In this document: positions 1-64,000 of the stretch, in pieces | Position numbering within the stretch: position 1 is the first letter of the stretch | Layout: each line of letters starts with the position of its first letter | Origin: an uncultured Candidatus Saccharibacteria bacterium | Lineage (GTDB): Bacteria > Patescibacteriota > Minisyncoccia > Phycocordibacterales > CAIZLB01 | DNA: 64,000 nt | Assembly: GCA_964520545.1 (NCBI GenBank) | Contig: CAZFOD010000004.1 | Span: 4,844-68,843 of the forward strand | Reading direction: 5' to 3' | Translations under genes and position numbers: made by a program | The notes under the pieces: generated by a model | Told to the model about the DNA's origin: nothing | The model's database searches: none | The model's input: the letters and a program-made list of their open reading frames with translations, nothing else

Positions 1-829
1 GTCTTGTCGGAATGACATTAAAGCTCTTAGCACTCTCAATTATCTCCGCTGGCATGTCTTCATATTTTGTCAGATCCACAGGAGCTTCTTCCTCGTTTCC
101 AAGGTCAATAACTGTTTCCATTTCAAAACTATCAATACCCTCTCCTATGAATTCCCCTTCAACACTCGGCATTGTTGGTGGTCGTCCGTCTGGCCCCAAT
201 CCTTTCTTGAAAGTAACACGAAGTCTTTCAATGGTGTCCTCGGAAACTTGATTGTTTCTGATGTCATTTAAGATACGAAGTGACTCACCATCGGTTTGTC
301 GATGCTGTTCTTCAAGATAGCAGGTTTTGAATCCTGCCACTCTCCAAACATCGGAGTGGTATATAAATTTAGCTGGTGGTTCTCCCCTCTTTGAGATGGG
401 AGGAAGCTGAAAGAAGTCTCCACAGAGAACCACTTGAATTCCCCCGAATGGCAAATGTGTATTCTTAAATGTACGCAAAACTTGATCGACGAGATCTAAA
501 CGAAAATGATGAAGCATTGAAACCTCATCGATGATGAGTACCTTCACCTGCTCCATTCTTCTGTAGAGATGTGGTTTGTCGATGAGATTGGAGAGATCGT
601 GTTCCGTTAGTCTGTCCTTAATACCAATCCCCGCCCAAGAGTGTATGGTCACTCCTCCCATATGTGTTGCTGCAATCCCGGTTGAAGCGGTAACTCCAAC
701 TTCAACTCCAGCATCCTTCAAATATTTAATATATTGATTCAATACGTAAGTCTTTCCACTTCCAGCAGCGCCGGTTAAATATACGTTATTACCGAGCTTT
801 AAAATATCGAGTGCGGTCTCCTGCGTCAT
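1..829 (-). CDS. Pif1/RecD-family helicase, partial (N-terminal part; C-terminus beyond window start)
   Basis: Manual minus-strand translation from ATG at 827-829 gives MTQETALDILKLGNNVYLTGAAGSGKTY (Walker A), LIIDEVSM (Walker B) and LCGDFFQLPPI (Pif1 signature motif). Absent from the ORF track because no stop falls within the window. Confidence 0.75.
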   Translation of the reverse strand, partial: MTQETALDILKLGNNVYLTGAAGSGKTYVLNQYIKYLKDAGVEVGVTASTGIAATHMGGVTIHSWAGIGIKDRLTEHDLSNLIDKPHLYRRMEQVKVLIIDEVSMLHHFRLDLVDQVLRTFKNTHLPFGGIQVVLCGDFFQLPPISKRGEPPAKFIYHSDVWRVAGFKTCYLEEQHRQTDGESLRILNDIRNNQVSEDTIERLRVTFKKGLGPDGRPPTMPSVEGEFIGEGIDSFEMETVIDLGNEEEAPVDLTKYEDMPAEIIESAKSFNVIPTR

Positions 830-927
830 GTCGGTCTAGTATATCACCGTCTACAGATCGGAAGAAAAAGCTATACGGTGAGTAAATATGACTCAGTATT
901 TAACAGAGAACCTACCATCTTTAAACA

Positions 928-956
928 TTGACAAGTAGTACTATGTTTGTTATAGT
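928..956 (+). promoter_or_regulatory. sigma70-like promoter (TTGACA-17-TATAGT) upstream of small ORF 993
   Basis: TTGACA at 928-933, 17-bp spacer, TATAGT at 951-956; GAAAGGAAAA RBS-like motif precedes ATG 993. Confidence 0.4.
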
Positions 957-992
957 ATTAATAGCAGTCAACCCTTAACTGAAAGGAAAACT

Positions 993-1286
993 ATGCACAT
1001 TCTGCAACTTGTCTATTCCTACCTCCTGCCCATTTGTGTTCTGGTGGCAGTGTGTGGATGTGTCCCATTCGCTATGCCGTATTTCGGTTTCGTCACTGAA
1101 GTGAGTCACTTCCTTTACGATGTCCTTCATGATGGCATCAGCTCATGGTTCAAAATGAAGCGTCACTACTACAGCATGGGTTGGTCCAGCTTGTCCGGAG
1201 ACTTGGTTTGTCTGTTGGTCGGAGTATGTGCAATACTGACCATCATTCTCCTCGTCCTCGGCAAGATGTATCACCTCACGGTCTGA
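993..1286 (+). CDS. small hydrophobic membrane protein (hypothetical)
   Basis: 97-aa ORF with two hydrophobic segments, preceded by a consensus-like promoter and an RBS-like motif. Confidence 0.35.
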   Translation: MHILQLVYSYLLPICVLVAVCGCVPFAMPYFGFVTEVSHFLYDVLHDGISSWFKMKRHYYSMGWSSLSGDLVCLLVGVCAILTIILLVLGKMYHLTV

Positions 1287-1417
1287 GTTTGGTGTTTCAA
1301 CGATTGGCGGCGATCAGCAATGGTCGCCGCTTTTTCTTATATCTTAAACCTTATGAATCTGCCATCATCATTATCCCGTGTTACTAGCAAAATTCTATAG
1401 CAAGTACGATATCAATA

Positions 1418-2065
1418 TTATTTAGTAATATTAACGTACCTTTCACAATCAGCTTTTTCCGTTACATCTAATATCTCTCCGCACAAGGAAATATCTCTGG
1501 TCTCCATTGCAATCCCTTTGTAACATTGACCTATGTAATGTTCAGATTTAATTTTCGTGCCACATATTAGAACTTTCTGTTCATTAATAGCTTTATTTGT
1601 ATAACATATATCTCTTCCGACATTATCTCCAACATTTTCACAAATATCCTGCTGGGGATTTTTTTGTAAAAAAGCAGAGTAACATGATCCTCTTGTAAGC
1701 GAGGATTCAGAAATTTGTTGGCATATGTCTATATTTTTTGCCGATACAGCAACCCCCAAAAGACAACCTTCTTTATGATTTGCAGATAAAATAATATTAC
1801 TACATATACCAGGATTCTTAAGTTGAGCTGCAACTTGAGAATAACATTGGTCTACCAGATCGGTCTGCGATGGACCAGTGATATGTGGTCCAATCATCAG
1901 TATTTTTCCACAAATAGCAGGGTTACTTTTTTGAACAGCAATTGATGAGACAGAGCCAACTTCCGCTTCTCTATCTATGAGATAATAATTACTTTTCACA
2001 AATCCATATGTACCGAGAAATATAGTTCCCAATACAACAACAGATAAACAGATAAATTTTTTCAT
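1418..2065 (-). CDS. secreted cysteine-rich repeat protein (hypothetical)
   Basis: N-terminal signal peptide MKKFICLSVVVLGTIFLGTYG; about six 25-aa repeats, each with an IC..I and a C(Y) motif (12 Cys in total). Confidence 0.55.
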   Translation of the reverse strand: MKKFICLSVVVLGTIFLGTYGFVKSNYYLIDREAEVGSVSSIAVQKSNPAICGKILMIGPHITGPSQTDLVDQCYSQVAAQLKNPGICSNIILSANHKEGCLLGVAVSAKNIDICQQISESSLTRGSCYSAFLQKNPQQDICENVGDNVGRDICYTNKAINEQKVLICGTKIKSEHYIGQCYKGIAMETRDISLCGEILDVTEKADCERYVNITK

Positions 2066-2100
2066 ACTTGATTATACAACGAATTCCTAAACCTTAAACC

Positions 2101-3228
2101 CTACTTCACCACTGTCTGTAATTCAGGAGTTGTATCAGCATCAACAATCTCAAACTTTACCCTTCCAATCTTCTGTCCACGAGTTGTCTCTACATCAACT
2201 CTCCAAGATCCAGCAAAAACACTTGATTTGTTTGAATATGTACGGAACCCTTCTTCCCTGCCCCCAATAAGTTTAAGATCAATGACTGTTGATGTTACCC
2301 ACTTACGATTCTCTTCGTCATAATATTGCCATCTGTGCACTATGTCAGCATTCAATTCTGTTGGTGAGAAGATTGCGCTCCATACATATATGGGTTCACC
2401 TGAGACACGATGATATCTTTCAAACAAATGGAAGAATTCCCACCAATGATGTGTTTCGTAGGAAAGTGTATATGTACCATTAGCATTACTTGATATCTGA
2501 TGATATATACCTGCATCTTTTAAAGACAATGGGATTGGCGGGATGAGATTGGTGAAATATAGGAGGTTCATTATAAGCACAATACCTCCAATCGAGACAT
2601 ACAAAATTCTTCTACTTTTCCTAAAGTGCTCACCTGTAAAATATCGTAGAATCGCGAGGAATATGAAGAGGACGACAAGACTTGCGACAGTGCTGATGAT
2701 AAATATGGATGCACCGATCTTATGCAATATGACTGGGACAAAATATATGGCAAAGGTATATATTGCAAGAAACAATACGCTTATTTGATAACTCAAACGA
2801 GTATAGTGTCTTCTTAGTCTCTCATTTGCCAAGAAGGTAACGACAAGTAGAAGTAAGAATGGCCATGCGACTGAAAGTGTTGCGCTACGGAAATAGAAGA
2901 CGAGAAATGTGGAGAAAAGTCCTCCAAACGAGAATTGAATAAGGAAGGTCATCCAGAAGTGAAGATCTGGGCGTTCACTCGATTGAGGTTGGTCTGCAAC
3001 AGTTTCATCTACCTCACCTCTTGGAGTCTCCTTTGCAAATATATTGATGATAGTTATTCCCGCAGCAGCCAACGCAAGGTGAATTCCAATAAATAGATTC
3101 TCCAGGAATCTATCCACCTGAGTTAGTGTAAAGATTGTAAAAATGAAACCCGAAAAGAGCGACACTGATGACAGTAATCGCTCATAGCGGATATAGAGGG
3201 AGGTTAAATATGTGATAGTCTGCTTCAC
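2101..3228 (-). CDS. polytopic membrane protein with C-terminal soluble domain (hypothetical)
   Basis: 375-aa ORF with about 7 predicted TM helices followed by a W/Y-rich domain of about 130 aa. Confidence 0.55.
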   Translation of the reverse strand: MKQTITYLTSLYIRYERLLSSVSLFSGFIFTIFTLTQVDRFLENLFIGIHLALAAAGITIINIFAKETPRGEVDETVADQPQSSERPDLHFWMTFLIQFSFGGLFSTFLVFYFRSATLSVAWPFLLLLVVTFLANERLRRHYTRLSYQISVLFLAIYTFAIYFVPVILHKIGASIFIISTVASLVVLFIFLAILRYFTGEHFRKSRRILYVSIGGIVLIMNLLYFTNLIPPIPLSLKDAGIYHQISSNANGTYTLSYETHHWWEFFHLFERYHRVSGEPIYVWSAIFSPTELNADIVHRWQYYDEENRKWVTSTVIDLKLIGGREEGFRTYSNKSSVFAGSWRVDVETTRGQKIGRVKFEIVDADTTPELQTVVK

Positions 3229-3248
3229 CCCCCTATTATATGTCCTAA

Positions 3249-3875
3249 CTACCTTGTCTGCACCTTGACTCCGTTGACGCTATTTACCTTGATGCTTGAT
3301 ACATCAAAAATCTTTACATCAGTTGGCACTGTAAACTTAGTGTTATCCTTTTGCCAGTCTGAACAGTTGTAAGAGACATTCTGGTCAATATCAACCTGAC
3401 TGTTAGCGCCCGCTCCAGCTCCTGAAAGATTAGTGAAAGACATCTTCGCCCCTTGCTTTCCACTCCATGCAAACACCGTATCACCCTGTCGAATCATGTG
3501 AGCATCTTTTACAGTTGCAGAGGCTCCTTCCATTGTGAAATCTCCTCTCATCTCATTTCCAGCAATGAATATGTTGCCATTTGTCTTTAGCTCCCCTTTT
3601 GAAGTTGTAGTTGCATATGTGACTGTGCAATTGAGATCTTTACCTGAAGTTAGAAGCGATCTGATACTGCCTTGCACTGTAGATCCTAATACAATATTTG
3701 CTGAAGTTGTAGAAGACGCAGTTGAATTGAACACGGTCGTTGTTGCCTGCGTATCGCTCTTAACTACAACTGGAGCCTTCTTTGTCTTGATATATGCCCC
3801 TCCACCGATTGCTGCGATTACAGCAATGACAATGATAAACGCCAATACACCGAAACCTTTATTCTTTTTAATCAT
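3249..3875 (-). CDS. exported Ser/Thr-rich protein with N-terminal membrane anchor (hypothetical)
   Basis: N-terminus MIKKNKGFGVLAFIIVIAVIAAIGGGAY is TM/signal-like; the remainder is hydrophilic and T/S-rich. Confidence 0.5.
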   Translation of the reverse strand: MIKKNKGFGVLAFIIVIAVIAAIGGGAYIKTKKAPVVVKSDTQATTTVFNSTASSTTSANIVLGSTVQGSIRSLLTSGKDLNCTVTYATTTSKGELKTNGNIFIAGNEMRGDFTMEGASATVKDAHMIRQGDTVFAWSGKQGAKMSFTNLSGAGAGANSQVDIDQNVSYNCSDWQKDNTKFTVPTDVKIFDVSSIKVNSVNGVKVQTR

Positions 3876-3900
3876 TGATATATTAGTTAACTAGTAGACG

Positions 3901-4779
3901 TTAATTATACTCCAAATGGTGTTTAAGAGCATGCCAAAAATTATTCCCTTCGTAAACACCCTTTCTACTATCGTGAAAGATTCTGATGTAATCATTAAGA
4001 TTGGCTTCAAACATAACGTCGCGAAACGGCTTGTTATGAGGAATGAGATGCAATTCATAGAGCTTATCGTCAGAAAAACCCGGGAATACTCCCGCAAAGC
4101 TCCATGGAATACTTCCCTCATTCACTCGATTGGCAGCATATGCAAGAATATTAGTACAGTTAGAGAAGATGGTGTTATAAAACTTTGGAGTTGTCTCAAG
4201 ACTATCCGTCGTCTTTGCAAAATCAAGAAAGAGCGCCTTACTTGTACTTGCTGATATATCAAGTGGATACATGTATATTGGGTCTCCAAAATTAATCACT
4301 CTGCGACTTAAAAAATCTGCTGCACTTCCCCATGCATACCACTGTTCGTAGTTATTGAACGCACCCTTCAAAGTGCTGTATGGGACACCAATTTCTCTTC
4401 GAGCTTCCATAGACATGGCAACTGATTTTCCATCTGAAAAATCAAATACAAGGAAGGTATGCGCAATGCCTGTCCAAGGGCCAAATGTGCTAATAACAAA
4501 ATATGTCGACTCTAACCTATCAAGATCAAAGGTTTCGTCATAGTAATCTCTCGAAATAGCGGTTCCGGTTTCATATCTCCAGTCTCTTATATTCTCAATA
4601 TAAACTTTTGAGGAATTAATAGTAACAAGCGGAAGTATCTTAGATTCTTCAGACCAGTTACGATTCAAAGACGGGTTTCTTGAGAAAACAAAAACTAAAA
4701 ATATACAAAGTGCGATGAGTATTACCGATAAAACGGCAAGCGCTATCTTATATCCCCTGTGTTGTACGCGAGATTTCAT
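3901..4779 (-). CDS. DUF4105 (Lnb N-terminal-like) family membrane-anchored protein
   Basis: N-terminal TM followed by the NRNW motif and a periplasmic domain resembling the DUF4105/Lnb family. The ORF track starts at GTG 4818; the ATG at 4779 (MKSRVQ...) is the more likely start. Confidence 0.45.
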   Translation of the reverse strand: MKSRVQHRGYKIALAVLSVILIALCIFLVFVFSRNPSLNRNWSEESKILPLVTINSSKVYIENIRDWRYETGTAISRDYYDETFDLDRLESTYFVISTFGPWTGIAHTFLVFDFSDGKSVAMSMEARREIGVPYSTLKGAFNNYEQWYAWGSAADFLSRRVINFGDPIYMYPLDISASTSKALFLDFAKTTDSLETTPKFYNTIFSNCTNILAYAANRVNEGSIPWSFAGVFPGFSDDKLYELHLIPHNKPFRDVMFEANLNDYIRIFHDSRKGVYEGNNFWHALKHHLEYN

Positions 4780-4868
4780 TTTAGATGAACGTAAGAAAAT
4801 TATATCACAGCTACCCACTCTCTCTTTATACTTTGATATAATATATATCGATAAATTAATATAAAAAA

Positions 4869-5258
4869 ATGAACTACTACACAGATGTGATTAAAAAATA
4901 TGCAGCATTCACCGGCCGAGCTACTCGGAAGGAATACTGGATGTTCTTTCTCATAAACGCTCTCATAGGAATCACACTTAATCTGGTGGAGGGAGATGTT
5001 GGCAATATGGGATTAATATCAGCCATATACAGCTTAGCTTTGCTTACTCCATCAATCGCTGTTGCCGTGAGACGACTTCACGACACTGGAAGAAGTGGCT
5101 GGTGGCTTTTGATTGGAATATTTCCTCTGATTGGAGGCATTATCCTCATATATTTCCTTGTGCAAGATAGTGAAGCTGGAACAAATATATATGGAGCTAG
5201 GCCTTCTAGCCCAAGCGATATGATTCCACCTCCTACAGAAACTACACCGACAAATTAA
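4869..5258 (+). CDS. DUF805 family inner-membrane protein (YhaH-like)
   Basis: Motifs GRATRKEYW and RRLHDTGRSGWW with 3-4 TM segments are hallmarks of DUF805. Confidence 0.8.
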   Translation: MNYYTDVIKKYAAFTGRATRKEYWMFFLINALIGITLNLVEGDVGNMGLISAIYSLALLTPSIAVAVRRLHDTGRSGWWLLIGIFPLIGGIILIYFLVQDSEAGTNIYGARPSSPSDMIPPPTETTPTN

Positions 5259-5271
5259 TACTTAAAAGAAG

Positions 5272-5300
5272 ACCGCGTGGCGCACAAAGCACCACGCGGT
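5272..5300. terminator. bidirectional hairpin terminator; copy 1 of the repeated hairpin accgcgtggcgcacaaagcaccacgcggt
   Basis: Perfect 9-bp stem with a T-run on the plus strand and an A-run upstream; lies between convergent genes 4869..5258 and 5313..6005. A near-identical hairpin recurs at 6668-6696. Confidence 0.6.
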
Positions 5301-5312
5301 TTTTCCATTTGC

Positions 5313-6005
5313 TCATGACCACAAAAGATGATGTTCAGCAGCCCTGCCAGTTCTAACGAGATCTACCACACGGCTGAATTGATCTTGGTCAGTTCTGAAA
5401 TCAATGCCGAACTTTAAAAGTGCAGAACTCACTTCCTCGATCCGGTGTAATGTGTCACGGTGGACCTTGCAGAAACGATCCGGATCATTCACCAAATGAC
5501 CCTCGAGCGCATACATCTGGGCGATGAGGGCAAACTCCTCCTTACGGATTTCAGAAAGAATGTGAGTGACAAAGTCGACCACTAACATCTTCCACACAGT
5601 GGAACTAATTCCCTCCCCAGACTCTCTTGCCCAGGGCGATTCGATGCCTCGTGCAGCAGTCTTAAGCGCTTCGACATCGTTCCGTAGGTCGTAGTAAGCA
5701 ACGAGCCTATCCCACTTGTTTCGTCCGTACCCAAGGTAAAGAATTCCTCCCACGCCAAAGGCGAGAAATGCCCCAGTACCCAGAGTCTGAACAATCGCAA
5801 AGACGATAACGGAAACGACTAGTGCGAAAACGGAAAGGACTTTTCCGATTTGATAGAGGAGCTCCGCATCCTCAAGTTCGGTCAACGAGTGACGAACCTT
5901 TTGTTGCCCCATCCACAGATTGAAGAGTGACCTACTGTCACCCGCAAGGTTCGCTTCCGTTAAGAACGGCTTTTCAACCGCAGTAATTTCGGTATCTGAA
6001 CTCAT
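5313..6005 (-). CDS. 2-TM membrane protein, paralog A (hypothetical)
   Basis: 230 aa: N-terminal region of about 55 aa, a TM hairpin, then a C-terminal domain of about 120 aa. Distant paralog of 6714..7370 (shared KWDRLVAYYDLR / KKYDTLLYDTRQ, DPDRF/DPDRY and LLKFGIDF / LKKFGLQL). Confidence 0.6.
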   Translation of the reverse strand: MSSDTEITAVEKPFLTEANLAGDSRSLFNLWMGQQKVRHSLTELEDAELLYQIGKVLSVFALVVSVIVFAIVQTLGTGAFLAFGVGGILYLGYGRNKWDRLVAYYDLRNDVEALKTAARGIESPWARESGEGISSTVWKMLVVDFVTHILSEIRKEEFALIAQMYALEGHLVNDPDRFCKVHRDTLHRIEEVSSALLKFGIDFRTDQDQFSRVVDLVRTGRAAEHHLLWS

Positions 6006-6092
6006 ACATGTACCTTTCTAGCCCACTTGGGGCACGTTGTTACGGTTGAACTGAGATGATCAGTTAGGTTTTAATCTAAACCAAACTATACC
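6006..6092 (-). promoter_or_regulatory. conserved 5' leader copy 1 (-10 TATAGT through RBS GAAAGG), with -35 TTGACT at 6107-6112
   Basis: Block of about 85 nt that is about 90% identical to 7371-7456. Contains the -10 (revcomp of 6085-6090), the conserved small hairpin gccccaagtgggc and the RBS immediately before ATG 6005. Confidence 0.55.
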
Positions 6093-6120
6093 CCTCGACA
6101 CTCAGGAGTCAATAATTGAA

Positions 6121-6152
6121 AAAGCGCTCCGTGTACCTGCCCGGAGCGCTTT
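6121..6152 (-). terminator. intrinsic terminator after the zinc-ribbon gene
   Basis: aaagcgctccg/cggagcgcttt 11-bp stem followed by a T-run on the minus strand. Confidence 0.55.
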
Positions 6153-6391
6153 CAAGGTTTAGTGTTTGGTGCTTTTGGTACAGTGAATGCACGAATCCCC
6201 TGGAAAATCTTTGCGCCCCGTATAGGGACATCGTCAGATTTTCGCTCGCAAACATGGCATTTGTCACCTTTATTGTAAGCACTGAGAATGGTGGGACAGT
6301 TTTCACCTCCACACCGCCTTCGTACTCCTTTTCGGTGATTTGTTTTTTTTCTTCTTGAACGCTTTGCGTTCGGCTGACTTGTTTCAGGCAT
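6152..6391 (-). CDS. small basic zinc-ribbon protein (hypothetical; CX4C...CX2C)
   Basis: MPETSQPNAKRSRRKKTNHRKGVRRRCGGENCPTILSAYNKGDKCHVCERK: Lys/Arg-rich N-terminus plus a four-Cys ribbon. Alternative TTG start at 6433 abuts the stop of the upstream small gene. Confidence 0.4.
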   Translation of the reverse strand: MPETSQPNAKRSRRKKTNHRKGVRRRCGGENCPTILSAYNKGDKCHVCERKSDDVPIRGAKIFQGIRAFTVPKAPNTKP

Positions 6392-6435
6392 ATGATCTGC
6401 AGAAATTCTAATCCAGGAATCTGTTTTTTGCAAAA

Positions 6436-6639
6436 TTAATATTCATTCGTTTCCGCATCTTTCTTTTCCAGCAAAATCTTTACCGCCTCAGCTTCCTTTA
6501 TGGCACCAATGTCTCGCTCAGTCTTTGTCTTCCCATCAGCACCAGGAGCAAATGATCTCATTGTCATGAGAAGTCCGATGATGAGTACTCCGAGCATGAG
6601 AATAATGAGGAGCATGAAGCCTGAATTATCTTTTTTCAT
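6436..6639 (-). CDS. small single-TM protein (hypothetical)
   Basis: MKKDNSGFMLLIILMLGVLIIGLLMTMRS... 67 aa from ATG 6639; the ORF track extends to 6717 across the upstream terminator, which is unlikely to be the real start. Confidence 0.35.
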   Translation of the reverse strand: MKKDNSGFMLLIILMLGVLIIGLLMTMRSFAPGADGKTKTERDIGAIKEAEAVKILLEKKDAETNEY

Positions 6640-6667
6640 ATATGTATATTGTATTACAAAAAAGAAA

Positions 6668-6696
6668 ACTGCGTGGCGCACAAGGCACCACGCAGT
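6668..6696 (-). terminator. hairpin terminator copy 2 (actgcgtggcgcacaaggcaccacgcagt)
   Basis: Near-identical to hairpin 5272-5300; lies 14 nt after the stop of 6714..7370, followed by a T-run on the minus strand. Confidence 0.6.
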
Positions 6697-6713
6697 CTTT
6701 TTCTTTTTGTGAG

Positions 6714-7370
6714 TCACACCTCACGCAAACGGTATTCCTCCTGGTCTGCGAGCTGGAGCCCGAACTTCTTTAGCGCCAAGTTCAGACTGTAATACCGATC
6801 ATCGAGGTTTACTAACTCTTTGAGCGGTTCACCGTTATACACATCGTCCCCACTATAACGATCAGGGTCAAGCCGGTAGGCATCGGCAATCGTCCCATCC
6901 AAGACGCGGATGAATGTTGCCGTGAGCCACTCCGAGAGCCACACCTCATGTGAACTCGAATCGCTCGGAGCATCAATTGCCGACAGAACACCGAACTCTC
7001 GAATCGCGTACCGTAACTGCCTTGTGTCGTAGAGCAGCGTGTCGTACTTCTTGATATCGGCATTTCTCCTCGCCGATTGAGAGAGCTCCCAATAGAAGAC
7101 GCAGGCCGAGGCGCAGATGATGAGGCAAATGAAGAACGCGTAAAGATTGGGTCCCTGATTGTAGGAGACAGCCGCCAGCATGCCGAAAATGGCGATGACA
7201 ATCTGGATAAACGTCAGACTTCTTTGCAACCCGCTGTGCTTGCTTCTTACCTTTTCCAGTGGTTCTTCAAAGCCCCCATTCCTTGCTTTCCACGCCGCGA
7301 ACAGAGTGACGTTTGGTCCCATTGTTATACCGAAGCGACGAATCGCTATTGGACTAGATGCATTTTGCAT
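6714..7370 (-). CDS. 2-TM membrane protein, paralog B (hypothetical)
   Basis: 218 aa with the same architecture as 5313..6005 and weak but clear sequence similarity in the C-terminal domain. Confidence 0.6.
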   Translation of the reverse strand: MQNASSPIAIRRFGITMGPNVTLFAAWKARNGGFEEPLEKVRSKHSGLQRSLTFIQIVIAIFGMLAAVSYNQGPNLYAFFICLIICASACVFYWELSQSARRNADIKKYDTLLYDTRQLRYAIREFGVLSAIDAPSDSSSHEVWLSEWLTATFIRVLDGTIADAYRLDPDRYSGDDVYNGEPLKELVNLDDRYYSLNLALKKFGLQLADQEEYRLREV

Positions 7371-7456
7371 AAGTTACCTTTCTAGCCCACTTGGGGCACG
7401 TTGTTATAGTTGAACTGAGAGGATCAGTTGGGTTTTGATCTAAGTTAAACTATACA
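7371..7456 (-). promoter_or_regulatory. conserved 5' leader copy 2 (-10 TATAGT at revcomp of 7449-7454; -35 TTGCTA at revcomp of 7471-7476)
   Basis: About 90% identical to 6006-6092, including the gccccaagtgggc hairpin and the GAAAGG RBS. Confidence 0.55.
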
Positions 7457-7596
7457 ACAAATGTACAATATAGCAAGTGTGAATTGACTTTGGAATAAAA
7501 AACCTCATAGTATGGCCTGAAAGGAGCTTTCTAAGGCACAACTGGTTCATTGGTTTCGAATTCCTCGACACCGCCAGCAACACTTAGATTGTCGCT

Positions 7597-8118
7597 ATGC
7601 TCTTCAAACAAAACATCGTAGTCTTCGGCGCTTTCCTCATCCTCTTGGGATTCGCCTTCCTCACGTTTCTCGCAATTGTCCACGGAAAACCTCCGCAAGG
7701 ACTCAAGGGAATGTTCGGCAGATTCATGCTTCTCTCATGCAGCTTCGTAAGCCTCACCACCATTGGCCTCGACATCGTCGGGAGCACGTGGCAGGCAAAG
7801 GTGGAGCTTCGTCCGATTGCCGAGCAGTTTGCAAAACCGCCAAAAACGAAGGCAGAACATCGAAACATTCTTTCGCAACGCGAAGTGCTGGACGATGTGA
7901 AGAAATTCGATCTCAACTTCAGCACGGAAGCCGTTGAGGGCACCGGGCTCGGAGGGACGTTCATCCCCTGGATGTTCGACGGCTTCAACACCATCGTCCG
8001 GGGTGTGTACGTCCATCCCCGAATCCTTCTGACGTGTATGATCCTTTGGTTCACGAGCACCATGTTCCTGTTCCTCGGAAACCACTACGGGGGTGGCGGA
8101 AAGAAAGCGGCACACTGA
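7597..8118 (+). CDS. membrane protein (hypothetical), GC-rich
   Basis: Hydrophobic N- and C-terminal segments. The plus-strand terminator at 8137-8170 supports this strand over the overlapping minus ORFs. Confidence 0.45.
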   Translation: MLFKQNIVVFGAFLILLGFAFLTFLAIVHGKPPQGLKGMFGRFMLLSCSFVSLTTIGLDIVGSTWQAKVELRPIAEQFAKPPKTKAEHRNILSQREVLDDVKKFDLNFSTEAVEGTGLGGTFIPWMFDGFNTIVRGVYVHPRILLTCMILWFTSTMFLFLGNHYGGGGKKAAH

Positions 8119-8136
8119 GAGTGCCGGTAGATATGA

Positions 8137-8170
8137 AAACGCGGGTTCCCCCTTGGGCACCCGCGTTTTT
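8137..8170 (+). terminator. intrinsic terminator
   Basis: aacgcgggt/acccgcgtt stem followed by TTTTTT. Confidence 0.55.
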
Positions 8171-8231
8171 TACTTTCATGAAAACTTTTACTTTTGGGAT
8201 ATAATCAGGCAATACAAATAATATCCATTTT

Positions 8232-8978
8232 ATGACATACATCATTCCAACACTCGCGGCTATCCTTTTCATCCTACTCATCAGTATCAAACAGATTAAT
8301 CAATATGAGAGAGGTGTTAAATTCATGTTGGGAAAATTTCGACACATCATGCAGCCTGGATGGAGACTTGTCTTCCCCATCGTTCAGTCATATCAGAAAG
8401 TAGATATCCGTACGAAAGCCGTAGATGTTCCAGATCAGAATGCGATCACAAGAGACAACGTAACAGTGAGCGTCAATGCTGTGATCTACTACAAAGTACT
8501 TGATGCAGCAAAAGCTATCATCGAAGTTGAAGATTTTAAATATGCGATTTCTCAGTACGCTCAGACAACAATGAGAAATATTGTTGGAGAAGCAACTCTT
8601 GATGAGCTTCTAGCTAACAGAGACAAGATTGCCGACAGAATTCGTGAAATTGTAGACAAAGAGACTGATGCATGGGGACTTAAGGTTCAAAATGTTGAAT
8701 TGAAAGATGTAAGCCTTCCCCCTCAGCTTGAGCGTACAATCAGTAAGCAAGCAGAAGCTGAACGAGAAAAGCGTGCAGTCATCATCACATCTGAAGGAGA
8801 ACTTGCTGCAGCAAACAACATGTCAAAGGCAGCTGAAATATTGGCGCAAACACCAGGAGCTCTACACTTGCGAACATTGCAGTCTATCAACGACATGTCT
8901 TCAGATCAATCAAACACAGTTGTATATATGGTTCCAGTTGAGGTATTGAAAGCGTTTGATGGGTTTGCGAAGAAATAG
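8232..8978 (+). CDS. SPFH/band-7 (stomatin/prohibitin-like) membrane protein
   Basis: N-terminal TM, then a typical SPFH core (YERGVKFMLGKF..., ...AEREKRAVIITSEGE...). Confidence 0.85.
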   Translation: MTYIIPTLAAILFILLISIKQINQYERGVKFMLGKFRHIMQPGWRLVFPIVQSYQKVDIRTKAVDVPDQNAITRDNVTVSVNAVIYYKVLDAAKAIIEVEDFKYAISQYAQTTMRNIVGEATLDELLANRDKIADRIREIVDKETDAWGLKVQNVELKDVSLPPQLERTISKQAEAEREKRAVIITSEGELAAANNMSKAAEILAQTPGALHLRTLQSINDMSSDQSNTVVYMVPVEVLKAFDGFAKK

Positions 8979-9041
8979 CAAAAGAAAAACCGCCCTCCGA
9001 AAGCACAGGCAGGGCGGCTTTCTTGAGGGCGGTCAAACGAA

Positions 9042-9665
9042 TCAGTCGACCAAAACCTGGTCATGAATGGGAACGGGATGTGGCTTACGTGCGGGCAAAT
9101 CGTCACCGCACATGCCGTGGAACTCAACAAAGCACACTTCACACACCCAGACTGGATAGATGCTTCCCCAGATGTTGAGCAATGCGACGCGAGTCGCTGG
9201 GTGGCTGCACCCCTCAATGGAACATTCGTGACTTCCAGGAATGAATGGGGACTTATCCTTGAATTCAAACAAGGTATGAAAGCCGCGGGGAAATGTCCGT
9301 TTCGCATAGAACTCAAGCTTCCAATCTGATTCGATCGCAAGTTCATCTGGCCGGAAGAATACGACGCGAGGACAATCTGTCCAAATTCGTTCTTCCAAAA
9401 TCCAATCGTGATTGGTACCCCCGAGCTCGGCTTCGTGCATTTGATCCCATTCGCGAACTACGGTTCCTTGATTGAACTGAATGTGACCAACCTCCCGGTG
9501 GAAGAAGACGGCGACGGTGTACCCATCACCTTCAATCTTTGAATCCGGATCGACGACGAGACCTTGGTATTGAGACCAATTCCCTGCTTCAGCCATGCTA
9601 ACTATCGATCCCTTGAGAATTGGCTGCGACTTTGAATCGAGGACAACATTTTCTTGAACTGACAT
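9042..9665 (-). CDS. hypothetical protein with C-terminal Cys/His cluster (putative Zn-binding), GC-rich
   Basis: 207 aa; C-terminus HECSIEGCSHP...VCEVCFVEFHGMCGDD. Confidence 0.45.
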   Translation of the reverse strand: MSVQENVVLDSKSQPILKGSIVSMAEAGNWSQYQGLVVDPDSKIEGDGYTVAVFFHREVGHIQFNQGTVVREWDQMHEAELGGTNHDWILEERIWTDCPRVVFFRPDELAIESDWKLEFYAKRTFPRGFHTLFEFKDKSPFIPGSHECSIEGCSHPATRVALLNIWGSIYPVWVCEVCFVEFHGMCGDDLPARKPHPVPIHDQVLVD

Positions 9666-9787
9666 AGGTTTTTGGCCTTTCTAAATTTTTAGGTTGTGAA
9701 CAATGGTGCGACATCTTTGTTGATATCGCGGTTCGAAATAAGAATACGTCTGTGGAAAGGGTGCGTCAAGCAGGCTTAGGTCTTCAA

Positions 9788-10525
9788 TTACAGCTTCGCG
9801 TAAAGTAGTTTAAACACCCTTTTTTGAAACTCAGCAATCATTGGATTATCAATCGTCACTACAGTCTTTGAATTGTAATCAATAATTGCAACCTTGTTTC
9901 CGTAGATAATCTGCGACACATTTAATCCAAAAAGATCCTGATCGTTTGGTATGAATTTAATCTTTTTTCCAAGCTTCTTGATTGTTGTATTTCTACGAGA
10001 CGCCTCATCGGTAATGACATATCTCTCGAGTCCTTTGAAGTCTCGTTGATATCTGTAATCTTTCGGTAAAAACTTTTTACGTGCCAAACTAAGAGCTGAA
10101 CTATATCTGTAATACACATCATCTTTCTTAAGACTGTGAACGACATCAGAGAATGTTTCTCGTATCGCCTTGTCTCCTTCAGAAAATGTCACGAGAGGTT
10201 TCTTTCCTCTTGTTGAGTATGACTCATGCATTGCATGTATCTCAGAATTAAAATCATCCTCAAGTTCGGTAAACAATCTTTCTACCTTCTCTGGAGATTC
10301 GGCAACATATACCTTGTATTTTCCTTTCGGCATTACACTCACAAGTCCTCGATCAATAAGGGCAGGAAGCATTTTGTAGACTGTTGGGCGATGTAAGCCA
10401 ACCTTTCGTACAATGTCAGAAATTGATGCTGGGCCAGTCTCTAAAAGGGAAAGATATATAGAACTCTCTTCGGTAGTGAAGCCTAGCTTTTCTAATACAG
10501 TATTTTTTCTTTGCATCTTTTTCAT
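9788..10525 (-). CDS. TrmB-family transcriptional regulator
   Basis: HTH segment LEKLGFTTEESSIYLSLLETGPASISDIVRKVGLHRPTVYKML is typical of TrmB; probable start at MKKMQRKN (10525). Confidence 0.65.
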   Translation of the reverse strand: MKKMQRKNTVLEKLGFTTEESSIYLSLLETGPASISDIVRKVGLHRPTVYKMLPALIDRGLVSVMPKGKYKVYVAESPEKVERLFTELEDDFNSEIHAMHESYSTRGKKPLVTFSEGDKAIRETFSDVVHSLKKDDVYYRYSSALSLARKKFLPKDYRYQRDFKGLERYVITDEASRRNTTIKKLGKKIKFIPNDQDLFGLNVSQIIYGNKVAIIDYNSKTVVTIDNPMIAEFQKRVFKLLYAKL

Positions 10526-10687
10526 AGGTTGTATTCTTTTGTTACAACCTAATCCTACACAAGTATCCATATTTTGCAACGTATATCGGGTTTTCCACTC
10601 GTACTGCTACAACTTTGTCATATTTCCATACATGTAAACGCTACATCGCATATATTTAAAACAGAAAGGTAATTAACAACAACATAT

Positions 10688-11590
10688 ATGAACAAACAAC
10701 ATCTGCGGCTTCCCCTATTGGGTATCGGCCGCCACATGACACTTATGGTCAAAAAGGCCATTGGTATCATTCGCGAAGAAAGCCATGACCTCGTCGTTGA
10801 AGACAAGGTTGGGTACGACAAAGTCAAATGGGATTGCGTTACTGCCGGCGACAAACGCGCGCAAGAAATGTATCTCAAAGAGATCGCAAAGCACTTCCCG
10901 ACATTTGGGGTCATTGCAGAGGAAAAAGAATTAACGATTCCCTGCACCGACGCCAACTTCGACGTGCACTTCACCATTGATCCTCTTGACGGTACCAAGG
11001 CCTACGCGCGCAAACAATCACACGGCGTGAGCACAATGCTCGCCCTCGTCTGCGACGGAAAGATTGTTGCGGTGACAATCGGCGACGCAAACACTGGTGA
11101 AATCTACGAGTATGCCGCTGAGGATGCTCGAGGCGAAGTGGCAAGATGGCGCTTCGACAAGATGGAGAAACTGGAGCCCGACGTCGTAAGACCTCTGCAC
11201 CAGCAGTACGTGCTCCTTCTCGACAACCCACGCATCCAGCCACAAGTCGTCAAAGACATGGCTACACTCTTCCCTGCGGAAGGCGGGCTGTTCAAGGACT
11301 TTGAGATCCAAGGAGGTAGCATCGGTCTTCGATTCGCTCGTCTTTGGAAGGGCGAAATCGGCGGCATCATCCTTAGCCCTACGCACGACACACCCTGGGA
11401 TCTCATACCAGTACTCGGCATCAGCAAGCGTCTTGGATTCAAATTCTTCCGACTGGATCCGGCGACGAACACGTTCACTGAACGCGAACCAGAACTCACG
11501 AAGGTCATCGTAAAGAAACCCTTCGTCGAGCTCATCATCCACGAAACACATGTGCCAGAGTTCAAAGCCTGGCTCGCTGGTAACAATTAA
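10688..11590 (+). CDS. inositol monophosphatase family protein (SuhB/CysQ-like)
   Basis: Motifs D.VT..D...E, EE, FTIDPLDGTKAY and PWDLIPVLGI match the IMPase signatures. GC-rich segment. Confidence 0.65.
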   Translation: MNKQHLRLPLLGIGRHMTLMVKKAIGIIREESHDLVVEDKVGYDKVKWDCVTAGDKRAQEMYLKEIAKHFPTFGVIAEEKELTIPCTDANFDVHFTIDPLDGTKAYARKQSHGVSTMLALVCDGKIVAVTIGDANTGEIYEYAAEDARGEVARWRFDKMEKLEPDVVRPLHQQYVLLLDNPRIQPQVVKDMATLFPAEGGLFKDFEIQGGSIGLRFARLWKGEIGGIILSPTHDTPWDLIPVLGISKRLGFKFFRLDPATNTFTEREPELTKVIVKKPFVELIIHETHVPEFKAWLAGNN

Positions 11591-11600
11591 CAAAAAAACT

Positions 11601-12080
11601 ATGCGAAAGAAAGAAGTACTTGGGATTGACCTCGGAGACACAATCTTCGACAGGTCACTCTCACCAACACAACCGTTTCAAGATGCTTTACGTGTCATTA
11701 AACGGCTAACTGAAGAACGGTTCACTGCACCACATGTGCACATCGTCTCCAAAGTTAATACTGAACAGAAGCTCCGCGCCGAAGCACGCCTTGCAGAATA
11801 TGGATTCTTCGAGGCGACGGGTATCCCCGAAACAAATCTGCACTTCTGCGCTGAGCGTTCCGAAAAGGCGCCCATCTGTGAGAGGCTAGGAATCACGCAC
11901 TTCATCGACGACCGTGTCGAGGTGCTGTATCACCTCCTCAACATCGTCCCCCACTGCTACCTCTTCCGTGGCAACACGAAGAGAGAGCTGGATACTGACG
12001 AGCTGGAGTTCCAGCATGTCACGCAGCAGACGAGGGTTGTGAACAGTTGGCTCGACGTCGAGGAGCTGTTGTTGAAATAA
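11601..12080 (+). CDS. HAD-like hydrolase (putative nucleotidase-like), weak assignment
   Basis: Start GIDLGDTIF and C-terminal GITHFIDDR resemble HAD motifs I and IV, but motif I is degenerate. Confidence 0.35.
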   Translation: MRKKEVLGIDLGDTIFDRSLSPTQPFQDALRVIKRLTEERFTAPHVHIVSKVNTEQKLRAEARLAEYGFFEATGIPETNLHFCAERSEKAPICERLGITHFIDDRVEVLYHLLNIVPHCYLFRGNTKRELDTDELEFQHVTQQTRVVNSWLDVEELLLK

Positions 12081-12090
12081 GTACAAATCA

Positions 12091-12125
12091 AAAGGGCCGC
12101 AGAGACAATGTCTCCGCGGCCCTTT
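12091..12125. terminator. GC-rich perfect palindrome hairpin (bidirectional terminator)
   Basis: aagggccgcagagaca/tgtctccgcggccctt. Confidence 0.6.
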
Positions 12126-12129
12126 AACT

Positions 12130-12486
12130 CTATTCCGGTAAACCGGGGATCTCGACGACCACCAGCTGTTCTGCATTCGTACGATTCCATCTCCTCCACT
12201 GAGTGCAGGGCAATCCGAATTCCAGGCCACCAATTTTTCGTGGTATCTGAATCATGAGAAACGGAATTCCGTCGTAAAGACTTACAATCCGGCCATCATA
12301 TTCGGTTCCAGCTCTGAGGAAGGTGTGCATTTTTTTGCACGAAGAGACTACCATTGGCTCCCCGCTCACGATTCTTACAGGGATGTCATATACTCGCTGA
12401 GGAACACCGCTTACCGGTGCTAAGGCTTGTGGGTTGGGCATATTCGATATTTGGTTGAGGTTGCAATCTGTATGTGATTTAAACAC
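12130..12486 (-). CDS. hypothetical protein
   Basis: 118-aa ORF bracketed by two related GC-rich hairpins; no recognisable motifs. Confidence 0.3.
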   Translation of the reverse strand: MFKSHTDCNLNQISNMPNPQALAPVSGVPQRVYDIPVRIVSGEPMVVSSCKKMHTFLRAGTEYDGRIVSLYDGIPFLMIQIPRKIGGLEFGLPCTQWRRWNRTNAEQLVVVEIPGLPE

Positions 12487-12508
12487 CTATGTCACATTGG
12501 GTCAAACT

Positions 12509-12544
12509 AAAAGGCCGCGGGTGACATTGCACCCGCGGCCTCTT
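12509..12544. terminator. GC-rich hairpin related to 12091-12125
   Basis: aggccgcgggtg/cacccgcggcct with loop acattg; shares the ggccgcgg core and loop with the previous hairpin. Confidence 0.55.
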
Positions 12545-12550
12545 CATCTT

Positions 12551-13564
12551 TTACAACCCCTCGATAGTAACCGTACTATCGCGTCGAAGAGCCAGCCATT
12601 GGCCCAACTGAAGACCATACTCGATTTTACGCTCGCCACTTGGATCGCGCATCATGAGGTAGGTGTGGGTTCCGTCACTGCATTTGCGGGCGAGATATCG
12701 CCCCGTTTTTAGCCTCAGCTCCAAACGAAGTCCCCTGTTGAATACCATCACCGCACCGACGACTCTGATTATCAAGTCATACTCGTAGGTATCGATATTA
12801 GGATCTTCTCCAGTTTGCTTCACAATCTGTCGCTTCTGGCGCTCTGCATCCACTCGAGCGTAGTTTTCCATCGTCTTCTGCTTACGCGCCTCATCTTTCT
12901 GCGTTCTTCTTTCCGCCTTCAACTTCTTTTCTGGAAGGCTCCTAAGAACACGTATGAGCCTAGCGCGCTGCCACTCGATCGTTTGCCTTTTTTGCACGGA
13001 TCGTAACACGGGAGTTCGCTGTTTCTTTCGTTCCTCAATCAGCTTTCTTGCTAATAACCTGGAAAGAGAACGCAGAAGCCTGGCGCGCTGCCACTCGATC
13101 GTTTGCTTCTTCGGCAATGGAGGAGGGGTTTTTACTTCCCTCTGCACGGGCGGTGCTTCAGGCGTAGTTACGCCTAACTTTTCCGAACCCTCGGCTGTGA
13201 GCAAAACCGCCAAGGAAACAATGAGCTCAACCCCATCATCAAACATGCTTGGGAAATTTTCCTCGTCATCATCTTCAGCGATGTCGATTCCACGAGCTGT
13301 TTCAGCCTTGAGCAAGGTTCCTTCATATTGAAGCCAGGCATACCACTCCTTCTTACCCACAACGACGTGGAGGAAGTCCGAAACGCTGTCTCCAATGCGT
13401 ACTTCGAACTTTTGATACACCTGCTTCGACTTCCAGGGCAGCTCGGAGTAACACTCCTTGCGACAGCAGCAAAGGTACACATACCCCGGCTGCAGCTCTA
13501 TGCCCTGCCTATACGCTTTCACCCTTTTGTCCATCGTACCCTCTGACGCTTTTAGCATACTCAT
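12551..13564 (-). CDS. hypothetical protein with internal tandem repeat (QTIEWQRARL[L/I]R, twice) and charged helical linker
   Basis: 337 aa, GC-rich. DNA direct repeat agcct.gcgcgctgccactcgatcgtttgc at about 12959 and 13079. Plus-strand alternative ORFs look like antisense artefacts. Confidence 0.5.
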   Translation of the reverse strand: MSMLKASEGTMDKRVKAYRQGIELQPGYVYLCCCRKECYSELPWKSKQVYQKFEVRIGDSVSDFLHVVVGKKEWYAWLQYEGTLLKAETARGIDIAEDDDEENFPSMFDDGVELIVSLAVLLTAEGSEKLGVTTPEAPPVQREVKTPPPLPKKQTIEWQRARLLRSLSRLLARKLIEERKKQRTPVLRSVQKRQTIEWQRARLIRVLRSLPEKKLKAERRTQKDEARKQKTMENYARVDAERQKRQIVKQTGEDPNIDTYEYDLIIRVVGAVMVFNRGLRLELRLKTGRYLARKCSDGTHTYLMMRDPSGERKIEYGLQLGQWLALRRDSTVTIEGL

Positions 13565-13755
13565 CGGATTTGGTCCTTTCTGGTCTGGTTTGTTGTTAGA
13601 TAACTGGTCTGTATGTATTTAACTCGTATTTTAGGATACCGTCAATCCTAGACGTGACATATATTTAAAATGATATAACCTATATAACCAGAGATGAACT
13701 CGGCAGCGATTCCATCGCAGATCGAGAGTGGAACGAAACATCAACAGATATTTAC

Positions 13756-14478
13756 ATGAACCAAGATGCCAGAACCATTCGGGAAGCATTACGCTTCCTG
13801 CTCCGTAACGCCTTCCTATATTTCTACGCGTGGGCAGGGGGGATTATCAGTATCCACAAGCAAACACTCCGGTCCATCGATCGAATCGTAAAGAACGGTG
13901 ATGCGATCATCGAAATCGGCTGTGGCAGAGGCTTCTTCACAAAAGCCCTGCATGAGAAAATGAGTCGGATGCACGACGTTACAATAACAGCATCAGACAT
14001 CAACCCAAAGGTTGTCGAACATGCCGCAAGGTATTGTGGCGCGGAATATTTCCCCCCAAGCGACGCCTTCTTCACCGAAGATAACAGCCTAGAAATCCGT
14101 CTAGCTAGTGCCACCAACATTGGCTCGACGGTAAGCAAAAAGGCAGATGTCATACTCTGCATCATGGTGGCCCACCACCTTAGCCACTGTGAAAGGCAGC
14201 AGATGATCAAAGGGATATATGAAGCACTGGGTCCCGGGCGGACAGCCCTGGTCGTGGATCACGGAAAGCCCAGTACCTGGTATGGAAAAATATTCTGGCT
14301 TCTCTTTCACCACCACTGCTTTGCAAATGGGTGCATTGAGTCCATTGAAGAGATGGCGGAGAAACAGGGATTCATCAATCGTATCTACTGGGAAACGCAG
14401 TTTGGATGGATTCATCATCTGACAATCCAAAGACCACTGAATGGGGTTCCCTCCGCAAAACAGGGACAAGCCAACTAA
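13756..14478 (+). CDS. class I SAM-dependent methyltransferase
   Basis: Motif I IIEIGCGRGFFTKAL and the downstream Rossmann-like pattern. Confidence 0.65.
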   Translation: MNQDARTIREALRFLLRNAFLYFYAWAGGIISIHKQTLRSIDRIVKNGDAIIEIGCGRGFFTKALHEKMSRMHDVTITASDINPKVVEHAARYCGAEYFPPSDAFFTEDNSLEIRLASATNIGSTVSKKADVILCIMVAHHLSHCERQQMIKGIYEALGPGRTALVVDHGKPSTWYGKIFWLLFHHHCFANGCIESIEEMAEKQGFINRIYWETQFGWIHHLTIQRPLNGVPSAKQGQAN

Positions 14479-14480
14479 AC

Positions 14481-14516
14481 GAAAGCGGCCACCGACAAAA
14501 TGTCAGTGGCCGCTTT
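14481..14516. terminator. bidirectional hairpin terminator
   Basis: aaagcggccac/gtggccgcttt. Confidence 0.55.
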
Positions 14517-14530
14517 AACGTTTGGAGATA

Positions 14531-15142
14531 TTAGTTTTCTGCAACGATAAGGAGGTTCGCCTTGGCTGCAGCCGTCTTTCCCCAACAAGGGGATGACGCT
14601 GACCATGGCTGTGTACCCTGCTCCTCATACAAGAGACGTCCGTACGCGAGGTTTCCCTCAACAGTGTAAAGATCATATCCAAGCTTCTGCGCACGTTTTA
14701 AGTGGTATCGCTCGTTGATCTGCATCACACCGACGTCCTTGGCGTTTACCCTTCCGCGCACAGTCTCGCCATTCTTATCGTACTGTCGAAACTGGGACTC
14801 ACATCTTGAGACTTCCGCCATTACGGGGATATCAGAGAAGTAGGCCCGAACCTTTGCCTCAATGCCGGCATTGGTAGGGATCGTTGAGCTTGCTGTCTTC
14901 TGTAAAGAAGTAGCAATCTCGACGGTCTGGGATTTAGCAATTTCCTGTTTTGAAAGTGTGTCTGTAGAGGTAGAAGTACCGTCTGACATCATTCCTGAAA
15001 CCATCATCGCTAAACCGAAGGTCAATGGTAAAATAAGCCTTTTCTTATCTAGTAATGCGCTCGTCCATTTCAGTAAATTTGAGCGCTTGCACCTAACTAA
15101 AAAAGCACATTGCTGTGCTTCTTTATGTCTATATACTAGCAC
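14531..15142 (-). CDS. lytic transglycosylase (SLT domain, IagB-like)
   Basis: CESQFRQYDKNGETVRGRVNAKDVGVMQINERYH...YTVEGNLAYGRLLY matches the family 1 lytic transglycosylase catalytic pattern (ES.F ... G[LV]MQI). Signal-peptide-like segment KKRLILPLTFGLAMMVSG; start uncertain. Confidence 0.55.
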   Translation of the reverse strand: MLVYRHKEAQQCAFLVRCKRSNLLKWTSALLDKKRLILPLTFGLAMMVSGMMSDGTSTSTDTLSKQEIAKSQTVEIATSLQKTASSTIPTNAGIEAKVRAYFSDIPVMAEVSRCESQFRQYDKNGETVRGRVNAKDVGVMQINERYHLKRAQKLGYDLYTVEGNLAYGRLLYEEQGTQPWSASSPCWGKTAAAKANLLIVAEN

Positions 15143-15574
15143 CTTTTGAACCCCCTGTCAAGAAAAATGCCTCATTTCTGACCCCTAGAAAGGCATTAAT
15201 ATGGCTCAACTGAGCCGTAATACCCATACCATAGACTTTACACTAAATCAAACATATGTCATGGTTTTTTTGCCTTCGTCTTCACTTTATGGATCGGCAC
15301 TGAACTTGTCGCCCTAAGCCCCACCAGAACCTCTTCCGAGCAGAGAATTTGGATGGGAGGCGGTGTATTTATACGCTCCCAAAGGAAGCCGACACCCAGA
15401 AAACCCATAATATTAAGTATTGTGGATATACAGAATACCCAAATCACCCAATCTCCCCCACCCCGCTTCCTATTGATATTTTCAGACACCTGAGCTATAC
15501 TCATTGAACTTAATTGTATAGATCTGGCCTGAAAAAGGCCTCAAGCTTAAGTAAAGATTTAATTATATAACACC

Positions 15575-15847
15575 ATGGCAACCAAAAAAGCCGGCGGTAC
15601 AGCGAAAAACCTAAAAGATTCACAGCCAAAGTTCCTTGGAGTGAAGCTTTATGCAGGTGAAAAGGCATCGACCGGCGCTATAATCGTGCGACAGCGTGGC
15701 ACCCGAATCCTTCCCGGCAAGAACGTCGGACTAGGAAAGGACCACACTCTCTACGCACTCAAGGAAGGAACAGTTGAATTCGGTACAAAGAGAAAGACTC
15801 ACTTCGATGACAAAATTGTCGTAAAGCGAGTAGTTCACGTAAAGTAA
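15575..15847 (+). CDS. rpmA: 50S ribosomal protein L27
   Basis: [29 protein letters not shown]...[26 protein letters not shown] matches the L27 consensus. Confidence 0.9.
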
Positions 15848-15858
15848 GGATTCACATC

Positions 15859-15886
15859 AAAAAACCCACTCAAAAAGTGGGTTTTT
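15859..15886 (+). terminator. intrinsic terminator after rpmA
   Basis: aaacccac/gtgggttt followed by TTTTTT. Confidence 0.6.
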
Positions 15887-15926
15887 TGATTGACTTCAAA
15901 GTAGACAAACTACTACAATGACTACT

Positions 15927-16155
15927 AGGCACATGCCGTTCTGCGCGGTGTGTGATGGTAACTCCCGAGTATGCTTAGCGTTCGTAACGCAGGTCTTTTT
16001 GCGGGTGTATCGACTCCAAACCAAACTGTGACAGAGGCGTTCCTGGAACTCGTCTCGACTCACACCGGCAAGGATAGCGATATCCAAAGATCCGCATACT
16101 CGGGAACTTCTCTTCAAAAAAACAGCGCCCTCAGTGGACGCTGTTTTCTTTTACC
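15927..16155 (+). ncRNA. candidate small RNA (unknown class) between rpmA and rplI
   Basis: Promoter-like TTGACT-17-TACAAT at about 15889-15918. A 12-bp long-range stem (15963-15974 with 16094-16105) encloses about 120 nt with internal hairpins including a GCGA tetraloop hairpin (ggatagcgatatcc). Ends at the bidirectional hairpin 16116-16152. No convincing ORF. Confidence 0.25.
16116..16152 (-). terminator. intrinsic terminator after rplI (bidirectional)
   Basis: aacagcg(cc)ctcagtgg(a)cgctgtt hairpin with T-runs on both strands. Confidence 0.55.
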
Positions 16156-16168
16156 GTCTCCCTTCCCT

Positions 16169-16615
16169 TTATTCTAGTGCCTTGATGACTACTGTAAACT
16201 CAACTGACTTTTCCTGTACGGTAACTGTAACCTTGTGTTCTCCAACTTCCTTCAATGGCTTATCGAGAACGATGTATTCTGGTGCAATATCAAGCCGTGT
16301 CTGTTCCTTAAGTGCTGGAACGAGTTCCTCCTTATGAATACCGGCAAAAAGGTGTCCTTTCTCATTAGCCTTTCCTGATAATTCAAGAGTGACACCAGAG
16401 ATATCCTTGAGGTTCTTCAAAAGAAGTTCCTCTCGAACCTTCTGATCTGCAGATTCCTGAGCTCGGAATTTCTCTGCTCGTGCAAGAGCCTTTTCTGTTG
16501 CTGTTTCTGCAAAACCCCTTGGAATCAAGGAATTTGAGGCAAAACCTTCAGCCACCTCGACTACTTCGAACTTGCGGCCTACTTTCTGAACGTCTTTAAG
16601 AAGAATTACTTTCAT
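16169..16615 (-). CDS. rplI: 50S ribosomal protein L9
   Basis: MKVILLKDVQKVGRKFEVVEVAEGFASNSLIPRGFA matches the L9 N-terminal domain; start at the internal ATG 16615. Confidence 0.9.
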   Translation of the reverse strand: MKVILLKDVQKVGRKFEVVEVAEGFASNSLIPRGFAETATEKALARAEKFRAQESADQKVREELLLKNLKDISGVTLELSGKANEKGHLFAGIHKEELVPALKEQTRLDIAPEYIVLDKPLKEVGEHKVTVTVQEKSVEFTVVIKALE

Positions 16616-16664
16616 GGGAATTACTATATGGTTGGCAAATAAATGTGTGCTGGTGACTATATCA

Positions 16665-17900
16665 CTATTGATACAGTATTTCAACCGCCTTCTTCATTTG
16701 AAGATCGTTGTTGTTTTTAACGTCTTCCTGGGTCAATTTAACCTCAACATTAGGCTCGATGCCGTTTCCTGAGATAGAGACACCATTTGGAGTGAGCCAT
16801 CGTGCAATCGTAACCTTAAGTGCTGTCTTATCATCAATATTTACGAGCTGCTGAACAGAACCCTTACCGAATGTCTTCGTACCAACGAGAGTAGCCTTTC
16901 CATGCTCACTGAGGGCTCCGGCTAGAATCTCAGAAGCTGAGGCTGAACCGCCATCTATGAGGATGACCATCTTAAGATTGTCACTGAAAATGTCATATCC
17001 TCGGCTTTTCTCCACCGTCTCAGGCTTACCTGATCCATAGTCTTCCCTAACCACTACCTTACCTGGTGGAAGGAACCAGCTTGCCATGTCTACTGCGGCA
17101 TCAAGCACACCCCCTGGATTTCCTCGGAGATCAAGGACGAGCTTGTTAGAACCGCTTAGTACAAATTCTCGGAGCGCTGACCGGAAGAGATTCGCAGACT
17201 GAGTAGAGAAGCTGTAAAGCTTAATGGTAAATATCTGTCCTTCAGACTTTGTTTCAATAACTGGAAGATTGATAACATCTCTAACAATCTTCACTTCAAA
17301 TGGATCCGACACTCCTTCTCGAACAATGGTGAGTGTCACTTCAGTACCCTTCTTCCCTCGTATCAATTTCACAGCCTGATCAACAGTCATACTCGTAGCG
17401 ATTGTATCGTTGATCTTTATGACCTTATCACCCGAAAGAATACCCGCTCTTTTAGCCGGGCTATTAGGCAAAGGAGAGATGACTGTCAAAACATTATCTT
17501 TAATTCCCATTTCCATACCAATACCTTCAAAATTACCTTCGATTTCAGTAAGGAAGGCTTCGTTCTCCGCTGGTGGAAAAAATACAGTGTATGGATCACC
17601 GAGTGACGCTGTGAGTCCCTGAATTGCTCCATATACCTTATCCTGATCTGTTGCAATTGTGCTTGTCGATTTTCCTGTGGCTACATAGTTATCCTCAATA
17701 ATTGACCATGCTTTCCAGAAAAGTCCAAAATCTACATTATCTGGCTTCCCTGTTTCCTTGTTAATGATTGAATCAAAACGCTGTGCCCTTACCTCTTGCG
17801 CCCGCCCTGATACGATTCCGCCGTAGAATGCACCAACAATAACGGCTCCGATAACAACCGCTCCGAGAATTTGTTTTAAAGATGAACTGTTTGTAGGCAT
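16665..17900 (-). CDS. ctpA: carboxyl-terminal processing protease (S41A) with PDZ domain
   Basis: N-terminal TM; PDZ domain; catalytic Ser/Lys region TFGKGSVQ. Confidence 0.85.
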   Translation of the reverse strand: MPTNSSSLKQILGAVVIGAVIVGAFYGGIVSGRAQEVRAQRFDSIINKETGKPDNVDFGLFWKAWSIIEDNYVATGKSTSTIATDQDKVYGAIQGLTASLGDPYTVFFPPAENEAFLTEIEGNFEGIGMEMGIKDNVLTVISPLPNSPAKRAGILSGDKVIKINDTIATSMTVDQAVKLIRGKKGTEVTLTIVREGVSDPFEVKIVRDVINLPVIETKSEGQIFTIKLYSFSTQSANLFRSALREFVLSGSNKLVLDLRGNPGGVLDAAVDMASWFLPPGKVVVREDYGSGKPETVEKSRGYDIFSDNLKMVILIDGGSASASEILAGALSEHGKATLVGTKTFGKGSVQQLVNIDDKTALKVTIARWLTPNGVSISGNGIEPNVEVKLTQEDVKNNNDLQMKKAVEILYQ

Positions 17901-17989
17901 ATGTCACAAAATTATCTCAAACTTACCGCTTGCGGTCAATCAAAATATTTGTTCGTGCGCCGTCGCGGTGAATAGGTTATAATTTCCAA

Positions 17990-19387
17990 ATGGACATATA
18001 CCTATACAACACTCTGACTTCTGGCAAAGATATATTTACTCCCATAAAACCTGGACACGTATCTATGTACCATTGCGGTCCAACTGTATATGGGTATGCA
18101 CACATCGGGAATCTCCGCGCATATATATTTGCTGACATTCTCCGACGAATGTTTGAATACAACGGATACGTACCAAATCAGGTCATCAATATCACAGACA
18201 TTGGTCACCTGACCTCCGACAGTGACGAAGGTGAAGACAAGATGACCAAAGCTCTCCTCGCGGCAGGAAAAGAACTAACACTCGACTCTCTTAAAGAGCA
18301 TGCTGACTTCTATACAGCTCAATTCATCTCTGACCTCCAAGAACTTAATGTTGAAAAGCCACAGCATCTACCAAAGGCAAGTGAACATATTAAAGAGGAT
18401 ATAAATCTCATTGTAGATCTTGAGAAAAAAGGATTTGCATACAAAATCTCTGATGGCATATATTTCGATACCGAAAAAGATGTCGACTATGGAAAACTAG
18501 GAAAGAATACGGTAAAGGAAGACGAGACTGTCTCTCGTATTGGCATCAATACAGAAAAGAGGAATCCTCGAGATTTCTGTCTCTGGAAGTTCGACACTAA
18601 GCTCGGTTGGAAAAGCCCTTGGGGACAGGGGTTTCCAGGTTGGCACCTTGAGTGCTCAGCAATGTCAATGAAATATCTAGGTGAGACATTTGATGTTCAT
18701 ACTGGAGGCATTGATCACATTCCGGTTCACCACAACAATGAAATTGCTCAGTCTGAAAGCGCAACAGGAAAGCCATTTGCTCACTTCTGGCTCCATGGAG
18801 CTTTTGTGAACATAGATGGTGGAAAAATTGCTAAATCTGTCGGTAACACATATTACCTCAGAGACTTAAAAGAGCGAGGTATTTCTCCTCTCGCCTACCG
18901 ATATTGGCTTTTGACAGCTCACTACCGAACACTCGTCAACTTTACCGAGGAATCTGTTACTGGTGCCCAAACTGCATATGAAAGACTTCGGGCAACAATC
19001 ATTCAATTAGCTGGAGCTTCTGACAAAAAAGGAAACATAGATTTAGGATATCAGGCAGTATTCCATCAAGCGATTAACGATGATCTCAATACTGCAAAAG
19101 CATTAGCTACAGTATGGGATCTCATTAAAGATCAAAATATCTCTTCCGAATCAAAACTAGCAACCCTGCTAGACTTCGACAGAGTTTTAGGACTAGATCT
19201 TGAAAAAGAATCTGAAGCATTAGTAGTTGAAGTTCCTTCAGATGTTTACGCACTCATCGAACAGCGTGATGAGGCTCGCAAAGCAAAGGACTGGAAATCT
19301 TCTGATGATCTTCGTGCAGAGATTGAATCTAAAGGATTCGATGTGAAAGACACAGCTGACGGTACAAAAGTCATTTCAAAGCGTTAA
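17990..19387 (+). CDS. cysS: cysteinyl-tRNA synthetase
   Basis: HIGN motif (CGPTVYGYAHIGN), KIAKSVGN (KMSKS), Zn-binding Cys and CysRS-like length. Confidence 0.9.
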   Translation: MDIYLYNTLTSGKDIFTPIKPGHVSMYHCGPTVYGYAHIGNLRAYIFADILRRMFEYNGYVPNQVINITDIGHLTSDSDEGEDKMTKALLAAGKELTLDSLKEHADFYTAQFISDLQELNVEKPQHLPKASEHIKEDINLIVDLEKKGFAYKISDGIYFDTEKDVDYGKLGKNTVKEDETVSRIGINTEKRNPRDFCLWKFDTKLGWKSPWGQGFPGWHLECSAMSMKYLGETFDVHTGGIDHIPVHHNNEIAQSESATGKPFAHFWLHGAFVNIDGGKIAKSVGNTYYLRDLKERGISPLAYRYWLLTAHYRTLVNFTEESVTGAQTAYERLRATIIQLAGASDKKGNIDLGYQAVFHQAINDDLNTAKALATVWDLIKDQNISSESKLATLLDFDRVLGLDLEKESEALVVEVPSDVYALIEQRDEARKAKDWKSSDDLRAEIESKGFDVKDTADGTKVISKR

Positions 19388-19409
19388 GGTTCTGATACAA
19401 TATATCTGT

Positions 19410-19982
19410 ATGTTGATCCAATCTTTGTACATATTGTTGTACATCACATTTCTTACAAGTATTTCTCTTGCTGCAGCTTCTGCACTTCTCTGTGATGGTT
19501 TCTTCTTCATTTCAGTAATTCGTCGGAGACTTCAGGTGGGTGAAATAAAGATACTCCGAATCCTCTGTGGGGTAAGCTCAGTCAGTTCTCTCATTGCTGG
19601 AGTGTCGCTTATTAAACTCATGGCAATGCGTATTAGTGATGGTGTCACCCCTGGAGAAGGAATACTCCTCGCTCTTTCACTTATGCTACTTGTTGCGTTT
19701 ACTTCTTCTGTCAGCATGCGTAACCTTCACCTCCCAGCTTTGCACCGACACCAGCACGACTATCACCATATTTCAGAGTCTTTCCTCGACCACCAAAGGT
19801 CCCTTATTTCAACGGGAGCTGTTTCAATAGTGACATGGATATTCATCATCACCATCGTAGCGGCGGATGCAAGAGGGCTTGCTTTAGAGACCAGCTTCTT
19901 CAAAATATCCATTTTGTATGTCATAACAGCATACCTATTCTCAAAACTAGCCTTAGTTATCAAGCGTAAAATCCGCTCCTAA
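19410..19982 (+). CDS. polytopic membrane protein (hypothetical)
   Basis: 190 aa with 4-5 hydrophobic helices. Confidence 0.4.
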   Translation: MLIQSLYILLYITFLTSISLAAASALLCDGFFFISVIRRRLQVGEIKILRILCGVSSVSSLIAGVSLIKLMAMRISDGVTPGEGILLALSLMLLVAFTSSVSMRNLHLPALHRHQHDYHHISESFLDHQRSLISTGAVSIVTWIFIITIVAADARGLALETSFFKISILYVITAYLFSKLALVIKRKIRS

Positions 19983-20056
19983 ATTATCCCCACCTTGTAC
20001 ACAAAGTTTTTTGATTTTTAGCCTTTTTTTCATAGTACGAATGATAGAATGCAGAC

Positions 20057-21496
20057 ATGAATCCGACGAGGAACTCTCCTAAGCAATATAGTAACCGCGC
20101 GCAACCAAGCCAATATGCTTCTGATAGTTCAGCGCGCAGAGAATTACGTGTACCTCCACACAGCATTGATGCTGAAAAGGCAGTTCTCGGTTCTGTCATG
20201 CTCCGACAAGAAGCCCTTACCGACATTATCGATATCATAAGTGAAGAATCATTCTACAGTGAGAAAAATAGAATCATCTTCCGTACGATGGTTGAGCTAT
20301 CAACTAAAAATGAACCTATCGACCTTCTTTCACTTAAGAACATTCTTGAAGGCACAAGTCAGCTCGAACAAATTGGTGGTGCTGCATACCTTACAGACCT
20401 CGTACACACAGTTCCCTCTGCAACAAACATCAATCACTATGCAAAGATCGTAGAAAAGAAATTCATGATGCGAAATCTCATTCATGCATCAGAATTCATT
20501 GCCCAGATTGGATTCGATGAAGATGGAGAACTTGATGAAATTCTCGACAAGGCTGAGAAGCGTGTTTTTGACCTTACTCAAAAAGGTTCTGCTCATAAGT
20601 TCCAGGAAATTAAGGACGCTCTCGTTGAACAATGGGAAACCATCGACAGACTTCATAATGCAAAGGATGAATTGCGTGGAGTTCCAACAGGATTTAAAGA
20701 TATCGATAACAAGCTCGCAGGTCTTCAAAAATCAGACCTCATCATTCTTGCTGCCCGACCTTCAGTTGGTAAGACATCATTTGCTCTTGATATCGCCCGC
20801 AACGCTGCCGTTGACCACAACATCCCTGTAGGTATCTTCTCTCTTGAAATGAGCGCCCAACAGCTCACACAACGTATGCTTGCGTCTGCATCGAGAGTGG
20901 ATGCGTGGAAACTACGAACAGCAAAGAACCTCCAAGAAGATGACTTCGAATTCCTCCGAAACGGACTCGACAAGCTCTCTCGTGCCCCTATATACATCGA
21001 CGATCAGCCGGGAAACAACATCTTGAAGATGCGATCAATTGCAAGAAGACTCAAGGCTGAAAAAGGACTTGGTCTCATCATTGTCGACTACTTGCAGCTC
21101 ATGGTACCAACCCAATCAAAGAACAATGACAACATCGTTCAGCAAGTAACAGAAATCTCACGATCGTTGAAAAACCTTGCTAGAGAGCTTGATGTTCCAG
21201 TACTCGCACTCTCACAGCTCTCTCGTGCCGTTGAACAACGAGGAGGAAAGCCTCGACTCTCTGATCTTCGAGACTCAGGTTCCATTGAGCAAGACGCCGA
21301 TGTTGTTATGTTCATCCATAGAGAGGACAGATACAAGGATCATTCAGAACGAGACAACATGGCGGAAATCCTCATTGAAAAGCATCGAAATGGTGCAACA
21401 GGAAGTGTCATGCTCAAGTTCGACGACAAGCATACAAGCTTCATATCAATCGAGAAGAGTGACTTCGGAGATTTTGATCAGCACTTAGCTCAATAA
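20057..21496 (+). CDS. dnaB: replicative DNA helicase DnaB
   Basis: N-terminal DnaB domain (IDAEKAVLGSVM...) and RecA-like core with Walker A AARPSVGKTSFALDIA. Confidence 0.9.
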   Translation: MNPTRNSPKQYSNRAQPSQYASDSSARRELRVPPHSIDAEKAVLGSVMLRQEALTDIIDIISEESFYSEKNRIIFRTMVELSTKNEPIDLLSLKNILEGTSQLEQIGGAAYLTDLVHTVPSATNINHYAKIVEKKFMMRNLIHASEFIAQIGFDEDGELDEILDKAEKRVFDLTQKGSAHKFQEIKDALVEQWETIDRLHNAKDELRGVPTGFKDIDNKLAGLQKSDLIILAARPSVGKTSFALDIARNAAVDHNIPVGIFSLEMSAQQLTQRMLASASRVDAWKLRTAKNLQEDDFEFLRNGLDKLSRAPIYIDDQPGNNILKMRSIARRLKAEKGLGLIIVDYLQLMVPTQSKNNDNIVQQVTEISRSLKNLARELDVPVLALSQLSRAVEQRGGKPRLSDLRDSGSIEQDADVVMFIHREDRYKDHSERDNMAEILIEKHRNGATGSVMLKFDDKHTSFISIEKSDFGDFDQHLAQ

Positions 21497-21505
21497 CAGA
21501 AAGAT

Positions 21506-22138
21506 ATGGATGCGATAGAAAAACTGACAGAAGTATTCCGAAAGTTTCCAGGCATAGGCCCTAGGCAGGCTCGTCGTTTTGTATATCACCTCCTCACGCA
21601 GTCATCTGGGAACATTGATGAGATGACAAATCTCATTAAGCAACTTGGGCAAAGCATAGCAGTCTGTGCTTCCTGCTATCGATACTTCCCTCTCAACGAA
21701 AGAAAAGCTGCTAACGGACTCTGTTCGATTTGTAACAATCCTGAAAGAGACCATTCTCTTCTCACCATTGTCTCGAGAGACATTGATCTTCAAGCGATGG
21801 AAAAGAGCCGAGCATACAATGGTCTCTACTTTGTCCTCGGAGGCAGTGTTCCCATATTAGACGAGGCACCGCAGTTGCGTATCCGACAACATGAACTTGA
21901 AAAGACTGTTGCTTCACGGGCTAGTGACTCAAACCACCCGTTGCGGGAAATTATCATCGCATCAAGTGTTAATCCTGAGGGAGAACATACTGCTTTGTAT
22001 ATTAGCGCCCTACTCAAACCCCTCACCGAGGAGAAGAAGATAAAGATATCAACGCTTGGACGAGGACTCTCAACAGGAACTGAACTTGAATATTCAGATG
22101 CTGATACCATTAAGTCTGCTCTGGAGAACAGAAAATAA
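21506..22138 (+). CDS. recR: recombination protein RecR
   Basis: HhH motif (FRKFPGIGPRQARR), C4 zinc finger (CASC...CSIC) and Toprim domain. Confidence 0.9.
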   Translation: MDAIEKLTEVFRKFPGIGPRQARRFVYHLLTQSSGNIDEMTNLIKQLGQSIAVCASCYRYFPLNERKAANGLCSICNNPERDHSLLTIVSRDIDLQAMEKSRAYNGLYFVLGGSVPILDEAPQLRIRQHELEKTVASRASDSNHPLREIIIASSVNPEGEHTALYISALLKPLTEEKKIKISTLGRGLSTGTELEYSDADTIKSALENRK

Positions 22139-22147
22139 TTTACACAT

Positions 22148-22576
22148 ATGAATCAAGAAAATCATACAGAAATATTACGAGAGCTTGCTAAGAAAGAAAT
22201 CGAGATACTAAGAAATGCAAAGCAACCTCTTGTTCGTGTTGCCGGCCCATGGACTACCGGAGGATTCGGCTACGAGGAGAACATACGAAGGTTCGATATG
22301 GCAGAAAAAGCACTAAGGAAAAGAGGATATACAATAGTCGACTATTTCACCTCTGAAGAGACAATTAAGAAGCTTCGAGATGAAAATGTCAGCCCAGACC
22401 TCATCATGGATGAATATCATAAGCCGATACTTGAATCGGGATACATACAGAAGGCGTTCTTCATGCCGCGATCAGATGAATCTGCAGGTGCAACATGGGA
22501 AAGAAACTTCATCCGCGACAATACAAATATTGAAATCCTGGAAGTGCCCGAAGACTGGATTACAGAAACTGAGTAG
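22148..22576 (+). CDS. DUF4406-like protein (nucleoside 2-deoxyribosyltransferase-like fold), tentative
   Basis: LVRVAGPWTTGGFGYEENIRRFDMAEKALRKRGYTIVD resembles the DUF4406 N-terminal signature. Confidence 0.35.
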   Translation: MNQENHTEILRELAKKEIEILRNAKQPLVRVAGPWTTGGFGYEENIRRFDMAEKALRKRGYTIVDYFTSEETIKKLRDENVSPDLIMDEYHKPILESGYIQKAFFMPRSDESAGATWERNFIRDNTNIEILEVPEDWITETE

Positions 22577-22769
22577 ATAACACTCTTGAAAACCAAGTGC
22601 AATCTGTTAGGCTTAAGGCAGGATGAGCGCGAAAAAAAAGAAAGGGACGTTGCCTGGGCGACGCATAGCCGCGAAGAAGATTGCCACACGCAATCTGTCT
22701 CCACGCGAAAGACGAATATATCGTCAGCTATACCCAGGGAAGTAAAGTTGACGACACAAAAAGAAAAGC

Positions 22770-22800
22770 CATGGATTTCGGTCCGTGGCTTTACTTTTTA
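22770..22800. terminator. hairpin terminator after rplU
   Basis: aagccatgg/ccgtggctt imperfect stem with T-runs. Confidence 0.45.
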
Positions 22801-22812
22801 ATACTGAGATAT

Positions 22813-23214
22813 TTAGGCGATAGCTGTGATTTTCACTTTGAAGTGAGGCTGTCGGTGACCGTTCTTAGGAATACCAGATCGGCTCTTTTGCTTGTATCGC
22901 ATGATAATAACCTTTGCATCTCGTCCGATTTCTGCAATTTCACCAGTTACCTTCTTTCCTGAAATTGTAGGTGTTCCGATAACAGTGTCAGAACCGTTGT
23001 CAGTAAGGAGAACATCTGAAAATTCAATCTTGTCGCCAACCTTGTACTCACCAATCATCTTTTCAATCTTAACGATTGTACCTTCAGAAACTCGGTACTG
23101 CTTTCCTCCAGTCTTGATGACTGCGAAGTTTGCAGACGTAATAGCCTCTGCCTTTGTAGGTGCCTTTTCAGCCTTTGGAGCTGCTTTTGTTGTCTTTTTA
23201 GCTGTAGTTGCCAT
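22813..23214 (-). CDS. rplU: 50S ribosomal protein L21
   Basis: FAVIKTGGKQYRVSEGTIVKIEK... matches the L21 consensus; start MATTAKK at 23214. Confidence 0.85.
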   Translation of the reverse strand: MATTAKKTTKAAPKAEKAPTKAEAITSANFAVIKTGGKQYRVSEGTIVKIEKMIGEYKVGDKIEFSDVLLTDNGSDTVIGTPTISGKKVTGEIAEIGRDAKVIIMRYKQKSRSGIPKNGHRQPHFKVKITAIA

Positions 23215-23364
23215 AGGGTTACCAATATACATTATTAGCCATATTTAATCAATACCTCACGAAACCGCTGTATCTATGGGTATTTTTAGGGTCAAAAAGC
23301 CAAAAGAAAACCGCCACCTTGCGATGGGGTTTTCCCTTCGCTTGGTAGCGGTCCGTATCCCCAA

Positions 23365-23628
23365 TTAAGGAAGCTCTCTTCCCGCGAGGAGTCTGGTTCG
23401 GTTCAATCCTGACCAGATGTAATCGGCGTCCGTTGTATACAGTCCAACGTCACGCCCTGCCACTAATTTGGGCAGCATCTTGTCGAGCAACCCTTCAGCC
23501 TGATCGGCTAGAGTGATGGTCTCTTCAATAGGTGCTAACTCCTTGCTCAGCACCCCCCGAATCTTATCGGCGGGTGTTCCAGTTAACTCAGCGAGCTTAG
23601 TCGCTAGGTCGTTTAGCATTTTGTCCAT
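23365..23628 (-). CDS. hypothetical protein (GC-rich)
   Basis: 87 aa with no recognisable motifs. Confidence 0.35.
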   Translation of the reverse strand: MDKMLNDLATKLAELTGTPADKIRGVLSKELAPIEETITLADQAEGLLDKMLPKLVAGRDVGLYTTDADYIWSGLNRTRLLAGRELP

Positions 23629-23698
23629 GTAGTCCTTTCTTGTTGATGTACTTTGACTGTCGAATGAAAACTAACACAATGATTCAGAAACAACAATC

Positions 23699-24268
23699 CT
23701 AAAGGTCAGGAAGTGTTTCTACCCTTGAGATCTGGACTGGCTGCAAGAGTTCTTTCTGTCGGGGTCCATACCAGGCCTCGGCAAAGAAGAGTTCACTGTC
23801 GTCCTTGCTTCCAAGGACAATCGGTACCCAACTTGGGTCTGCAGGCATCATCTGGTCCAAAGGGAGTTTATCGATATCAAACCAGGTTGGCTCCCCTGCT
23901 TCATCGGTTTCTTCGACATTGCCAGTCCATTCGTTGGCGATATATACGTGAACGCGACAAGTGAATGGTTCACCGGCTTCAGTGATATTGTGGAAATCAA
24001 CGACGGCTTTCTTTTTCAACTTCTTTGGATCAAGAATGACACCTTTCCCAGTTAATGGGTCTGGCTTCTTGTTCTTACTCGTCTCTTCACCGACTTCACG
24101 AACGACACATTGAAGTGCTGTTTCGTCTTCATCGATGCCGCCTCCGTGAGCATTAAAGCAGCCAGCGCCAATCTTCTTCAGTTTCCTGATGAGTTGCACC
24201 CTGTGGCCCTCAACAAGAAAACAAAGCGTCGCTCGATAGAGTACCTTCTCTGCGTTTTGTTCGTTCAT
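23699..24268 (-). CDS. NUDIX hydrolase
   Basis: Nudix box GGGIDEDETALQCVVREVGEETS (GX5EX7REUXEEXGU). Confidence 0.7.
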   Translation of the reverse strand: MNEQNAEKVLYRATLCFLVEGHRVQLIRKLKKIGAGCFNAHGGGIDEDETALQCVVREVGEETSKNKKPDPLTGKGVILDPKKLKKKAVVDFHNITEAGEPFTCRVHVYIANEWTGNVEETDEAGEPTWFDIDKLPLDQMMPADPSWVPIVLGSKDDSELFFAEAWYGPRQKELLQPVQISRVETLPDL

Positions 24269-24324
24269 AATATTGTGGGTTGAGGTTTCTGTTTAGAATA
24301 TATACCCCTCCCTTAAAAACGCAA

Positions 24325-25434
24325 TTAGTCTTCTGTCTCTTCCGCCAATGGTTTTGCAAGCTCTAGTGGTTCTACCCCAGCTGCCACACCACTTATTTTC
24401 ATAACATCCTTATCAATCTTTTTAAGCTCCTTATGAGCCTTGTTGTAGTGATTGACGGTTGTTCCCAAAGAGCTGCCTAGTGATTGCATAAACTGCTCGT
24501 ATGCCCCTATATGCTTACCGAGGTCTTCTACCTTCTTTCGGATTTCCTTTGCTGATTCCTCAATCTGCAATGCCTTAAGACCCTGCATAACAGTCTGTAG
24601 ATATGCGAGGAATGATGTTGGAGACACTATGATGACATGTCGCTCCTTAAAGGCGTAGTCTATGAGGTCTCGAGTATTAATCTTCACTGAACCAACCTGA
24701 GCGATGAGTAAGTCATAGTAAATCGCTTCATGTGGAATGAACATAAAAGCAAAGTCCATAGTGTCTTCATCTGGCTTTATATATTTAGAAGTCTCATCGA
24801 TTCTGTTTTTAAGATCATTTCTGAAAAGCTTTTCAAGACGTTCCCGCTCCTGAGGATCTCGTTCTTCAACGAGACGGTTGTAGTTCTCCAAACTGAACTT
24901 TGAGTCAACAGGAATTATTTTGTCTTTAATAAATACAACAGCGTCTACGATTGTTCCATCCTTGAAAGGATATTGCATCTGAAAGCCAGTTGGAGGCATG
25001 ACATTCTTTAAAAGTGACTCGAGGTAATATTCACCGAGAATACCTCGCTGTTTTGGATTCTTCAGAATATCCTGGAGACTTTGCAACTGATCTGCAAATG
25101 AAACCACCTGCCTATTTGTCTCATCAAGTTTTGTAAGACGCTCTGTTACGTCTTTAATGAGGCGGAACGATTCCCCTGTTTGGTGACGGAGAGAATCCTG
25201 CATTTCCTTAGCACTTGCACCAAGCTTAGTGTCCATAGAGCGAGACACATCTGTCATTTTGCTATCAACCGTAGCGGCCAAGTTGTTAATCTGAGTCAGG
25301 AGAAGCTGAAGGCCAGTATCGGTCTGACTTCCCTCACCTGCCTTCTTACGACTCTGAAGGATGAAGTACCCAAAAAGAGCGGCGTTGATGAGGAGGACAA
25401 GAAAGGCTACAATGAGCACAACGGTATTATTCAT
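24325..25434 (-). CDS. rmuC: DNA recombination protein RmuC
   Basis: N-terminal TM, long coiled coil and a conserved RmuC C-terminal region. Confidence 0.75.
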   Translation of the reverse strand: MNNTVVLIVAFLVLLINAALFGYFILQSRKKAGEGSQTDTGLQLLLTQINNLAATVDSKMTDVSRSMDTKLGASAKEMQDSLRHQTGESFRLIKDVTERLTKLDETNRQVVSFADQLQSLQDILKNPKQRGILGEYYLESLLKNVMPPTGFQMQYPFKDGTIVDAVVFIKDKIIPVDSKFSLENYNRLVEERDPQERERLEKLFRNDLKNRIDETSKYIKPDEDTMDFAFMFIPHEAIYYDLLIAQVGSVKINTRDLIDYAFKERHVIIVSPTSFLAYLQTVMQGLKALQIEESAKEIRKKVEDLGKHIGAYEQFMQSLGSSLGTTVNHYNKAHKELKKIDKDVMKISGVAAGVEPLELAKPLAEETED

Positions 25435-25469
25435 ACAAAACAGTATATCAAAACTTTAAAGAAAATTTT

Positions 25470-25922
25470 ATGTCACTACAGGAACAAATCAAAGGAGAGA
25501 TCAAAACAGCAATGATGGCGAAAGATACAGTTAAACTTACAGTCGTACGAGGCCTCGCAACGGCATTCATGAATGAGCTCGTTGCTACAAAACGAACCCC
25601 TCAGGACATGCTTACTGACGAAGAAGCCTCAGCCGTCATTCGCCGAGCTGTTAAACAGCGTAAAGACTCAATTGAGCAGTTTAAGGCTGCAGGACGCCCA
25701 GAACTTGCTGAAAGCGAACAGGCTGAGCTTGCAGTGCTCGAGACATATCTTCCAAGTATGATGTCAGTTGATGAAATTCGACCCATTGCAGAGGCTAAAA
25801 AAGCCGAACTAGGCATTACCGACAAGTCTAAGGTAGGAATGCTCATGAGTGCTGTCATGAAAGACCTCAAAGGCAAGGCAGATGGTGCAGATGTGAAGAC
25901 TGTTGTTGAGGGCTTGTTTTAA
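25470..25922 (+). CDS. GatB/YqeY domain protein
   Basis: Full-length match to the YqeY pattern (IKTAMMAKD...LTDEEA...). Confidence 0.8.
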   Translation: MSLQEQIKGEIKTAMMAKDTVKLTVVRGLATAFMNELVATKRTPQDMLTDEEASAVIRRAVKQRKDSIEQFKAAGRPELAESEQAELAVLETYLPSMMSVDEIRPIAEAKKAELGITDKSKVGMLMSAVMKDLKGKADGADVKTVVEGLF

Positions 25923-25968
25923 TATCTGTTTAGTGGTTTAATTTAATTCCAGAAGGAGACCGAATCAT

Positions 25969-26247
25969 ATGAAGCTATTCAAATCGTTTGAACATCCTGA
26001 GATGGTGGAAAGAGGTGTACAAAAACTGCGTGACTTCCGAACCGGAGAGCGTACGCTAAACAGCGAGGAGCTTGCTGGAATCCGCGAAGAGCAACGTGCG
26101 CGCAGTGAAGACAAAACACCACCTGCACCCGTCGAAACAAACCCACCGAGGAGATCCGACAACTCGATGGCGGCATTCGACGAATGGCAACGGAAACAAG
26201 AAGCCGAAGAAGAAGAGCGACAAGAAAGGTGGGGCCATCAGCAGTAA
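25969..26247 (+). CDS. hypothetical charged protein
   Basis: 92-aa ORF followed by a strong terminator at 26265-26302. Confidence 0.35.
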   Translation: MKLFKSFEHPEMVERGVQKLRDFRTGERTLNSEELAGIREEQRARSEDKTPPAPVETNPPRRSDNSMAAFDEWQRKQEAEEEERQERWGHQQ

Positions 26248-26264
26248 TCACCGTCTTAAGGAAT

Positions 26265-26302
26265 ATCAGGCGACCTCAACTCGAGGTCGCCTGATTCTTT
26301 TT
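26265..26302 (+). terminator. intrinsic terminator
   Basis: Perfect 13-bp stem atcaggcgacctc/gaggtcgcctgat followed by TCTTTTT. Confidence 0.65.
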
Positions 26303-26307
26303 ACACC

Positions 26308-27945
26308 CTACGCATTAGTACCCACTCTCCCCTTCACCTTGTCCAAAGCTTCAGAGGTACTGCCAACCACAAAATCATTATCTTTGAGCTTTGTGAACCA
26401 TTTCTTTTTTGCGAAAAGTGGAAGGATCTGTGGAGAAATACCTGAGAGATATACCTCCTTTCCTCTGCCTTCAAGTTCAGTAACAATCTCATCAACGGCC
26501 TCGAGACCATCGATATCTACATAGAAGAGATTCTTAAAGTTTAGGATTATGAAATGATCCCCATTGATGCGGTGTACAAATTCCTTGTGACCTTCTGCGT
26601 TCATGTAGTTTAACTCTCCAACGAATCGATATATGAGCGTATTACCTCCTGTTTTCTGTACATCGAAATCTGCTGCAGAATATCTTTCCATTTCCCCATG
26701 CGCATCACCGATAACAACTTCACCTTGAGCCTGAGACAGGTAGTTTACAAAGAAAAGAAGTGAAATTGCTGATCCAGCAAGGATACCAATGAGCGGATCA
26801 TACACAACACACAGCACTGCAACGAGAATTGAAAGACCACATGCTGTTTTGTCGAACTTGTAGAGGTTAATAAAATGCTCTGCAGCTACCATTCGGAATG
26901 CGAGGAATATCAAGATTGAAGCAACGATTGGCATTGGTAGATATGAAAAGCCAGGGAGGAATACAAGTGATATGACAGCAACGGCGATGGCGTTAATGAT
27001 TGCAGAATAGTTTGAAGTTGCACCGCTTCTGATGTTCAAAGCAGTTCTCGCAAAAACACCAGTTGAAGGAAGTCCTCCGAAGAATCCAGAGACAATGTTT
27101 GCAAGGCCAATACCAAGCACTTCCCTACGCTGCTTGAACTTTGTCTTTGTCATACCATCGGCAACCTTTGCACTAAGGAGCGTCTCCAAGACAATAATAA
27201 CGGCAACCAATGGTGCCGCCTTAATAATCGTCAAATTGAAAGCAGAAGCAGTAAAATCTGGTACAGAGAAGAGATGCAGAGACACGGCTCCAAACTTTGT
27301 CTGCACAGTCTGAAAAGCCAATGGAAGCCAATCTCTTGTAGTTGCGTAGCCCACGCAAATACCACCAACGGCTACCGCAATGATACCTGGAAACTTTGGT
27401 GCAAACTTCATGAATGCAAAGAGTGCTGCAAGTCCAAAAATGAAAAGTCCGAATGCGTCCCAGTTTGTCTTACTTAAGTTTGAAAGTGACTCGAGCACGT
27501 TTTTCATAAACGTCTCGTGTGAAGCGAGGCCTGTGAGACCAAAAGCGGCGTTGAGCTGACCAAAGCCGATAGTGATTGCAACTGCAAGTGTAAATCCGTG
27601 AATTACACTCGAAGGGATGAAAACAACATATCGATCAAGACGGAAAAACCATGCAATGAGGATGATAACTCCAGAGATGATAGCTATGACTGGTAATACC
27701 GCAGCACCGTACATAAGTGCATAGCTTGCGAGGATTCCCGAAAGTGCTCCTGCTGGTCCAACAATATTAAAAAGGCTTCCTCCAATCAACGCAGAGACAA
27801 TACCAGCCCAAATAGCTGTCACGATTCCAGCAGAAGGTGTAGCTCCAGAAGCAATGGCGAGTGCCAAAGACATTGGAATGTTAACAAGTGCAACAGTAAG
27901 ACCGGCTTTCCAGTTCATCTTAACTTCAGAGAGTATGTTTTTCAT
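26308..27945 (-). CDS. SulP-family anion transporter with C-terminal STAS domain
   Basis: About 11 TM segments with SulP-like conserved segments and a STAS domain. Confidence 0.85.
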   Translation of the reverse strand: MKNILSEVKMNWKAGLTVALVNIPMSLALAIASGATPSAGIVTAIWAGIVSALIGGSLFNIVGPAGALSGILASYALMYGAAVLPVIAIISGVIILIAWFFRLDRYVVFIPSSVIHGFTLAVAITIGFGQLNAAFGLTGLASHETFMKNVLESLSNLSKTNWDAFGLFIFGLAALFAFMKFAPKFPGIIAVAVGGICVGYATTRDWLPLAFQTVQTKFGAVSLHLFSVPDFTASAFNLTIIKAAPLVAVIIVLETLLSAKVADGMTKTKFKQRREVLGIGLANIVSGFFGGLPSTGVFARTALNIRSGATSNYSAIINAIAVAVISLVFLPGFSYLPMPIVASILIFLAFRMVAAEHFINLYKFDKTACGLSILVAVLCVVYDPLIGILAGSAISLLFFVNYLSQAQGEVVIGDAHGEMERYSAADFDVQKTGGNTLIYRFVGELNYMNAEGHKEFVHRINGDHFIILNFKNLFYVDIDGLEAVDEIVTELEGRGKEVYLSGISPQILPLFAKKKWFTKLKDNDFVVGSTSEALDKVKGRVGTNA

Positions 27946-28057
27946 ATATTTTAGAGGTAATGTTGATAGTACAACGCTAATTATGAATAATCAACATGAG
28001 ATATACCCTATAAACAAAGCGCCGCCCGGGGAAATTCCCGGACGGCGATTTTTCACT

Positions 28058-28447
28058 TCAAGTTGGTTCCAAGGAGCTGGCATGAGCATCAGGCATCTGG
28101 AGACTGAGTCGATGGGCACCTGAATCGGTCAGCTTGTACTCCACGACCTCAACGGACATGATGTCCTCTTTGTCGTCTGGGTACCTGTAATGCCTGGTGT
28201 GGTTACGACTCGACGCATACCCTTTCCGGTCGAGCCATTCCAGCATTTTCTTCACCTCCCCCCTGGTAAGCCATCCTCCGCAGTGTTCCTGGAGTTCCCG
28301 TTTTAACTCCTCCGCGGTCTGCCACTTTCGTGTTTGAAGTTTGCAGAGGTAGTCGACCTCTTTGGCCGACGCACGCTTGCAGTACCAGAGACCTGATACA
28401 AGGAGTACGGTCAAACTAACGGCCACATAGGCCACATGAATATTCAT
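28058..28447 (-). CDS. membrane-anchored protein with winged-helix-like segment (hypothetical)
   Basis: N-terminal TM VAYVAVSLTVLLVSGLWY; TAEELKRELQEHCGGWLTRGEVKKMLEWLDRKGY resembles a MarR/PadR-type recognition helix. A bidirectional hairpin lies at about 28022-28052. Confidence 0.4.
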   Translation of the reverse strand: MNIHVAYVAVSLTVLLVSGLWYCKRASAKEVDYLCKLQTRKWQTAEELKRELQEHCGGWLTRGEVKKMLEWLDRKGYASSRNHTRHYRYPDDKEDIMSVEVVEYKLTDSGAHRLSLQMPDAHASSLEPT

Positions 28448-28630
28448 ATTTTGGATCTTCTTGGTAAGGTTTTGATATCTGTAGCCACAGATGTTTTCCG
28501 ACGTACAAAATACGTTAATAATGAGGTTTCGTCAACTTCTCTATAGTAATTTACTGAGCTCAATTACGGCCATGGCTCTTGCTTCTTATGCAACTTTGTG
28601 CTGGAATACACCAAGTTCTTTTATATATGT

Positions 28631-28680
28631 TCGTCGCATTGTCTAGGGTGTCCTCTTTGATTCCTTAAACAATGCGACGA
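28631..28680. promoter_or_regulatory. 12-bp perfect inverted repeat (tcgtcgcattgt ... acaatgcgacga) in a divergent promoter region
   Basis: Arms at 28631-28642 and 28669-28680 separated by 26 nt; lies 50 bp upstream of ATG 28729. Confidence 0.35.
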
Positions 28681-28728
28681 CAAATACTGTTGCAGAAACA
28701 AACAACCCCTTGAAAGGAAATTACGATC

Positions 28729-29220
28729 ATGAAAGAAACCCTCACCTCTATGGGCTGGATCAGCAAGTCACTGATCTTAGCAATTGTCTTCGCAGCTTTT
28801 CCGCTCCTCATCACCAACATGGCACAACGAGGTGTAAAGCCAGAAGTGACGATTGCGTGGTGGACTGTAGGTGTGCCGATCGGCATATTTATTCTCTCGA
28901 TGTGTGGTGGAGGCGGTCTAATAACAAACGATTACCACGACTTCTTCATCAACACCAAAGCAATTCTCACCGTCTTCCTTCTGGGAGCTACAGTAGGAGT
29001 TATCCTTAACACCTTCTACGGACAAGCCGTACGAGACGCGCCGAACCCAGCGCTCGCAATCGCTGTAATCAATTCATCGATGGTGTTCGCGTTCCTTCTC
29101 GCTCCCCTGTTCCACAAGATTATGCCTCGATCTTTTCCAGCCGTTACTATGGACTGGACGGGAATTACTGGCACCATCCTTGTCCTGATGGGAGTTGTGA
29201 TGATTTCAAAGTCACGGTAA
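28729..29220 (+). CDS. small multi-pass membrane protein (DMT/EamA-like half, hypothetical)
   Basis: 163 aa with 4-5 TM helices and a terminator hairpin at about 29238-29270. Confidence 0.45.
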   Translation: MKETLTSMGWISKSLILAIVFAAFPLLITNMAQRGVKPEVTIAWWTVGVPIGIFILSMCGGGGLITNDYHDFFINTKAILTVFLLGATVGVILNTFYGQAVRDAPNPALAIAVINSSMVFAFLLAPLFHKIMPRSFPAVTMDWTGITGTILVLMGVVMISKSR

Positions 29221-29318
29221 GCGCTTCACCTGCAACAGTTAGCCCCGCCCAGAAATGGTGTCGGGGCTTTCTTGTTTTTATGATAGTAGTTTATATCGCA
29301 AACCCTTTCCTCGATAAG

Positions 29319-29588
29319 CTACTTTCTTGTATTCTCTTCTATCTTTTCCAAAAGACTAATTCGCTTATTAATTTTAAAATACCAGCATATAAATTCACGT
29401 CCGAACAGAAAGACAGCCAGCAAGAATAGAAATCCAAAAACCCAACTTAATGTGTGGCCGTTTGTAATATTATGGAAAGTTTTAAATCCACTCTTATAAT
29501 CGTAGGAAATAAAAATTAAAACAATTGCTAATAAGATTGAGAACACTATGGAAGACAGATTTGCTTTTTCTGGAGTATCTTTATTCAT
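29319..29588 (-). CDS. small membrane protein (hypothetical)
   Basis: 89 aa with two TM segments; AT-rich. Confidence 0.35.
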   Translation of the reverse strand: MNKDTPEKANLSSIVFSILLAIVLIFISYDYKSGFKTFHNITNGHTLSWVFGFLFLLAVFLFGREFICWYFKINKRISLLEKIEENTRK

Positions 29589-29713
29589 ATTATTAAATTA
29601 TATCAGGGGGTTTAATTTGTCGAAAATCTTTTGTGACCCCATAGGGTGGCTTTCAGAACTGGTTGGAAGCCAAACAGAAATTAAATCTGCCATCGGCTTC
29701 TTATCTTTGCAAA

Positions 29714-30133
29714 TTAAATTAATGACCTAAACTGGGCAATCCTGTAAGGGGTTGTTCCTATAACTGTTAGTACTGCAAGCACGACAGTTTTTAGATTCAG
29801 TATTTCAAACCAATACAATATACCCAATGTAATAACAATGATAAAAACTGCTTGGATGTTTGATTTAATCTTCTTTTCAACTTCTTCTTTACGCAATTGA
29901 GGATCTTCTATAAATTGAAAAGGATACTTAATGATTTCAGTTGTTAGTATATTTTTTGAACCAGAAAAATAAAACATTGTAATACCTAGTGCGAGCAGTC
30001 CTCCAATAAAAATAGGAACTACAACTGATGTTGACTCGATAGAGACCAGTCCTTGTTTGTGTAAGGGAAACAGTATAAATGGAACAAAAATAGTAAAAAA
30101 CCAAAGATATACCCAATTTCTATAATTTCGCAC
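29714..30133 (-). CDS. membrane protein (hypothetical); possibly the 3' part of a frameshifted gene
   Basis: Four TM helices. Its first 115 nt overlap the 3' end of 30019..30405 in another frame, and an A6-7 run lies at about 30085-30100. Confidence 0.35.
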   Translation of the reverse strand: MRNYRNWVYLWFFTIFVPFILFPLHKQGLVSIESTSVVVPIFIGGLLALGITMFYFSGSKNILTTEIIKYPFQFIEDPQLRKEEVEKKIKSNIQAVFIIVITLGILYWFEILNLKTVVLAVLTVIGTTPYRIAQFRSLI

Positions 30134-30405
30134 TTCCTTTTAAAATTTTCATCATACATAACTTGCGTAGTTGTCGTGCTGTTTTTAGGCCAAAGTCTAT
30201 TTGAAATAAATATCGATGCGACATTCCAAATAATAAATATAAATAAGGAAATCCATTTCGTAAGCGACTCATCAAGGCTAATATAATTTCTGACGAATAG
30301 ACCCAGAAAAGCACTTCCAACAATGCTTAAGATTGCACTTATCAAAATAAATGATATCCGGTAGGGTCGTTTGGAGTTGGTATAATTAATATTTCTATCT
30401 AGCAT
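30019..30405 (-). CDS. membrane protein (hypothetical); possibly the 5' part of a frameshifted gene
   Basis: Three TM helices; overlaps the downstream ORF in a different frame. Confidence 0.35.
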   Translation of the reverse strand: MLDRNINYTNSKRPYRISFILISAILSIVGSAFLGLFVRNYISLDESLTKWISLFIFIIWNVASIFISNRLWPKNSTTTTQVMYDENFKRKCEIIEIGYIFGFLLFLFHLYCFPYTNKDWSLSSQHQL

Positions 30406-30458
30406 TCGTAAATAATATCACACCTGAGATTGCTCACAGTATTCACAACGTTCACAGG

Positions 30459-30530
30459 TGACCCTACGGGGAGTCGAACCCCGATTACAGCCTTGAGAAG
30501 GCCGTGTCCTAACCATTAGACGATAGGGCC
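30459..30530 (-). tRNA. tRNA-Glu (anticodon CUC)
   Basis: The reverse complement folds as a cloverleaf: acceptor GGCCCTA/TAGGGTC, D-arm GTCT-AATGGTTA-GGAC, anticodon stem CGGCC/GGCTG with loop TTCTCAA, T-arm CGGGG-TTCGACT-CCCCG, discriminator A. Confidence 0.85.
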
Positions 30531-30846
30531 ATTTACGTTTCAAAAACGAAATGTGTTACTAATATTGCATATTTTTAGCTAAAAACAAAGCCGACGCCCA
30601 CATCTTTACGAGTGAGCGCCGGGGTTCTTGGTAAGCGAAGGGTTACCACGGACTTCTTGCTTGATACCGTCTGTTTGACCTCTTTTCCCTTCTGCGTTCC
30701 TGGGCCTTCTTTTTTGCCGCCCAGTTTTTGTTTTGCTTTTGCCTTCCTGGATCATGCGATTGTGGCATAGATACCTTTCTAAAGACCGCATGCTGTGCGA
30801 CCTAGACATTAGGATACAGAGGTATAGATATTAGTCAAAAAGAATC

Positions 30847-32550
30847 TTAACGATCGGGAGGAATTTGATAGTAGTTGATGAGATATTTGCTCATATCTAT
30901 GAACGGCTGCGCAAGGGTTTCAGAGGCATATTGAACGCCTTTTGGATGCACTGTGTACATGAACACTAGGAACTTAGGATCGTTTGCTGGAAGGAAGCCT
31001 ACAAAGGAATGGAGCCATCTGTCGTTGTAGTATCCACCATCAGGTGCCGCAATTTGTGCTGTCCCTGTCTTTGCGGCAATGGCATATCGAGGATTCTTAG
31101 CCTTTCCATCAAGAAGTGAATTGTCTACGTTGTACACCATCATGTTAGTAACAGCTCTTGCTGTGTCTTCCTTAATGACCTGCTTCCCCTTCTCAGGTTT
31201 TGTCTCCTTGGAATATCCAACGCGGTAATCAATCTTCTTTACAAGATATGGCTTTACCAAATATCCACCATTGGCGATGACAGACAATGCTCGTGCAGTT
31301 TCAATCGGAGTCATGGCAATACCTTGTCCGAAAGACGCAGTGGCAATTTCAATGTCACGGTGTGTATCAAGGTTACTTACAATACCTGAAGCTTCATTAG
31401 GAAGATCAATACCAGTTCTCTCCCCTAGTCCAAAGCTTTTAAAATATTCAGCCATCTTGTCATTCCCAACTAGCTTAGCGATATGTGCAAAACCAGTGTT
31501 CAAAGATTTAGACATCGCATACTGAAGCGTGATGACACCACGACCCTTACCATCAAAGTTTGAAATTGTTTTGTTGTTTAGAGTAACTGACCCTGTATCG
31601 TTGTACGTACTTGTAGCACTTACCTTACCCAAATCAATACCTGAGGCCATGGTTAAAGGTTTAATGATTGAACCCATTTCATGAACACTCTCTACAAGAT
31701 CGTTACGAAATATTGCAGCATCTTTTTCTTGGCTTAAATCGTTTGGATTAAATGTTGGAGTAAGTGCCATGGCATATATTTCTCCGGTATTTGGGTTCAT
31801 GATGATACCTCCCGCGCTTTCAGAAGAATATTTCTGCTTGATGCCTTCCAATGTTTCCTGAAGGTATGATTGCGTGTCAGGCTCTATTGTCGTAACAATA
31901 TCCCCTTCAAGTTTCTCCCCTTCTATGACTGTCTTTTTTATATTCGAAAATATCTCTGCAAAAAAGTTCACATATACACTGTCAGTATCACGTTTTAAAG
32001 TATCTTCGTAATATCTTTCAAGGCCATAGCGACCTGCATACTCGTCACCCTTAAAGCCGAGAAACCCTAATGTTTGAGACGAGAGCTCATCTCCTGGGTA
32101 ATATCTCCACTTCTCACGGAAAAGTGACACACCCTTTAGTTTCAGTGCATCAATTTTCTCTCCAACTGGTTCTTCTACCTTTTTCCGTATTTCCTCGTAG
32201 CTATCATTCTGCTTCCCAGCTCGCATGTAGAAGTCAGCAGCATCAAGCTCAAGGTATTCTGAGAGCTTGGCATATATTTCTTCAGCATTCTTGTTCTGCT
32301 GAATGATCTTTGGGTTTATGGTAAGTGTAAATCCAGACTTCAAGGTTGCAGCGGAAATGAGGGTACCGTTTCTGTCTTGGAAGAATATATTTCCACGGTT
32401 GAATACTGAGTTACTAGGACGCTGATATTGTCTGTCTGCTCGTTCTGCAAAGTCATCAGCATGAATGATCTGTAATGAATACAGCTTGATGAAGAACATA
32501 AGTGCAAGGAGCAGTATGAAGCCAGAGATTATTCTAAGTCGCGTTCGCAT
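30847..32550 (-). CDS. ftsI: class B penicillin-binding protein (FtsI-type transpeptidase)
   Basis: N-terminal TM, dimerisation domain, SIIKP (SxxK) and KTGTAQ (KTG) motifs; sits in the mraZ-rsmH-ftsL cluster. Confidence 0.8.
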   Translation of the reverse strand: MRTRLRIISGFILLLALMFFIKLYSLQIIHADDFAERADRQYQRPSNSVFNRGNIFFQDRNGTLISAATLKSGFTLTINPKIIQQNKNAEEIYAKLSEYLELDAADFYMRAGKQNDSYEEIRKKVEEPVGEKIDALKLKGVSLFREKWRYYPGDELSSQTLGFLGFKGDEYAGRYGLERYYEDTLKRDTDSVYVNFFAEIFSNIKKTVIEGEKLEGDIVTTIEPDTQSYLQETLEGIKQKYSSESAGGIIMNPNTGEIYAMALTPTFNPNDLSQEKDAAIFRNDLVESVHEMGSIIKPLTMASGIDLGKVSATSTYNDTGSVTLNNKTISNFDGKGRGVITLQYAMSKSLNTGFAHIAKLVGNDKMAEYFKSFGLGERTGIDLPNEASGIVSNLDTHRDIEIATASFGQGIAMTPIETARALSVIANGGYLVKPYLVKKIDYRVGYSKETKPEKGKQVIKEDTARAVTNMMVYNVDNSLLDGKAKNPRYAIAAKTGTAQIAAPDGGYYNDRWLHSFVGFLPANDPKFLVFMYTVHPKGVQYASETLAQPFIDMSKYLINYYQIPPDR

Positions 32551-32618
32551 AATATTTATTCAGTTTAGCATAACAAAAAGGAGATTCTCCTAAAAGAATC
32601 TCCTTTTTATTCCCTCCC

Positions 32619-32942
32619 TTATCTAAACGCTACATTCTTCGGGCCAGTCTCTCTTGTTACAAAGAGTGTCTGCTTATCAGCAGGCTTGAATCCCATAGAT
32701 TCAGCAAGAGCAAATGTTACCTTTGCCTTTGTATTTATATATTCAAATTCAGTGGAGCTGAGGTCTGAGTTGAGTGCAACAATCTGAGACTCTGCAGCCT
32801 GACGACTAACAACATTCCAAACAGTCTTGTTCACAAGGTACACATAGAAAGAGGCAAATATGAAAATGGCAGAAGCTAAGACCCAGAAGATGATCTGTGA
32901 TGTTCTTTCTATTGCCTGTATTGCGATTGCTGTTTGTTTCAT
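32619..32942 (-). CDS. cell division protein FtsL-like
   Basis: Small single-TM protein between rsmH and ftsI (conserved dcw position). Confidence 0.55.
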   Translation of the reverse strand: MKQTAIAIQAIERTSQIIFWVLASAIFIFASFYVYLVNKTVWNVVSRQAAESQIVALNSDLSSTEFEYINTKAKVTFALAESMGFKPADKQTLFVTRETGPKNVAFR

Positions 32943-32963
32943 ATTTGTTGTACTGTTTGGTTG

Positions 32964-33938
32964 TTAATATTTTTCGATGATTCGTAACTTTGCGCTTCTT
33001 GAACGTGGATTCTGGAGAGTTTCTGCTTCGGATGGAGTGATTGGTTTTTTTGTAAGGGTCTTTGCTTTCGGGTTCGCATCGTTCTCGGGTTCGACGAGTG
33101 ATTTAAAATATCTTTTGACGATGCGGTCTTCGAGGCTGTGATATGAGATGACAACGAGGCGACCACCTGGAGCTAGAAGATCGAATGCCTGAGGCAATGC
33201 TTCTTCAAGTGCAGTGAGCTCATCATTAACAGCGATTCGGAGTGCTTGGAAAGTCTGCGTTGCGGGATGTATCTTTCCAAATCGCTTGTAGATGGGCACA
33301 GCTGCCTTAATGATTGCTGCTAGCTCGAATGTAGTCTTGATGGGTCGCTCTGGCACACCGTCGCCATTTCGAGCACCTCGAGCATTCTCAATTGCTTCAG
33401 CAATCTTCCAAGAGAATCTGTCTTCGCCATATCCTCGGATGATTGTCTCAATGTGCTCCTTTGGCCATGTGTTGACGATGTCATATGCAGTAAAGGTGTG
33501 ATCCTTTCCTGAACCAAACGTCATCGACAACGGCTCATTCTTTCTGAAGGTGAATCCTCTTCCTGATTGATCAAGCTCGTATGAGCTAAGACCGAGATCA
33601 AAAAGAATTCCCTGCACATTGGCGATACCAGCTTCGTCGCACGCTTCCTTAATGAACTTAAAGTTCTTTCGGAAGATTATGAGCTGGTTCTTACCAAACG
33701 ATCCTGAGGTAGCTGCGGCTGAGCTAAAGATATTAGTTGTTGCTCGATCTACTGCATCTGCATCAAGATCGAATCCAACAACTTTTACCCTGCCATCTAA
33801 TCGTTCGATGATAGCTTGCGAATGACCTCCGTCACCTAAGTTGCAATCTATGACCGTCGGATATGCCGAGTTTCCCAAAGGACGCTCGAGAGCTAAACCG
33901 TCTATCACTTCTTTTAAAAGAACTGGGGTATGTCGCAT
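32964..33938 (-). CDS. rsmH: 16S rRNA (cytosine1402-N4)-methyltransferase
   Basis: MRHTPVLLKEVIDGL...VIDCNLGDGGHS is typical of MraW/RsmH. Confidence 0.9.
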   Translation of the reverse strand: MRHTPVLLKEVIDGLALERPLGNSAYPTVIDCNLGDGGHSQAIIERLDGRVKVVGFDLDADAVDRATTNIFSSAAATSGSFGKNQLIIFRKNFKFIKEACDEAGIANVQGILFDLGLSSYELDQSGRGFTFRKNEPLSMTFGSGKDHTFTAYDIVNTWPKEHIETIIRGYGEDRFSWKIAEAIENARGARNGDGVPERPIKTTFELAAIIKAAVPIYKRFGKIHPATQTFQALRIAVNDELTALEEALPQAFDLLAPGGRLVVISYHSLEDRIVKRYFKSLVEPENDANPKAKTLTKKPITPSEAETLQNPRSRSAKLRIIEKY

Positions 33939-33947
33939 CGTATTTGC

Positions 33948-34382
33948 TTAGATCACTCCGATCTCACCAAGCTTTTCAGCCAACTGATCTGCTTGCTTGA
34001 GAACCTTCGCCTTATACGACTTCCATCGACTTTCATCCCATACCTCGACTCGACTATGGACTCCAGCAAATACTGTCTTGCTTCCCATGTTTGCAAACTC
34101 CCGGAGAAATTCTGGAATCAATATGCGACCGATGGCATCTACATCGAGCTCGACTGCACCAGCAAGCATGATGCGATTGAATCCTCGCGTATCAGCCTGA
34201 CCGATGGACAAGTTGCCAAGTTTCTCAGATATCTTCTCCCATTCTTTTAGTGGGTAGAGAAACAGACAATTGTCGAGCCCATGCGTCACGACAACCTTTT
34301 TTCCTAATTCCTTTCGGAATTTTGATGGAAGCGATATTCGCTTCTTTTCGTCGAGGGTGTGTGTATATTCGCCGATCAGCAT
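33948..34382 (-). CDS. mraZ: transcriptional regulator MraZ
   Basis: Two MraZ repeats (DEKKRISLP..., DAIGRILIP...). Confidence 0.9.
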   Translation of the reverse strand: MLIGEYTHTLDEKKRISLPSKFRKELGKKVVVTHGLDNCLFLYPLKEWEKISEKLGNLSIGQADTRGFNRIMLAGAVELDVDAIGRILIPEFLREFANMGSKTVFAGVHSRVEVWDESRWKSYKAKVLKQADQLAEKLGEIGVI

Positions 34383-34599
34383 GTTGATTCCTTTATTACT
34401 CCCTTACAAAACCTACTTTACCACTTCATCCCACTTACATACTATTCTATACCACTCCTCTACCCTGTCAAAGCATAGTTATCCACTTTTCTGCACTCCT
34501 AAAAAGGAAAATATATGGCTTATTTCCTCATTATTCTGGCGATGTAGGTAAATACAAAAAGCGATGTCTCTTAAACATCGCCTTTTATATTATTTTTTA

Positions 34600-36192
34600 C
34601 TACGCAACGACTTCTTTAAGTCGCTTGATTAGGAAATCTCTGTCCATAACACTAAGGAACCATCCAGCTTTAGGACCGCTTGTCTTACCTAGAATTGAAA
34701 CATAGATTGCTTCAAAGAAATCTTTTGGTGCAATACCAGTTTTTTCTTTTATATCATGAAGTGCTGTGTGCAATTCTTGACCATCAAGTGTTGTTACACT
34801 TTCTACGTATGTAAGTACTTCCGCTAGAGATTTTTTCTGTATTTCAGAAAGATTCTTTGCCATTTCTGGTACCTCTTTCTTAATTTCAAACTTGTAATCC
34901 TCCGGAGCCCATGTATCAATCCATATCTTTGCATACCGCTTTCTTTTTTCCAGTTCTACTTTGTCTACATCCGTCAAAGTTTTCTCTACGATTTTCTCAA
35001 CTTCTTTTTCAATGTCTAAGTGAGGCATTTGTGCAAGATATGCAATCTGTGAGAACCGAGGCATTGCTCGATGAGGAATATGGGTTCGTTCGCTTGGTGA
35101 GTGTATGAGTTTGAACAGTCTAGTCTGATCAGTCTCTTCACCTGCGAAGAAGCTCATAGCATGCTTGTCGTATGTGTCGAAGAGTATTGGCACAGTGTCA
35201 CCATCTGGGATGAATTCAATAACTCGATTTGGTTCCTTCTGTAGAAGAAGGAGTCTTAATATTTCAGGAGGAAGAAGGTCTGCAATTTCTCGAGAGGCAG
35301 AACCTGCGCCTTTCGATGATGACATTTTCTTTCCAGCAACCTGGAAGAATTCGTAAGGAATATTAAATGGAGGCTCATGCTCAAAGATCTCACGAGAGAT
35401 GGTCTCCGCAACTTCTCGTGATCCTCCTTTTGTTGAATGGTCCTTTCCACCTCCTTCTACATCCACTCCAACAATCTTAAACTTAGCTGCCCATTCCAAT
35501 TTCCATGGAAGCTTTGCCTTACCATCAAATGGAGAAACGGAACCTTTATGTCCGCAGCCATTTGTCCATGTAAGGTCACGACATTCATACGTAACCTTCT
35601 CACCGTCAAAAGAGGTGGCCAAGGTAGTGCTAACCTTTCCACAACTTTCGCAGATGACATTGATTGGTAGCCAATTACCCTCTTTCACTGAACCCGAGAT
35701 TCGCTTATATATCTCCCGAACCTTGTCTGCATGTAGAAGCGAGAGCTTTATCGCCTCGTTATATTTACCAGATCGATACAAGTCAGATGACCTGTAATAT
35801 TCAGGTGTGAATCCAAGTTCTTTAATTACTCCTGCAAATTCCTGTGCATAGAATTCAGCAAAGTTCTTTGCGGTTTCGCCATTGGGGCCCGTTGGTGATG
35901 GAACATCGCAAAGCGGCTTCCCTAAATATTGTTTAAACACTGCCTCGTCGAGATATACAGGCAATCCATCCATTGGATCAAAATCATTTATTTCAAAAAG
36001 ATACTTGTTTGGAATACCACGTTCGGTAAGGACTTCTGAAATGAGTCCGTGAATTGCTACACCTCGAAGAGAACCGACGTGTACTCGGCCTGATGCAGTT
36101 TTTTCATCACGAATAATAATAGGGGTGCCTTTTGCAACCTTATCTTTATAACGCTCAACTATTTCGTCTGTGATGCGATCTGCCCAGTACAT
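34600..36192 (-). CDS. lysS: lysyl-tRNA synthetase, class I (archaeal-type)
   Basis: HVGSLRG (HIGH-type motif), the class-I LysRS signature KMSSSKG and a Zn-binding Cys cluster (CESCGK...C...C); length about 530 aa. A terminator hairpin lies at about 34556-34585. Confidence 0.75.
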   Translation of the reverse strand: MYWADRITDEIVERYKDKVAKGTPIIIRDEKTASGRVHVGSLRGVAIHGLISEVLTERGIPNKYLFEINDFDPMDGLPVYLDEAVFKQYLGKPLCDVPSPTGPNGETAKNFAEFYAQEFAGVIKELGFTPEYYRSSDLYRSGKYNEAIKLSLLHADKVREIYKRISGSVKEGNWLPINVICESCGKVSTTLATSFDGEKVTYECRDLTWTNGCGHKGSVSPFDGKAKLPWKLEWAAKFKIVGVDVEGGGKDHSTKGGSREVAETISREIFEHEPPFNIPYEFFQVAGKKMSSSKGAGSASREIADLLPPEILRLLLLQKEPNRVIEFIPDGDTVPILFDTYDKHAMSFFAGEETDQTRLFKLIHSPSERTHIPHRAMPRFSQIAYLAQMPHLDIEKEVEKIVEKTLTDVDKVELEKRKRYAKIWIDTWAPEDYKFEIKKEVPEMAKNLSEIQKKSLAEVLTYVESVTTLDGQELHTALHDIKEKTGIAPKDFFEAIYVSILGKTSGPKAGWFLSVMDRDFLIKRLKEVVA

Positions 36193-36218
36193 ATATGAAA
36201 CTAGTATACCCTAACTCT

Positions 36219-36683
36219 TTACACGATTTCGACGATTGTATATTTCACAACTCCAGCAGGAGCACTGAATGAGAACTCTTCACCTTTTTTCTTTCCCATC
36301 ATAGCCTGACCTAAAGGAGATTTGAAAGAGATTTTTCCTGCAGCAAAGTCTGCTTCTTCTGATCCTACGAGTGTATATATTTTTTCAGTCTTGTCTCCTG
36401 CCTTCTTGATACGAACTTTTGAACCAACTTCAACAGTATTACTGTGATGAACACTTACAATCTCAGCAGATGCCAAGACAGATTCAAGTGTTGCAATACG
36501 ATCTTCAAGCGCAGCCTGAGCCTCGCGAGCTTCGTGATATTCAGCGTTCTCAGAAAGGTCTCCGAGAGATTTTGCGAACTCTAATTCGTCCGCAATTTCT
36601 TTGCGCTTATTTGTCTTCAATCCTTCAAGCTCTTCTGTAAGCTGCTTGAACTTTTCCTTTGAAAGGTATTCTTTATTTGGCAT
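36219..36683 (-). CDS. greA: transcription elongation factor GreA
   Basis: Coiled-coil N-domain with GDLSENAEY and an FKBP-like C-domain. Confidence 0.9.
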   Translation of the reverse strand: MPNKEYLSKEKFKQLTEELEGLKTNKRKEIADELEFAKSLGDLSENAEYHEAREAQAALEDRIATLESVLASAEIVSVHHSNTVEVGSKVRIKKAGDKTEKIYTLVGSEEADFAAGKISFKSPLGQAMMGKKKGEEFSFSAPAGVVKYTIVEIV

Positions 36684-36779
36684 AATTTTAAGTCACTACT
36701 ATACTCTTTTGGTACTCTCCAGTCAATCTATATTTAGCCTAAATTTAGTGTTCTGAGGTGTGTTCTTAATATAATCTTT

Positions 36780-38465
36780 TTATTGCCCTTGAAAATATTC
36801 AGGGGAATATATAGCCATCCAATCTAGGAGGCTTCTAACAGCAACAGAGGCGCTCATAGTGTTAGTTGCAGGGCCTTTTTCTAATAGCACAGCAAAGGCA
36901 TATTTTGGCTTGTCATAAGGAAAGAAACCTACAGACCATGAGTTAACATACCGCTTAAGGGTACCCAATTGAGCCGTTCCTGACTTTCCTGCTACTTCAG
37001 TAAAAGGGACATTGAGAAGCCCCATAGTTCCCTCCGTAACAGCAAGGCGCATACCCTCTCTGGCCACCCTAAAATGATCTGTATCTTTAGCTGGTATCTT
37101 CTCCTTAACAGCAGGGGCGCCAGCATTGTTTTTTAGGATAGTTGGGGTAAATAGCGTTCCATTGTTTGCAATCGCTGCTATAGACCTCACAGCCTGCGCA
37201 GGAGTGACCTGGAAGCCGTATTGGCCGATTGATGTGTTGTATGTGTCTCCAACACGCCAGATATCCCCCTCGAAGTTTTGAGCCTTCCATTCAGGAGTAG
37301 GAATGACCCCTTTCTTTCCACTGAAGAAACTGTTTTCAATAGCACGACCAAATCCAAACATCGTTGAATACTTATCAATATTGTTAATACCTAACCCCTT
37401 TTGAGATTGAAAACCTCCTCCAATCTGGTAGAAATATACGTCTGAAGAAACTGCAATGGCATGACGCATATCGGTATATCCATGAGCTTTCCAGTCATTG
37501 AAAACTGTAAACTCACCTGGCCGATATGGATTAGGAATCTTCAAAGATCCCGTACTTTCAATTTCCCTTTCAGGCGTGATTACACCTTCTTCGAGCGCAG
37601 CAAATGCAAGCATTGGTTTTACAATGGATCCTGGTGTATACAGACCAGCACTAACACGATCAAGGAAAGGATTACGATCATCAGTAAGGAATTTCTTGAT
37701 TGCTTCTGAGTCCTTACCGTCCGTCATGACACTCGAGTCATATTCGGGATATGAGACACTGGCGAGGACTTCACCAGTTTCTACATCCATTAAAATTCCT
37801 GCTCCACCATTAAACCCTGCCCTCTGTGCTAAATCTTTAATTGAGAAATATAACTGCTCTTGAATACGTGAATCTATTGAGAGATCTAAGTTCTTTCCCT
37901 TCTGCGCTGGGCGCACCATACTTTCAGAAACATGCTTACCTAAAGCATCGGTCTCCGTTATTTTAAGCCCGTTCTCACCTGTCATGAGATCATTGAAATA
38001 TTTTTCCACACCACCTCCACCTGTATATTCTGTATTGTAGTAAAATCCAAACTTATCCTTCTTCGGGTATTTTATAAACCCAATGAGATTATGAATTCCC
38101 TCCTCAGCTTTGTATTCTCGAAGTGAAAAGTCATTTTGTGTTGGATCAATAGTATTCCACGCGAGAAGAACACCATTCCTATCAGAAATGGAACCACGTT
38201 CAGAAAATATGAGACTGTGATGGAGACGGTTGTTCTCTGATATGCCATTAAACTTCGAGCCCTCAACAATCTGCAATGAAGTTAGTTTAAAGAGAAATAT
38301 TGCTGCGATTGCTATAAATATACCGCCAGTAATTTTTACCGTTCTTCTTGAGATTGGTTTTTCAATACGACCTTCAAACTGGTTGGTATCAAAATCCGGC
38401 AAATTTGAAGAATCAAGAAATATCTCATCTGGCTCTATCTCATTGCGGGAATATCGACGTATCAT
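36780..38465 (-). CDS. mrdA: penicillin-binding protein 2 (elongasome transpeptidase)
   Basis: Class B PBP with SIVKP and KSGTAQ motifs, located downstream of mreBCD. Confidence 0.8.
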   Translation of the reverse strand: MIRRYSRNEIEPDEIFLDSSNLPDFDTNQFEGRIEKPISRRTVKITGGIFIAIAAIFLFKLTSLQIVEGSKFNGISENNRLHHSLIFSERGSISDRNGVLLAWNTIDPTQNDFSLREYKAEEGIHNLIGFIKYPKKDKFGFYYNTEYTGGGGVEKYFNDLMTGENGLKITETDALGKHVSESMVRPAQKGKNLDLSIDSRIQEQLYFSIKDLAQRAGFNGGAGILMDVETGEVLASVSYPEYDSSVMTDGKDSEAIKKFLTDDRNPFLDRVSAGLYTPGSIVKPMLAFAALEEGVITPEREIESTGSLKIPNPYRPGEFTVFNDWKAHGYTDMRHAIAVSSDVYFYQIGGGFQSQKGLGINNIDKYSTMFGFGRAIENSFFSGKKGVIPTPEWKAQNFEGDIWRVGDTYNTSIGQYGFQVTPAQAVRSIAAIANNGTLFTPTILKNNAGAPAVKEKIPAKDTDHFRVAREGMRLAVTEGTMGLLNVPFTEVAGKSGTAQLGTLKRYVNSWSVGFFPYDKPKYAFAVLLEKGPATNTMSASVAVRSLLDWMAIYSPEYFQGQ

Positions 38466-38737
38466 GCACTGAATCTTACTCGTTTTTTAAGCTTTCTCAA
38501 AGCAAAGAGCATGAAGAAAGCAGTAAGAGTAAACCCGTAAGGAACGGCATGGCTAAATACATGGAAAAAGTGGCCACTGGCATAGAACGTATCAATTAAA
38601 AAACCTAGGATAATCATTTCGTAAAAATCACAATACCAACAAGCTAAGATTGCAATGAGGCAAGGCACCCACCATGGTAAAAAGAAAAGCGACAACAAGA
38701 TCGCAATATCAACGATGATTCGCTTTGAATTGGACAT
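38462..38737 (-). CDS. mreD: rod shape-determining protein MreD-like
   Basis: Small polytopic membrane protein between mreC and mrdA. Confidence 0.5.
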   Translation of the reverse strand: MSNSKRIIVDIAILLSLFFLPWWVPCLIAILACWYCDFYEMIILGFLIDTFYASGHFFHVFSHAVPYGFTLTAFFMLFALRKLKKRVRFSA

Positions 38738-39446
38738 ATCGAAGTGTATTAATATTTATCGGACTCTTAAAATATATATGTGCGTATGCATCACCATTCC
38801 CAGAATCAACAACCTCAACGCTGCCGAGTAGTATGGTCTGAATATCTGGCCAAATGACAGGATCCCCTTTTTGTATCTCAATATTCCTTGGTAGTTTTAT
38901 GTAAAAATTACCACCGCCTTGTCCTTCAGCAGAAACTGCAGTAGTGCTTGATCCGATGAGGACACTTGCTTTCTGTCCTGATGATGAGAAGAGCATAACT
39001 ACAGATCTGTTTTCAGAGACTTCGACCACCTTACCAATGGCATAGTGCATTTCAGCATATATGATATCTCCAACCAAAAGACCCATATTGTTTCCAGCAT
39101 CGATGATGATAGAGTCGTACGGACTTTGCGGAGGTCTCACAAGAACAGCTGCAAGTGTCATCTGCTCTTTGTCTGTCGATCTTCCAAGTAGTGCTTTCAA
39201 TTGTTCGTTCTCTGATTGCAATGTCGTAACGAGAGAATTCTCAGCAGATGGGCTAACAACAGCACCTCCAGTTCGAAATATCATCCCTCGAAAAGAGTAG
39301 AACGAGTTTGCAATTGGATTTCCTAAAAGATATCCAATCCCCGTAAGTATCAACACGAGTACAAGCGCAGAAAGAGTCTGGGTGATACCAAATCCCCTTC
39401 TTTGCACTGGTCTATGTAGTTTCCTATCGGGCTGATGGTAGTTCAT
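38709..39446 (-). CDS. mreC: rod shape-determining protein MreC
   Basis: N-terminal TM, coiled coil (LQSENEQLKALL) and MreC beta-domain motifs. Confidence 0.8.
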   Translation of the reverse strand: MNYHQPDRKLHRPVQRRGFGITQTLSALVLVLILTGIGYLLGNPIANSFYSFRGMIFRTGGAVVSPSAENSLVTTLQSENEQLKALLGRSTDKEQMTLAAVLVRPPQSPYDSIIIDAGNNMGLLVGDIIYAEMHYAIGKVVEVSENRSVVMLFSSSGQKASVLIGSSTTAVSAEGQGGGNFYIKLPRNIEIQKGDPVIWPDIQTILLGSVEVVDSGNGDAYAHIYFKSPININTLRYVQFKANHR

Positions 39447-40488
39447 CTTCGTTTTGAATTAGCATGTCATAGAAAGACTCGAGGTCTTCGAGGATAATAC
39501 CGGCACCTCTCGCAACAGCAGTCAAAGGATCATTAGCTAGATGCACTGGAATACCTACATACTCAGAGAGGACCTCTGGTAGACCTCGAATGAGTGCTCC
39601 TCCACCTGAAAGATGGATACCATTTCTCATAACATCAGAAAGTATTTCGGGTGGCGTTGTCTCAAGTACCTCCTTTACTGAATCAAGGAGCGTATCTATT
39701 GCAGCACCAATTGCCTCTCTCACATCCGCATCAGTGACAATAACTTCTCGTGGAAGTCCGGTGACAAGATCACGCCCACGTATCGCAGCTTCAAGCGGAG
39801 GCTGGCATGGGATGACACTCGCAATCTGTATCTTAATATCCTCAGCAGTCTTTTCTCCAATCAAAATCTTAAACTCATTTCGTATATACGACATGATGTC
39901 GCTGTTAAACTTGTCACCAGCAATCTTAAGATTTTTTGCTCGTACAATTCCTCCTAATGAAATGACAGCGATATCTGTTGTTCCGCCACCGATGTCGATA
40001 ATCATACTTCCAGTAGCTTCCCGTACAGGAAGACGAATACCGATTGCAGCAGACATTGGCTCTTCAATGATATGCACCTCTCTTGCACCTGCATTTTTAG
40101 CAGCATCACGAACCGCACGACGCTCTACGTTAGTAACTCCATAAGGCACACCAATAACAACTTTTGGACCAAGCATTTTCTTCGAAATACCTTCTGCTTT
40201 CTTGATGAGATATGAAAGCATTTCTTCTGTTACCTCAAAGTCAGAGATGACACCGTCGACAAGAGGACGTACCGCAACAATGTGTCCTGGAGTTCTTCCA
40301 AGCATTGCCTTAGCTTGTGTACCAACGGCAACCACACGTCCTGTCTTTTGATTTACAGCAACAACTGATGGTTCATTTATGATCACACCTCTTCCAGAAA
40401 CATACACAAGCGTATTAGCAGTACCGAGGTCGATACCGATGTCGTTGGAAGCCATCTTAAAGAATTTTTTTCGTAAATTGTTGAACAT
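39424..40488 (-). CDS. mreB: rod shape-determining protein MreB
   Basis: MFNNLRKKFFKMASNDIGIDLGTANTLVYV... matches the actin-fold MreB consensus. Confidence 0.95.
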   Translation of the reverse strand: MFNNLRKKFFKMASNDIGIDLGTANTLVYVSGRGVIINEPSVVAVNQKTGRVVAVGTQAKAMLGRTPGHIVAVRPLVDGVISDFEVTEEMLSYLIKKAEGISKKMLGPKVVIGVPYGVTNVERRAVRDAAKNAGAREVHIIEEPMSAAIGIRLPVREATGSMIIDIGGGTTDIAVISLGGIVRAKNLKIAGDKFNSDIMSYIRNEFKILIGEKTAEDIKIQIASVIPCQPPLEAAIRGRDLVTGLPREVIVTDADVREAIGAAIDTLLDSVKEVLETTPPEILSDVMRNGIHLSGGGALIRGLPEVLSEYVGIPVHLANDPLTAVARGAGIILEDLESFYDMLIQNEDELPSAR

Positions 40489-40492
40489 AGTA

Positions 40493-41773
40493 TTACTGAG
40501 CGTTCCGAACCAGATTCATACGTACAAGGATTTCATCTGAAGCAACGTGAGTGACTTCTCCAGACTTTCGATCTTTCACTTCGAGCAACATTTTTCCATC
40601 TGGACCAACTGTATTCTTGTCACTTACTACAATGCGAGTTGGTAATCCAATGAGATCTGCATCGTTTAGCTTCTCTCCTGCTCGTGCGTGTGCACGGTCG
40701 TCATAGAGTACTTCAAAACCAGCGTCCTGAAGTTCTTGATACAGTTTGTCAGCTCGAGAAGCGGCATCGTCTGAACCAGATATATGTACAAGGTGAATAT
40801 CAAATGGAGCAACACTTCTTGGCCAAATGATTCCAGCCTCATCATTCGATGCCTCTACAATTGCACCCATGAGCCGAGGTACACCGATGCCATAGCTTCC
40901 CATGATGACAGGTTGCATACTTCCGTCTTCTGCTTGGAATGACAATCCTAAAGGTTCAGAAAACTTTGTTCCGAGATTAAATATATTTCCAACCTCTACT
41001 GCTTTTTCTTCAACGAGGTCTTCTCTTTTGAGATCAAGTTGTGCAAGCACCTCGTCGGTAAGCACCTCTTGATTTATGGCAATATTCTTTTTCTTGTCGA
41101 CGAAGATAGAATCTTCTCCTGCATCAGTAAGCATTTGAAACTCATGTGAAAATTGTGCAAATGACCCGCCTGATGCAAAAGTAACAAATGTCTTATCTCC
41201 AATACCCGCTTTCTGAAATATCTTCACATATGCCTCTTTTGCCTTTTCATAGAACTGAGCACGGCCATCTTCTGTAGCAGAAAAAGAATAAAGGTCTTTC
41301 ATAAGAAATTCCCTTCCTCGGAGAATACCGCTTTTTGCTCGCTTTTCGTTTCGGAACTTTGTCTGGAATTGATATATGTACGCAGGAAGATCTCGGAAAG
41401 ATCGAATGTGATCTTTAAGAACTGTTGTGAGAGGCTCTTCGTGAGTGAAGCCGAGACCAAGCTCAGTATCATTCTTCAACTTTGTCTTAAACCAGTTATC
41501 AACAACAGCATCATCCCATCGCCCAGTCTTTGTCCACATTTCCTTTTCCTGAAGTGATGCGAGAGAAACTTCTTGACCACCAATTGCATTCATCTCATCA
41601 CGAATGATTGTTTTAATCTTTTCGATTACTCGTTCTCCAAGTGGTAGGTAGGAATATACGCCAGCCTGCATCTTTTGAATAAATCCGGCACGAATAAGGA
41701 GCTGCGCATTCTTTGAAGTCTCATCTTTTGGAGCTTCTCGACGGGTCTTTGTAAAGAGGTGTGATTGGCGCAT
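40493..41773 (-). CDS. proS: prolyl-tRNA synthetase (short form, no editing insertion)
   Basis: N-terminus MRQSHLFTKTRREAPKDETSKNAQLLIRAGFIQKMQAGVYSYLPLGERV with class II motifs; 426 aa. Confidence 0.9.
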   Translation of the reverse strand: MRQSHLFTKTRREAPKDETSKNAQLLIRAGFIQKMQAGVYSYLPLGERVIEKIKTIIRDEMNAIGGQEVSLASLQEKEMWTKTGRWDDAVVDNWFKTKLKNDTELGLGFTHEEPLTTVLKDHIRSFRDLPAYIYQFQTKFRNEKRAKSGILRGREFLMKDLYSFSATEDGRAQFYEKAKEAYVKIFQKAGIGDKTFVTFASGGSFAQFSHEFQMLTDAGEDSIFVDKKKNIAINQEVLTDEVLAQLDLKREDLVEEKAVEVGNIFNLGTKFSEPLGLSFQAEDGSMQPVIMGSYGIGVPRLMGAIVEASNDEAGIIWPRSVAPFDIHLVHISGSDDAASRADKLYQELQDAGFEVLYDDRAHARAGEKLNDADLIGLPTRIVVSDKNTVGPDGKMLLEVKDRKSGEVTHVASDEILVRMNLVRNAQ

Positions 41774-41826
41774 AGTTGCCCTATTCTATAGAAAAACAAA
41801 GGAGGACACAACTAACCAGTTCCTAG

Positions 41827-42906
41827 CTAGAAGAACCTGGAAATATCCTTGAAGGTAACCAATATCATGAGCAGTATGAGGAAGCAGAATCCAATGACAT
41901 TAACCCAATTGATGACAGAGGGCTTAAGGGGTCGTCGTATGATGGCCTCTATTGCAACAACTACTAGTCGCCCGCCATCTAGAGCTGGAAATGGCACAAG
42001 GTTTATAGCAGCAAGGTTTACTGAAATCACTGCTGTTATGGTAATGAGATATGCAATGCCCATTCGTGAAGCTTCACCGACAACACCCGCAATACCAACA
42101 GGGCCACTCACATCTTTAAAGTTTGCCTGGCCTATGAATATGTTTCCGATGAAAGTAGAAAGTCCTTTAACTACGTTTACTGAAAGATGATATGTCTGGA
42201 TGGCACCAAAATACAAAGCAGAGAAAGGATTCATTCTAATCGTTCCAACTTCACTCATTGAAATGCCGATTGCCTTCTTCCCTTCAACAATTCCAGGCTT
42301 AGGAACGACAGTTGCAGATTTAGTCTCTCTGTTTTCTGTATATGTCACAGCAATCTGACTACTTGTTGCAATGAGATCTTGAACTGATGCAATGGTAAGA
42401 GATGAGGTGGCAAGAGTTACACCGGCGCCATACACACTAACAAGTTCAATTCCAGGCTTAAGACCTGCCAACGCTGCAGGGCTATCAGCAGATACAAAAT
42501 CAATGACCACAGACCGGTCTTTAACCGAAGATGTTGGGAAACCTTCAGTTGTTGTCTTTGTACCAATGCTTAGTGAAAGTGAGATGAGAAGCCATGCGAA
42601 GATGACATTGAAAGTAACTCCTGCAACAAGAACAATTGCCTGCTGCCATCGAGGCTTAGAAAGAATACTGTCAGATGTCACTTCATCATCAGGGCTTTCT
42701 CCAAATATACGAACATACCCTCCTAGTGGCAAAAGATTAATTGCATACCGAGTCTTACCCCATACCCTACTCCAGATTTGTGGAGGAAAACCAACGGCAA
42801 ATTCATCTACTCGAATTCCGAATAGTCTTGCCGCTAGAAAATGTCCGAGTTCATGAACAAATACAAGGATTGTGAGGACTATGAGAAAGATTATTGTTGT
42901 GAGCAT
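41827..42906 (-). CDS. rseP: RIP metalloprotease RseP (site-2 protease, M50) with PDZ domain
   Basis: HELGHF zinc motif in TM1, PDZ domain and C-terminal TM helices. Confidence 0.9.
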   Translation of the reverse strand: MLTTIIFLIVLTILVFVHELGHFLAARLFGIRVDEFAVGFPPQIWSRVWGKTRYAINLLPLGGYVRIFGESPDDEVTSDSILSKPRWQQAIVLVAGVTFNVIFAWLLISLSLSIGTKTTTEGFPTSSVKDRSVVIDFVSADSPAALAGLKPGIELVSVYGAGVTLATSSLTIASVQDLIATSSQIAVTYTENRETKSATVVPKPGIVEGKKAIGISMSEVGTIRMNPFSALYFGAIQTYHLSVNVVKGLSTFIGNIFIGQANFKDVSGPVGIAGVVGEASRMGIAYLITITAVISVNLAAINLVPFPALDGGRLVVVAIEAIIRRPLKPSVINWVNVIGFCFLILLMILVTFKDISRFF

Positions 42907-42908
42907 TA

Positions 42909-43460
42909 TTATATTGAGATTTCCTGCTCCTTTTTGTTGAATAGCTCCTCAAGCTTTCTTGAACCTTCCTGTACATGCTTTTCCATTTCTGCCTTGTTTC
43001 GCATCATTTCATCCTCTCCCATTTCTCCATTCTTCTTCTTTTCATTAAGGTCATCAGAAACTTCACTTCGCTCTCGTCGAATTGCAACACGAGCATCTTC
43101 AAGCTTCTCTTTTGCAACCTTTACCAACTGCTGCCTTCTTTCTCCTGTAAGTTCTGGGAAGATGACACGAACACCTTTGTCGTCTACAGCGACAGATACA
43201 CCGAGATTTGATGCGGTGATAGCTCGTTCAATTGCCTGTGTCTGAGATGAATCCCATGGAGAGATTCGGATAGTCTTTGCATCCTCAGTTGAGATGTTTG
43301 CCAAAGAGTTTATGGGCATTTCTGTGCCATATGATTCTACCTTTATACCATCAAGGAAAGCAGTTGAGGCCCTACCTGTACGAATCCCTGCAAACTCACG
43401 AGTAAGCCAATCTTGAGTCTCTTTAATCTTCTGTTGTAGTTTGGAAAAATTATATGCCAT
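42909..43460 (-). CDS. frr: ribosome recycling factor
   Basis: MAYNFSKLQQKIKETQDWLTREFAGIRTGRAS... matches the RRF consensus; start at the internal ATG 43460. Confidence 0.9.
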   Translation of the reverse strand: MAYNFSKLQQKIKETQDWLTREFAGIRTGRASTAFLDGIKVESYGTEMPINSLANISTEDAKTIRISPWDSSQTQAIERAITASNLGVSVAVDDKGVRVIFPELTGERRQQLVKVAKEKLEDARVAIRRERSEVSDDLNEKKKNGEMGEDEMMRNKAEMEKHVQEGSRKLEELFNKKEQEISI

Positions 43461-43541
43461 ATGGGACGATTTTAGCATGTTTGATACACAAAACAAAACC
43501 CGTCGCCACCTGGCAACGGGTTTTAGCTTCCTCACGGTAGA

Positions 43542-43790
43542 TTAGCCAGGGTTGCCAATCTTGATACGGAAACGCGGTTCGTGATCGAGGTGGCCGATGC
43601 GAGTGGCGCGGTACATTATTTTGTCGATGCGACGAACGTTGTGAGTCTCTCCGCCAGCCGAGGAGCAATAGACGACCTTTTCGGGAATTTCTTCTTTTCC
43701 AATGACAACGACGGCGTCATAGGCATAGCCTGGAGTGGGAAGAATCATAGAGATTTGAGGTTGAGATGTGCTATTCATAGACAGTTCCAT
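43542..43790 (-). CDS. hypothetical protein
   Basis: 82-aa ORF with a terminator hairpin at about 43497-43530 downstream; function unknown. Confidence 0.3.
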   Translation of the reverse strand: MELSMNSTSQPQISMILPTPGYAYDAVVVIGKEEIPEKVVYCSSAGGETHNVRRIDKIMYRATRIGHLDHEPRFRIKIGNPG

Positions 43791-43871
43791 CAGAATTTAT
43801 CGGGATTAACCACACAACGTTATTGTTGTCCTAAAAAGGATATATCACCGCATGGCATTCTCGTCAACGGT

Positions 43872-44972
43872 TTACCGCAGTGTGATAAGCATAATCTCAG
43901 AATCAGTACCTACCCTCATTGGAGGACCCCATGTACCGACACCACTTGTCGTAATGACCTTAAGACTAGAATCTGTTCCGAATGAATTGAGACCATAATC
44001 GAATCCTTTAAAGATTAGCTTTGGTATGTAGCTAAAAGGATACATCTGCGCGCGATGAGTGTGACCTGAGACCTGGAGAGATATACCAGCTTCGTACGGT
44101 ATTTCAAGTAAGTTTGGTTGGTGTTTTATTAAAATCGAAGCAACTCCCCTATCTATATCCAAACCTTCAATAACCTTACTAAAAGTCTCTCTGTTAGTAG
44201 ATGTCGTATCGTCTACGCCGATGATTTGTAGACCATCAACAACAATCATTTCATCATTCAATACCTTAATGCCTGTTCCTGATACGGCAGAAAGAAACTT
44301 TGAGTTATCTCTAAAGTTCTCATGGTTTCCTGTGGCAAAGTAAGTTCCAAAAGGTGTACGTAATGCGCGAAGAGGCTCAATAATATCTACTTCATCAACC
44401 TTCACTCCATCATAGAGATCCCCTGGCATCAAAACGATATCAGGTGACAGTGAATTAATCTTCTCAACTACCTTAGTGGCAAATGCTTTAGAATTCACTT
44501 GGCCCAGATGCATATCTGCAACTAAAACTAATCTTCTCCCCTTCCAGCTTTCTGGAAGGTTAGGCACCTCAACATTTATTTCCGATACAACGATCTGTCG
44601 TGCGTGAAAGAGACCATATATTCCACCAATGACTGATACAGCGATTAATATCATTCCAACAATATTCACCGGCTTATCAAACAACTTTGCGAATAATGTG
44701 CAAAGGGAAAATACAACAGACGAAATGAAGAGATATCCCAGAAAGCCAAGCCATGTTACTGAGAGCGTATACAAAGTTCTACTCAGCATATTGTTAAAAT
44801 TAGAGGCAAAGATTGCAGACAATATGAATGAAACAGCAAGGACTACAAAAACACTACGCATTACAACCAAAGCGCTACCTCCCGATATTGCAAATGTAAC
44901 AATGAACATCTTGTAAACAGCGAGATGTACCAAGAAAACTATAGCGGTAACAATTGAAATGAATATGATCAT
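43872..44972 (-). CDS. membrane-anchored metallophosphoesterase (YkuE-like)
   Basis: Four N-terminal TM helices followed by the calcineurin-like motifs VLVADMHLG, GDLYDG, GNHE and GHTH. Confidence 0.8.
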   Translation of the reverse strand: MIIFISIVTAIVFLVHLAVYKMFIVTFAISGGSALVVMRSVFVVLAVSFILSAIFASNFNNMLSRTLYTLSVTWLGFLGYLFISSVVFSLCTLFAKLFDKPVNIVGMILIAVSVIGGIYGLFHARQIVVSEINVEVPNLPESWKGRRLVLVADMHLGQVNSKAFATKVVEKINSLSPDIVLMPGDLYDGVKVDEVDIIEPLRALRTPFGTYFATGNHENFRDNSKFLSAVSGTGIKVLNDEMIVVDGLQIIGVDDTTSTNRETFSKVIEGLDIDRGVASILIKHQPNLLEIPYEAGISLQVSGHTHRAQMYPFSYIPKLIFKGFDYGLNSFGTDSSLKVITTSGVGTWGPPMRVGTDSEIMLITLR

Positions 44973-45679
44973 ATTTTTTTAATTCTAAGTGAAATGTATT
45001 CCAGTATCATTTTTATTGAACTCGATGGATCACGGAGATAATCAGAGGCTCGTGCAATGACAGAAAGATTATCAGCACTCTTGTCTTTCGAATGAGCGGA
45101 TTCCAGAACAGCTGACACAAACTGGAATATATCTTCCTTAGTTACCCGCTCCTTATCAAGATCAGCAATCATTTCTTTAACCATATCGAGGCGGAGTGAA
45201 ACTGAAGATGAAAGAAATTTCTTCACGCGTGGATCATGTGACTCTTCTCCTCCTCCAATATCGATGACGTGTACACGTGATAGGACTGTAGGAAGTAACA
45301 TTGAGACTGTAGGAAATGCAATGAAGAAGTGAGTGTTAGCAGTAGGTTCTTCAATCATCTTAAGAATGCTGTTTTGTGCCTGCATACTAATTCCGTTTCC
45401 TAGTATTACTATCACCTTCTTTGGCCCAATGGGAACTCTTTGATGCATTGAAATGGCATCTTGTAGATCTTCAATACCAATAGAACCATATTCCCCAACG
45501 AATACGTCGGGGTTTCCCTGAAAAGGAATCTTCATTTTCTCCACAACAAACTTTTCAATCTCCGTCTTTGCCTTTGCTAAAGATTCAGAGGTTATGACAT
45601 ATGCGTGATGGAGTTTCGATGGGTCAAGTTGAAGAGAAAGCATGTGGGTATTGTACATGGAAAACGCGGAAGCATACAT
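44969..45679 (-). CDS. holB: DNA polymerase III delta-prime-like subunit (clamp loader, degenerate P-loop)
   Basis: NSILKMIEEP...FFIAFPTVSMLLPTVLSRV corresponds to the sensor/SRC region of delta'; the P-loop is absent, as is typical for delta'. Confidence 0.6.
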   Translation of the reverse strand: MYASAFSMYNTHMLSLQLDPSKLHHAYVITSESLAKAKTEIEKFVVEKMKIPFQGNPDVFVGEYGSIGIEDLQDAISMHQRVPIGPKKVIVILGNGISMQAQNSILKMIEEPTANTHFFIAFPTVSMLLPTVLSRVHVIDIGGGEESHDPRVKKFLSSSVSLRLDMVKEMIADLDKERVTKEDIFQFVSAVLESAHSKDKSADNLSVIARASDYLRDPSSSIKMILEYISLRIKKI

Positions 45680-45700
45680 GCAAACGCCCCACTTAGTCCT

Positions 45701-46732
45701 TTATCTCTTCGCAATTATAGTCTTCTTGTACGTATCCAAATGCTCAAGTGCAATACCTGTTCCTTTAGCAACACAATACAAAGCATCTTTAGCGAGAGCC
45801 GCTTTCACACCAGTGCGTCGAAATACCAATTCAGGAAGATTACGAAGCTGAGAAGATCCACCAGTCATGATGATGCCGTGGTCAATGATATCTGAAGCTA
45901 GTTCCGGAGGAGTTTCCTGAAGTACATCTTTAATTGCTTTCACCATGTCCCTGAGTTCTTTGCTTATAGCCTTCACAATCTCATTTGTCTTAATATCAAC
46001 CGAACGAGGAAGACCTGTAAGGAAATCTCTTCCTTTAATAGTCATTGTAAGTTCTTCTTCCACTGGTACCGCTGATCCAATATTTATCTTAATATCCTCC
46101 GCTGTCTTGTCTCCAATACCTAGGTTATATGTTTTTTTAATAAAGTCAGCGATTGCAGCATCAATTCGATTACCAGCACACTTAACTGATGTGCATGCAA
46201 CAATTCCTCCCAAAGAGATTACGGCAACATCAGTTGTACCTCCACCAATGTCGACAATCATATGTCCTACCGCTTCTTGAATTGAAATACCAGCACCGAT
46301 AGCAGCAAGAATTGGTTCCTTAACAACGTATGCATTCTTAGCACCTGCTTTTATTGCAGCTTCAATTACTGCACGTCTTTCAGTTGATGTCACTCCAGCA
46401 GGAACTGACACCATAACTTCAGGTTTCCAAATATTCCATCTTCCCAATGCTTTGTTTATAAAATACCGGAGCATCGCTTCTGTTACTCGATAGTCAGCGA
46501 TAACACCATCTTTCATCGGGCGATATGCAATGATGCTGTCCGGTGTCTTACCAATCATATCTTTTGCATCATTACCTACAGCTAGAATCTGGTTATCCTG
46601 CTCGGACACGGCAACAACAGAAGGTTCGTTGAGTACAATTCCCTTCCCTGGTAAAAACACGAGCGTGTTAGCTGTACCAAGATCTATCCCGAGTTTTTTA
46701 GAAAACATTCCCATGAGGCAATGATACAGCAA
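45701..46732 (-). CDS. MreB paralog (Mbl-like actin homolog)
   Basis: MGMFSKKLGIDLGTANTLVFLPGKGIVLNEPSVVAV... is a second full-length MreB-family protein. Confidence 0.9.
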   Translation of the reverse strand: MLYHCLMGMFSKKLGIDLGTANTLVFLPGKGIVLNEPSVVAVSEQDNQILAVGNDAKDMIGKTPDSIIAYRPMKDGVIADYRVTEAMLRYFINKALGRWNIWKPEVMVSVPAGVTSTERRAVIEAAIKAGAKNAYVVKEPILAAIGAGISIQEAVGHMIVDIGGGTTDVAVISLGGIVACTSVKCAGNRIDAAIADFIKKTYNLGIGDKTAEDIKINIGSAVPVEEELTMTIKGRDFLTGLPRSVDIKTNEIVKAISKELRDMVKAIKDVLQETPPELASDIIDHGIIMTGGSSQLRNLPELVFRRTGVKAALAKDALYCVAKGTGIALEHLDTYKKTIIAKR

Positions 46733-46821
46733 AGCAAGGTTGCTATCAATTTATGAAAAAACCGCCGTTCACACCCCTGTAGGTGCAAACGGCGGAATTT
46801 GGAGTTGCTTGGGTTGGGACC

Positions 46822-47193
46822 TTAAGCAGCAGCCTTTTCGGAAACCCAGCTCAGGGCGTCCACGATGTGTTGTGCTCCGGCCCGGAGTCGAAACATCGCC
46901 TCGTTGGTACTGACATATTCCGGGATGATTTCGCCGCCGGAGGCCCGTAGGTCATCACGGAACATGAGTGACTTGGCAACGGTTTCGACGATGTCCTCGA
47001 CGCCGTAGATCGTTCCGTCGATCATCGATTCGATCACGTTCACATACTGGCTATGTGCAGACTCCTCGGTCAGGATGACCTTACGGTCGCGCAGCACGCA
47101 AATGGCCACGACGTGGGTAACGATCATGGAATTGTTTTTTTGTGGGTCACCATCGCGAGTGATTCCGAGCAGGTAGCGATTGATTTTAATCAT
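46822..47193 (-). CDS. hypothetical protein (GC-rich)
   Basis: 123 aa with a terminator hairpin at about 46752-46790 downstream; no confident family assignment. Confidence 0.4.
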   Translation of the reverse strand: MIKINRYLLGITRDGDPQKNNSMIVTHVVAICVLRDRKVILTEESAHSQYVNVIESMIDGTIYGVEDIVETVAKSLMFRDDLRASGGEIIPEYVSTNEAMFRLRAGAQHIVDALSWVSEKAAA

Positions 47194-47338
47194 GTCTGTT
47201 GTTGGATTTCTGAATGTTCAAGTTTCCTCGTCGAGCTCATGGAATACAAACTCGTTGAAAACGTTTGACATTATGCAACAAGATACAATATATAGCAACC
47301 CACTCGTAAAACGGCTTAAAATCTGACAATATATACGT

Positions 47339-49282
47339 GTGTATATAGTTACCGTATTTCCCATCGCTCGAAATGCATTCAAAGAGCGCCTCTCATACTG
47401 GAGCGCTCATTCATTCCGCTCAGGAAGCATCATTACAGTCCCTGTTAGAGGGCGAAATATTGCTGCACTTGTGGAAACAGTGCAGTCAGCACAGCAAGCA
47501 AAGACAGCAGTGAAGAATGCAAACTTCATGACGAAGAAAATTGAGCAAGCTGACGAAAGAATGCTTGTACGCCCAGGATGTGTACGCGCAGCAATTAAAA
47601 CTTCTGCTTTCTTCATTTCTCCTTTTGGCCAAGTACTGCGAAGCCTCATTCCTGAGTCGATTCTAAGCGCACCACTAGATGTGGTTAAAGAAATATCGGA
47701 AAATGAGAAAAACGAATCTCGAAAGAGTGTAAAAAGTGTTGATGATGAGGGTAATGATATCGTTCCTGAAATCCTTACATTCCAAACCAATGATGCAGAT
47801 AGATACAGCTCATACAAAAGTATTGTCAGAGAAGAGTTTGCGAGAAAGCGATCGGTACTGATGATAGTTCCAACAGTTGTTGTTGCGGATGACCTCTCTC
47901 AAATATTGAGAAAAGGTATCGACGACTATGTTGTCGTACTCCATAGCGGTGTTAGCAAGAAGAAACAGCGAACCGAATGGGTGCGTGCAGTTACAGAGGA
48001 ACACCCCATCCTGATCATAGCGACACAAAACTTCATGTCAGTACCTCGACGTGATGTTCATACCATAATACTAGAAAAGGAATCGTCTCGTGCGTACCTT
48101 TCGACAAGACCTCCATATATTGACGCAAGGACGCATGCGGAATATTACGCGAGAGAGATAGGTGCGCGCCTCATATATGGAGATTCCCTTCTTCGCATCG
48201 AAACACTTCACAGAAGAGAGTCTGGAGAAGTTGGAGATCTTTTCTCTCCATCATTTCGCATTGAAAACGGTCCTCAAACTCTCATCGTCAACATGTCAGA
48301 TGTGATTCACAAAGCGACAAAGGAGAACAAACATTCCCCCATCATGAGTGAGGAGCTCATATCAATGATCCAATATGCCATAGACAAGAAAAGTCGTATG
48401 TTCATATATTGCGCACGGAAAGGTTTAGCACCACAAACAGTCTGCGGTGATTGCTCACAGACCGTTCTCTGCGATCAGTGCCAGGCACCAGTTGTACTGC
48501 ATCAATCAAAGTCAGAGGACGAACGTTTTTTTCTCTGCCATCATTGTGGAAAAAAGCGAAGCGCAGCAGAGCGATGTAAGAAATGCCAAAGTTGGAAACT
48601 CATCACTCTCGGCATTGGTATGGATACGGTATTCCAGGAAATATCAAAACTCTTCCCAAAGGGAAATATTTTCAAGATTGATAGAGACACTGTGTCGACA
48701 GACAAGCAGGCACGCATAATCATTGGAGAATTTGAAAAAACTCCAGGTGCAATTCTTGTTGGAACCGAAACCGCCCTCGCCTTCTTACCTCAAGTGCCCT
48801 ACACCGCAATCGCATCACTTGATAGTCTCTTTTCACTACCAGACTTCCGTCTTAACGAGCGAATTTGTCATACACTTCTTCGATTAATATCTTCAACAAG
48901 TGAATACTTCCTCATACAAACACGTAACCCATCAGCACAGATATTGGAACAAGTAACTCGTGGTGCTCTCACTGACTTCTACAGAAAGGAAATTGAAATG
49001 AGGCAGATGCTCCAATACCCTCCATTCTCAACATTCATAAAAGTAACTGCGGAAGGGAGAAAGGCGGATATTGCGAGCAAAATGGAGCGCCTACAACAAA
49101 TGCTCGAGCCGTGGCCAACATCTGTCTTCCCCGCTTTCATACCAACAATTAAAGGAAATTCAGTGCTCCACATGCTCATAACCGTACCCCCTGAATCTTG
49201 GCCCGATGAAGGTTTAACTGCCACCCTCTCTTCACTTCAGCCCGATTTTGTGGTAAAAGTTAATCCTGAAAGCCTACTCTAA
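47339..49282 (+). CDS. priA: primosomal protein N' (PriA)-like with degenerate ATPase motifs
   Basis: N-terminal 3'-DNA-binding-domain-like segment, PriA Cys-rich Zn-binding region (CGDCSQTVLCDQCQAPV...CHHCGKK...CKKCQS) and C-terminal domain. The Walker A position reads TFQTNDADRYSSY and the DEEH position reads IILEKESS. Confidence 0.7.
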   Translation: MYIVTVFPIARNAFKERLSYWSAHSFRSGSIITVPVRGRNIAALVETVQSAQQAKTAVKNANFMTKKIEQADERMLVRPGCVRAAIKTSAFFISPFGQVLRSLIPESILSAPLDVVKEISENEKNESRKSVKSVDDEGNDIVPEILTFQTNDADRYSSYKSIVREEFARKRSVLMIVPTVVVADDLSQILRKGIDDYVVVLHSGVSKKKQRTEWVRAVTEEHPILIIATQNFMSVPRRDVHTIILEKESSRAYLSTRPPYIDARTHAEYYAREIGARLIYGDSLLRIETLHRRESGEVGDLFSPSFRIENGPQTLIVNMSDVIHKATKENKHSPIMSEELISMIQYAIDKKSRMFIYCARKGLAPQTVCGDCSQTVLCDQCQAPVVLHQSKSEDERFFLCHHCGKKRSAAERCKKCQSWKLITLGIGMDTVFQEISKLFPKGNIFKIDRDTVSTDKQARIIIGEFEKTPGAILVGTETALAFLPQVPYTAIASLDSLFSLPDFRLNERICHTLLRLISSTSEYFLIQTRNPSAQILEQVTRGALTDFYRKEIEMRQMLQYPPFSTFIKVTAEGRKADIASKMERLQQMLEPWPTSVFPAFIPTIKGNSVLHMLITVPPESWPDEGLTATLSSLQPDFVVKVNPESLL

Positions 49283-49881
49283 TGAGCCCCACAAAACCCC
49301 AGAAAACTTCAAAGAAGCATATCCCTGAGATTGTTCAAGCTGGACACCCTGCACTCCACACAGTCGCTAAAGAGATTCCTCTAAAGGAAATCACCTCCTT
49401 AAAAACAAAGAAGGTCATAGAAGACATGCGACTGGCGTTAAATAGCCAAGATGATGGTATAGGTCTTGCAGCACCACAAATCGGAGTCTCACTTCGCATC
49501 TTCATGGTATCAGGCAAAGTCCTACTCCCTCCGGAGGAGCGTCTCCACGCAACTGAAGGTAAGAAAATAAATATGAAAATCCCTGATGACATAGTATTCA
49601 TCAACCCTGTCCTGATCAAAGAATCGAAAGAAAAGAAATGGCTTGATGGCGAAGGATGTCTTTCTGTTCGATGGCTCTACGGAAAAGTAAAAAGATCAAC
49701 AAAGGTAACCATTCGAGCATATGACGAAAAAGGGAAAATGTTTGAACGTGGAGCGAGCGGATTGATGGCTCACATATTCCAACATGAAGTAGATCACTTA
49801 AACGGAATCCTTTTCATCGACAAGGCAAAAGATGTTCAGGAACTCGAAAGAGAACCTGACGGTCACACTCACTCTGCTTAG
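49282..49881 (+). CDS. def: peptide deformylase
   Basis: Motifs GLAAPQIG, EGCLSV and HEVDHLNG. Confidence 0.9.
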   Translation: MSPTKPQKTSKKHIPEIVQAGHPALHTVAKEIPLKEITSLKTKKVIEDMRLALNSQDDGIGLAAPQIGVSLRIFMVSGKVLLPPEERLHATEGKKINMKIPDDIVFINPVLIKESKEKKWLDGEGCLSVRWLYGKVKRSTKVTIRAYDEKGKMFERGASGLMAHIFQHEVDHLNGILFIDKAKDVQELEREPDGHTHSA

Positions 49882-49890
49882 CCATACCTC

Positions 49891-50760
49891 ATGACTACCA
49901 CACCTTACAACTTCATATTCTTTGGTACATCAGAATTCTCAATCATTGCTCTCGAAATGCTTCGAGGAAGAGGAATAGTTCCACAAGTCATAGTTACAAC
50001 ACCGGACAGACCACAAGGACGCAAACTCATCATGACTCCACCGCCCGCAAAGATATGGGCAGGAAAAAACGGTGTAGACGTTCTTCAGTTTGAAAAACTT
50101 GATAACGAGGCTGTTGAAGTGCTCACATCGCTAAAAGCAGATTTCTTCGTTGTCGCTTCCTACGGAAAGATCATTCCGCAAACAATTCTCGATATTCCAC
50201 AAAAGGGCGCTCTTAACATCCACCCTTCTCTTCTCCCACATTACCGTGGTGCATCTCCACTTCAATCCATGATACTCGCCGATGATGCAAAAGTTGGCGT
50301 AACGATCATACGAATGGATGCTCAAATGGATCATGGACCAATCATTGCAAAAAGAGAGATAGAAATTACCAATTGGCCACCAAGTGTCACAGAACTTGAA
50401 CATGTTCTTGCAATTGCAGGTGCACAACTTCTAGCCGACAACCTCGATGCATATCTTGATGGCACACTTGTAGGTGAAGAACAAGAACATGAAAAGGCTA
50501 CCTTTACCAAAAAGATATCTAAAGGAGACGGCCTTCTCGATATTATCGACCAAACTCCAACGAATGCCCGTACTTCATATTTAAAATTCCAAGCTTTCCA
50601 TGGATGGCCAGGAACTTATTTCTTTACCGAGAGAAAGGGAAAGAATATTAGAGTAGCAATCAAAGAAGCTAAATTCGAAGACGACAAATTTGTCATAGTC
50701 GAAGTTACACCTGAAGGTGGAAAGCAGATGTCTTACGAAGAATTTCTTCGAGGCTGCTAA
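49891..50760 (+). CDS. fmt: methionyl-tRNA formyltransferase
   Basis: Formyltransferase N-domain (HPSLLPHYRGASPLQ) plus a C-terminal domain. Confidence 0.9.
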   Translation: MTTTPYNFIFFGTSEFSIIALEMLRGRGIVPQVIVTTPDRPQGRKLIMTPPPAKIWAGKNGVDVLQFEKLDNEAVEVLTSLKADFFVVASYGKIIPQTILDIPQKGALNIHPSLLPHYRGASPLQSMILADDAKVGVTIIRMDAQMDHGPIIAKREIEITNWPPSVTELEHVLAIAGAQLLADNLDAYLDGTLVGEEQEHEKATFTKKISKGDGLLDIIDQTPTNARTSYLKFQAFHGWPGTYFFTERKGKNIRVAIKEAKFEDDKFVIVEVTPEGGKQMSYEEFLRGC

Positions 50761-51120
50761 TTACTTTCCTGAAATACCCTTAAGAAGATCTTTGATCTTC
50801 TGTCCCCCTCTTTTCCATAGTGTTTGTTTCTTATCCTTTCGAGAAGAAAGGATATCCTGCAATTCATCACGGGCAACATCAATTGATGAATATAAATCTA
50901 CTTCTTCGGCAGAGGCTCTTACGAAGTCTCCATTTACGGTGACATTGAGGTGTGTACTGAAAATGTCTCCAGATCGATGATGATTCGTCGTTTTACCAAG
51001 TTCGGCTTCGACTATTGCATTTTCGTCAAGAAACTTCTCAATTCCCTGTAAACGCTTATCAAGATATTCCTGGATTGCAGGAGTAATCTCGATGTGGGTT
51101 CCTTTTGTTATAGTCTTCAT
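50761..51120 (-). CDS. hpf: ribosome hibernation promoting factor (HPF/RaiA, short form)
   Basis: MKTITKGTHIEITPAIQEYLDKRL... matches S30AE-family proteins. Confidence 0.85.
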   Translation of the reverse strand: MKTITKGTHIEITPAIQEYLDKRLQGIEKFLDENAIVEAELGKTTNHHRSGDIFSTHLNVTVNGDFVRASAEEVDLYSSIDVARDELQDILSSRKDKKQTLWKRGGQKIKDLLKGISGK

Positions 51121-51191
51121 ACCTTAAGTATATCAAATATTCAAAAATATTTATCTACCACATCTGTGGCATCAATATGAATACCCCTAGC

Positions 51192-52175
51192 TTAAGGCTG
51201 CAATATATCCTCAGATTTTCCGTTTATAGAAATGACAACGGACTTTACAGAGGCAAATTGTTTCAGAGTCTGTTCAATCTGTGATCGAATTGATGTCACA
51301 AGACATGACCCACCCACACGTTCATCAAGCGCTTCATTAAAATCAGCGCGGGCTACTCCATTTGTAATGGTAAGACTATTTAACTTTGTTCCGGATTTCA
51401 AACTTGTTGAGAATCCATCGGACTTCTCATTTGCAGCAGGACCCTTAAGTAATTCTTCAATAGCAGCTTTTCCTGTTGATGTTGTTTTTGGGATTGATCG
51501 TGTTACTGGATATACCTTAGTACAATCCGTATTCTGAACTCCTGCCATTAAGACATTTGTAAAGTATGCTTTCACACTGATATTAGAAACGCTCGAGGTT
51601 GCAAATTTTACAGGAATGACAATTTGTCTGTCGTTTTCAGGAAGACCAGATGGATTGTCGTTACGCAATACCAAATATCCTGCTGAAGTCTCGGGTGGAG
51701 AAAACGTAACAATCTCAGAGAAAGGAACAAAATTTAATGTCATCCAATCGCCATCAGCCTGCACGGGAAAAACGACAATTTTCTTTCCGTTTGAATCTTC
51801 GATCCAACCTCCGAAAGATGCTTCAAAGTACCAACCTCCCTTAGCCTCCCCCTTCAAGTCAAAGCCACTTGATATGGTTTGATTTGGAGTTGGAGTTTGA
51901 ACTCGAATCAAATCTGAAACATTTGGACTACTCACAGGTGCATTACTAGTCGTCGGCGCAGTAGTTGTTGCAACAGTGTGGACAAAATTCCTCCCATCAG
52001 GAGTATGACATTGCTCTGGGTATGTTTCTAGTACTGGATATCCAGCAGCCACACACTCCTCGTACGTACCAACAGAAACAACTCGCTCTGAATCCTTGTT
52101 CCTAAACGCTAAAGCAACCGCACTGGCTAATATAACGAGTACAATTACCCCCAAAACATATGGTGTTGTCTTCAT
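51192..52175 (-). CDS. secreted GerMN/Gmad2-like domain protein
   Basis: Signal anchor, Thr/Pro-rich linker, Ig-like (Gmad2-like) domain and C-terminal GerMN-like domain. Confidence 0.45.
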   Translation of the reverse strand: MKTTPYVLGVIVLVILASAVALAFRNKDSERVVSVGTYEECVAAGYPVLETYPEQCHTPDGRNFVHTVATTTAPTTSNAPVSSPNVSDLIRVQTPTPNQTISSGFDLKGEAKGGWYFEASFGGWIEDSNGKKIVVFPVQADGDWMTLNFVPFSEIVTFSPPETSAGYLVLRNDNPSGLPENDRQIVIPVKFATSSVSNISVKAYFTNVLMAGVQNTDCTKVYPVTRSIPKTTSTGKAAIEELLKGPAANEKSDGFSTSLKSGTKLNSLTITNGVARADFNEALDERVGGSCLVTSIRSQIEQTLKQFASVKSVVISINGKSEDILQP

Positions 52176-52260
52176 ATATCGTAAGCCGAACGAAGCCCCA
52201 CTACATTACAGCAATAAAAGGGGTATAATATATACGTTAGTACCTAACCAACATTCATAT

Positions 52261-53025
52261 ATGAAATCTACAATATATACAGCTCTTGGGGCCATAGCAC
52301 TCATTACTCTGACAACAGCTCCTGTATCTGCAGAAACAAGAGCATCAATTAAGACAAATGTCCGCGTCAGTGCATCATCCACTGCAACAATTAGATCCGA
52401 AGCACATGATTTCAAAGAAATCAAAAGGGAGGGAAGATCAAATGCAGCTGAAATACGAGCAACAACTACCGCGAGCTCAACCGCTGTTCGTGCTGCCTTG
52501 AAAGAAAACAGGCAGCATGTGTTTGAAGCTATGAAAGTTAACAAAGAGGAATTAAAGTCTGCGATTGAAACGAGAAAATCAGAACTCATGGACAGAGTAA
52601 AAAACATGATATCTGAGAAGAAGAAGCGTCTTGAAAGCAAGTCAGTTGAAAAAGTTACAAACAGACTCACAAAGATTTTTAATGAGCTCAGTGACAAAAT
52701 ATCAAGACTAGACAGTGTTGATGCAAAAGTTGCAACTCGAATGAACGATGCAACAACGGCAGGGGCAAATATTTCGTCAACAACCTCATTGTATCTTGAA
52801 GCTCAAACATCTCTTACAAAGACAAAAGCAGATGTTGAAGCCGCGCATGCTACAGCTCTCGCACAAGTAGCAACAACAACATCTAAGGAAGTAATTAGTG
52901 ATTTGCTACGTGTCGCCAAAGAAAGCATCCAGTCAACAGCACAAGCGTATAGAAAGGTTGTTAAATCCCTCCGTGCAGAATATCCACAAGGACAAGCGTC
53001 AACATCTATTAAGTCAGAGATATAA
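52261..53025 (+). CDS. secreted alpha-helical/coiled-coil protein (hypothetical)
   Basis: Signal peptide MKSTIYTALGAIALITLTTAPVSA then an Ala/Thr/Lys-rich helical region. An ATG at 52261 avoids overlap with the upstream gene (ORF track starts at 52096). Confidence 0.45.
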   Translation: MKSTIYTALGAIALITLTTAPVSAETRASIKTNVRVSASSTATIRSEAHDFKEIKREGRSNAAEIRATTTASSTAVRAALKENRQHVFEAMKVNKEELKSAIETRKSELMDRVKNMISEKKKRLESKSVEKVTNRLTKIFNELSDKISRLDSVDAKVATRMNDATTAGANISSTTSLYLEAQTSLTKTKADVEAAHATALAQVATTTSKEVISDLLRVAKESIQSTAQAYRKVVKSLRAEYPQGQASTSIKSEI

Positions 53026-53038
53026 TTAATATACACAT

Positions 53039-53350
53039 ATGGAACCAAACAATCCCCCATCATTTACAGGCATGGATGTAAATAAAATAAACCAAACACA
53101 ACCTACTGGAAACGGTACGGGAAAGATCGTCGCCGTCATTGTTGCTATTCTCCTTCTTGCTGGTATTGCCTATGCAGGCTGGATATATGTGAAGAACAAT
53201 AATGTTGTAGAGAAAGATGCTGCAATGCAGCAAGTGGAAGTTAAACAAACGGCAACCACTTCACAATCTGACAGTCTTGATGTCGACCTCGACTATTCAG
53301 GAAACATTGATTACAGCCAAGATGCAGCTGAGATAGATAAGGAATTTTAG
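53039..53350 (+). CDS. small membrane-anchored protein (hypothetical)
   Basis: Single TM (IVAVIVAILLLAGIAYAGWIY) with a terminator at about 53363-53400. Confidence 0.4.
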   Translation: MEPNNPPSFTGMDVNKINQTQPTGNGTGKIVAVIVAILLLAGIAYAGWIYVKNNNVVEKDAAMQQVEVKQTATTSQSDSLDVDLDYSGNIDYSQDAAEIDKEF

Positions 53351-53427
53351 TTATTTAAATAAAAAAACTGACCCCGTCTTGCGCAATTGCAAGGCGGGGT
53401 CATTTGGTTTTTGTGCTGGGTTTGTCC

Positions 53428-54306
53428 TTAGGCCTCAGCGAGCACCTCAGCTTCCTGGGGCACATCGCCTTCCGTGCGATCCATCCCCGCGGCAATGTCC
53501 GTGAAGACGTTGTTGCAGGGGAAGAAGGCACTCAAGGCCACGTCGTTCGGGCGGACTTCGATGAGGAAGTTGCCGCCCGAGAACTCCAGACTCCGAGTCG
53601 CCAGTTTGCTCAACCGACCCTCCGCAATCCGGCGGCCTTTCCCCCCACCCTTCCGACGTTCAAAGACGCGGAGGAAGAGGTTACCGTCGGTCACCAACAC
53701 CTGATGCATCGGCAGCGGTGTTGGAGGAGGCAATTCTTCCATCACGTGAGGCACGACGACGGGTTCAGTCTTCACTTTCGGGGGCCGTGGCGCCTTTTCA
53801 GGTCCGTTGGGCTTGGGAAGCGACACCTCGCGATGCTTCGCCTTCCAGGGTCCGCTGCCGCGCTGTTTGAAACGTGGCGGCCTGAAACCCGGCTTCTCCG
53901 AACGCTTTGCCGGCGCAGACGCAGGCAGAGCTTCCGACTTGACCGGGGCCTCCTCCTGGGGCACCACTGGCACTTGAGGCTTTACGGCCGCGGGCTGTTC
54001 CCGGAGAACGTAAGTAGGGTTGCACCACATGTCGTAGTTCGCCCATGCGATAGCGACCGTCTCACCGTTTTTGACCTGATCGATCTGGCAAGCAATCTTG
54101 GTCCCAGGCTCGATCAAAGCGGGTTTGTCCCTCACGTCGGTGAAGACGTGGTTTCCTCCACAACTCACGAACCGCCGCCGGTTCGCGAATGGGAGCTTGA
54201 TTTTGAGAGGGTCGCCTTCGACCGACTTTGCAACTGCGAAACCACCCTTTGGAAGGATGGATACAATGCTCACAAGGAGCACATTTGGACTGACATTGTA
54301 TTTCAT
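53428..54306 (-). CDS. secreted two-domain protein with Pro-rich linker (hypothetical), GC-rich
   Basis: Signal peptide; repeated motif C(G)GNxVFTD[VI] in the N- and C-terminal domains; central Pro/Lys-rich linker. The opposite-strand ORF 53404..54381 is Arg-rich and looks like an antisense artefact. Confidence 0.5.
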   Translation of the reverse strand: MKYNVSPNVLLVSIVSILPKGGFAVAKSVEGDPLKIKLPFANRRRFVSCGGNHVFTDVRDKPALIEPGTKIACQIDQVKNGETVAIAWANYDMWCNPTYVLREQPAAVKPQVPVVPQEEAPVKSEALPASAPAKRSEKPGFRPPRFKQRGSGPWKAKHREVSLPKPNGPEKAPRPPKVKTEPVVVPHVMEELPPPTPLPMHQVLVTDGNLFLRVFERRKGGGKGRRIAEGRLSKLATRSLEFSGGNFLIEVRPNDVALSAFFPCNNVFTDIAAGMDRTEGDVPQEAEVLAEA

Positions 54307-54427
54307 GATCTGAATACTGCTGGTTTTTGGTTTTTTGGACTACATTCAGCGTCTTCCTCGCCTACGTGGCAAAGGTACTGAAGTGGTTATATTATACCAC
54401 GTTTGCTTAAAAAAGCAAGCGGTTAAA

Positions 54428-55042
54428 TTAGGCCTTTTTGGGCCATTCTTCTAGCCTTCCGGCGCGAATTTCCATATGGTCCGCCTTGCGTATATACCTC
54501 TTATTCTCCTTAGGATATATGTCGAGATGTTTAAGCTGATCGAGTTCCCAAGGAATGTCCCATAGGTCTTCTGCGGCGGTTACCCAATCCTCCCCTAGCC
54601 TTTTTAAATTAAATGGATTTGTGTAGCTACTTAGTGTTTTCTTGCCTGTCTGGTTTATGAAATATTCATGGAAGTATGATGCGACAAGTTCTCTGATTGT
54701 TTTATGGATAGGATCTCGATGTCGGAGTACCGCATGGTTGGTTTTACTGATTGCTCCCCAATATCCGTTTTTCTTGTACAAGGTAACAACATGATCTGTA
54801 TCTCCTGGAGCCTTGAGATCGAGTATGAGTGGTTCTTCACCATTAATCCAAAGTGCAGTGGCAGCAAGCAGGGCACCTTCGAGGCAGTGAGCTTTGCGAG
54901 TTTGTAAAACTTTGCGTGGCGACATATATGTCTCCCCATCTTCTTCAAGATTAAATTCCAATGTATCGAGAAAGTCTTGTATCCTATGTGGAGTATTCAA
55001 TTTCTTCAATACCTTCAATTCCCCTTTGGTAAGACCGAGCAT
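54428..55042 (-). CDS. putative transglutaminase-like / cysteine-peptidase-fold protein
   Basis: KAHCLEGALLAATAL ... DHVVTLYKKNGYW resembles the Cys...His core of TGc-like domains; tentative. Confidence 0.35.
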   Translation of the reverse strand: MLGLTKGELKVLKKLNTPHRIQDFLDTLEFNLEEDGETYMSPRKVLQTRKAHCLEGALLAATALWINGEEPLILDLKAPGDTDHVVTLYKKNGYWGAISKTNHAVLRHRDPIHKTIRELVASYFHEYFINQTGKKTLSSYTNPFNLKRLGEDWVTAAEDLWDIPWELDQLKHLDIYPKENKRYIRKADHMEIRAGRLEEWPKKA

Positions 55043-55043
55043 A

Positions 55044-55946
55044 CTACTTGAAGATTAGGAGTAAATAATTATTTATATCCCTCTGGTCGAGATCGTAAAA
55101 CTTTTTATTCTCACCGTGTAGTCTTGTAGCGAGGTCAACTCCAACAAAACGCCAATGCCATGGTTCGTATACGTAGTAACTGTTTCCTTTTGGATATGAA
55201 AGTATGAATCCATACTTATGTGCATTGTTCATGAGCCATGTGAATTCAGCAGTCGAGTCGAATGCGTTAAAATTATCCCCTGTTGTAGGTGTTGTGAAAT
55301 CAATGGTTGTTCCAAGCTGATGTTCTGAATATCCTTGATCAGCAGAAAACTTGTTAGCTGTACCCGCACCGTATGTAACTTTGTATGAAGACTTAAGGGA
55401 GGATTGCGTGTTAAAAGATCGATATGCAGATATTATCTTAAGCTGCTTCCCTTCTTGCGCAGCTCCTTTAATCATTCGCTCGAGAAATGGATACATTTGA
55501 AAATGCACCTGCATTGATGATTCTTTGTTGAAGAGGTATTCAGTTGGAATACTTGCAAGGCTTGATGGTACATAGTTTTCATTTAGGAAATATACCTTTG
55601 AATATTTCTCCAAGAGTTTAGGGTCACTTTTGCTTAATTGATCGAGGGTTCCGACTGCATCATTCACCTTACCAAGCTGTGCTGCAAAAGCTTCATTTCT
55701 AAAAACTTCATTCTGAACCGTATCACTTAGTGCATTGTTTTGATTACTTAGCTGCGAGAGAACAATATACAAGCCATCAAGAGCGGCAGAACTTGATGCA
55801 ATGGATTGCTTTGTCTCCTCAAGTGACGCATTCACTTCTCTAATACGGAATTCACTGTATCCGACAATAGCAGCAACAAGGAGTACCAACTCTACAAGCC
55901 GAACAATGTCCCACCGGTCAATAAATGTACGGAGATTTATATTCAT
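55044..55946 (-). CDS. D-Ala-D-Ala carboxypeptidase family protein (peptidase M15B/VanY-like) with N-terminal anchor and coiled coil
   Basis: Motifs ISAYRSF, SEHQLGTTIDF and EPWHWRF. Confidence 0.75.
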   Translation of the reverse strand: MNINLRTFIDRWDIVRLVELVLLVAAIVGYSEFRIREVNASLEETKQSIASSSAALDGLYIVLSQLSNQNNALSDTVQNEVFRNEAFAAQLGKVNDAVGTLDQLSKSDPKLLEKYSKVYFLNENYVPSSLASIPTEYLFNKESSMQVHFQMYPFLERMIKGAAQEGKQLKIISAYRSFNTQSSLKSSYKVTYGAGTANKFSADQGYSEHQLGTTIDFTTPTTGDNFNAFDSTAEFTWLMNNAHKYGFILSYPKGNSYYVYEPWHWRFVGVDLATRLHGENKKFYDLDQRDINNYLLLIFK

Positions 55947-55978
55947 TGCGATATTTTATCACGTTTCTTACAAGGTCT

Positions 55979-56518
55979 CTATTTCATCAAACCCTCAAGT
56001 ATGCCGTTTGGAGTAACCTTAAGTAGAGTGACAGCACCCACTGATGGTTGTGCAGTCATTGGCTCCCCCGCTTTTCGTTCTGCGTAGTTTATATGCAACT
56101 CCGACTCATGTATTTCATTGTTTTGGGGAGCAATTCTGTCTCCTATGAGAAACGCATTGGTCATTTTGTATCCATCGTTAGTTTTCAGAGCAACGACAGC
56201 GTAGTAAAAAAGACCAGTACCCCCACCATCTTGAGTAATGAGGAATGCAATATCATTCTTGTTATCAAAGTTTAAATCTCCAGTGACATCATTACCAAAG
56301 TATCTTGTTGTAATTACAGATGCAGACCCTGGTGCAACTGGAACTTTTGATTCACCATTAACCAAAGTATACGGAACACCATCAATCTCGTATGTTGCAT
56401 TTTTAGGATCAAATGCAGCTGGAGTAACAACAGGTTGTTTATTCCAATCCCTAGAGAAAAGAATTGCAGTCACTACGACGGCAATGAGAAGCACCAGCAA
56501 AATTATCTTGTTTTTCAT
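55979..56518 (-). CDS. secreted protein (hypothetical)
   Basis: Signal peptide MKNKIILLVLLIAVVVTAILF followed by a beta-rich domain. Confidence 0.45.
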   Translation of the reverse strand: MKNKIILLVLLIAVVVTAILFSRDWNKQPVVTPAAFDPKNATYEIDGVPYTLVNGESKVPVAPGSASVITTRYFGNDVTGDLNFDNKNDIAFLITQDGGGTGLFYYAVVALKTNDGYKMTNAFLIGDRIAPQNNEIHESELHINYAERKAGEPMTAQPSVGAVTLLKVTPNGILEGLMK

Positions 56519-56872
56519 GCGCTATATTATACACCCCCATCCCTTTTTTTATGCAATCTCTGTATTTAAAACCATCACATTAATATGAGGTGAGGTTTTG
56601 TCTCATATTGTCCACATACTACGACACACAATTAAACTTGTATGTTGTCAAAACAAGCGTACTATAAATATGTAGCAAAGATATCTAATTACTGGTACAT
56701 ATTAGACCAAATAAATTCGGGAGTCGGCTGTGGCATCTTCTAACCAATCACAGCGGAAGATCTAGATAGTGTACTCTAAGACATTGCTTTGCTTCAACGA
56801 GTTTCAAAACTCGGTGGAAGTAAACACCCTACGTGTCTTTACTTGGTTTATAAAATCTAAAAAAATAAATAT

Positions 56873-57541
56873 ATGACAAACAAAATGACTCTTAAGGCGT
56901 CTACTCGTTTTGTATTTGCTGCTGGTCTCATGACTACAGCTCTTGCAATCGCAGTTCTCCCTTCAATTACACGTGCAGATACCCTCTATCGACAGCTACA
57001 ACTTGGAATGTCTGGTGGCGATGTTTCAACACTTCAAACATTTCTTGCTAAAGATACTTCAATATATCCTCAGGGACTTGTGACAGGATACTTCGGATCA
57101 CTCACAAAGTCAGGTGTCGTGAATTTCCAGGTTAGAAATGGAATCTCTCCTGTTGGACGAGTTGGACCACAGACACTTGCTGTCATTAACTCACAAATGG
57201 GCGGCCTAGTTACAGGAAACGACCAGCGATCTCCAACGATTAGTGGTGTAAATCTAAATGTCTCAGCTTCAACAGCAACTGTTGCATGGAATACAGATGA
57301 AAATTCATCAGGTCTCTTGTACTACAGCACATCTCCACTTTCACTTAGTGAAGGAAGTGAGACAGCTGCGATTACGGTTTATGGAACTTCAGTAATTGCC
57401 AACATCAATCTTCAATCAATGCACAGCACTACTGTGACTGGTCTCCAGGCGAATACGACATACTACTACCTAGTATATTCTCGTGATAACGCTGGAAATG
57501 AAAGCATTTCATGGCCATCAACCTTCCGTACTTCAAACTAA
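56873..57541 (+). CDS. secreted peptidoglycan-binding domain + fibronectin type III-like domain protein (paralog 1)
   Basis: Signal peptide; PG_binding_1-like segment (LQLGMSGGDVSTLQTFLA...GYFGSLTKSGVVNFQVRNGISPVGRVGPQTLAVIN); FN3-like C-terminus (TATVAWNTDENSSG...TGLQANTTYYY). Confidence 0.65.
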   Translation: MTNKMTLKASTRFVFAAGLMTTALAIAVLPSITRADTLYRQLQLGMSGGDVSTLQTFLAKDTSIYPQGLVTGYFGSLTKSGVVNFQVRNGISPVGRVGPQTLAVINSQMGGLVTGNDQRSPTISGVNLNVSASTATVAWNTDENSSGLLYYSTSPLSLSEGSETAAITVYGTSVIANINLQSMHSTTVTGLQANTTYYYLVYSRDNAGNESISWPSTFRTSN

Positions 57542-57898
57542 ATACGGATACAGGTACAACAAAAGCCGACACGCGTCGGCTTTTTTGTTTGCACACTTTG
57601 CTTAGAAACCTAATCCGGCAAGTCTTAGAAGCCAAATGATGACGACAACGACTAGAACAATCTGTACTGGCTTTACAATCTGCGCTGGTAAAAGCGGAAG
57701 GAGGTAGGTATATATCACCCAAAGGACAACGATGACGAGGAGGATCTGTAATATCATGAGAATTTTAAATTAAATGGTTACCTCTAGATTGTACCACTAT
57801 ATAATTTTTAATTTACGTAGATTATACCCAATCTTAATGAAGATTAAGTAATTTTGATGAAAATTGTTAATAAATTTGTTATAGTGAAACTATACTCC

Positions 57899-59398
57899 AT
57901 GAGCATTAAAAGATACCTTTCTGTCATAGTCATCGTCGGTCTGCTTGTAAGCTTTTTGCCGACACAAAAAGCAGAGGCAGATACCGTAGTTGGCACTATT
58001 TCTGTTGGATATTTGCCTATAAGCATAGGTACGCTTGGAACTAAAGTTTATGTAGCCAATCTACTCCATGACTCTGTATCAATTATTGATACAGAGAACA
58101 ATAATACGGTTTCAACAATACAAGTTGGTGCCACTCCGTATGCAATAACAACACTGGGTCAAAAGGTGTATGTCGCAAACAACGGTGATGCGACAGTCTC
58201 AATCATTGATACTGCCAATAATAACGCAGTTACTTCAGTTAATGTTGAAAACAGCCCTTACTATATAACCGCATCAAGTACGAAAGTGTATGTGGTGAAT
58301 AATATTGGTAGTGTTTCGATAATTGATACCGCAAATAACAACGCAGTTACAAACATACCAGTTGGAGGGGGTCCTCAGGGTTTAGCTCTTTTGGGAACAA
58401 ATGTCTACGTTGTAGATTCCGCTGGCGGCACAGTTACAGTCATAGATACAGCAAATAACAACGCGACAACGACCGTAAACGTAGGGCAAGCACCCCTTGA
58501 CATCGTTACACTGGGTTCGAAAGTTTATGTGGTTGATAACAACGAAAATCGAATTTCAATTATCGACCCTGGCAATAACAACAATGTCACATCGGTAAAT
58601 GTCGGAAACAGTCCTAGCTACATTACAAAATTAGGAACAAAACTCTATGTAACAAACTATCTCGACAATACGGTCTCAATCATTGATACAGCAAACAATA
58701 ATGCGGTTTCAACTGTCTCAGTGGGCATTGGACCTCAAGCTATTTACGCATTTGGGACAAAAGTGTATGTAGCCAACGTCGATGGTACTGGAAATAAAGT
58801 TTCGATCATCGACACATCGGACGGGGATTCTGTATCTACCGTTACAGTTGGAGCCACGCCTCAAGCTTTTACTAGCCTTGGAACTAAAGTTTATGTAGTA
58901 AATATTAGCAGTAATAATGTTTCCATTATAGAAACAGCGCCTTCTCCAGCCGCCATTGGAGGCTTCTCTACTTCCTACTCCTATGATTATATAAATGGAA
59001 TTTTGACGACAACTACTGGAAACATGGTTTCAACAAGTTCAATTCCAAAAATACTCCCATTCGCTCAAACTCAAGCTACATCATCACCAGCCGTAGCTAC
59101 GACCACACCCCCTACTGTTCAGCCAACACCAGTTCCAGTTCAAGAAAAGTTTTCATTCCTCAAGGATCTTAAATACAAAGACATTGATACTGACGTGCTA
59201 AAGCTTCAACAGTTTCTAAACTCACATGGAGCAACGGTTTCAATTTCTGGTGCAGGATCTATTGGTAAAGAAACAACACTCTTCGGACCGGCAACTCGTG
59301 CTGCTTTGATTAAATTTCAGAAAGCTAATAACATCCGACCTTCAGTGGGATTCTTCGGTCCAATAACTAGAGGAATTGTAAACGCATTGTTACGTTAG
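57899..59398 (+). CDS. YVTN-family beta-propeller repeat surface protein with C-terminal peptidoglycan-binding domain
   Basis: About nine repeats of about 40 aa (KVYVAN..D.TVSIIDTANNN.V.TV.VG..P); C-terminus DVLKLQQFLNSHG...FGPATRAALIKFQKANNI matches PG_binding_1; signal peptide starts at M16. Confidence 0.7.
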   Translation: MSIKRYLSVIVIVGLLVSFLPTQKAEADTVVGTISVGYLPISIGTLGTKVYVANLLHDSVSIIDTENNNTVSTIQVGATPYAITTLGQKVYVANNGDATVSIIDTANNNAVTSVNVENSPYYITASSTKVYVVNNIGSVSIIDTANNNAVTNIPVGGGPQGLALLGTNVYVVDSAGGTVTVIDTANNNATTTVNVGQAPLDIVTLGSKVYVVDNNENRISIIDPGNNNNVTSVNVGNSPSYITKLGTKLYVTNYLDNTVSIIDTANNNAVSTVSVGIGPQAIYAFGTKVYVANVDGTGNKVSIIDTSDGDSVSTVTVGATPQAFTSLGTKVYVVNISSNNVSIIETAPSPAAIGGFSTSYSYDYINGILTTTTGNMVSTSSIPKILPFAQTQATSSPAVATTTPPTVQPTPVPVQEKFSFLKDLKYKDIDTDVLKLQQFLNSHGATVSISGAGSIGKETTLFGPATRAALIKFQKANNIRPSVGFFGPITRGIVNALLR

Positions 59399-59413
59399 AT
59401 AACAAAATAATTG

Positions 59414-59944
59414 TTACATCTTTCTACTATCATACGCCCAATGGAGTAGGGCTTGTCTTTGAACAGGACGGCACATCTCATCTCCAACTCTGCAGTTATA
59501 TTTAATTTGGTAGATATGTCGACTAACAGCTTTCCACCTTTTAATCTGGCGCTCATCGTCTGGTCCTCGACGACCCATATAATATCGGCAATACCACTGG
59601 AACCATCCTCGGGGATCATCTTTGTAAATCCATCCCTTCTTTTTCCAAACAGAAAGTGACTGACTGGCGTTGACCTTAAAGAAATTTAGGTCGGGATTTC
59701 GCTTGTATATTCCCTCCTCTTGAAACTTTGCCTTTGTAAACCACTCTTTAGGAAACTCTTTAGTACAGTCTCTCATGTACACACCTCCAAACACACCGAG
59801 TGCAAGCATTTCTTGCGGTGTAAAGTCTGGCTTGAATTCAGGATCAAAGTTTTTACCAACAGGCTCTGATATCTCATACACATACCCTTTCTGCATCCGA
59901 TCATTTACCTTAACAGTTTTCTTTCTCATTAGTTTAATATCCAA
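59414..59944 (-). CDS. hypothetical conserved protein (W/Y/R/K-rich)
   Basis: 176-aa ORF whose start overlaps the tspO stop by 16 nt; no family recognised from sequence alone. Confidence 0.45.
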   Translation of the reverse strand: MDIKLMRKKTVKVNDRMQKGYVYEISEPVGKNFDPEFKPDFTPQEMLALGVFGGVYMRDCTKEFPKEWFTKAKFQEEGIYKRNPDLNFFKVNASQSLSVWKKKGWIYKDDPRGWFQWYCRYYMGRRGPDDERQIKRWKAVSRHIYQIKYNCRVGDEMCRPVQRQALLHWAYDSRKM

Positions 59945-60405
59945 ATCATAAAGTTTAGATACGAAGCAAAACTAACCCACAGGATATATGGTACCAGTAA
60001 CCATACAGCAGGCTTCGATATCTTAGAAAACAAAAACATAGTCCATACAATGGCGAGCCACATTGCACCGATGTTTACCAACGCCCATCCAGGGCTTTGC
60101 AAGCCGAAGAATACAATTGACCACAATGTGTTAAGGACGAGTTGAAGCCCAAAAACAGAAAGTGCTGTTTTAACACCTGAGTATTTCCATCCCCTCTTGT
60201 ATATTAAGTAAGCAGCGATACCCATGAGGGCGTACAGAGTCGTCCAAACAGGGCCAAATATCCAACCAGGAGGATTGAGTGCGGGTTTTGCAAGTGTGGC
60301 ATACCAACTTGTGACTGATGAGACAGTAAAGACTGATCCGATGATACCAGCAAGTTCAGACACAACAACAAATGCTAAGAGCTTCAGGAAAGAGTTTTTA
60401 TTCAT
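59929..60405 (-). CDS. tspO: TspO/MBR family tryptophan-rich sensory protein
   Basis: Five TM helices with conserved Trp-rich motifs (GWIFGPVWTTLYALMGIAAY...). Confidence 0.85.
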   Translation of the reverse strand: MNKNSFLKLLAFVVVSELAGIIGSVFTVSSVTSWYATLAKPALNPPGWIFGPVWTTLYALMGIAAYLIYKRGWKYSGVKTALSVFGLQLVLNTLWSIVFFGLQSPGWALVNIGAMWLAIVWTMFLFSKISKPAVWLLVPYILWVSFASYLNFMIWILN

Positions 60406-60451
60406 TTACAAATTATATCAAATTAGGCAGTGGTTTACATTAAGCAATTAG

Positions 60452-60880
60452 CTATTTCGTAGCCGGAGCTTCCACTGTCCACTCAATACCATATTTGTCT
60501 CTGAACATACCAAAGTATGTTCCCCAAGGACTCTCGGCCATTGGCATCTCTACCTGCCCTCCGGCTGAGAGACCGTTGAATATAGCTTCCGTTTCTTCTT
60601 TAGTCTCTGCACTAACTGAAATCTTACTTCTATTTTCATTCTCATTAACCTTACCCATGAATGAAGGTATGTCATTTGCCATCAACACATTACCCTTACC
60701 AATTGGTAAAGTAATGAGCATAATTTTATTTGCATCCTCATCAGTTACTGGAAATTCTGGACCTGCGAGATCTTTAAAACGAATAATCTTTGTAAACTCT
60801 CCACCAAATATTGATTTATAAAATGTAAAAGCTTCTTCAGCATTACCATTAAAGTTAATCCAAGGATTTATTGTTGTCAT
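60452..60880 (-). CDS. VOC (glyoxalase/bleomycin-resistance-like, PhnB-type) protein
   Basis: INPWINFNGNAEEAFTFYKSIFGGE...GIEWTV matches the PhnB/3-demethylubiquinone-methyltransferase-like VOC family. Confidence 0.75.
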   Translation of the reverse strand: MTTINPWINFNGNAEEAFTFYKSIFGGEFTKIIRFKDLAGPEFPVTDEDANKIMLITLPIGKGNVLMANDIPSFMGKVNENENRSKISVSAETKEETEAIFNGLSAGGQVEMPMAESPWGTYFGMFRDKYGIEWTVEAPATK

Positions 60881-61032
60881 GTCGTGATTATATCAAATAT
60901 GCCGGACTGCCTATTAAAATCATGAGGTCCGGTGTCAACTTATCTTTTTGGCGTGAAAAGAAAAACCGCCTGCTGGGTACAGGCGGCGGTTGAGTTCTTT
61001 TATGACTATTTAAATCCCAGTAGTCATGTTGG

Positions 61033-61578
61033 TTATTGGAGATCAGCTCCGTCTGAAACACTTCGTGGTTCCAGCCCGACAGATCTCACGAGGTCGAGAA
61101 ACGCTAGGCATTCTTCCTCTTGGGTTGGGATGGCCCCAAAACGAGAACCGGTGTGCACTTGTGGGAGATTGTCTTTGTTTTTCTTGCACCAGGCAAAGAA
61201 TTCCTTCTCAGCCTGTGACAGATGGGCCACATCCTCTTCGACAAGCATAGACACGAGGTCCATGTTTGCAACCATGCTGCTTTCGCCATAGTAGGTGAAG
61301 AACGGGATACTTTTTGTATCTAACGGTTTGTCCGTCATCAGCTTGAAGCCTTTGCTTCTTAACCAAGCCCATTCCAGGAGTTGGTTTTGCCGACCGAGCA
61401 GAAAGAAGTTACCCTCCGGAAAAGTCCAGACTTCCCTGCTTCTCGCTGAACGCAGGAGGCTGTACGCCGTGTGGTGTTCTCCGTCCGCACATGGGACATT
61501 TTCCCTGTGAATTTCCATGCCGATATCCGTGAGGAACCAGCGCAGGGATTTGAATAGACTGCTAACTTTTTTAAACAT
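61033..61578 (-). CDS. hypothetical protein (GC-rich)
   Basis: 181 aa with a terminator hairpin at about 60968-60995 downstream. Confidence 0.4.
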   Translation of the reverse strand: MFKKVSSLFKSLRWFLTDIGMEIHRENVPCADGEHHTAYSLLRSARSREVWTFPEGNFFLLGRQNQLLEWAWLRSKGFKLMTDKPLDTKSIPFFTYYGESSMVANMDLVSMLVEEDVAHLSQAEKEFFAWCKKNKDNLPQVHTGSRFGAIPTQEEECLAFLDLVRSVGLEPRSVSDGADLQ

Positions 61579-62110
61579 GGATTGCTCCTTTTGTTGTTGA
61601 GGTTTCGAACTGTTTCAATCAAAGTTTTACCCTGATTGCCTGTTGGCAACAATACCACCGATATTTAAGTGTGTCTAATTAAAAACACCCCGCTAGGAAT
61701 TGAACCTTTGCGGGGTGTCTAAGAAGATTCGAAAAGGATTACCCTCCGAAACAAGGAACTAATCTTTGCCCGTCATAATGGTTACGAACTGGATCTTCAC
61801 GATCACCGATTTCAATCCTCCTGGATGGTTGACGAACCTTTTTGGGTTTGAGGGATTTATTCTTGCGAATATTGATACTTTTTTTTCATTTCATTTAGTT
61901 GTTGAGTGCCGTTTCCGACACAAGGTTCAATGACTTGTCTCCAAGTTGTTCGGTATCAATGATGCCTGCGGTATAGGAAAAGTCAATTTTAATCCAAGGT
62001 TCAAACCCAATCTTGGGTAACAGAAAAAGACCTCGTCTTGCAAGGTCTTTTTCATTAGGTTCAGACACTAGAGAATGTTCGAACCTGTTTCAGAACTACA
62101 AACAATATCT

Positions 62111-62776
62111 TTATTGTGCAGTCCTAAATATTGCAGGCCAAGTTATACTTTCATTTCCAGAAGCATCTTTAACATATACTACGTAGTAGTAATTTGTGTT
62201 TGACTGGAGACCAGTCAATGTAGCTCCGTGTGAAGTACTTAGATTCAAGTTTGCAATTACTGGTGTACCTGAAACAGTTATACCAGATACAGCGCTTCCT
62301 TCAGTCAACACCATTGGTGATGTGCTGTAGTATACAAGAGCTGAAGTATTGGTATCCGTATTCCATGAGAATGTCGCCGTTGAAGCCGAAGTACCTAGAC
62401 TAAGATTTCTAATGACTGGAACTAGCCTATCTGTTCCAACACGAGGACCTGTATTCATCTGCGCATTAATCACAGCAAGTGTCTGTGGTCCAACTCGACC
62501 GACGGTAGAAATTCCATTTCTTGCCTGGAAATTCATAACCGCTGACCTTGTTAATGAACCGAAATAACCTGTAACCAGACCTTGTGGATAAATTGAAGGA
62601 TCTGCAGCCAAAAAGGTCTGTAGATCTGAGACATCACTTCCACTCATACCAATCTGAAGCTGTCGAGTGAGCATAGCTGCAGAAGCGTTTAGAGGAAAAC
62701 TTGCTACTAATACAAACGAAAGTGCCAATAACCCCCCACTAACAACTTGAACTACCTTGTTTGAGAATAATTTCAT
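62111..62776 (-). CDS. secreted peptidoglycan-binding + FN3-like domain protein (paralog 2, inverted relative to 56873..57541)
   Basis: About 65% aa identity to paralog 1 over the full length; a shared 26-nt identical DNA stretch (cgagttggaccacagacacttgctgt). Confidence 0.65.
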   Translation of the reverse strand: MKLFSNKVVQVVSGGLLALSFVLVASFPLNASAAMLTRQLQIGMSGSDVSDLQTFLAADPSIYPQGLVTGYFGSLTRSAVMNFQARNGISTVGRVGPQTLAVINAQMNTGPRVGTDRLVPVIRNLSLGTSASTATFSWNTDTNTSALVYYSTSPMVLTEGSAVSGITVSGTPVIANLNLSTSHGATLTGLQSNTNYYYVVYVKDASGNESITWPAIFRTAQ

Positions 62777-63034
62777 AGTTTTATTTTAGATAATAAATTA
62801 ACCAACAATCAACCGACCTTTATACCCACCATGACGACCTTGTCCCGTCTCGATGACAACAAACCACATGAAGACTTCATGAAGCGTTCATGTATTCTAT
62901 TGCTACACAAATGTATTGTTAGAGATCTCTCAAGTAAACAATTTTTCAAATTTTGGTTTGGAAATGATTAAACTATACTTCCCACTCTTTAGGTGAGTTA
63001 TACTATCAACTGTTACAAGTCACATCATATATTT

Positions 63035-63481
63035 ATGGAAAAAATACATATATCAATTGTCATTAATGCGCCACGGGAAAAAGTCTGGGATATAATGCTG
63101 AGCGATGCGTCATATCGAAAATGGACATCCGCATTTCATCCAGGGTCATACTATAAAGGCAAATTAGCACAAGGAGAGAAAATACTTTTCCTCGGCCCTG
63201 ATGAAGGTGGAGAAACAGGAATGGTAAGTCGCGTGGCTGAAATTCGACCTCACGAGTTCATTTCATTTGAACACCTCGGTATTGTTAAAAAAGGTGTTGA
63301 AGACACCGAGAGTGAAGAAGCGAAGAAATGGTCACCCGCATTTGAAAACTATACCTTTAAAGAAACAGAAAGTGGTACTGAGGTAATTATCGATCAGGAT
63401 ATACAATCTGATTACAAAGTGCAGTTTGAAGAAATGTGGCAGCATGCCCTTTTACTTCTCAAAGAACTTGCTGAGAAATAG
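63035..63481 (+). CDS. SRPBCC-superfamily (AHSA1/START-like) protein
   Basis: MEKIHISIVINAPREKVWDIMLSDASYRKWTSAF is a typical AHSA1-like N-terminus; start at the internal ATG 63035. Confidence 0.65.
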   Translation: MEKIHISIVINAPREKVWDIMLSDASYRKWTSAFHPGSYYKGKLAQGEKILFLGPDEGGETGMVSRVAEIRPHEFISFEHLGIVKKGVEDTESEEAKKWSPAFENYTFKETESGTEVIIDQDIQSDYKVQFEEMWQHALLLLKELAEK

Positions 63482-64000
63482 GGTGATTCGAGTAAGCGTT
63501 ATTGATTTCTCACCCAGACACTAAATCAACAAACTACTTAAGCCAGTCCAGCTTTATAACCGAAGCATTTGGGTATGGAGGAATATCATAAAACAGTTTT
63601 GGATCGATTCCCCTTTTAATTGTCTCCATGATTATTGGGAATATTTTTACTGATACTGGCTATTTTTTTGGCGGAGAATTTGATATGTATTTGCTTCTTA
63701 TCTTACTTATTAGTCCGTAGATACCAACTGTAAACACCACAAGTCCAAGCAATTGTGCCCCTGGGCTGTCGTCAGCCCCGCCAAACACAAACATAAAAAC
63801 ACCGAGGAGAATATTGAAGATAAAAGATGTAATTATTAGTTTTTTATACATTTTTATAATATAACATATTTTGATTCCTATCGCGGACGAGTTCAGAACT
63901 ATAGACTGGATGAAGATAAAAATTGAAATGAGTAAATTGAGTTTTGTATAAAATGGAAAACCGCCCCAGCATAGCTGTTCAGGCGGTCTTTGTTTTGGCT

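Follow-up and report, generated by a model that had tools for sequence, protein, structure and literature searches.

Near-Identical Leader and Terminator Sequences Flank Two Highly Diverged Membrane-Protein Genes in a Saccharibacteria-like Genome

Two membrane-protein genes, here called A and B, are found 1.4 kb from each other on one strand of a Saccharibacteria-like genome, and both are framed by near-identical non-coding DNA while their coding sequences have no detectable similarity (blastn E>0.1), a contrast that the initial annotation of this DNA had also described. The units occupy positions 5259-7476 of the window, the whole 64-kb stretch of DNA that was analysed, and both are on the minus strand. 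We lean toward the explanation that A and B are two old paralogs whose flanks were homogenised by short-tract gene conversion and which share control through a common leader.

Results

Gene A (5313..6005, minus strand) encodes a protein of 230 aa and gene B (6714..7370, minus strand) one of 218 aa with the same layout. In A, a ~50-aa N-terminal segment is followed by two membrane helices (~52-95) and a ~135-aa helical C-terminal domain. Hydropathy peaks were found at ~52-72 and 76-96 in both proteins, and structure models placed helices there as well, although the AlphaFold models were poor (pLDDT 42.7 and 51.6). The topology would be N-in/C-in, with a cytoplasmic helical tail. Public gene calls for B (202 and 178 aa) begin too far downstream. 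Direct comparison of the two genes yielded nothing in tblastx and an E value of 0.64 in BLASTP. The possibility that the A coding sequence is a frameshifted B was ruled out by the empty tblastx and blastn results. More sensitive comparisons did connect the proteins. Using a profile built from A and the one homolog found for it, in contig L010, B orthologs were the top non-self matches among 580 ORFs (E 0.011 and 0.036). Global alignment in hhalign gave P=1e-4 over the full length, and semi-global alignment gave z of 3.9-6.0, while the N-terminal segments alone gave z = -0.1. The initial description of distantly related proteins with two membrane helices each was borne out, and A and B are very distant paralogs.

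Relatives of either protein were rare. A word-indexed search of 5.8 billion proteins returned only A itself for A and one relative for B, and phmmer with B against 1.84 billion representatives added two spurious repeat-protein matches and nothing else. Neither protein had a match in PADLOC (also searched at E<=1), PHROGs, NCBIfam or the PDB sequences, and phage and plasmid collections held no similar sequence. Against Pfam-A at E<=1, A had no match and B only weak matches driven by the membrane segments, none of them SLATT. As judged from these searches, both families seem to be confined to a few Saccharibacteria-like contigs and to fall outside known families.

The initial annotation had described the units as a tandem pair, but they are not strictly tandem. 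Two genes and a terminator separate A from B, all on the minus strand: a 67-aa single-helix membrane protein gene (6436..6639), a gene for a 79-aa basic zinc-ribbon protein (6152..6391; C-x4-C ... C-x2-C) and the terminator of this small-gene pair (6122..6153; -20.6 kcal/mol, z -4.5), which lies directly upstream of promoter A. The 67-aa gene is kept directly 3' of the B terminator in the sister contigs L003, L008 and L009 (91-94% aa identity), and the terminator of the pair is 100% identical in L008. The zinc-ribbon protein matched phrog_10853, an entry with no assigned function (E 2.3e-6), and is put forward as a putative nucleic-acid-binding partner of the leader. Convergent with gene A is a DUF805 gene (4869-5258, plus strand). 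The neighbours comprise DUF805, Lnb_N, zinc-ribbon, small membrane protein, SPFH/Band 7 protein and TrmB-type regulator genes, and the same is seen in L008. A 173-aa neighbour protein had no relatives in JGI metagenomes, and the Lnb_N neighbour matched only distant Saccharibacteria genomes without a common gene order. Other DUF805 matches (P0089 and P0035) were considered as related loci and rejected, as their genomic contexts were unrelated.

The shared upstream block of ~85 nt runs from the -10 hexamer TATAGT up to the start codon, and identity stops at the ATG. It spans 6006..6092 in unit A (leader A) and 7371..7456 in unit B (leader B), both on the minus strand. The two leaders are ~89-90% identical, with a gap-free alignment of 6011-6091 to 7375-7455 at 90%, and carry a 31-nt identical run. 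A 29-nt leader core occurs exactly twice in the window, compared with zero occurrences expected from shuffles. The alignment and the core count agree with the initial report of a ~90% identical 85-nt block bearing a -10 box, a hairpin and a ribosome-binding site. A sigma-70-type promoter was predicted for A at 6085..6112 (minus strand; TTGACT, 16-nt spacer, TATAGT; 10/12 consensus matches), and promoter B was predicted at 7449..7476 (minus strand; TTGCTA, 16-nt spacer, TATAGT; 9/12 consensus matches). The -35 boxes are unlike between the units and fall outside the shared block, which takes in just the -10 box; the -35 box of B is conserved in L003 and L008.

Leader A contains a hairpin or palindrome AACTGA-N5-TCAGTT (6049-6065), a second hairpin GCCC-CAAGT-GGGC (6021-6033) and the ribosome-binding site GAAAGG (6013-6018), all on the minus strand. 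The corresponding features of leader B are palindrome 1 at 7413-7429, hairpin 2 at 7385-7397 and a ribosome-binding site 6 nt before the ATG. All stem positions of both hairpins (22/22) were invariant in four sequences, while the loops and the linker varied. A structural or binding constraint appears to act on the leader. The stems showed no covariation among the four leader sequences available in all, and these four sequences would be equally compatible with a folded RNA, a DNA operator or conservation of the sequence as such. If no more than ~20 leader sites are variable and these are transition-biased, strong purifying selection since an old duplication could yield distances similar to those observed.

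The leader was also compared with known elements. Rfam 15 returned a tRNA as the sole match in the whole window; within 5200-7600 no match had an E below 0.18 or came near the gathering score, and the leader was unmatched. The leader pattern CGTGCCCCNNNTGGGCTAGAAAGG was absent from JGI metagenomes, IMG/VR viral contigs and GTDB representative genomes. Palindrome 1 was considered as the mark of a regulon and rejected, since only the two leader copies were exact and looser matches were at chance level. Searches with nhmmer profiles of the leader and terminator found no further copy of either in the window. The 64-kb window holds two of each and the 13-kb L008 locus one of each. Across this locus and the window, the leader and terminator are specific to the A/B genes.

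Terminator A (5262..5304, minus strand) consists of a hairpin at 5272-5300 and a T-run, and it is bidirectional, also ending the convergent DUF805 gene. Terminator B (6655..6710, minus strand) has its hairpin at 6668-6696 (extendable to 6665-6699), again with a T-run. The two regions (5256-5304 vs. 6652-6700) are 84% identical, and the window contains exactly two copies of a 23-nt hairpin core, with zero expected. Folding energies were -26.7 and -28.4 kcal/mol (z -5.4 and -6.0), with the T-runs adjacent. With GC-rich stems of 12-15 pairs, both have the properties of intrinsic (Rho-independent) terminators and are predicted to act as such. The initial annotation had placed the same 29-nt hairpin 12-14 nt behind each stop codon. 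The common hairpin stood up (~27/29 identical), apart from one changed pair in the stem and one changed base in the loop, but the spacing needs correction, to 12 nt in unit A and 14-17 nt in unit B. The differing stem pair is C-G in one unit and U-A in the other (A vs. B), and it is U.G in the orthologs.

Comparison with related contigs bears on the age of the pair. Orthologs of B are 62% identical in L003, L008 and L009, where gene B is found at the corresponding position together with its conserved leader and terminator; the flanks, whose occurrence in homologous loci of relatives the initial annotation had proposed as a check, are present there. The A unit (5259..6109, minus strand, 851 nt) is absent from the sister-lineage contigs L008 and L009. 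At this empty site the terminator of the zinc-ribbon gene abuts the DUF805 stop codon, with clean edges. The sole relative of A that was found is a homolog in L010, at the same position and convergent with DUF805 (26% identity, E 1e-16), and it has no similarity to B. The L010 contig ends inside this A-type gene, and the leader upstream falls outside the contig. The terminator at the A position in L010 is an unrelated hairpin. Since L010 holds a true A homolog that is unlike B, and since its neighbouring proteins are only 65-69% identical to those here, the A/B split is older than the split between these lineages. The duplication is thus old, and the A position of ancient origin.

Rates of protein evolution were estimated for both genes. 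The dN of B was 0.28, compared with 0.009-0.17 for its neighbours, with the exception of a 207-aa gene at 9042-9665 (0.22). In the L010 comparison, the dN of A was 0.87 vs. 0.24-0.27 for neighbours. The dN/dS of B was 0.20-0.29 in all comparisons, with a segment maximum of 0.54. A and B are thus fast-evolving proteins with dN/dS below 1, and these values do not support the diversifying selection on the proteins that had initially been suggested. The high dS of B was considered as a sign of old balanced alleles and rejected, as dS is just as high in Lnb_N and the 207-aa gene. The GC content at third codon positions was 0.51-0.61 in A and B vs. 0.33-0.43 in housekeeping genes. The B leader shares 86% identity across orthologous loci, no better than the 74-100% of other intergenic regions. 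The impression that the flanks are far better conserved than the coding sequences arises largely because the coding sequences evolve unusually fast.

Discussion

In the explanation that we prefer, A and B would be separate transcription units, each with its own -35 box and both ending at the same intrinsic terminator. The shared block would be transcribed as a ~70-nt 5' leader with two stem-loops, which are equally DNA palindromes, and a ribosome-binding site. This leader would most likely give both genes common control after transcription starts, through one putative trans-acting factor, either a protein or an RNA, that recognises the two invariant stems. The flanks would owe their near-identity to a time after the duplication, and specifically to short-tract gene conversion, or equivalent recombination, between the units, with selection for common regulation helping to maintain flank homology. 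Transcription in this form, the membrane topology, the regulatory role of the leader and gene conversion are inferences, whereas the make-up of both units, the distant homology of A and B, the ancient A position, the fast protein evolution and the flank distances are direct findings.

Support for conversion comes from the mismatch between the age of the genes and the age of the flanks. The leader distance between A and B is 0.114, and that between B and its orthologs is 0.128-0.140. An old duplication with flanks as young as the sister-lineage split is best read as gene conversion. At the 13 sites where B and its orthologs differ, A has a third state at 2, while about half would be expected if these sites were saturated (binomial P ~0.01). 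The case for conversion of the leader draws on these few sites. Gene conversion and a regulatory role of the flanks, both among the alternatives offered initially, fit the data best of these. A rather unlikely alternative is that purifying selection by itself has preserved the leader and terminator since the old duplication, their sequence being recognised by a specific factor as an RNA element or operator, without any conversion. The block begins and ends at functional borders (the -10 box and the ATG), the leader stems are invariant while the loops are variable, and leader distances of 0.11-0.15 are near the expectation for ~20 free, nearly saturated sites. However, A nearly always carries one of the two states found at sites variable between B orthologs, and the B leader is no better conserved between orthologs than other intergenic DNA. 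The terminator also argues against it, as an intrinsic terminator needs structure rather than a set sequence. The unrelated L010 hairpin and the compensated stem pair indicate that the stem sequence is free to vary, yet A and B remain nearly identical.

Several other readings were weighed against homogenised flanks on old paralogs. That the units are hypervariable conflict or host-interaction cassettes (SLATT-like pore formers) under diversifying selection, with the flanks as homology arms for allele swapping, we regard as improbable. A and B are the fastest-evolving genes of the neighbourhood, the A unit is present or absent between lineages with clean edges, the third-codon-position GC is atypical, and a membrane hairpin with a helical tail resembles the general SLATT description (PMC9226505). 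The dN/dS values count against this reading, as does the finding of one gene family at one position in every relative examined, with no swap seen, so that cassette swapping found no support. The database searches with A and B gave it no support, phage and plasmid collections included, and no sensor, nucleotide-signalling, reverse transcriptase or recombinase gene is nearby. The initially suggested SLATT-like assignment is not supported either, with no SLATT profile match in Pfam or PADLOC and no sensor or nucleotide-signalling partner nearby. A related proposal, that the leader is a new cis-regulatory RNA of Saccharibacteria (candidate phyla radiation) and forms with the terminator a portable frame for exchange of membrane-effector or host-interaction cassettes, seems to us a shade more doubtful still; if true, flank recombination would let strains replace or add divergent membrane proteins in a regulator-poor episymbiont. 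It is very improbable that the pair arose by a recent duplication of the complete B unit, followed by extremely fast divergence of the copied coding sequence. The flanks are as alike as those of orthologs and the units are close together on one strand, but B retains 69% DNA identity with its orthologs over the same period while A and B have none in any frame, and the A homolog that occupies this position in L010, a more distant relative, contradicts a recent origin. An assembly artefact or chimera is scarcely credible. Short-read Logan contigs do break within the 31-nt identical leader run. However, independent contigs give a consistent picture of both units and their junctions: L001 and L002 span from A through its terminator to DUF805, and L007 links B, its terminator and the small genes with promoter A. 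The two copies are also told apart by ~10 differences, and contigs from other samples bear the B unit with the same flanks.

We regard the A/B pair as a neat curiosity rather than a new type of system. If homogenised flanks on old paralogs are the true explanation, the locus would be a small, clean case of concerted evolution of regulatory flanks around genes that have diverged beyond recognition, and it would mean that conversion tracts of <100 nt can hold two old paralogs under one control. The pair also marks an undescribed fast-evolving family of membrane proteins and, for Saccharibacteria, a candidate regulatory leader; almost nothing is known of gene regulation in these bacteria. Their fast-evolving envelope proteins suggest themselves as candidates for interaction with hosts or phages. 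The find is of limited practical value, as the family occurs in only a handful of contigs.

Comparison with Known Systems

Concerted evolution by gene conversion is familiar from duplicated tuf genes and rRNA operons, in which homogenisation affects the coding sequence or the functional RNA itself. The A/B flanks are similarly more alike within the genome than their age predicts. Here, however, the similarity is confined to non-coding flanks of 85 nt and ~45 nt around unalignable coding sequences. The units also resemble integron cassettes in being repeated one-ORF units that are each followed by a conserved palindrome. In contrast to integron cassettes, each A/B unit has its own predicted promoter, there are only two units, and the palindrome is a perfect GC-rich stem with a T-run, i.e., terminator geometry. 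The neighbours that were scanned, which cover part of the window, contained no integrase domain, and an assignment to integron cassettes is not supported.

SLATT proteins are small, fast-evolving proteins with 2-3 membrane helices and a helical region (PMC9226505). A and B agree with SLATT / DUF4231 proteins in having two to three helices, as judged from hydropathy and the model helices, but they differ in having neither a profile match nor a SMODS/CD-NTase, SLOG or reverse-transcriptase partner nearby. The erp (OspE/F-related) genes of Borrelia burgdorferi are paralogs with a conserved promoter/operator region, the 'upstream homology box', and greatly diverged coding regions; they are co-expressed via shared regulator-binding sites, and recombination has been invoked for their origin (PMC10016077). 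A and B likewise have conserved upstream DNA before unalignable coding sequences. In erp, conservation reaches into the signal peptide and first mature residues, whereas A/B identity ends at the ATG. The erp loci are numerous, lie on cp32 prophage plasmids and specify surface lipoproteins, whereas A and B are two chromosomal copies for inner-membrane-type proteins and share a terminator as well. The invariant palindromes of the two leaders would be compatible with common regulator binding and co-expression of A and B of the erp type.

Shared Flanks and Layout of the Two Units

Gene A (5313-6005, minus strand, 230 aa) and gene B (6714-7370, minus strand, 218 aa) encode membrane proteins, and each carries its own predicted promoter, leader, and terminator. 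The leader blocks (6011-6091 and 7375-7455) were 90% identical without gaps, and the terminator regions (5256-5304 and 6652-6700) were 84% identical around the hairpins. The window holds exactly two copies of a 29-nt leader core, where shuffles predict none, and the same is true of a 23-nt hairpin core behind the two genes. Profile searches within the 64-kb window revealed no further leader or terminator copies. The coding DNA of A and B lacked similarity. The near-identical flanks and divergent coding sequences described in the initial annotation are confirmed. The units described there as tandem are not adjacent: they are separated by a further terminator (6122-6153) and by two small genes, which encode a 79-aa zinc-ribbon protein (6152-6391) and a 67-aa membrane protein (6436-6639).

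No ribosome-binding site is visible ahead of the 67-aa gene, whose ATG follows a -10-like TACAAT by just 8 nt (6640-6667); its message may be leaderless, or transcription may reach it by read-through of the B terminator. The zinc-ribbon protein (C-x4-C ... C-x2-C) is very basic and is conserved in this place between the units in every relative. Its evolution is fairly fast (dN 0.17), and it matches phrog_10853 (E 2.3e-6), a PHROG without an assigned function. Elsewhere in the window, direct repeats with a period of ~120 nt lie within a 514-aa ORF (57854-59398) encoding YNCE-like beta-propeller repeats and a peptidoglycan-binding domain. A 90-nt direct repeat (12907-13116; 71% identical, spacing 120 nt) lies inside a 337-aa ORF (12551-13564) without a family match.

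The common upstream block extends precisely from the -10 hexamer as far as the ATG, whereas the -35 boxes and all DNA further upstream differ between A and B. Sigma-70-type promoters were predicted as TTGACT-16-TATAGT for A and TTGCTA-16-TATAGT for B, giving a leader of ~70 nt if transcription begins ~7 nt past the -10 box. The leader comprises a 6-bp stem or palindrome (AACTGA-N5-TCAGTT), a CA-rich linker, a 4-bp GC stem (GCCC-N5-GGGC), and a ribosome-binding site (GAAAGG) 6-7 nt upstream of the ATG. The terminator hairpins of A and B are strong (-26.7 and -28.4 kcal/mol; z about -5.4 and -6.0) and are both followed by T-runs, and that of A is predicted to serve the opposite strand too, for the convergent DUF805 gene. 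The second leader hairpin (6021-6038, 7385-7402) overlaps a 5-codon mini-ORF (GTG CCC CAA GTG GGC TAG), which stops just upstream of the leader ribosome-binding site and whose third codon is CGT and CGC in the related contigs L003 and L008, a synonymous difference (Arg). The mini-ORF is probably not translated, as no ribosome-binding site precedes it. Three short-read Logan contigs of this locus (L001, L002, and L007) terminate within a 31-nt identical leader run (6011-6041, 7375-7405). The leader repeat thus fragments assemblies of the locus, and such breaks may hide similar units in other genome bins.

The A and B Proteins

Both proteins contain two hydrophobic helices (residues ~52-96), and the basic residues flanking them suggest an N-in/C-in topology. 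Both were predicted to be all-helical, in structure models whose quality (pLDDT 43 and 52) did not permit a comparison of folds. No family matches for either were found in Pfam, PADLOC, PHROGs, NCBIfam, or PDB sequences. In a search of 5.8 billion protein clusters, A returned only itself and B one relative. Scanning all 1.84 billion representatives with B contributed just two further matches, both of them spurious and to repeat proteins. An N-terminal motif of B, GPNVTLFAAWKARNG (residues 14-30, window 7290-7340), resembles the repeat unit GPDGTLYAAWxDxRNG of the beta-propeller-like protein P0005 (E 3e-4, summed over four repeats), probably by chance. For B and its ortholog (380-1039 in L003), publicly annotated starts lie too far into the gene (202 aa from M17 and 178 aa from M42). 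A length of 218-220 aa is supported by the longer frame, by its conserved N-terminus (IRxFGxTxGPNxTLFAAWKAxNG), and by conservation of the ribosome-binding site.

Local alignment methods detected no similarity between A and B (BLASTP E=0.64). A profile built from A and its homolog in contig L010 placed the B orthologs as the top non-self matches among 580 ORFs (E 0.011 and 0.036). A global profile-profile alignment covered the full length (P=1e-4), and semi-global alignment scored above region-wise shuffles (z 3.9-6.0). Together, these comparisons indicate that A and B are very distant homologs with a common layout.

Relatives and Evolutionary Rates

The window is bacterial chromosome, encoding CysRS, DnaB, and a CtpA-type protease, and the sole genomic relatives of one neighbouring gene were in Candidatus Saccharibacteria genome bins. 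Four informative contigs of relatives were recovered. Three (L003, L008, and L009) represent a sister lineage with neighbouring proteins 76-98% identical. The gene order (DUF805, zinc-ribbon gene, small membrane gene, B, 173-aa gene, and Band 7 gene) is complete in L008, and parts of it are present in L003 and L009. The same leader precedes B in L003 and L008, and the same terminator follows it in all three. The entire A unit is absent from L008 and L009; the missing stretch corresponds to 851 nt of the window (5259-6109), bounded by the tails of two successive terminators. In the more distant L010 (DUF805 65%, Lnb_N 69% identical), a two-helix membrane-protein gene is convergent with DUF805 in the same arrangement as A. 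It is a true A homolog (26% identity over 226 aa, E 1e-16), has no similarity to B, and ends in an unrelated terminator hairpin. Read from these contigs, the position of A is old, the A/B duplication predates the L010 split, and the sister lineage most likely lost A.

Compared with L003 and L008, B was the fastest-evolving gene of its neighbourhood (dN 0.28, 62% protein identity), most neighbours having dN of 0.009-0.17. A 207-aa protein (9042-9665; 66% identical to its L008 ortholog) nearly kept pace at dN 0.22; it has a Cys-rich C-terminus and no family match. For A against L010, dN was 0.87, versus 0.24-0.27 for neighbours. The initial annotation had raised diversifying selection on the proteins, which these data do not demonstrate, as dN/dS for B was 0.26-0.29 (0.20 for the close pair L003-L008) and at most 0.54 in any segment. 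The rates demonstrate fast evolution under relaxed constraint. The dS of B (~1.0) was dropped as evidence, since Lnb_N (1.09) and the 207-aa gene (1.02) equal it. Between orthologous loci, the B leader was 86% identical, and regional intergenic DNA was 74-100% identical. Leader conservation at B is thus ordinary for local intergenic DNA, and the contrast between flanks and coding regions owes much to the fast coding sequences.

Between 5300 and 15150, genes with high GC at third codon positions (GC3) form a mosaic with genes of usual GC3 (0.33-0.43), and the majority of the GC-rich genes lack a family match. GC3 was 0.51 for A, 0.61 for B, 0.69 for the 173-aa gene (7597-8118), 0.52 for the 207-aa gene, and 0.49-0.62 for genes in 10688-15142. 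Either a foreign origin or a distinct selective regime would fit this mosaic.

Age of the Flanks

The A and B leaders (p-distance 0.114) are no further apart than B is from its orthologs in L003 (0.128) and L008 (0.140), with A 0.151 from these orthologs, whereas the coding sequences point to a much older separation. B and its orthologs differ at 13 leader sites. Had these sites been saturated, A would be expected in a third state at about half of them; it was so at two (binomial P about 0.01, weaker if the sites permit only transitions). The terminator provides an independent argument for young flanks. Its stem can change in sequence, as one pair reads C-G for A, U-A for B, and U.G for the orthologs, and L010 has an unrelated terminator at the same position. 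Even so, 27 of the 29 hairpin positions agree between A and B. The simplest account is that the flanks were probably homogenised recently by short-tract gene conversion or equivalent recombination. The 22 invariant positions of the leader stems, against variable loops and linker, suggest selection on the leader, which would maintain homology sufficient for conversion. The stems show no covariation, so either RNA structure or a DNA operator could be involved.

Proposed Working and Comparison with Known Systems

The shared-flank arrangement of A and B is real and looks unusual, and it seems to reflect mostly ordinary processes: old paralogs, fast coding sequences, and shared, probably gene-converted flanks. 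The units would be independently promoted, with transcripts opening on one common leader, so that one trans-acting factor could control both. The zinc-ribbon protein is, by position and composition, a speculative candidate for this factor. Proteins A and B are predicted to be membrane-anchored with helical domains in the cytoplasm. Integron cassettes were checked and rejected, as each unit has its own predicted promoter; Rfam families, phage or plasmid origin, and assembly artefact were likewise rejected.

The SLATT-like resemblance raised in the initial annotation failed both a profile test and a gene-context test; the likeness extends to the general description of SLATT proteins as two-helix membrane effectors (PMC9226505). 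The Borrelia erp family offers the nearest parallel: its promoter and operator DNA is conserved ahead of highly divergent coding regions, and co-expression comes from shared regulators (PMC10016077). Both systems combine conserved upstream DNA with strongly divergent coding regions. In erp, conservation reaches the signal peptide, whereas it ends at the ATG in A and B. The erp copies reside on prophage plasmids, whereas A and B are only two copies and chromosomal, and their conservation, unlike that of erp, takes in the terminator too.

What the first reader, a model, noticed from the sequence alone, without database searches (positions are those of the whole stretch)
6006..6092. Conserved 75-85 nt 5' leader shared by two paralogs: candidate cis-regulatory RNA
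Both leaders run from a TATAGT -10 to the RBS and differ at only a few positions (about 8 of 85), while the -35 regions and coding sequences differ. Strict conservation of a transcribed leader with a hairpin right before the SD suggests a riboregulator (riboswitch, RNA thermometer or target of an RNA/protein regulator) controlling potentially toxic membrane proteins.
Basis: partly seen in the sequence, partly recalled or inferred. Interest (0 to 1): 0.55.

Follow-up and report, generated by a model that had tools for sequence, protein, structure and literature searches.

The report
Shared leader of duplicated gene module
Two neighbouring orphan membrane-protein genes in an uncultured Paceibacteria (candidate phyla radiation) genome share a near-identical promoter-leader and a near-identical terminator; this looks like a repeated expression module, one copy of which is missing in sister strains, and nothing points to a riboswitch.

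Summary
On the minus strand, 6092-6006 and 7455-7371 are about 89-90% identical from the -10 box (TATAGT) to the start codon. The -35 regions and coding sequences are not alignable. There are only two copies in about 79 kb of this genome.

The leader is not the only shared part. The intrinsic terminators after both genes (5256-5304 and 6652-6700) are also 84% identical. The whole unit around gene A (6109-5259, 851 bp) is absent from two sister-lineage contigs.

Only four leader sequences from three lineages could be found in any collection. Both small hairpins are invariant, so covariation is zero. Folding energy is no better than shuffled sequence, the ribosome-binding site is not sequestered, and Rfam gives no match.

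There is evidence of constraint. The leader changes about three times more slowly than synonymous sites, and substitutions avoid the hairpin stems.

The best reading is a repeated, self-contained expression module: a shared -10 box and 5' UTR plus a shared terminator, around two fast-evolving orphan genes for proteins with two membrane helices. It resembles phage morons and PeSL (promoter-early stem-loop) cassettes. A protein or RNA regulator site in the leader remains possible. A riboswitch or RNA thermometer is unlikely. Interest is modest.

The parts
6006..6092 (-). Conserved block A: -10 box plus the whole 5' UTR of gene A. This is the finding.
   Evidence: D3, 90% identical to copy B; covariance model, 98.9 bits.
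6107..6112 (-). -35 hexamer TTGACT of unit A. It straddles the left junction of the insertion/deletion (TTG | ACT).
   Evidence: junction.
6085..6090 (-). -10 hexamer TATAGT of unit A. The inferred transcription start is about 6078-6076.
   Evidence: The start site is inferred and was not measured.
6049..6065 (-). Hairpin or palindrome 1 of leader A: AACTGA-TCATC-TCAGTT (6 bp stem, 5-nt loop).
   Evidence: The stem is invariant in 4 sequences; the loop varies (TCATC, TCCTC, TTCTC).
6021..6033 (-). Hairpin 2 of leader A: GCCC-CAAGT-GGGC.
   Evidence: The stem is invariant; loop positions 2-3 vary (AA, GT, GC).
6013..6018 (-). Ribosome-binding site GAAAGG of gene A, 7 nt before the ATG at 6005.
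   Evidence: Identical in all four leaders.
5313..6005 (-). Gene A: a 230-aa orphan protein with two membrane helices; GC3 (third-codon-position G+C) 0.51.
   Evidence: (no homologue among 5.8 billion proteins).
5256..5304 (-). Terminator block of unit A (stem 5300-5272). It is 84% identical to the terminator of unit B and abuts the stop codon of the convergent DUF805 gene.
   Evidence: (D6).
5259..6109 (-). The whole A unit (851 bp): 19 nt, -10 box, leader, coding sequence and terminator. Present here, absent in sister-lineage contigs L111 and L112.
7371..7455 (-). Conserved block B: -10 box plus the 5' UTR of gene B.
   Evidence: 104.6 bits.
7471..7476 (-). -35 hexamer TTGCTA of unit B.
7449..7454 (-). 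-10 hexamer TATAGT of unit B.
7413..7429 (-). Hairpin or palindrome 1 of leader B: AACTGA-TCCTC-TCAGTT.
7385..7397 (-). Hairpin 2 of leader B: GCCC-CAAGT-GGGC.
7377..7382 (-). Ribosome-binding site GAAAGG of gene B, 6 nt before the ATG at 7370.
6714..7370 (-). Gene B: a 218-aa near-orphan protein with two membrane helices; GC3 0.61. Its only homologues are the sister-lineage orthologues, 62-65% identical.
6652..6700 (-). Terminator block of unit B (stem 6699-6665).
   Evidence: (D6).

Best explanation
The 85-nt block is the -10 box plus the complete 5' UTR of a self-contained transcription unit. That unit occurs twice, 1.36 kb apart. Each copy has the same -10 box and 5' UTR in front and the same intrinsic terminator behind. 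Between these ends lie two orphan genes for proteins with two membrane helices, whose coding sequences can no longer be aligned.

One whole unit (A, 851 bp) is present in this genome and precisely absent in the sister lineage. The leader similarity is therefore the shared non-coding end of a repeated, moron-like expression module. It arose by duplication or insertion of the module, or by replacement of the gene inside it. It is then kept by ordinary purifying selection on expression signals.

Inferred mechanism: both genes are transcribed from TATAGT and start about 71-73 nt upstream of the ATG. Both mRNAs carry the same 5' end: hairpin 1, a CA-rich unstructured spacer, then hairpin 2 directly before an exposed GAAAGG with a 6-7-nt spacing. 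They would therefore share the same mRNA 5' structure and ribosome loading, and be expressed alike. Nothing indicates sensing of a ligand or of temperature.

Shown: the repeat, the conserved terminators, the insertion/deletion, the constraint and the invariant stems. Inferred: the transcription start, and the role of the hairpins in stability or translation.
For: - The leader pair is 90% identical and the terminator pair 84%, while the coding sequences are saturated (dN 0.83; BLASTP E = 0.64).
- Each unit has its own promoter and its own terminator.
- The A unit (6109..5259) is missing in L111 and L112. In those contigs the terminator of the zinc-ribbon ORF lies about 10 nt from the DUF805 stop codon.
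- A, B and neighbouring gene X have GC3 of 0.51-0.69, against 0.34-0.44 for core genes.
- Leader divergence between lineages is about 0.15, against dS of 0.36-1.09. Variable sites avoid both stems.
- B is a real, fast-evolving gene: dN/dS 0.26-0.29 and dN 0.28, the highest in the locus.
- There is no riboswitch-like anatomy: z = -0.4, no Rfam match, and the ribosome-binding site is not sequestered.
- Site patterns among A, B and B' are star-like (7, 3 and 7 private changes). The leader split is therefore about as old as the lineage split, while the coding sequences look far older, so the two have discordant histories.
Against: - With only two copies in about 79 kb, 'module family' rests on n = 2.
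- The direction of the event (insertion here or deletion in the sister lineage) cannot be determined without an outgroup.
- The 5' edge of the insertion/deletion lies 19 nt upstream of the edge of A/B similarity, so the unit boundaries are not identical.
- Stems that are perfectly invariant while both loops vary is more constraint than a generic UTR needs. It would fit a specific protein- or RNA-binding site equally well.
- There are no transcript data.
Confidence: 0.55

Rival explanations
1. The leader carries a specific binding site for a trans-acting regulator that co-regulates A and B. The site could act on DNA as an operator: the 6-N5-6 palindrome AACTGA-N5-TCAGTT lies about +13 to +29 from the inferred start, where a repressor could block transcription. 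It could also act on RNA, as hairpins bound by a protein or a small RNA.
For: - Both stems are strictly invariant in 4 sequences while both loops or spacers vary.
- The leader evolves about three times more slowly than synonymous sites.
- Candidate binding proteins are encoded nearby: a small basic zinc-ribbon ORF (6152-6433) between the two units, and a TrmB-family regulator (9788-10579).
Against: - The palindrome does not occur elsewhere in the window beyond chance: 5 matches found, 4.5 expected.
- There is no link between any regulator and the site.
- The TrmB gene is not next to the locus in L112.
- The neighbouring intergenic DNA is equally conserved (82-90%), so the constraint is not special to this block.
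Confidence: 0.2
2. The conserved leader and terminator are above all recombination substrates, as in a PeSL-like mobile cassette. Under this reading they are repeated homologous ends through which orphan genes are inserted, excised as circles or swapped between genomes.
For: - The whole A unit is an insertion/deletion between lineages, and its 3' end coincides with the end of A/B terminator similarity.
- The coding sequences and the flanks have discordant histories.
- The genes have atypical GC3.
- A precedent exists in T4-type phages (PMC2839356).
Against: - Only two copies were found in about 79 kb, and none in 80 related Paceibacteria loci.
- No recombinase, integrase or transposase was found among 40 window ORFs from 18-60 kb scanned with Pfam, the ORFs scanned in the first 18 kb, or the precomputed annotations around the locus.
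- The 5' boundary of the insertion/deletion does not coincide with the repeat, and no target-site duplication or terminal inverted repeats are present.
- B sits at the same place in both lineages.
Confidence: 0.15
3. The leader is a metabolite-sensing riboswitch or an RNA thermometer.
For: A conserved transcribed leader with a hairpin directly before the ribosome-binding site. Substitutions avoid the stems.
Against: - Two short independent hairpins (6 and 4 bp) with no junction or pseudoknot.
- Folding energy equal to shuffles.
- No helix sequestering the ribosome-binding site, no attenuator and little temperature dependence.
- No covariation and no Rfam match.
- The element is confined to two closely related lineages, in front of orphan genes with no metabolic link.
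Confidence: 0.04
4. The similarity is a neutral leftover of a recent duplication, and the shared sequence has no function of its own.
For: The terminators and the leader are both similar. The A unit is strain-specific.
Against: - The coding sequences between the conserved ends are saturated, which a recent neutral duplication cannot produce.
- The leader diverges about three times more slowly than synonymous sites between lineages.
- Variable sites are distributed non-randomly.
Confidence: 0.06

Closest known systems
PeSL (promoter-early stem-loop) regulatory cassettes of T4-type phages (Arbiol et al. 2010, PMC2839356)
   Same: Repeated short regulatory sequences (a sigma-70-type promoter plus a stem-loop terminator) bracket non-essential orphan genes. 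Insertions, deletions and replacements between close relatives map to them. The flanks are conserved while the enclosed genes are unrelated.
   Different: PeSLs are compact terminator-plus-promoter cassettes present in many copies in hyperplastic regions of a phage genome, and mini-circles have been demonstrated. Here there are only two copies in a cellular chromosome. The conserved 5' part is a 70-nt 5' UTR and does not include the -35/spacer part of the promoter. Terminator and promoter are not adjacent. No circles have been shown.
Phage morons (independent promoter-gene-terminator units; 'The moron comes of age', PMC3594210)
   Same: Unit A is an autonomous transcription unit with its own promoter and terminator and an atypical base composition. 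It sits between two genes in one genome and is absent at that spot in a close relative.
   Different: Morons are defined within phage or prophage genomes. No phage genes are seen here: the context is housekeeping genes. Morons do not usually share UTRs with each other.
Mycoplasma variable lipoprotein loci (vsp, vpma, vsa) with highly conserved 5' UTRs before divergent genes
   Same: Several neighbouring membrane or surface protein genes have nearly identical 5' non-coding regions and divergent coding regions.
   Different: Those loci have a site-specific recombinase, recombination sites within the conserved 5' region, usually a single active promoter, and a conserved signal peptide. Here each unit has its own promoter, the N-termini differ, the copies are direct repeats, and no recombinase lies nearby.
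Riboswitches and RNA thermometers
   Same: A conserved structured 5' UTR directly upstream of a ribosome-binding site.
   Different: No multi-helix aptamer, no expression platform, no covariation, no Rfam family, and no phylogenetic breadth.

Membership tests
Riboswitch | Match to a described aptamer family. | tested here: not met
   Rfam 15 at gathering threshold and at E <= 10: nothing on the leader strand.
Riboswitch | Conserved multi-helix aptamer supported by covariation. | tested here: inconclusive
   Only 4 sequences are available. The 11 predicted pairs are all invariant, with 0 compensatory changes. Only two short independent hairpins form; z = -0.4 against shuffles.
Riboswitch | Expression platform: an intrinsic terminator, or a helix that alternately sequesters the ribosome-binding site. 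| tested here: not met
   No U-tract follows either hairpin. The probability that the ribosome-binding site is unpaired is 0.39-0.59, and its pairing partners differ between copies.
Riboswitch | Broad distribution upstream of functionally related genes. | tested here: not met
   No match to the searched leader cores in GTDB genomes, JGI metagenomes or IMG/VR (exact-pattern scans), and absent from 80 Paceibacteria loci by HMM and covariance-model search. The downstream genes are orphans.
RNA thermometer | Ribosome-binding site or start codon paired in a temperature-labile hairpin. | tested here: not met
   GAAAGG lies outside both conserved hairpins. Predicted accessibility changes by 0.03-0.23 between 15 and 45 C, and the change is not conserved between copies. 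This is a prediction only.
PeSL-like mobile regulatory cassette | Repeated promoter and terminator sequences flanking orphan genes. | tested here: met
   The leader pair D3 and the terminator pair D6 flank orphan genes A and B.
PeSL-like mobile regulatory cassette | Many copies clustered in a plastic region of a phage genome. | tested here: not met
   Two copies in about 79 kb. The context is chromosomal housekeeping genes.
PeSL-like mobile regulatory cassette | Insertions/deletions between relatives bounded by the cassettes; excision circles. | tested here: inconclusive
   The 3' boundary of the A-unit insertion/deletion coincides with the end of the terminator repeat, but the 5' boundary lies 19 nt outside the leader repeat. 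Circles cannot be tested without reads.
Moron | Autonomous promoter-ORF-terminator unit, absent from a close relative, with atypical composition. | tested here: met
Moron | Located within a phage or prophage genome. | tested here: not met
   No phage structural or integration genes were found among the ORFs scanned with Pfam (most ORFs of at least 120 aa in the window) or in the precomputed annotations of the flanking contigs. For A and B themselves PHROGs gives nothing, and the L002 orthologue of B has only two weak hits to unknown-function families.
Site-specific phase-variation locus (Mycoplasma vsp/vpma type) | Recombinase gene next to the locus, and recombination sites within the conserved 5' UTRs, usually in inverted orientation. 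| tested here: not met
   No recombinase lies within about 10 kb on either side. The copies are direct repeats, each with its own promoter.

The most novel reading that the evidence does not exclude
The two units are the visible members of a family, specific to candidate phyla radiation bacteria, of mobile self-contained expression cassettes. In this reading the conserved 5' UTR and terminator ends act both as expression signals and as the homology through which fast-evolving orphan membrane-protein genes are inserted, lost and exchanged between Paceibacteria genomes. That would be a cellular counterpart of phage PeSL and moron shuffling.
Probability: 0.15. Interest if true: 0.55.

Novelty: new variant of a known kind. 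Interest (0 to 1): 0.3.

Why it matters
If the module reading is right, it gives a concrete, sequence-defined example of how an ultra-small symbiotic bacterium gains, loses and expresses lineage-specific orphan membrane proteins. These are the proteins most likely to mediate contact with a host or a phage. The gene arrives or leaves together with a ready-made promoter-proximal leader and terminator.

The case also carries a warning for scans that look for regulatory RNAs by finding conserved leaders. Near-identical 5' UTRs within one genome can come from modular duplication without any sensing RNA. Checking the 3' end and sister strains reveals this quickly.

As a candidate new regulatory RNA the finding is weak. 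The element is confined to two very close lineages and is structurally trivial.

Tried and rejected
1. Known RNA family. Rfam at gathering threshold and at E <= 10 gave only noise.

2. More copies by exact-pattern scans.
- Hairpin 2 plus ribosome-binding-site cores: 0 hits in viral, GTDB genome and JGI metagenome collections.
- Hairpin 1 core: 3 viral and 23 metagenome hits. Twenty-four match only the 18 specified bases, so they are chance. L099 and L107 also share TAGATTAAAACC, but they lie in ORF-poor DNA and lack the 3' half of the leader.
- Terminator core: 0 hits in the viral collection.

3. More copies through synteny. Eighty Paceibacteria loci around homologues of the SPFH (Band 7 family) gene at 8232-8978, which lies just upstream of the locus: no leader by nhmmer or covariance model, and synteny is poor.

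4. More copies in the same genome. The source contig and Logan contigs add 14.6 kb beyond the window ends, with no further copy.

5. Function of A and B.
- Pfam, PADLOC and NCBIfam gave nothing for A, B or the L002 orthologue of B, apart from one noise-level NCBIfam hit for A (MukE, E = 0.068). PHROGs gave two weak hits to unknown-function families for the L002 orthologue. The PDB sequence search gave nothing for A and two noise-level hits (E about 0.46) for the B profile.
- A full HMMER search of 1.84 billion representative proteins returned only repeat-like hits in long, unrelated proteins.
- The AlphaFold model of B was unusable (pLDDT 50), so no fold search was run.

6. Further operator sites. 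The palindrome does not occur elsewhere beyond chance.

7. IS200/IS605-type or other transposon ends. No terminal inverted repeats, no target-site duplication and no transposase were found, and the left boundary is not conserved between units.

8. Diversity-generating retroelement. Rejected, because the repeats are non-coding flanks and do not form a template/variable-region pair.

9. Cassette replacement inferred from elevated dS. B has dS of 1.07, but this falls within the locus range of 0.36-1.09, so it is not diagnostic.

10. Gene conversion between the A and B leaders. Site patterns are star-like and neither require nor exclude it.

Full report
**Observation**

The feature lies on the minus strand. 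ORF 5313-6005 (gene A, 230 aa) and ORF 6714-7370 (gene B, 218 aa) are each preceded by a sigma-70-type promoter: TTGACT-16-TATAGT for A and TTGCTA-16-TATAGT for B. From the G before TATAGT to the start codon, the two upstream regions (6092..6006 and 7455..7371) are nearly identical. The repeat finder reports 81 nt at 90%. My own count from GTATAGT through the start codon is 10 mismatches and one gap column in 88. One 32-nt run is identical. Upstream of the -10 box and downstream of the ATG the sequences are unrelated (A1). The conserved cores occur exactly twice in the window, with about 0 expected in shuffles, and nhmmer finds no weaker third copy.

The word 'paralogs' is only weakly justified. 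BLASTP gives E = 0.64 and hhalign gives E = 0.44, although the aligned C-terminal positions are collinear. Both proteins have the same layout: about 50 residues, two hydrophobic helices, then about 120 residues. Their global alignment scores 3-3.9 sd above zone-preserving shuffles.

**Anatomy of the leader**

Assuming transcription starts 7-9 nt after TATAGT, the 5' UTR is about 71-73 nt and contains, in order:
- hairpin 1, AACUGA-N5-UCAGUU;
- a CA-rich spacer;
- hairpin 2, GCCC-N5-GGGC;
- UA, the ribosome-binding site GAAAGG, and 6-7 nt to the AUG.

Neither copy folds better than its dinucleotide shuffles (z = -0.39 and -0.36). Neither hairpin is followed by a U-tract. The ribosome-binding site lies outside both conserved hairpins. 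When the first 30-35 coding nucleotides are included, its predicted accessibility is 0.39-0.59. Its pairing partners come from the non-homologous coding regions, and accessibility changes by only 0.03-0.23 between 15 and 45 C. Rfam 15 has no match at gathering threshold or at E <= 10.

**The leader is not the only shared part**

The repeat finder also returned the pair 5256-5304 and 6652-6700 (84%). These are the intrinsic terminators directly after the stop codons of A and B. One compensatory change is present (ACCGCG...CGCGGT against ACUGCG...CGCAGU), and the sister lineage has a G·U intermediate.

Each gene is therefore bracketed by the same 5' block (-10 box plus UTR) and the same 3' block (terminator). 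The coding sequences between them are saturated: dN = 0.83 and dS is not computable.

**Relatives**

- Gene A has no homologue among 5.8 billion clustered proteins.
- Gene B has one homologue cluster, at 62-65% identity.
- Exact-pattern scans for the leader or terminator cores found nothing real in IMG/VR, GTDB species representatives or JGI metagenomes.
- Eighty Paceibacteria loci, fetched through the highly conserved neighbouring SPFH (Band 7 family) gene, identify the organism as a Patescibacteria/Paceibacteria metagenome-assembled genome. None of them contains the leader, by HMM or by covariance model.
- About 14.6 kb of the same genome beyond the window ends adds no copy.

Three contigs of a sister lineage were recovered: L002 (ENA), L111 (JGI) and L112 (Logan). 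That gives four leader sequences from three lineages: A, B, and the B orthologues in L002 and L112.

**What the sister lineage shows**

1. In L111 and L112 the gene order is X, leader-B', terminator, small ORF, zinc-ribbon ORF with its terminator, then after about 10 nt the stop codon of the convergent DUF805 gene. The whole A unit (window 6109..5259, 851 bp) is absent. It comprises 19 nt, the -10 box, the leader, gene A and the terminator. Its left junction falls inside the -35 hexamer (TTG|ACT). Its right end coincides with the end of A/B terminator similarity and abuts the DUF805 stop codon. No target-site duplication or terminal inverted repeats are present. Without an outgroup, insertion here and deletion there cannot be told apart.

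2. Synonymous divergence between the two lineages is 0.36-1.09 across nine genes. Leader B against B' differs at 13% of sites (Jukes-Cantor distance about 0.15). The upstream intergenic region differs at 17% and the terminator region at 10%. The leader therefore evolves about three times more slowly than synonymous sites, but no more slowly than the other short intergenic segments of this compact genome.

3. All 11 predicted base pairs are invariant in the four sequences, so covariation is zero and uninformative. However, the 20 variable columns all fall outside the 20 stem columns, and both loops vary: TCATC, TCCTC and TTCTC in hairpin 1; CAAGT, CGTGT and CGCGT in hairpin 2. This gives P of about 0.0009, but the test is post hoc.

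4. Site patterns are star-like, with 7 changes private to A, 3 to B and 7 to B'. The A/B leader split is therefore about as deep as the lineage split. Over that same interval B and B' remain 62% identical in protein, whereas A and B are unalignable. The flanks and the coding sequences have discordant histories.

5. B is a genuine gene under purifying selection but evolving fast (dN/dS 0.26-0.29; dN 0.28, the highest in the locus). A, B and neighbouring gene X have GC3 of 0.51-0.69, against 0.34-0.44 for core genes.

**Interpretation**

The simplest account of all these points is a repeated, self-contained expression module: a shared -10 box and 5' UTR plus a shared terminator, around two lineage-specific orphan genes for proteins with two membrane helices. 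One module is variably present between close lineages. The leader is conserved because it is the module's functional 5' end, providing promoter -10 box, mRNA 5' structure, ribosome-binding site and spacing. I give this 0.55.

Three alternatives remain:
- The invariant 6-N5-6 palindrome or hairpin could be a specific regulator site on DNA or RNA (0.2). There are no extra sites in the window and no linked regulator.
- The conserved ends could serve mainly as recombination substrates for cassette exchange (0.15). Against this, there are only two copies, no recombinase was found in the Pfam scans or contig annotations, and the 5' boundaries do not match.
- A riboswitch or RNA thermometer is unlikely (0.04), for the anatomical reasons given above.

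**Comparison with known systems**

[quoted passage not shown] Unit A meets the structural definition of a moron: an autonomous promoter-gene-terminator unit with atypical composition that is absent in a close relative. It sits, however, in an ordinary chromosomal context of housekeeping genes. It is not a member of either family as they are defined.

Mycoplasma variable-lipoprotein loci share the 'identical 5' UTR, divergent gene' pattern. They depend on a site-specific recombinase, which is absent here (this comparison rests on my own knowledge).

**Limits**

- There are no transcript data.
- Only three lineages are available.
- The functions of A and B are unknown. Pfam, PADLOC, PHROGs, NCBIfam, the PDB and a full HMMER search were uninformative, and the AlphaFold model had pLDDT 50.
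- The rest of the genome could not be searched.

**Verdict**

Its conservation is that of a duplicated or inserted expression module, and the evidence does not point to a new sensing RNA. Interest is modest (0.3). The most novel reading that survives is a mobile orphan-gene cassette family in candidate phyla radiation bacteria, with probability of about 0.15.

Noticed in passing
window 5256-5304 and 6652-6700: The intrinsic terminators of genes A and B are a second repeat pair (84% identical). They show one compensatory stem change (C-G to U-A), and the sister lineage has a G·U intermediate.
   Followed up: yes
window 5259-6109, compared with L111:758-800 and L112:5015-5060: The entire A transcription unit (851 bp) is absent in two sister-lineage contigs. 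The junction lies inside the -35 hexamer on one side and at the DUF805 stop codon on the other. No target-site duplication is present.
   Followed up: yes
window 5313-8118 and 9042-9665 (GC3 measured for A, B and X only); window 10700-14800 (total G+C only): The orphan ORFs A, B and X have GC3 of 0.51-0.69, against 0.34-0.44 for the interleaved core genes (SPFH, DUF805, Lnb_N and the 67-aa ORF). ORF 9042-9665 and the block from 10.7 to 14.8 kb have total G+C of about 0.49-0.53, against about 0.38-0.44 for core genes. This suggests foreign origin or a distinct class of genes.
   Followed up: partly
window 6714-7370: The public gene call for B is 202 aa and starts 16 codons downstream. The conserved GAAAGG-N6-ATG at 7370, and the 220-aa call in L112, support the longer 218-aa form.
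   Followed up: yes
window 6152-6433: A small basic zinc-ribbon ORF (CxxxxC...CxxC) lies between the two units and has its own terminator (6110-6150). It is conserved in both lineages, is called at 79 aa in the ENA record and 69 aa in L112, and hits phrog_10853 (E = 1.6e-6). It could bind nucleic acid.
   Followed up: partly
window 6436-6660: The 67-aa membrane ORF starts 8 nt after a TACAAT box that directly follows the terminator of B, and has no ribosome-binding site. It may be a leaderless mRNA.
   Followed up: no
window 6021-6038 and 7385-7402: A five-codon mini-ORF, GTG CCC CAA GTG GGC TAG (MPQVG*), spans hairpin 2 and ends at the TAG just before the ribosome-binding site. In the sister lineage the third codon is CGT or CGC (Arg). 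It has no ribosome-binding site of its own, so it is probably coincidental.
   Followed up: partly
window 7531-8160: Long ORFs overlap on both strands. GC3 of 0.69 on the plus strand, against GC1 of 0.70 on the minus strand, shows that X (7597-8118, plus strand) is the real gene. Some public calls (L087, L113) annotate the minus-strand ORFs instead.
   Followed up: partly
L001, L003, L087, L114 and L115 (Logan contigs): Short-read contigs of this strain break inside the leader, within its 32-nt identical stretch. This is as expected for a repeat longer than the assembly k-mer.
   Followed up: yes
L099:9224-9265 and L107:10243-10284: Two metagenome contigs share TAGATTAAAACC plus the hairpin-1 core with leader A, separated by a 6-nt insertion. 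They lie in ORF-poor, eukaryote-like DNA and lack the 3' half of the leader. This is probably coincidence but was not explained.
   Followed up: partly
window 1418-2065, compared with L112:8218-8622: Between the DUF2914 gene and the PIF1 helicase gene, this genome has a 215-aa orphan ORF where the sister lineage has a NUDIX gene. This is another strain-specific gene replacement.
   Followed up: no
window 57854-59398 and 12907-13116: ORF 57854-59398 has internal repeats with a period of about 120 nt (a YNCE-like beta-propeller repeat protein with a peptidoglycan-binding domain). The orphan ORF 12551-13564 has a 120-nt tandem pair.
   Followed up: no
window 56873-57541 and 62111-62776: Two paralogous genes (PG_binding_1 plus Pur_ac_phosph_N domains) lie in inverted orientation, with 71-76% DNA identity and about 4.6-5.3 kb between the aligned arms.
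   Followed up: no

Follow-up and report, generated by a model that had tools for sequence, protein, structure and literature searches.

The two genes that lie in inverted orientation around a 4.6-kb interval of the 64-kb window (the whole stretch of DNA analysed here), hereafter referred to as copies A and B, are long-diverged paralogs, and the duplication that separates them is old. Very probably, each copy is a single-gene unit, and the inverted layout of the pair is a by-product of gene turnover, neither an invertible element nor a co-inherited module. The turnover would have taken place in a variable chromosomal patch with a YVTN wall protein that is strain-specific, a TspO–unk176 operon that is conserved independently, a VOC enzyme and a GC-rich ORF of foreign composition (Table 1).

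Table 1. Features of the locus, with positions counted from the first nucleotide of the window
Feature	Position	Strand	Description
Copy A	56873..57541	+	222-aa ORF; predicted signal peptide, PG_binding_1, flexible linker, FN3-like domain
26-nt identical block in A	57158..57183	+	Sequence CGAGTTGGACCACAGACACTTGCTGT
Terminator-like hairpin	57561..57584	+	Directly 3' of A; 10-pair stem, then T run
YVTN beta-propeller protein	57854..59398	+	Predicted secreted, C-terminal PG_binding_1; TIGR02276, PF21783, PF01471
unk176	59414..59944	-	176 aa, cytoplasmic-looking; downstream of TspO, overlapping the TspO gene
TspO/MBR membrane protein	59929..60405	-	PF03073, E = 3.8e-51, 173 bits, profile positions 1-145/145
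VOC superfamily protein (glyoxalase/PhnB-like)	60452..60880	-	PF06983 and PF00903, both above cut-offs
unk181	61033..61578	-	181 aa, GC-rich; GC 0.50, GC3 0.57 versus ~0.3 in neighbours
Copy B	62111..62776	-	221 aa; architecture as in A
26-nt block partner in B	62472..62497	-	Identical to 57158-57183, opposite strand

Architecture and ancestry of copies A and B

The paralogy of the two copies, which the sequence-only reading had put at about 65% amino acid identity, was confirmed by BLASTP, with 130 of 210 residues being identical (62%, E = 3e-90). The identity was 67% over 183 trimmed mature columns and 65% (432/662) at the nucleotide level, and a repeat search detected inverted arms of 226 nt (76%) and 121 nt (71%) between A and B. 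Independent gene calls place the probable start of A at 56885, which yields a protein of 218 aa, and a database protein (P0021) is identical to copy B. The assignment of peptidoglycan-binding and FN3-like domains to both proteins was also borne out. PG_binding_1 (PF01471) scored 40.3 bits in A and 46.6 bits in B (curated cut-off, 23), and Pur_ac_phosph_N (PF16656, FN3-like) scored 40.9 and 43.7 bits, respectively (curated cut-off, 30); Pfam fn3 itself was below its cut-off in both. The AlphaFold2 model of A (pLDDT 81) consists of a helix (residues 11–32), a helical bundle (49–109), a low-confidence linker (~110–120) and a beta-sandwich (123–219), and both this model and Foldseek matches in the PDB identify the C-terminal domain as an FN3 beta-sandwich. 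The export signal is a predicted one, comprising the hydrophobic N-terminal helix, and Ala-X-Ala-like sites can be read in the sequence (TRA/D in A and ASA/A in B).

From these sequence and model features, we infer secretion, wall docking and surface display of both proteins: a Sec-type signal peptide would export them, the PG_binding_1 helical bundle would dock them non-covalently on peptidoglycan, and the short flexible linker would expose the conserved FN3 beta-sandwich on the cell surface. Between A and B, the anchor is conserved (83% amino acid identity), whereas identity falls to 25% in the linker and 60% in the FN3 domain, a divergence that would be expected if the two copies took different roles. 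The protein appears here in two forms, with similar anchors and different domains predicted to be displayed.

Among proteins of known structure or function, the N-terminal domain matches PF01471 modules, with the Zn D-Ala-D-Ala carboxypeptidase of Streptomyces albus (1lbu, E = 6e-7) followed by CtpB, SleB and phage endolysins as further profile matches. In those proteins, however, the module carries an enzyme domain, whereas A and B combine it with the FN3-like domain only, neither copy having a detectable catalytic domain. The C-terminal domain resembles bacterial FN3/purple-acid-phosphatase N-terminal domains (PF16656, PF00041); irisin, NCAM and titin Fn3 are among its best Foldseek matches (E ~1e-5), and the FN3 domain of chitinase A1 (1k85) was a profile match with E = 2e-4. 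Unlike in the PF16656/PF00041 proteins, this domain is attached to no phosphatase or glycosidase in A and B.

A family search yielded 1,459 matches, the best 120 of which cover 84–100% of the query at 52–100% identity and all contain the same two Pfam domains. Alignment of 32 family sequences revealed 41 invariant columns. As far as seen, this stand-alone two-domain protein occurs only in Patescibacteria-type MAGs; it is found across Paceibacterota and is usually single-copy within 10 kb. In 76 of 80 species loci, there is a single family copy, and the remaining four contain a second, distant copy (32–36% identity); these loci were taken from a genome-contig collection that does not include the species of the window, with a best match there of 64% identity. 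Our literature search found no relevant paper on this family, which represents a widespread, strongly conserved and uncharacterised component, predicted to belong to the envelope, of Paceibacterota.

A neighbour-joining analysis of 122 proteins does not place A and B as sisters; the smallest clade to include both comprises 26 leaves. Copy B clusters with P0011, P0014, P0095 and P0026, which come from other organisms, and its nearest relatives are proteins of this kind (71–75% identity), whereas A is only 62–67% identical to B. A has orthologs at 88–90% identity in three data sets from other samples, and no B ortholog above 75% was present among the 120 matches listed in the same search. The A–B comparison gave a dN of 0.27 and a dS of ~1.0, and the comparison of A with its ortholog A' gave a dS of 0.70 and a dN/dS of ~0.08. 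The fraction of identical codons was 0.53–0.60 between A and B, 0.37–0.52 across species and 0.65 between A and A', and a region-by-region comparison found no near-identical A–B region. The lower dS between A and B (1.0) than between B and its ortholog (2.7) was considered as a sign of recombination and rejected; it most likely reflects shared codon bias, because GC3 is 0.27–0.29 in both copies and 0.42 in the ortholog, and these dS values are near saturation. The slight excess of A–B synonymous similarity over the cross-species level could instead be due to very old conversion.

The perfect DNA identity between the copies, described in the sequence-only reading as stretches of 26 nt, proved to be a single run of that length, the next longest being 14 nt. 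This run encodes part of a motif (GRVGPQTLAV) that is invariant in the family, and unrelated species match 20–23 of the 26 bases at the site. Gene conversion was therefore rejected as its origin, and no A–B region stands out.

Layout of the locus in other assemblies and species

In assemblies from three further samples, layout and orientation are as in the window, and two contigs (L001 and L085) span both copies together with unique flanks. Assemblies of the strain number only about four in all, and assemblies report the majority form, so that a rare minority orientation could escape it. The only contig break (SRR7369911) lies inside the VOC gene (60810/60812), and for this reason, structural variation at the repeat was rejected as its cause. 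A relative with ~86% DNA identity (L003) retains the orientation of A and unk176, across a dS of 0.7. It lacks the YVTN gene, with ~23 bp in place of positions 57798–59404 of the window, and contains a decayed TspO remnant followed by unrelated genes.

No inverted close pair like A and B was found in any of the 80 other species loci. Members of the set VanY, g179, g204, VOC, TspO and unk176 are also found at a distance of up to 10 kb from the family gene in 27 of these loci, which may indicate some loose functional neighbourhood, but their order and orientation are shuffled and each is present in at most 10 loci; YVTN adjoins the family gene in one. The proposed synteny check on relatives spoke against conservation of the arrangement, which was found in none of the 80 species loci and is broken in the ~86%-identical relative.

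Alternative explanations: inversion, joint inheritance and the origin of copy B

The sequence-only reading had noted that inverted repeats of this length can mediate inversion. Recombination between A and B would flip the 4.6-kb interval and exchange heads and tails between the two surface proteins, generating surface variation at the population level. The inverted paralogs are indeed collinear, so that both reading frames would survive a crossover, and all of the 10 chimeras that were constructed, two per block for five identity blocks, have open reading frames; moreover, the 26-nt block is present and RecR is encoded in the window. Nevertheless, such a switch is extremely improbable. In Bacillus subtilis, the MEPS is >40 bp and recombination drops steeply with divergence (PMC4824099), and the combination of 35% nucleotide divergence and a single block of >14 nt is far below what efficient RecA-type recombination requires. 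No tyrosine or serine recombinase was detected by Pfam among the ~50 annotated ORFs of the window, nor was one present in gene lists reaching 3.5 kb beyond it. There is no conversion tract between the non-sister copies, their same-codon fraction being close to the cross-species level rather than indicative of concerted evolution, and a single orientation was found in all assemblies examined and, for A and unk176, also in the relative. Eight predicted A/B recombinant proteins were not found in a collection of 15 billion proteins in which both parents are present. The interval contains 10 promoter-like sites versus 16.6 expected from shuffles, and each of its genes is complete. The hairpin directly downstream of A suggests that A is a single-gene unit, although it is a consensus match only, as terminator-like sites are no commoner here than in shuffled sequence. 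With the arrangement itself not found in the 80 other species loci, the claim of an inversion switch was not upheld. Rare recombination at the 26-nt block or short-patch conversion, giving rise to chimeric anchor/display proteins, is very improbable as well; if true, it would represent slow, recombinase-free variation of surface proteins in a symbiont lineage.

Comparison with known systems leads in the same direction. Recombining inverted paralogs or repeats include tufA/tufB of Salmonella and Escherichia coli, inverted rrn operons and IS copies; in pairs of the tufA/tufB type, near-identity extends across hundreds of bases and is maintained by gene conversion. A and B resemble them in that inverted paralogs flank other genes and a crossover would invert the interval with both genes left intact, but differ in their 65% identity, their longest run of 26 nt and the absence of visible conversion. 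In invertase-driven switches and shufflons, such as the fim switch, Hin/Gin, the invertible promoters of Bacteroides and phase-variable hsdS, short near-perfect repeats are accompanied by a dedicated recombinase nearby, and the flip alters promoter direction or coding 3' ends. The present locus shares with them inverted repeats that bracket a DNA segment near surface-protein genes; however, there is no recombinase in 64 kb, and the genes are self-contained. Invertons are likewise recognized by near-identical short inverted repeats, whereas the repeats here are whole genes with 65% nucleotide identity. The locus carries little weight as an inversion system, since old paralogs of an ordinary kind in a variable patch are what the evidence indicates, and a false lead is removed: paralogs in inverted orientation with 65% identity should not score as switch candidates.

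It is also unlikely that the genes from VanY through B form a coherent module for the cell envelope or host interaction that is kept together by joint action. An envelope theme does hold, as predicted, for A, YVTN and B, three genes out of seven, each of which encodes PG_binding_1 together with a signal-like N-terminal segment, and VanY is a direct neighbour. Genes for the wall and cell shape are frequent in the window (two PBP2-type genes, two mreB, mreC and mraW), and in other species VanY, g179 and g204 are again found close to the family gene. The coherence that had been suggested was not found, because the order and orientation of the neighbours are shuffled among species, YVTN is missing in the close relative, and TspO, unk176, VOC and unk181 are unrelated to the theme. 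No signal peptide was seen on inspection in unk176, VOC or unk181. A more plausible, although still tentative, alternative concerns B, which may be a xenolog acquired, perhaps together with unk181, from another Paceibacterota lineage rather than by in-place duplication. This possibility is consistent with the closer similarity of B to proteins of other organisms than to A, with the finding of close orthologs for A only among the 120 listed matches, and with the foreign composition of the neighbouring unk181. Copy B is also absent from the 7.6-kb contig of L003, but the relatives' contigs are short and this absence is weakly supported. On the other hand, the composition of B is fully native (GC3 0.27, like that of A), its neighbours are not shared with the nearest ortholog locus (L006), and an identical tree would result from an old duplication with subsequent differential loss.

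Genes of the interval

The gene list given for the interval in the sequence-only reading, namely a YVTN protein with a peptidoglycan-binding anchor, an unknown protein, TspO, a VOC enzyme and a GC-rich ORF, was reproduced in full. The YVTN gene, whose probable start according to independent gene calls is 57899 (499 aa), encodes eight TIGR02276 repeats (191.8 bits versus a cut-off of 27.85, E = 1e-57) and shows 120-nt periodicity in its DNA; it is present or absent between close strains. Homologs of the VOC protein at 70–85% identity were found in six other species loci. The unk181 gene is compositionally foreign and was called in independent assemblies, and searches gave no family or PDB match for its product. 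A defence-island or prophage origin was rejected: there was no PADLOC match, and PHROG matches were limited to the PG-binding domain shared with endolysins. RNA elements in the GC-rich stretch were likewise rejected, as Rfam at gathering thresholds returned only a tRNA-Glu at 30459–30530.

TspO and unk176 recur as a pair of genes, their adjacency being observed elsewhere in unrelated contexts, which also argues against the envelope module. Our literature search yielded no relevant paper on TspO in CPR bacteria. The unk176 family is large, highly conserved and unnamed, with at least 8,000 homologs, the best 120 of which show 73–95% identity and contain no Pfam domain. The protein itself had no match in Pfam, NCBIfam, PADLOC or PHROG and none in the PDB by sequence or fold, and it has four invariant cysteines. 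The pair may point to a widely conserved and as yet undescribed partner of TspO, for which no relatives by fold are detectable in the PDB, and the unk176 family is a well-defined target for studies of bacterial TspO function.

Paralogs A and B and their family

The two inverted paralogs noticed in the sequence-only reading, copies A and B, are both present as ORFs and share 130 of 210 residues (62%; E = 3e-90, BLASTP) and 432 of 662 aligned DNA positions (65%). Perfect identity extends over 26 nt at most, the next longest runs being 12-14 nt, and a repeat search recovered the pair as two inverted arms, one of 226 nt (76% identity) and one of 121 nt (71%). No third copy was found anywhere in the 64-kb window. 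The peptidoglycan (PG)-binding and FN3-like domains ascribed to both were confirmed: PG_binding_1 and Pur_ac_phosph_N (FN3-like) exceed the Pfam curated cut-offs in each protein, and a search with the family profile retrieved 1lbu through its PG-binding domain and chitinase A1 through its FN3 domain. The structure predicted for A by AlphaFold2 from 32 family members (mean pLDDT 81) matched FN3 domains in the PDB by Foldseek, such as those of irisin, NCAM and titin Fn3 (E about 1e-5), supporting the FN3 fold. The intervening genes are also as initially listed: a YVTN propeller protein (TIGR02276, eight repeats) with a C-terminal PG_binding_1 domain, unk176 (an unnamed 176-aa protein), TspO (E = 4e-51), a VOC/PhnB-like protein and unk181, a GC-rich 181-aa ORF.

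A and B belong to a known domain family, of which they are unremarkable members; their arrangement is lineage-specific. At least 1,459 homologs of A were retrieved; the listed ones all measure about 205-260 aa and share both domains, and every one with a named source comes from a Patescibacteria, Paceibacterota or Parcubacteria MAG. A 194-kb NCBI contig encodes proteins identical to the two copies. The window itself is part of the core chromosome, containing genes for two PBP2-type transpeptidases, MraW, two MreB proteins, MreC, three aminoacyl-tRNA synthetases, DnaB, RecR, RmuC, RRF and L9. The cell-wall and shape genes form a dense cluster, which suggests rod-shape machinery in this Patescibacteria genome.

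Coordinates of the features described (window positions unless a locus or residues are named)
Feature	Position	Strand	Remarks
Copy A	56873..57541	+	222 aa
Copy B	62111..62776	-	221 aa
26-nt perfect run	57158-57183; 62472-62497		
A model, N-terminal hydrophobic helix	residues 11-32		AlphaFold2
A model, helical bundle	residues 49-109		AlphaFold2
A model, linker	residues about 110-120		AlphaFold2, low confidence
A model, beta-sandwich	residues 123-219		AlphaFold2
TspO-unk176 pair	59414-60405	-	
TspO-unk176 pair elsewhere	L089 3525-4519; L092 3531-4513		
TspO and unk176, order reversed	L088 6001-6925		
A'-unk176' spacer	L003 1140-1162		~23 bp
TspO remnant	L003 1685-1888		48-67 aa
PG-binding fragment	L003 2356-2547		start-less
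unk181	61033-61578	-	GC3 0.57; function unknown
g292	53428-54306	-	GC 0.60, GC3 0.69; function unknown
GC-rich ORFs (within 5300-15200)	12551-13564; 10688-11641; 6714-7370; 7597-8118		GC3 0.57-0.69; function unknown
Distant second family copies	L057 4288-5674; L006 4049-4510; L041 14835-15359; L079 18766-19137		
RecR	21506-22138	+	
RmuC	24325-25434	-	
Cell-wall/shape cluster	30847-46732		
PBP2-type genes	30847-32550; 36780-38465		in cluster
MreB paralogs	39424-40488; 45701-46732		in cluster
111-nt stretch	63523-63633 (L001 10602-10712)		

Lack of support for inversion of the A-B interval

The inverted repeats had raised the possibility that the A-B interval is an inversion element. This is not supported, and every test run, whether of substrate, enzyme, orientation, products, history or pay-off, argues against it. 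The potential substrate is poor, with 35% divergence and a single identical block of 26 nt; for B. subtilis, a minimal efficient processing segment of >40 bp and a drop in recombination of up to about 45,000-fold as divergence reaches 20.8% have been reported (PMC4824099). Neither tyrosine or serine recombinases nor transposases are present among the approximately 50 Pfam-annotated window ORFs or in gene lists reaching 3.5 kb beyond the window. Assemblies of three other samples are collinear with the window at 99.99-100% identity, and the near-identical assemblies L001 and L085 cover both copies and their unique flanks; the sole contig break (SRR7369911) lies inside the VOC gene at 60810/60812, not at a repeat. 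For each of the five identity blocks of 12 nt or more, the chimeric proteins that a crossover would produce are exactly predictable; the eight chimeras from the four longest blocks were absent by exact match from a 15-billion-protein collection containing both parents. In L003, a relative with about 86% nucleotide identity (dS 0.7), unk176 has the same orientation relative to A. Finally, a flip would have no obvious effect: the interval contains 10 promoter-like sites where shuffled sequence gives 16.6, A is followed by a putative terminator of its own, and all the genes are complete. Any flipped form would at most be a rare minority, and rare recombinase-free shuffling between the two copies is very improbable.

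In E. coli, RmuC has been described as restricting inversion at short inverted repeats. Both RecR and RmuC are encoded in the window, and no link between them and the A-B locus was found.

Gene turnover around the paralogs

The family alignment was scanned over one genome per species (GTDB), yielding 80 loci from 80 assemblies with flanks of up to 10 kb on each side. A single family gene is present at 76 of these loci, and none contains an inverted pair of close paralogs. The remaining four carry a second, distant copy (32-36% identity) within 10 kb of the main one, so the broader family has been duplicated locally more than once; in L057, the two copies are directly convergent. Genes recurring within 10 kb of the family gene are VanY (10 loci), the window ORF g179 (9), VOC (7), the window ORF g204 (6) and, more rarely, TspO (4), unk176 (2) and YVTN (1), and their order and orientation are shuffled between loci. 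The proposal of a cell-envelope module is thus only partly supported: A, the YVTN protein and B share an envelope theme with the adjacent VanY, whereas the genes of the interval turn over and are not co-inherited as a unit. No defence or phage signals were found in it.

The L003 contig illustrates this turnover. The short spacer between A' (the A ortholog) and unk176' indicates that the whole YVTN gene (window 57798-59404) is missing there. TspO has decayed to a short N-terminal remnant, followed by a PG-binding fragment and then by unrelated genes (rhodanese, a methyltransferase, FUR, CobW and NAS), and copy B is not present on this 7.6-kb contig. In the window, unk181 is compositionally foreign, its GC3 contrasting with about 0.3. 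Window GC is 0.43 and core-gene GC3 about 0.3-0.4; the GC-rich window ORFs, which show no mutual relationship by BLASTP, are likely to be foreign DNA. Just past AHSA1, a 111-nt stretch reproduces, at 88% identity, the 3' end of a histidine-phosphatase gene about 0.9 kb further on, outside the window end, and resembles the remnant of a partial duplication.

Within the interval, what is conserved as a unit is the TspO-unk176 pair, whose recurrence is independent of the flanking paralogs. In the window, the 3' end of TspO is overlapped by unk176, and the same order with a 4-nt overlap is found in L089/L090 and L092/L093. The two genes are adjacent in reversed order in L088, and the TspO remnant of L003 lies beside unk176, whereas L048, L051 and L091 lack a TspO neighbour. 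The unk176 partners in these pairs are 171-176 aa long. The family has at least 8,000 matches, the best 120 of which are 73-95% identical, almost all 170-175 aa, named solely "hypothetical protein" and devoid of Pfam domains. Across 32 aligned members, 69 columns are invariant; among them are four cysteines and a DPRGWFQWYCRYYxGRR motif. No match was found in Pfam, NCBIfam, PADLOC, PHROGs or PDB sequences, and the AlphaFold2 model (pLDDT 74, pTM 0.75) matched no PDB structure by fold, the lowest Foldseek E being 3.5.

Origin of copy B and proposed mode of action

Neighbour joining of 122 family members over 183 trimmed columns places A solely with its 88-100% orthologs (P0001-P0003) and B with proteins of other organisms at 71-75% identity (P0011, P0014, P0095 and P0026); the smallest clade holding both has 26 leaves. 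The A-A' comparison (dN 0.056, dS 0.70) indicates that A is a selected, functional gene; A and B differ by dN 0.27 and dS about 1.0. B may derive from an old duplication followed by differential loss, or it may have been acquired from another Paceibacterota lineage. Acquisition is favoured by the nearest relatives of B, which belong to other organisms, and by the lack of any B ortholog of >75% identity among the 120 matches listed, A having three at 88-90%. The base composition of B is, however, native.

No part of the alignment contains a near-identical A-B segment. Where two proteins have the same residue, A and B also share the codon in a fraction of 0.53-0.60 of cases, against 0.37-0.52 in cross-species pairs and 0.65 between A and A'; the small A-B excess is in keeping with a codon bias common to one genome, because GC3 is 0.27-0.29 in both copies. 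The 26-nt run was considered as a conversion tract and ruled out: it encodes the family's invariant GRVGPQTLAV motif, and unrelated species already match 20-23 of its 26 bases, so that constraint and codon bias account for it.

Judging from domains and models, A and B would be exported by a Sec-type signal peptide; a hydrophobic helix is present in each, with Ala-X-Ala-like sites at TRA/D (A) and ASA/A (B). The PG_binding_1 bundle would then dock the protein non-covalently on peptidoglycan, and a short flexible linker would present the strongly conserved FN3 domain. Neither protein has a detectable catalytic domain. The PG-binding domains of A and B are 83% identical, the linkers 25% and the FN3 domains 60%; the same anchor with a differing linker and displayed domain suggests that the two differ in partners or in reach. 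In the YVTN protein the order is reversed: the propeller comes first and is followed by the PG-binding domain at the C-terminus.
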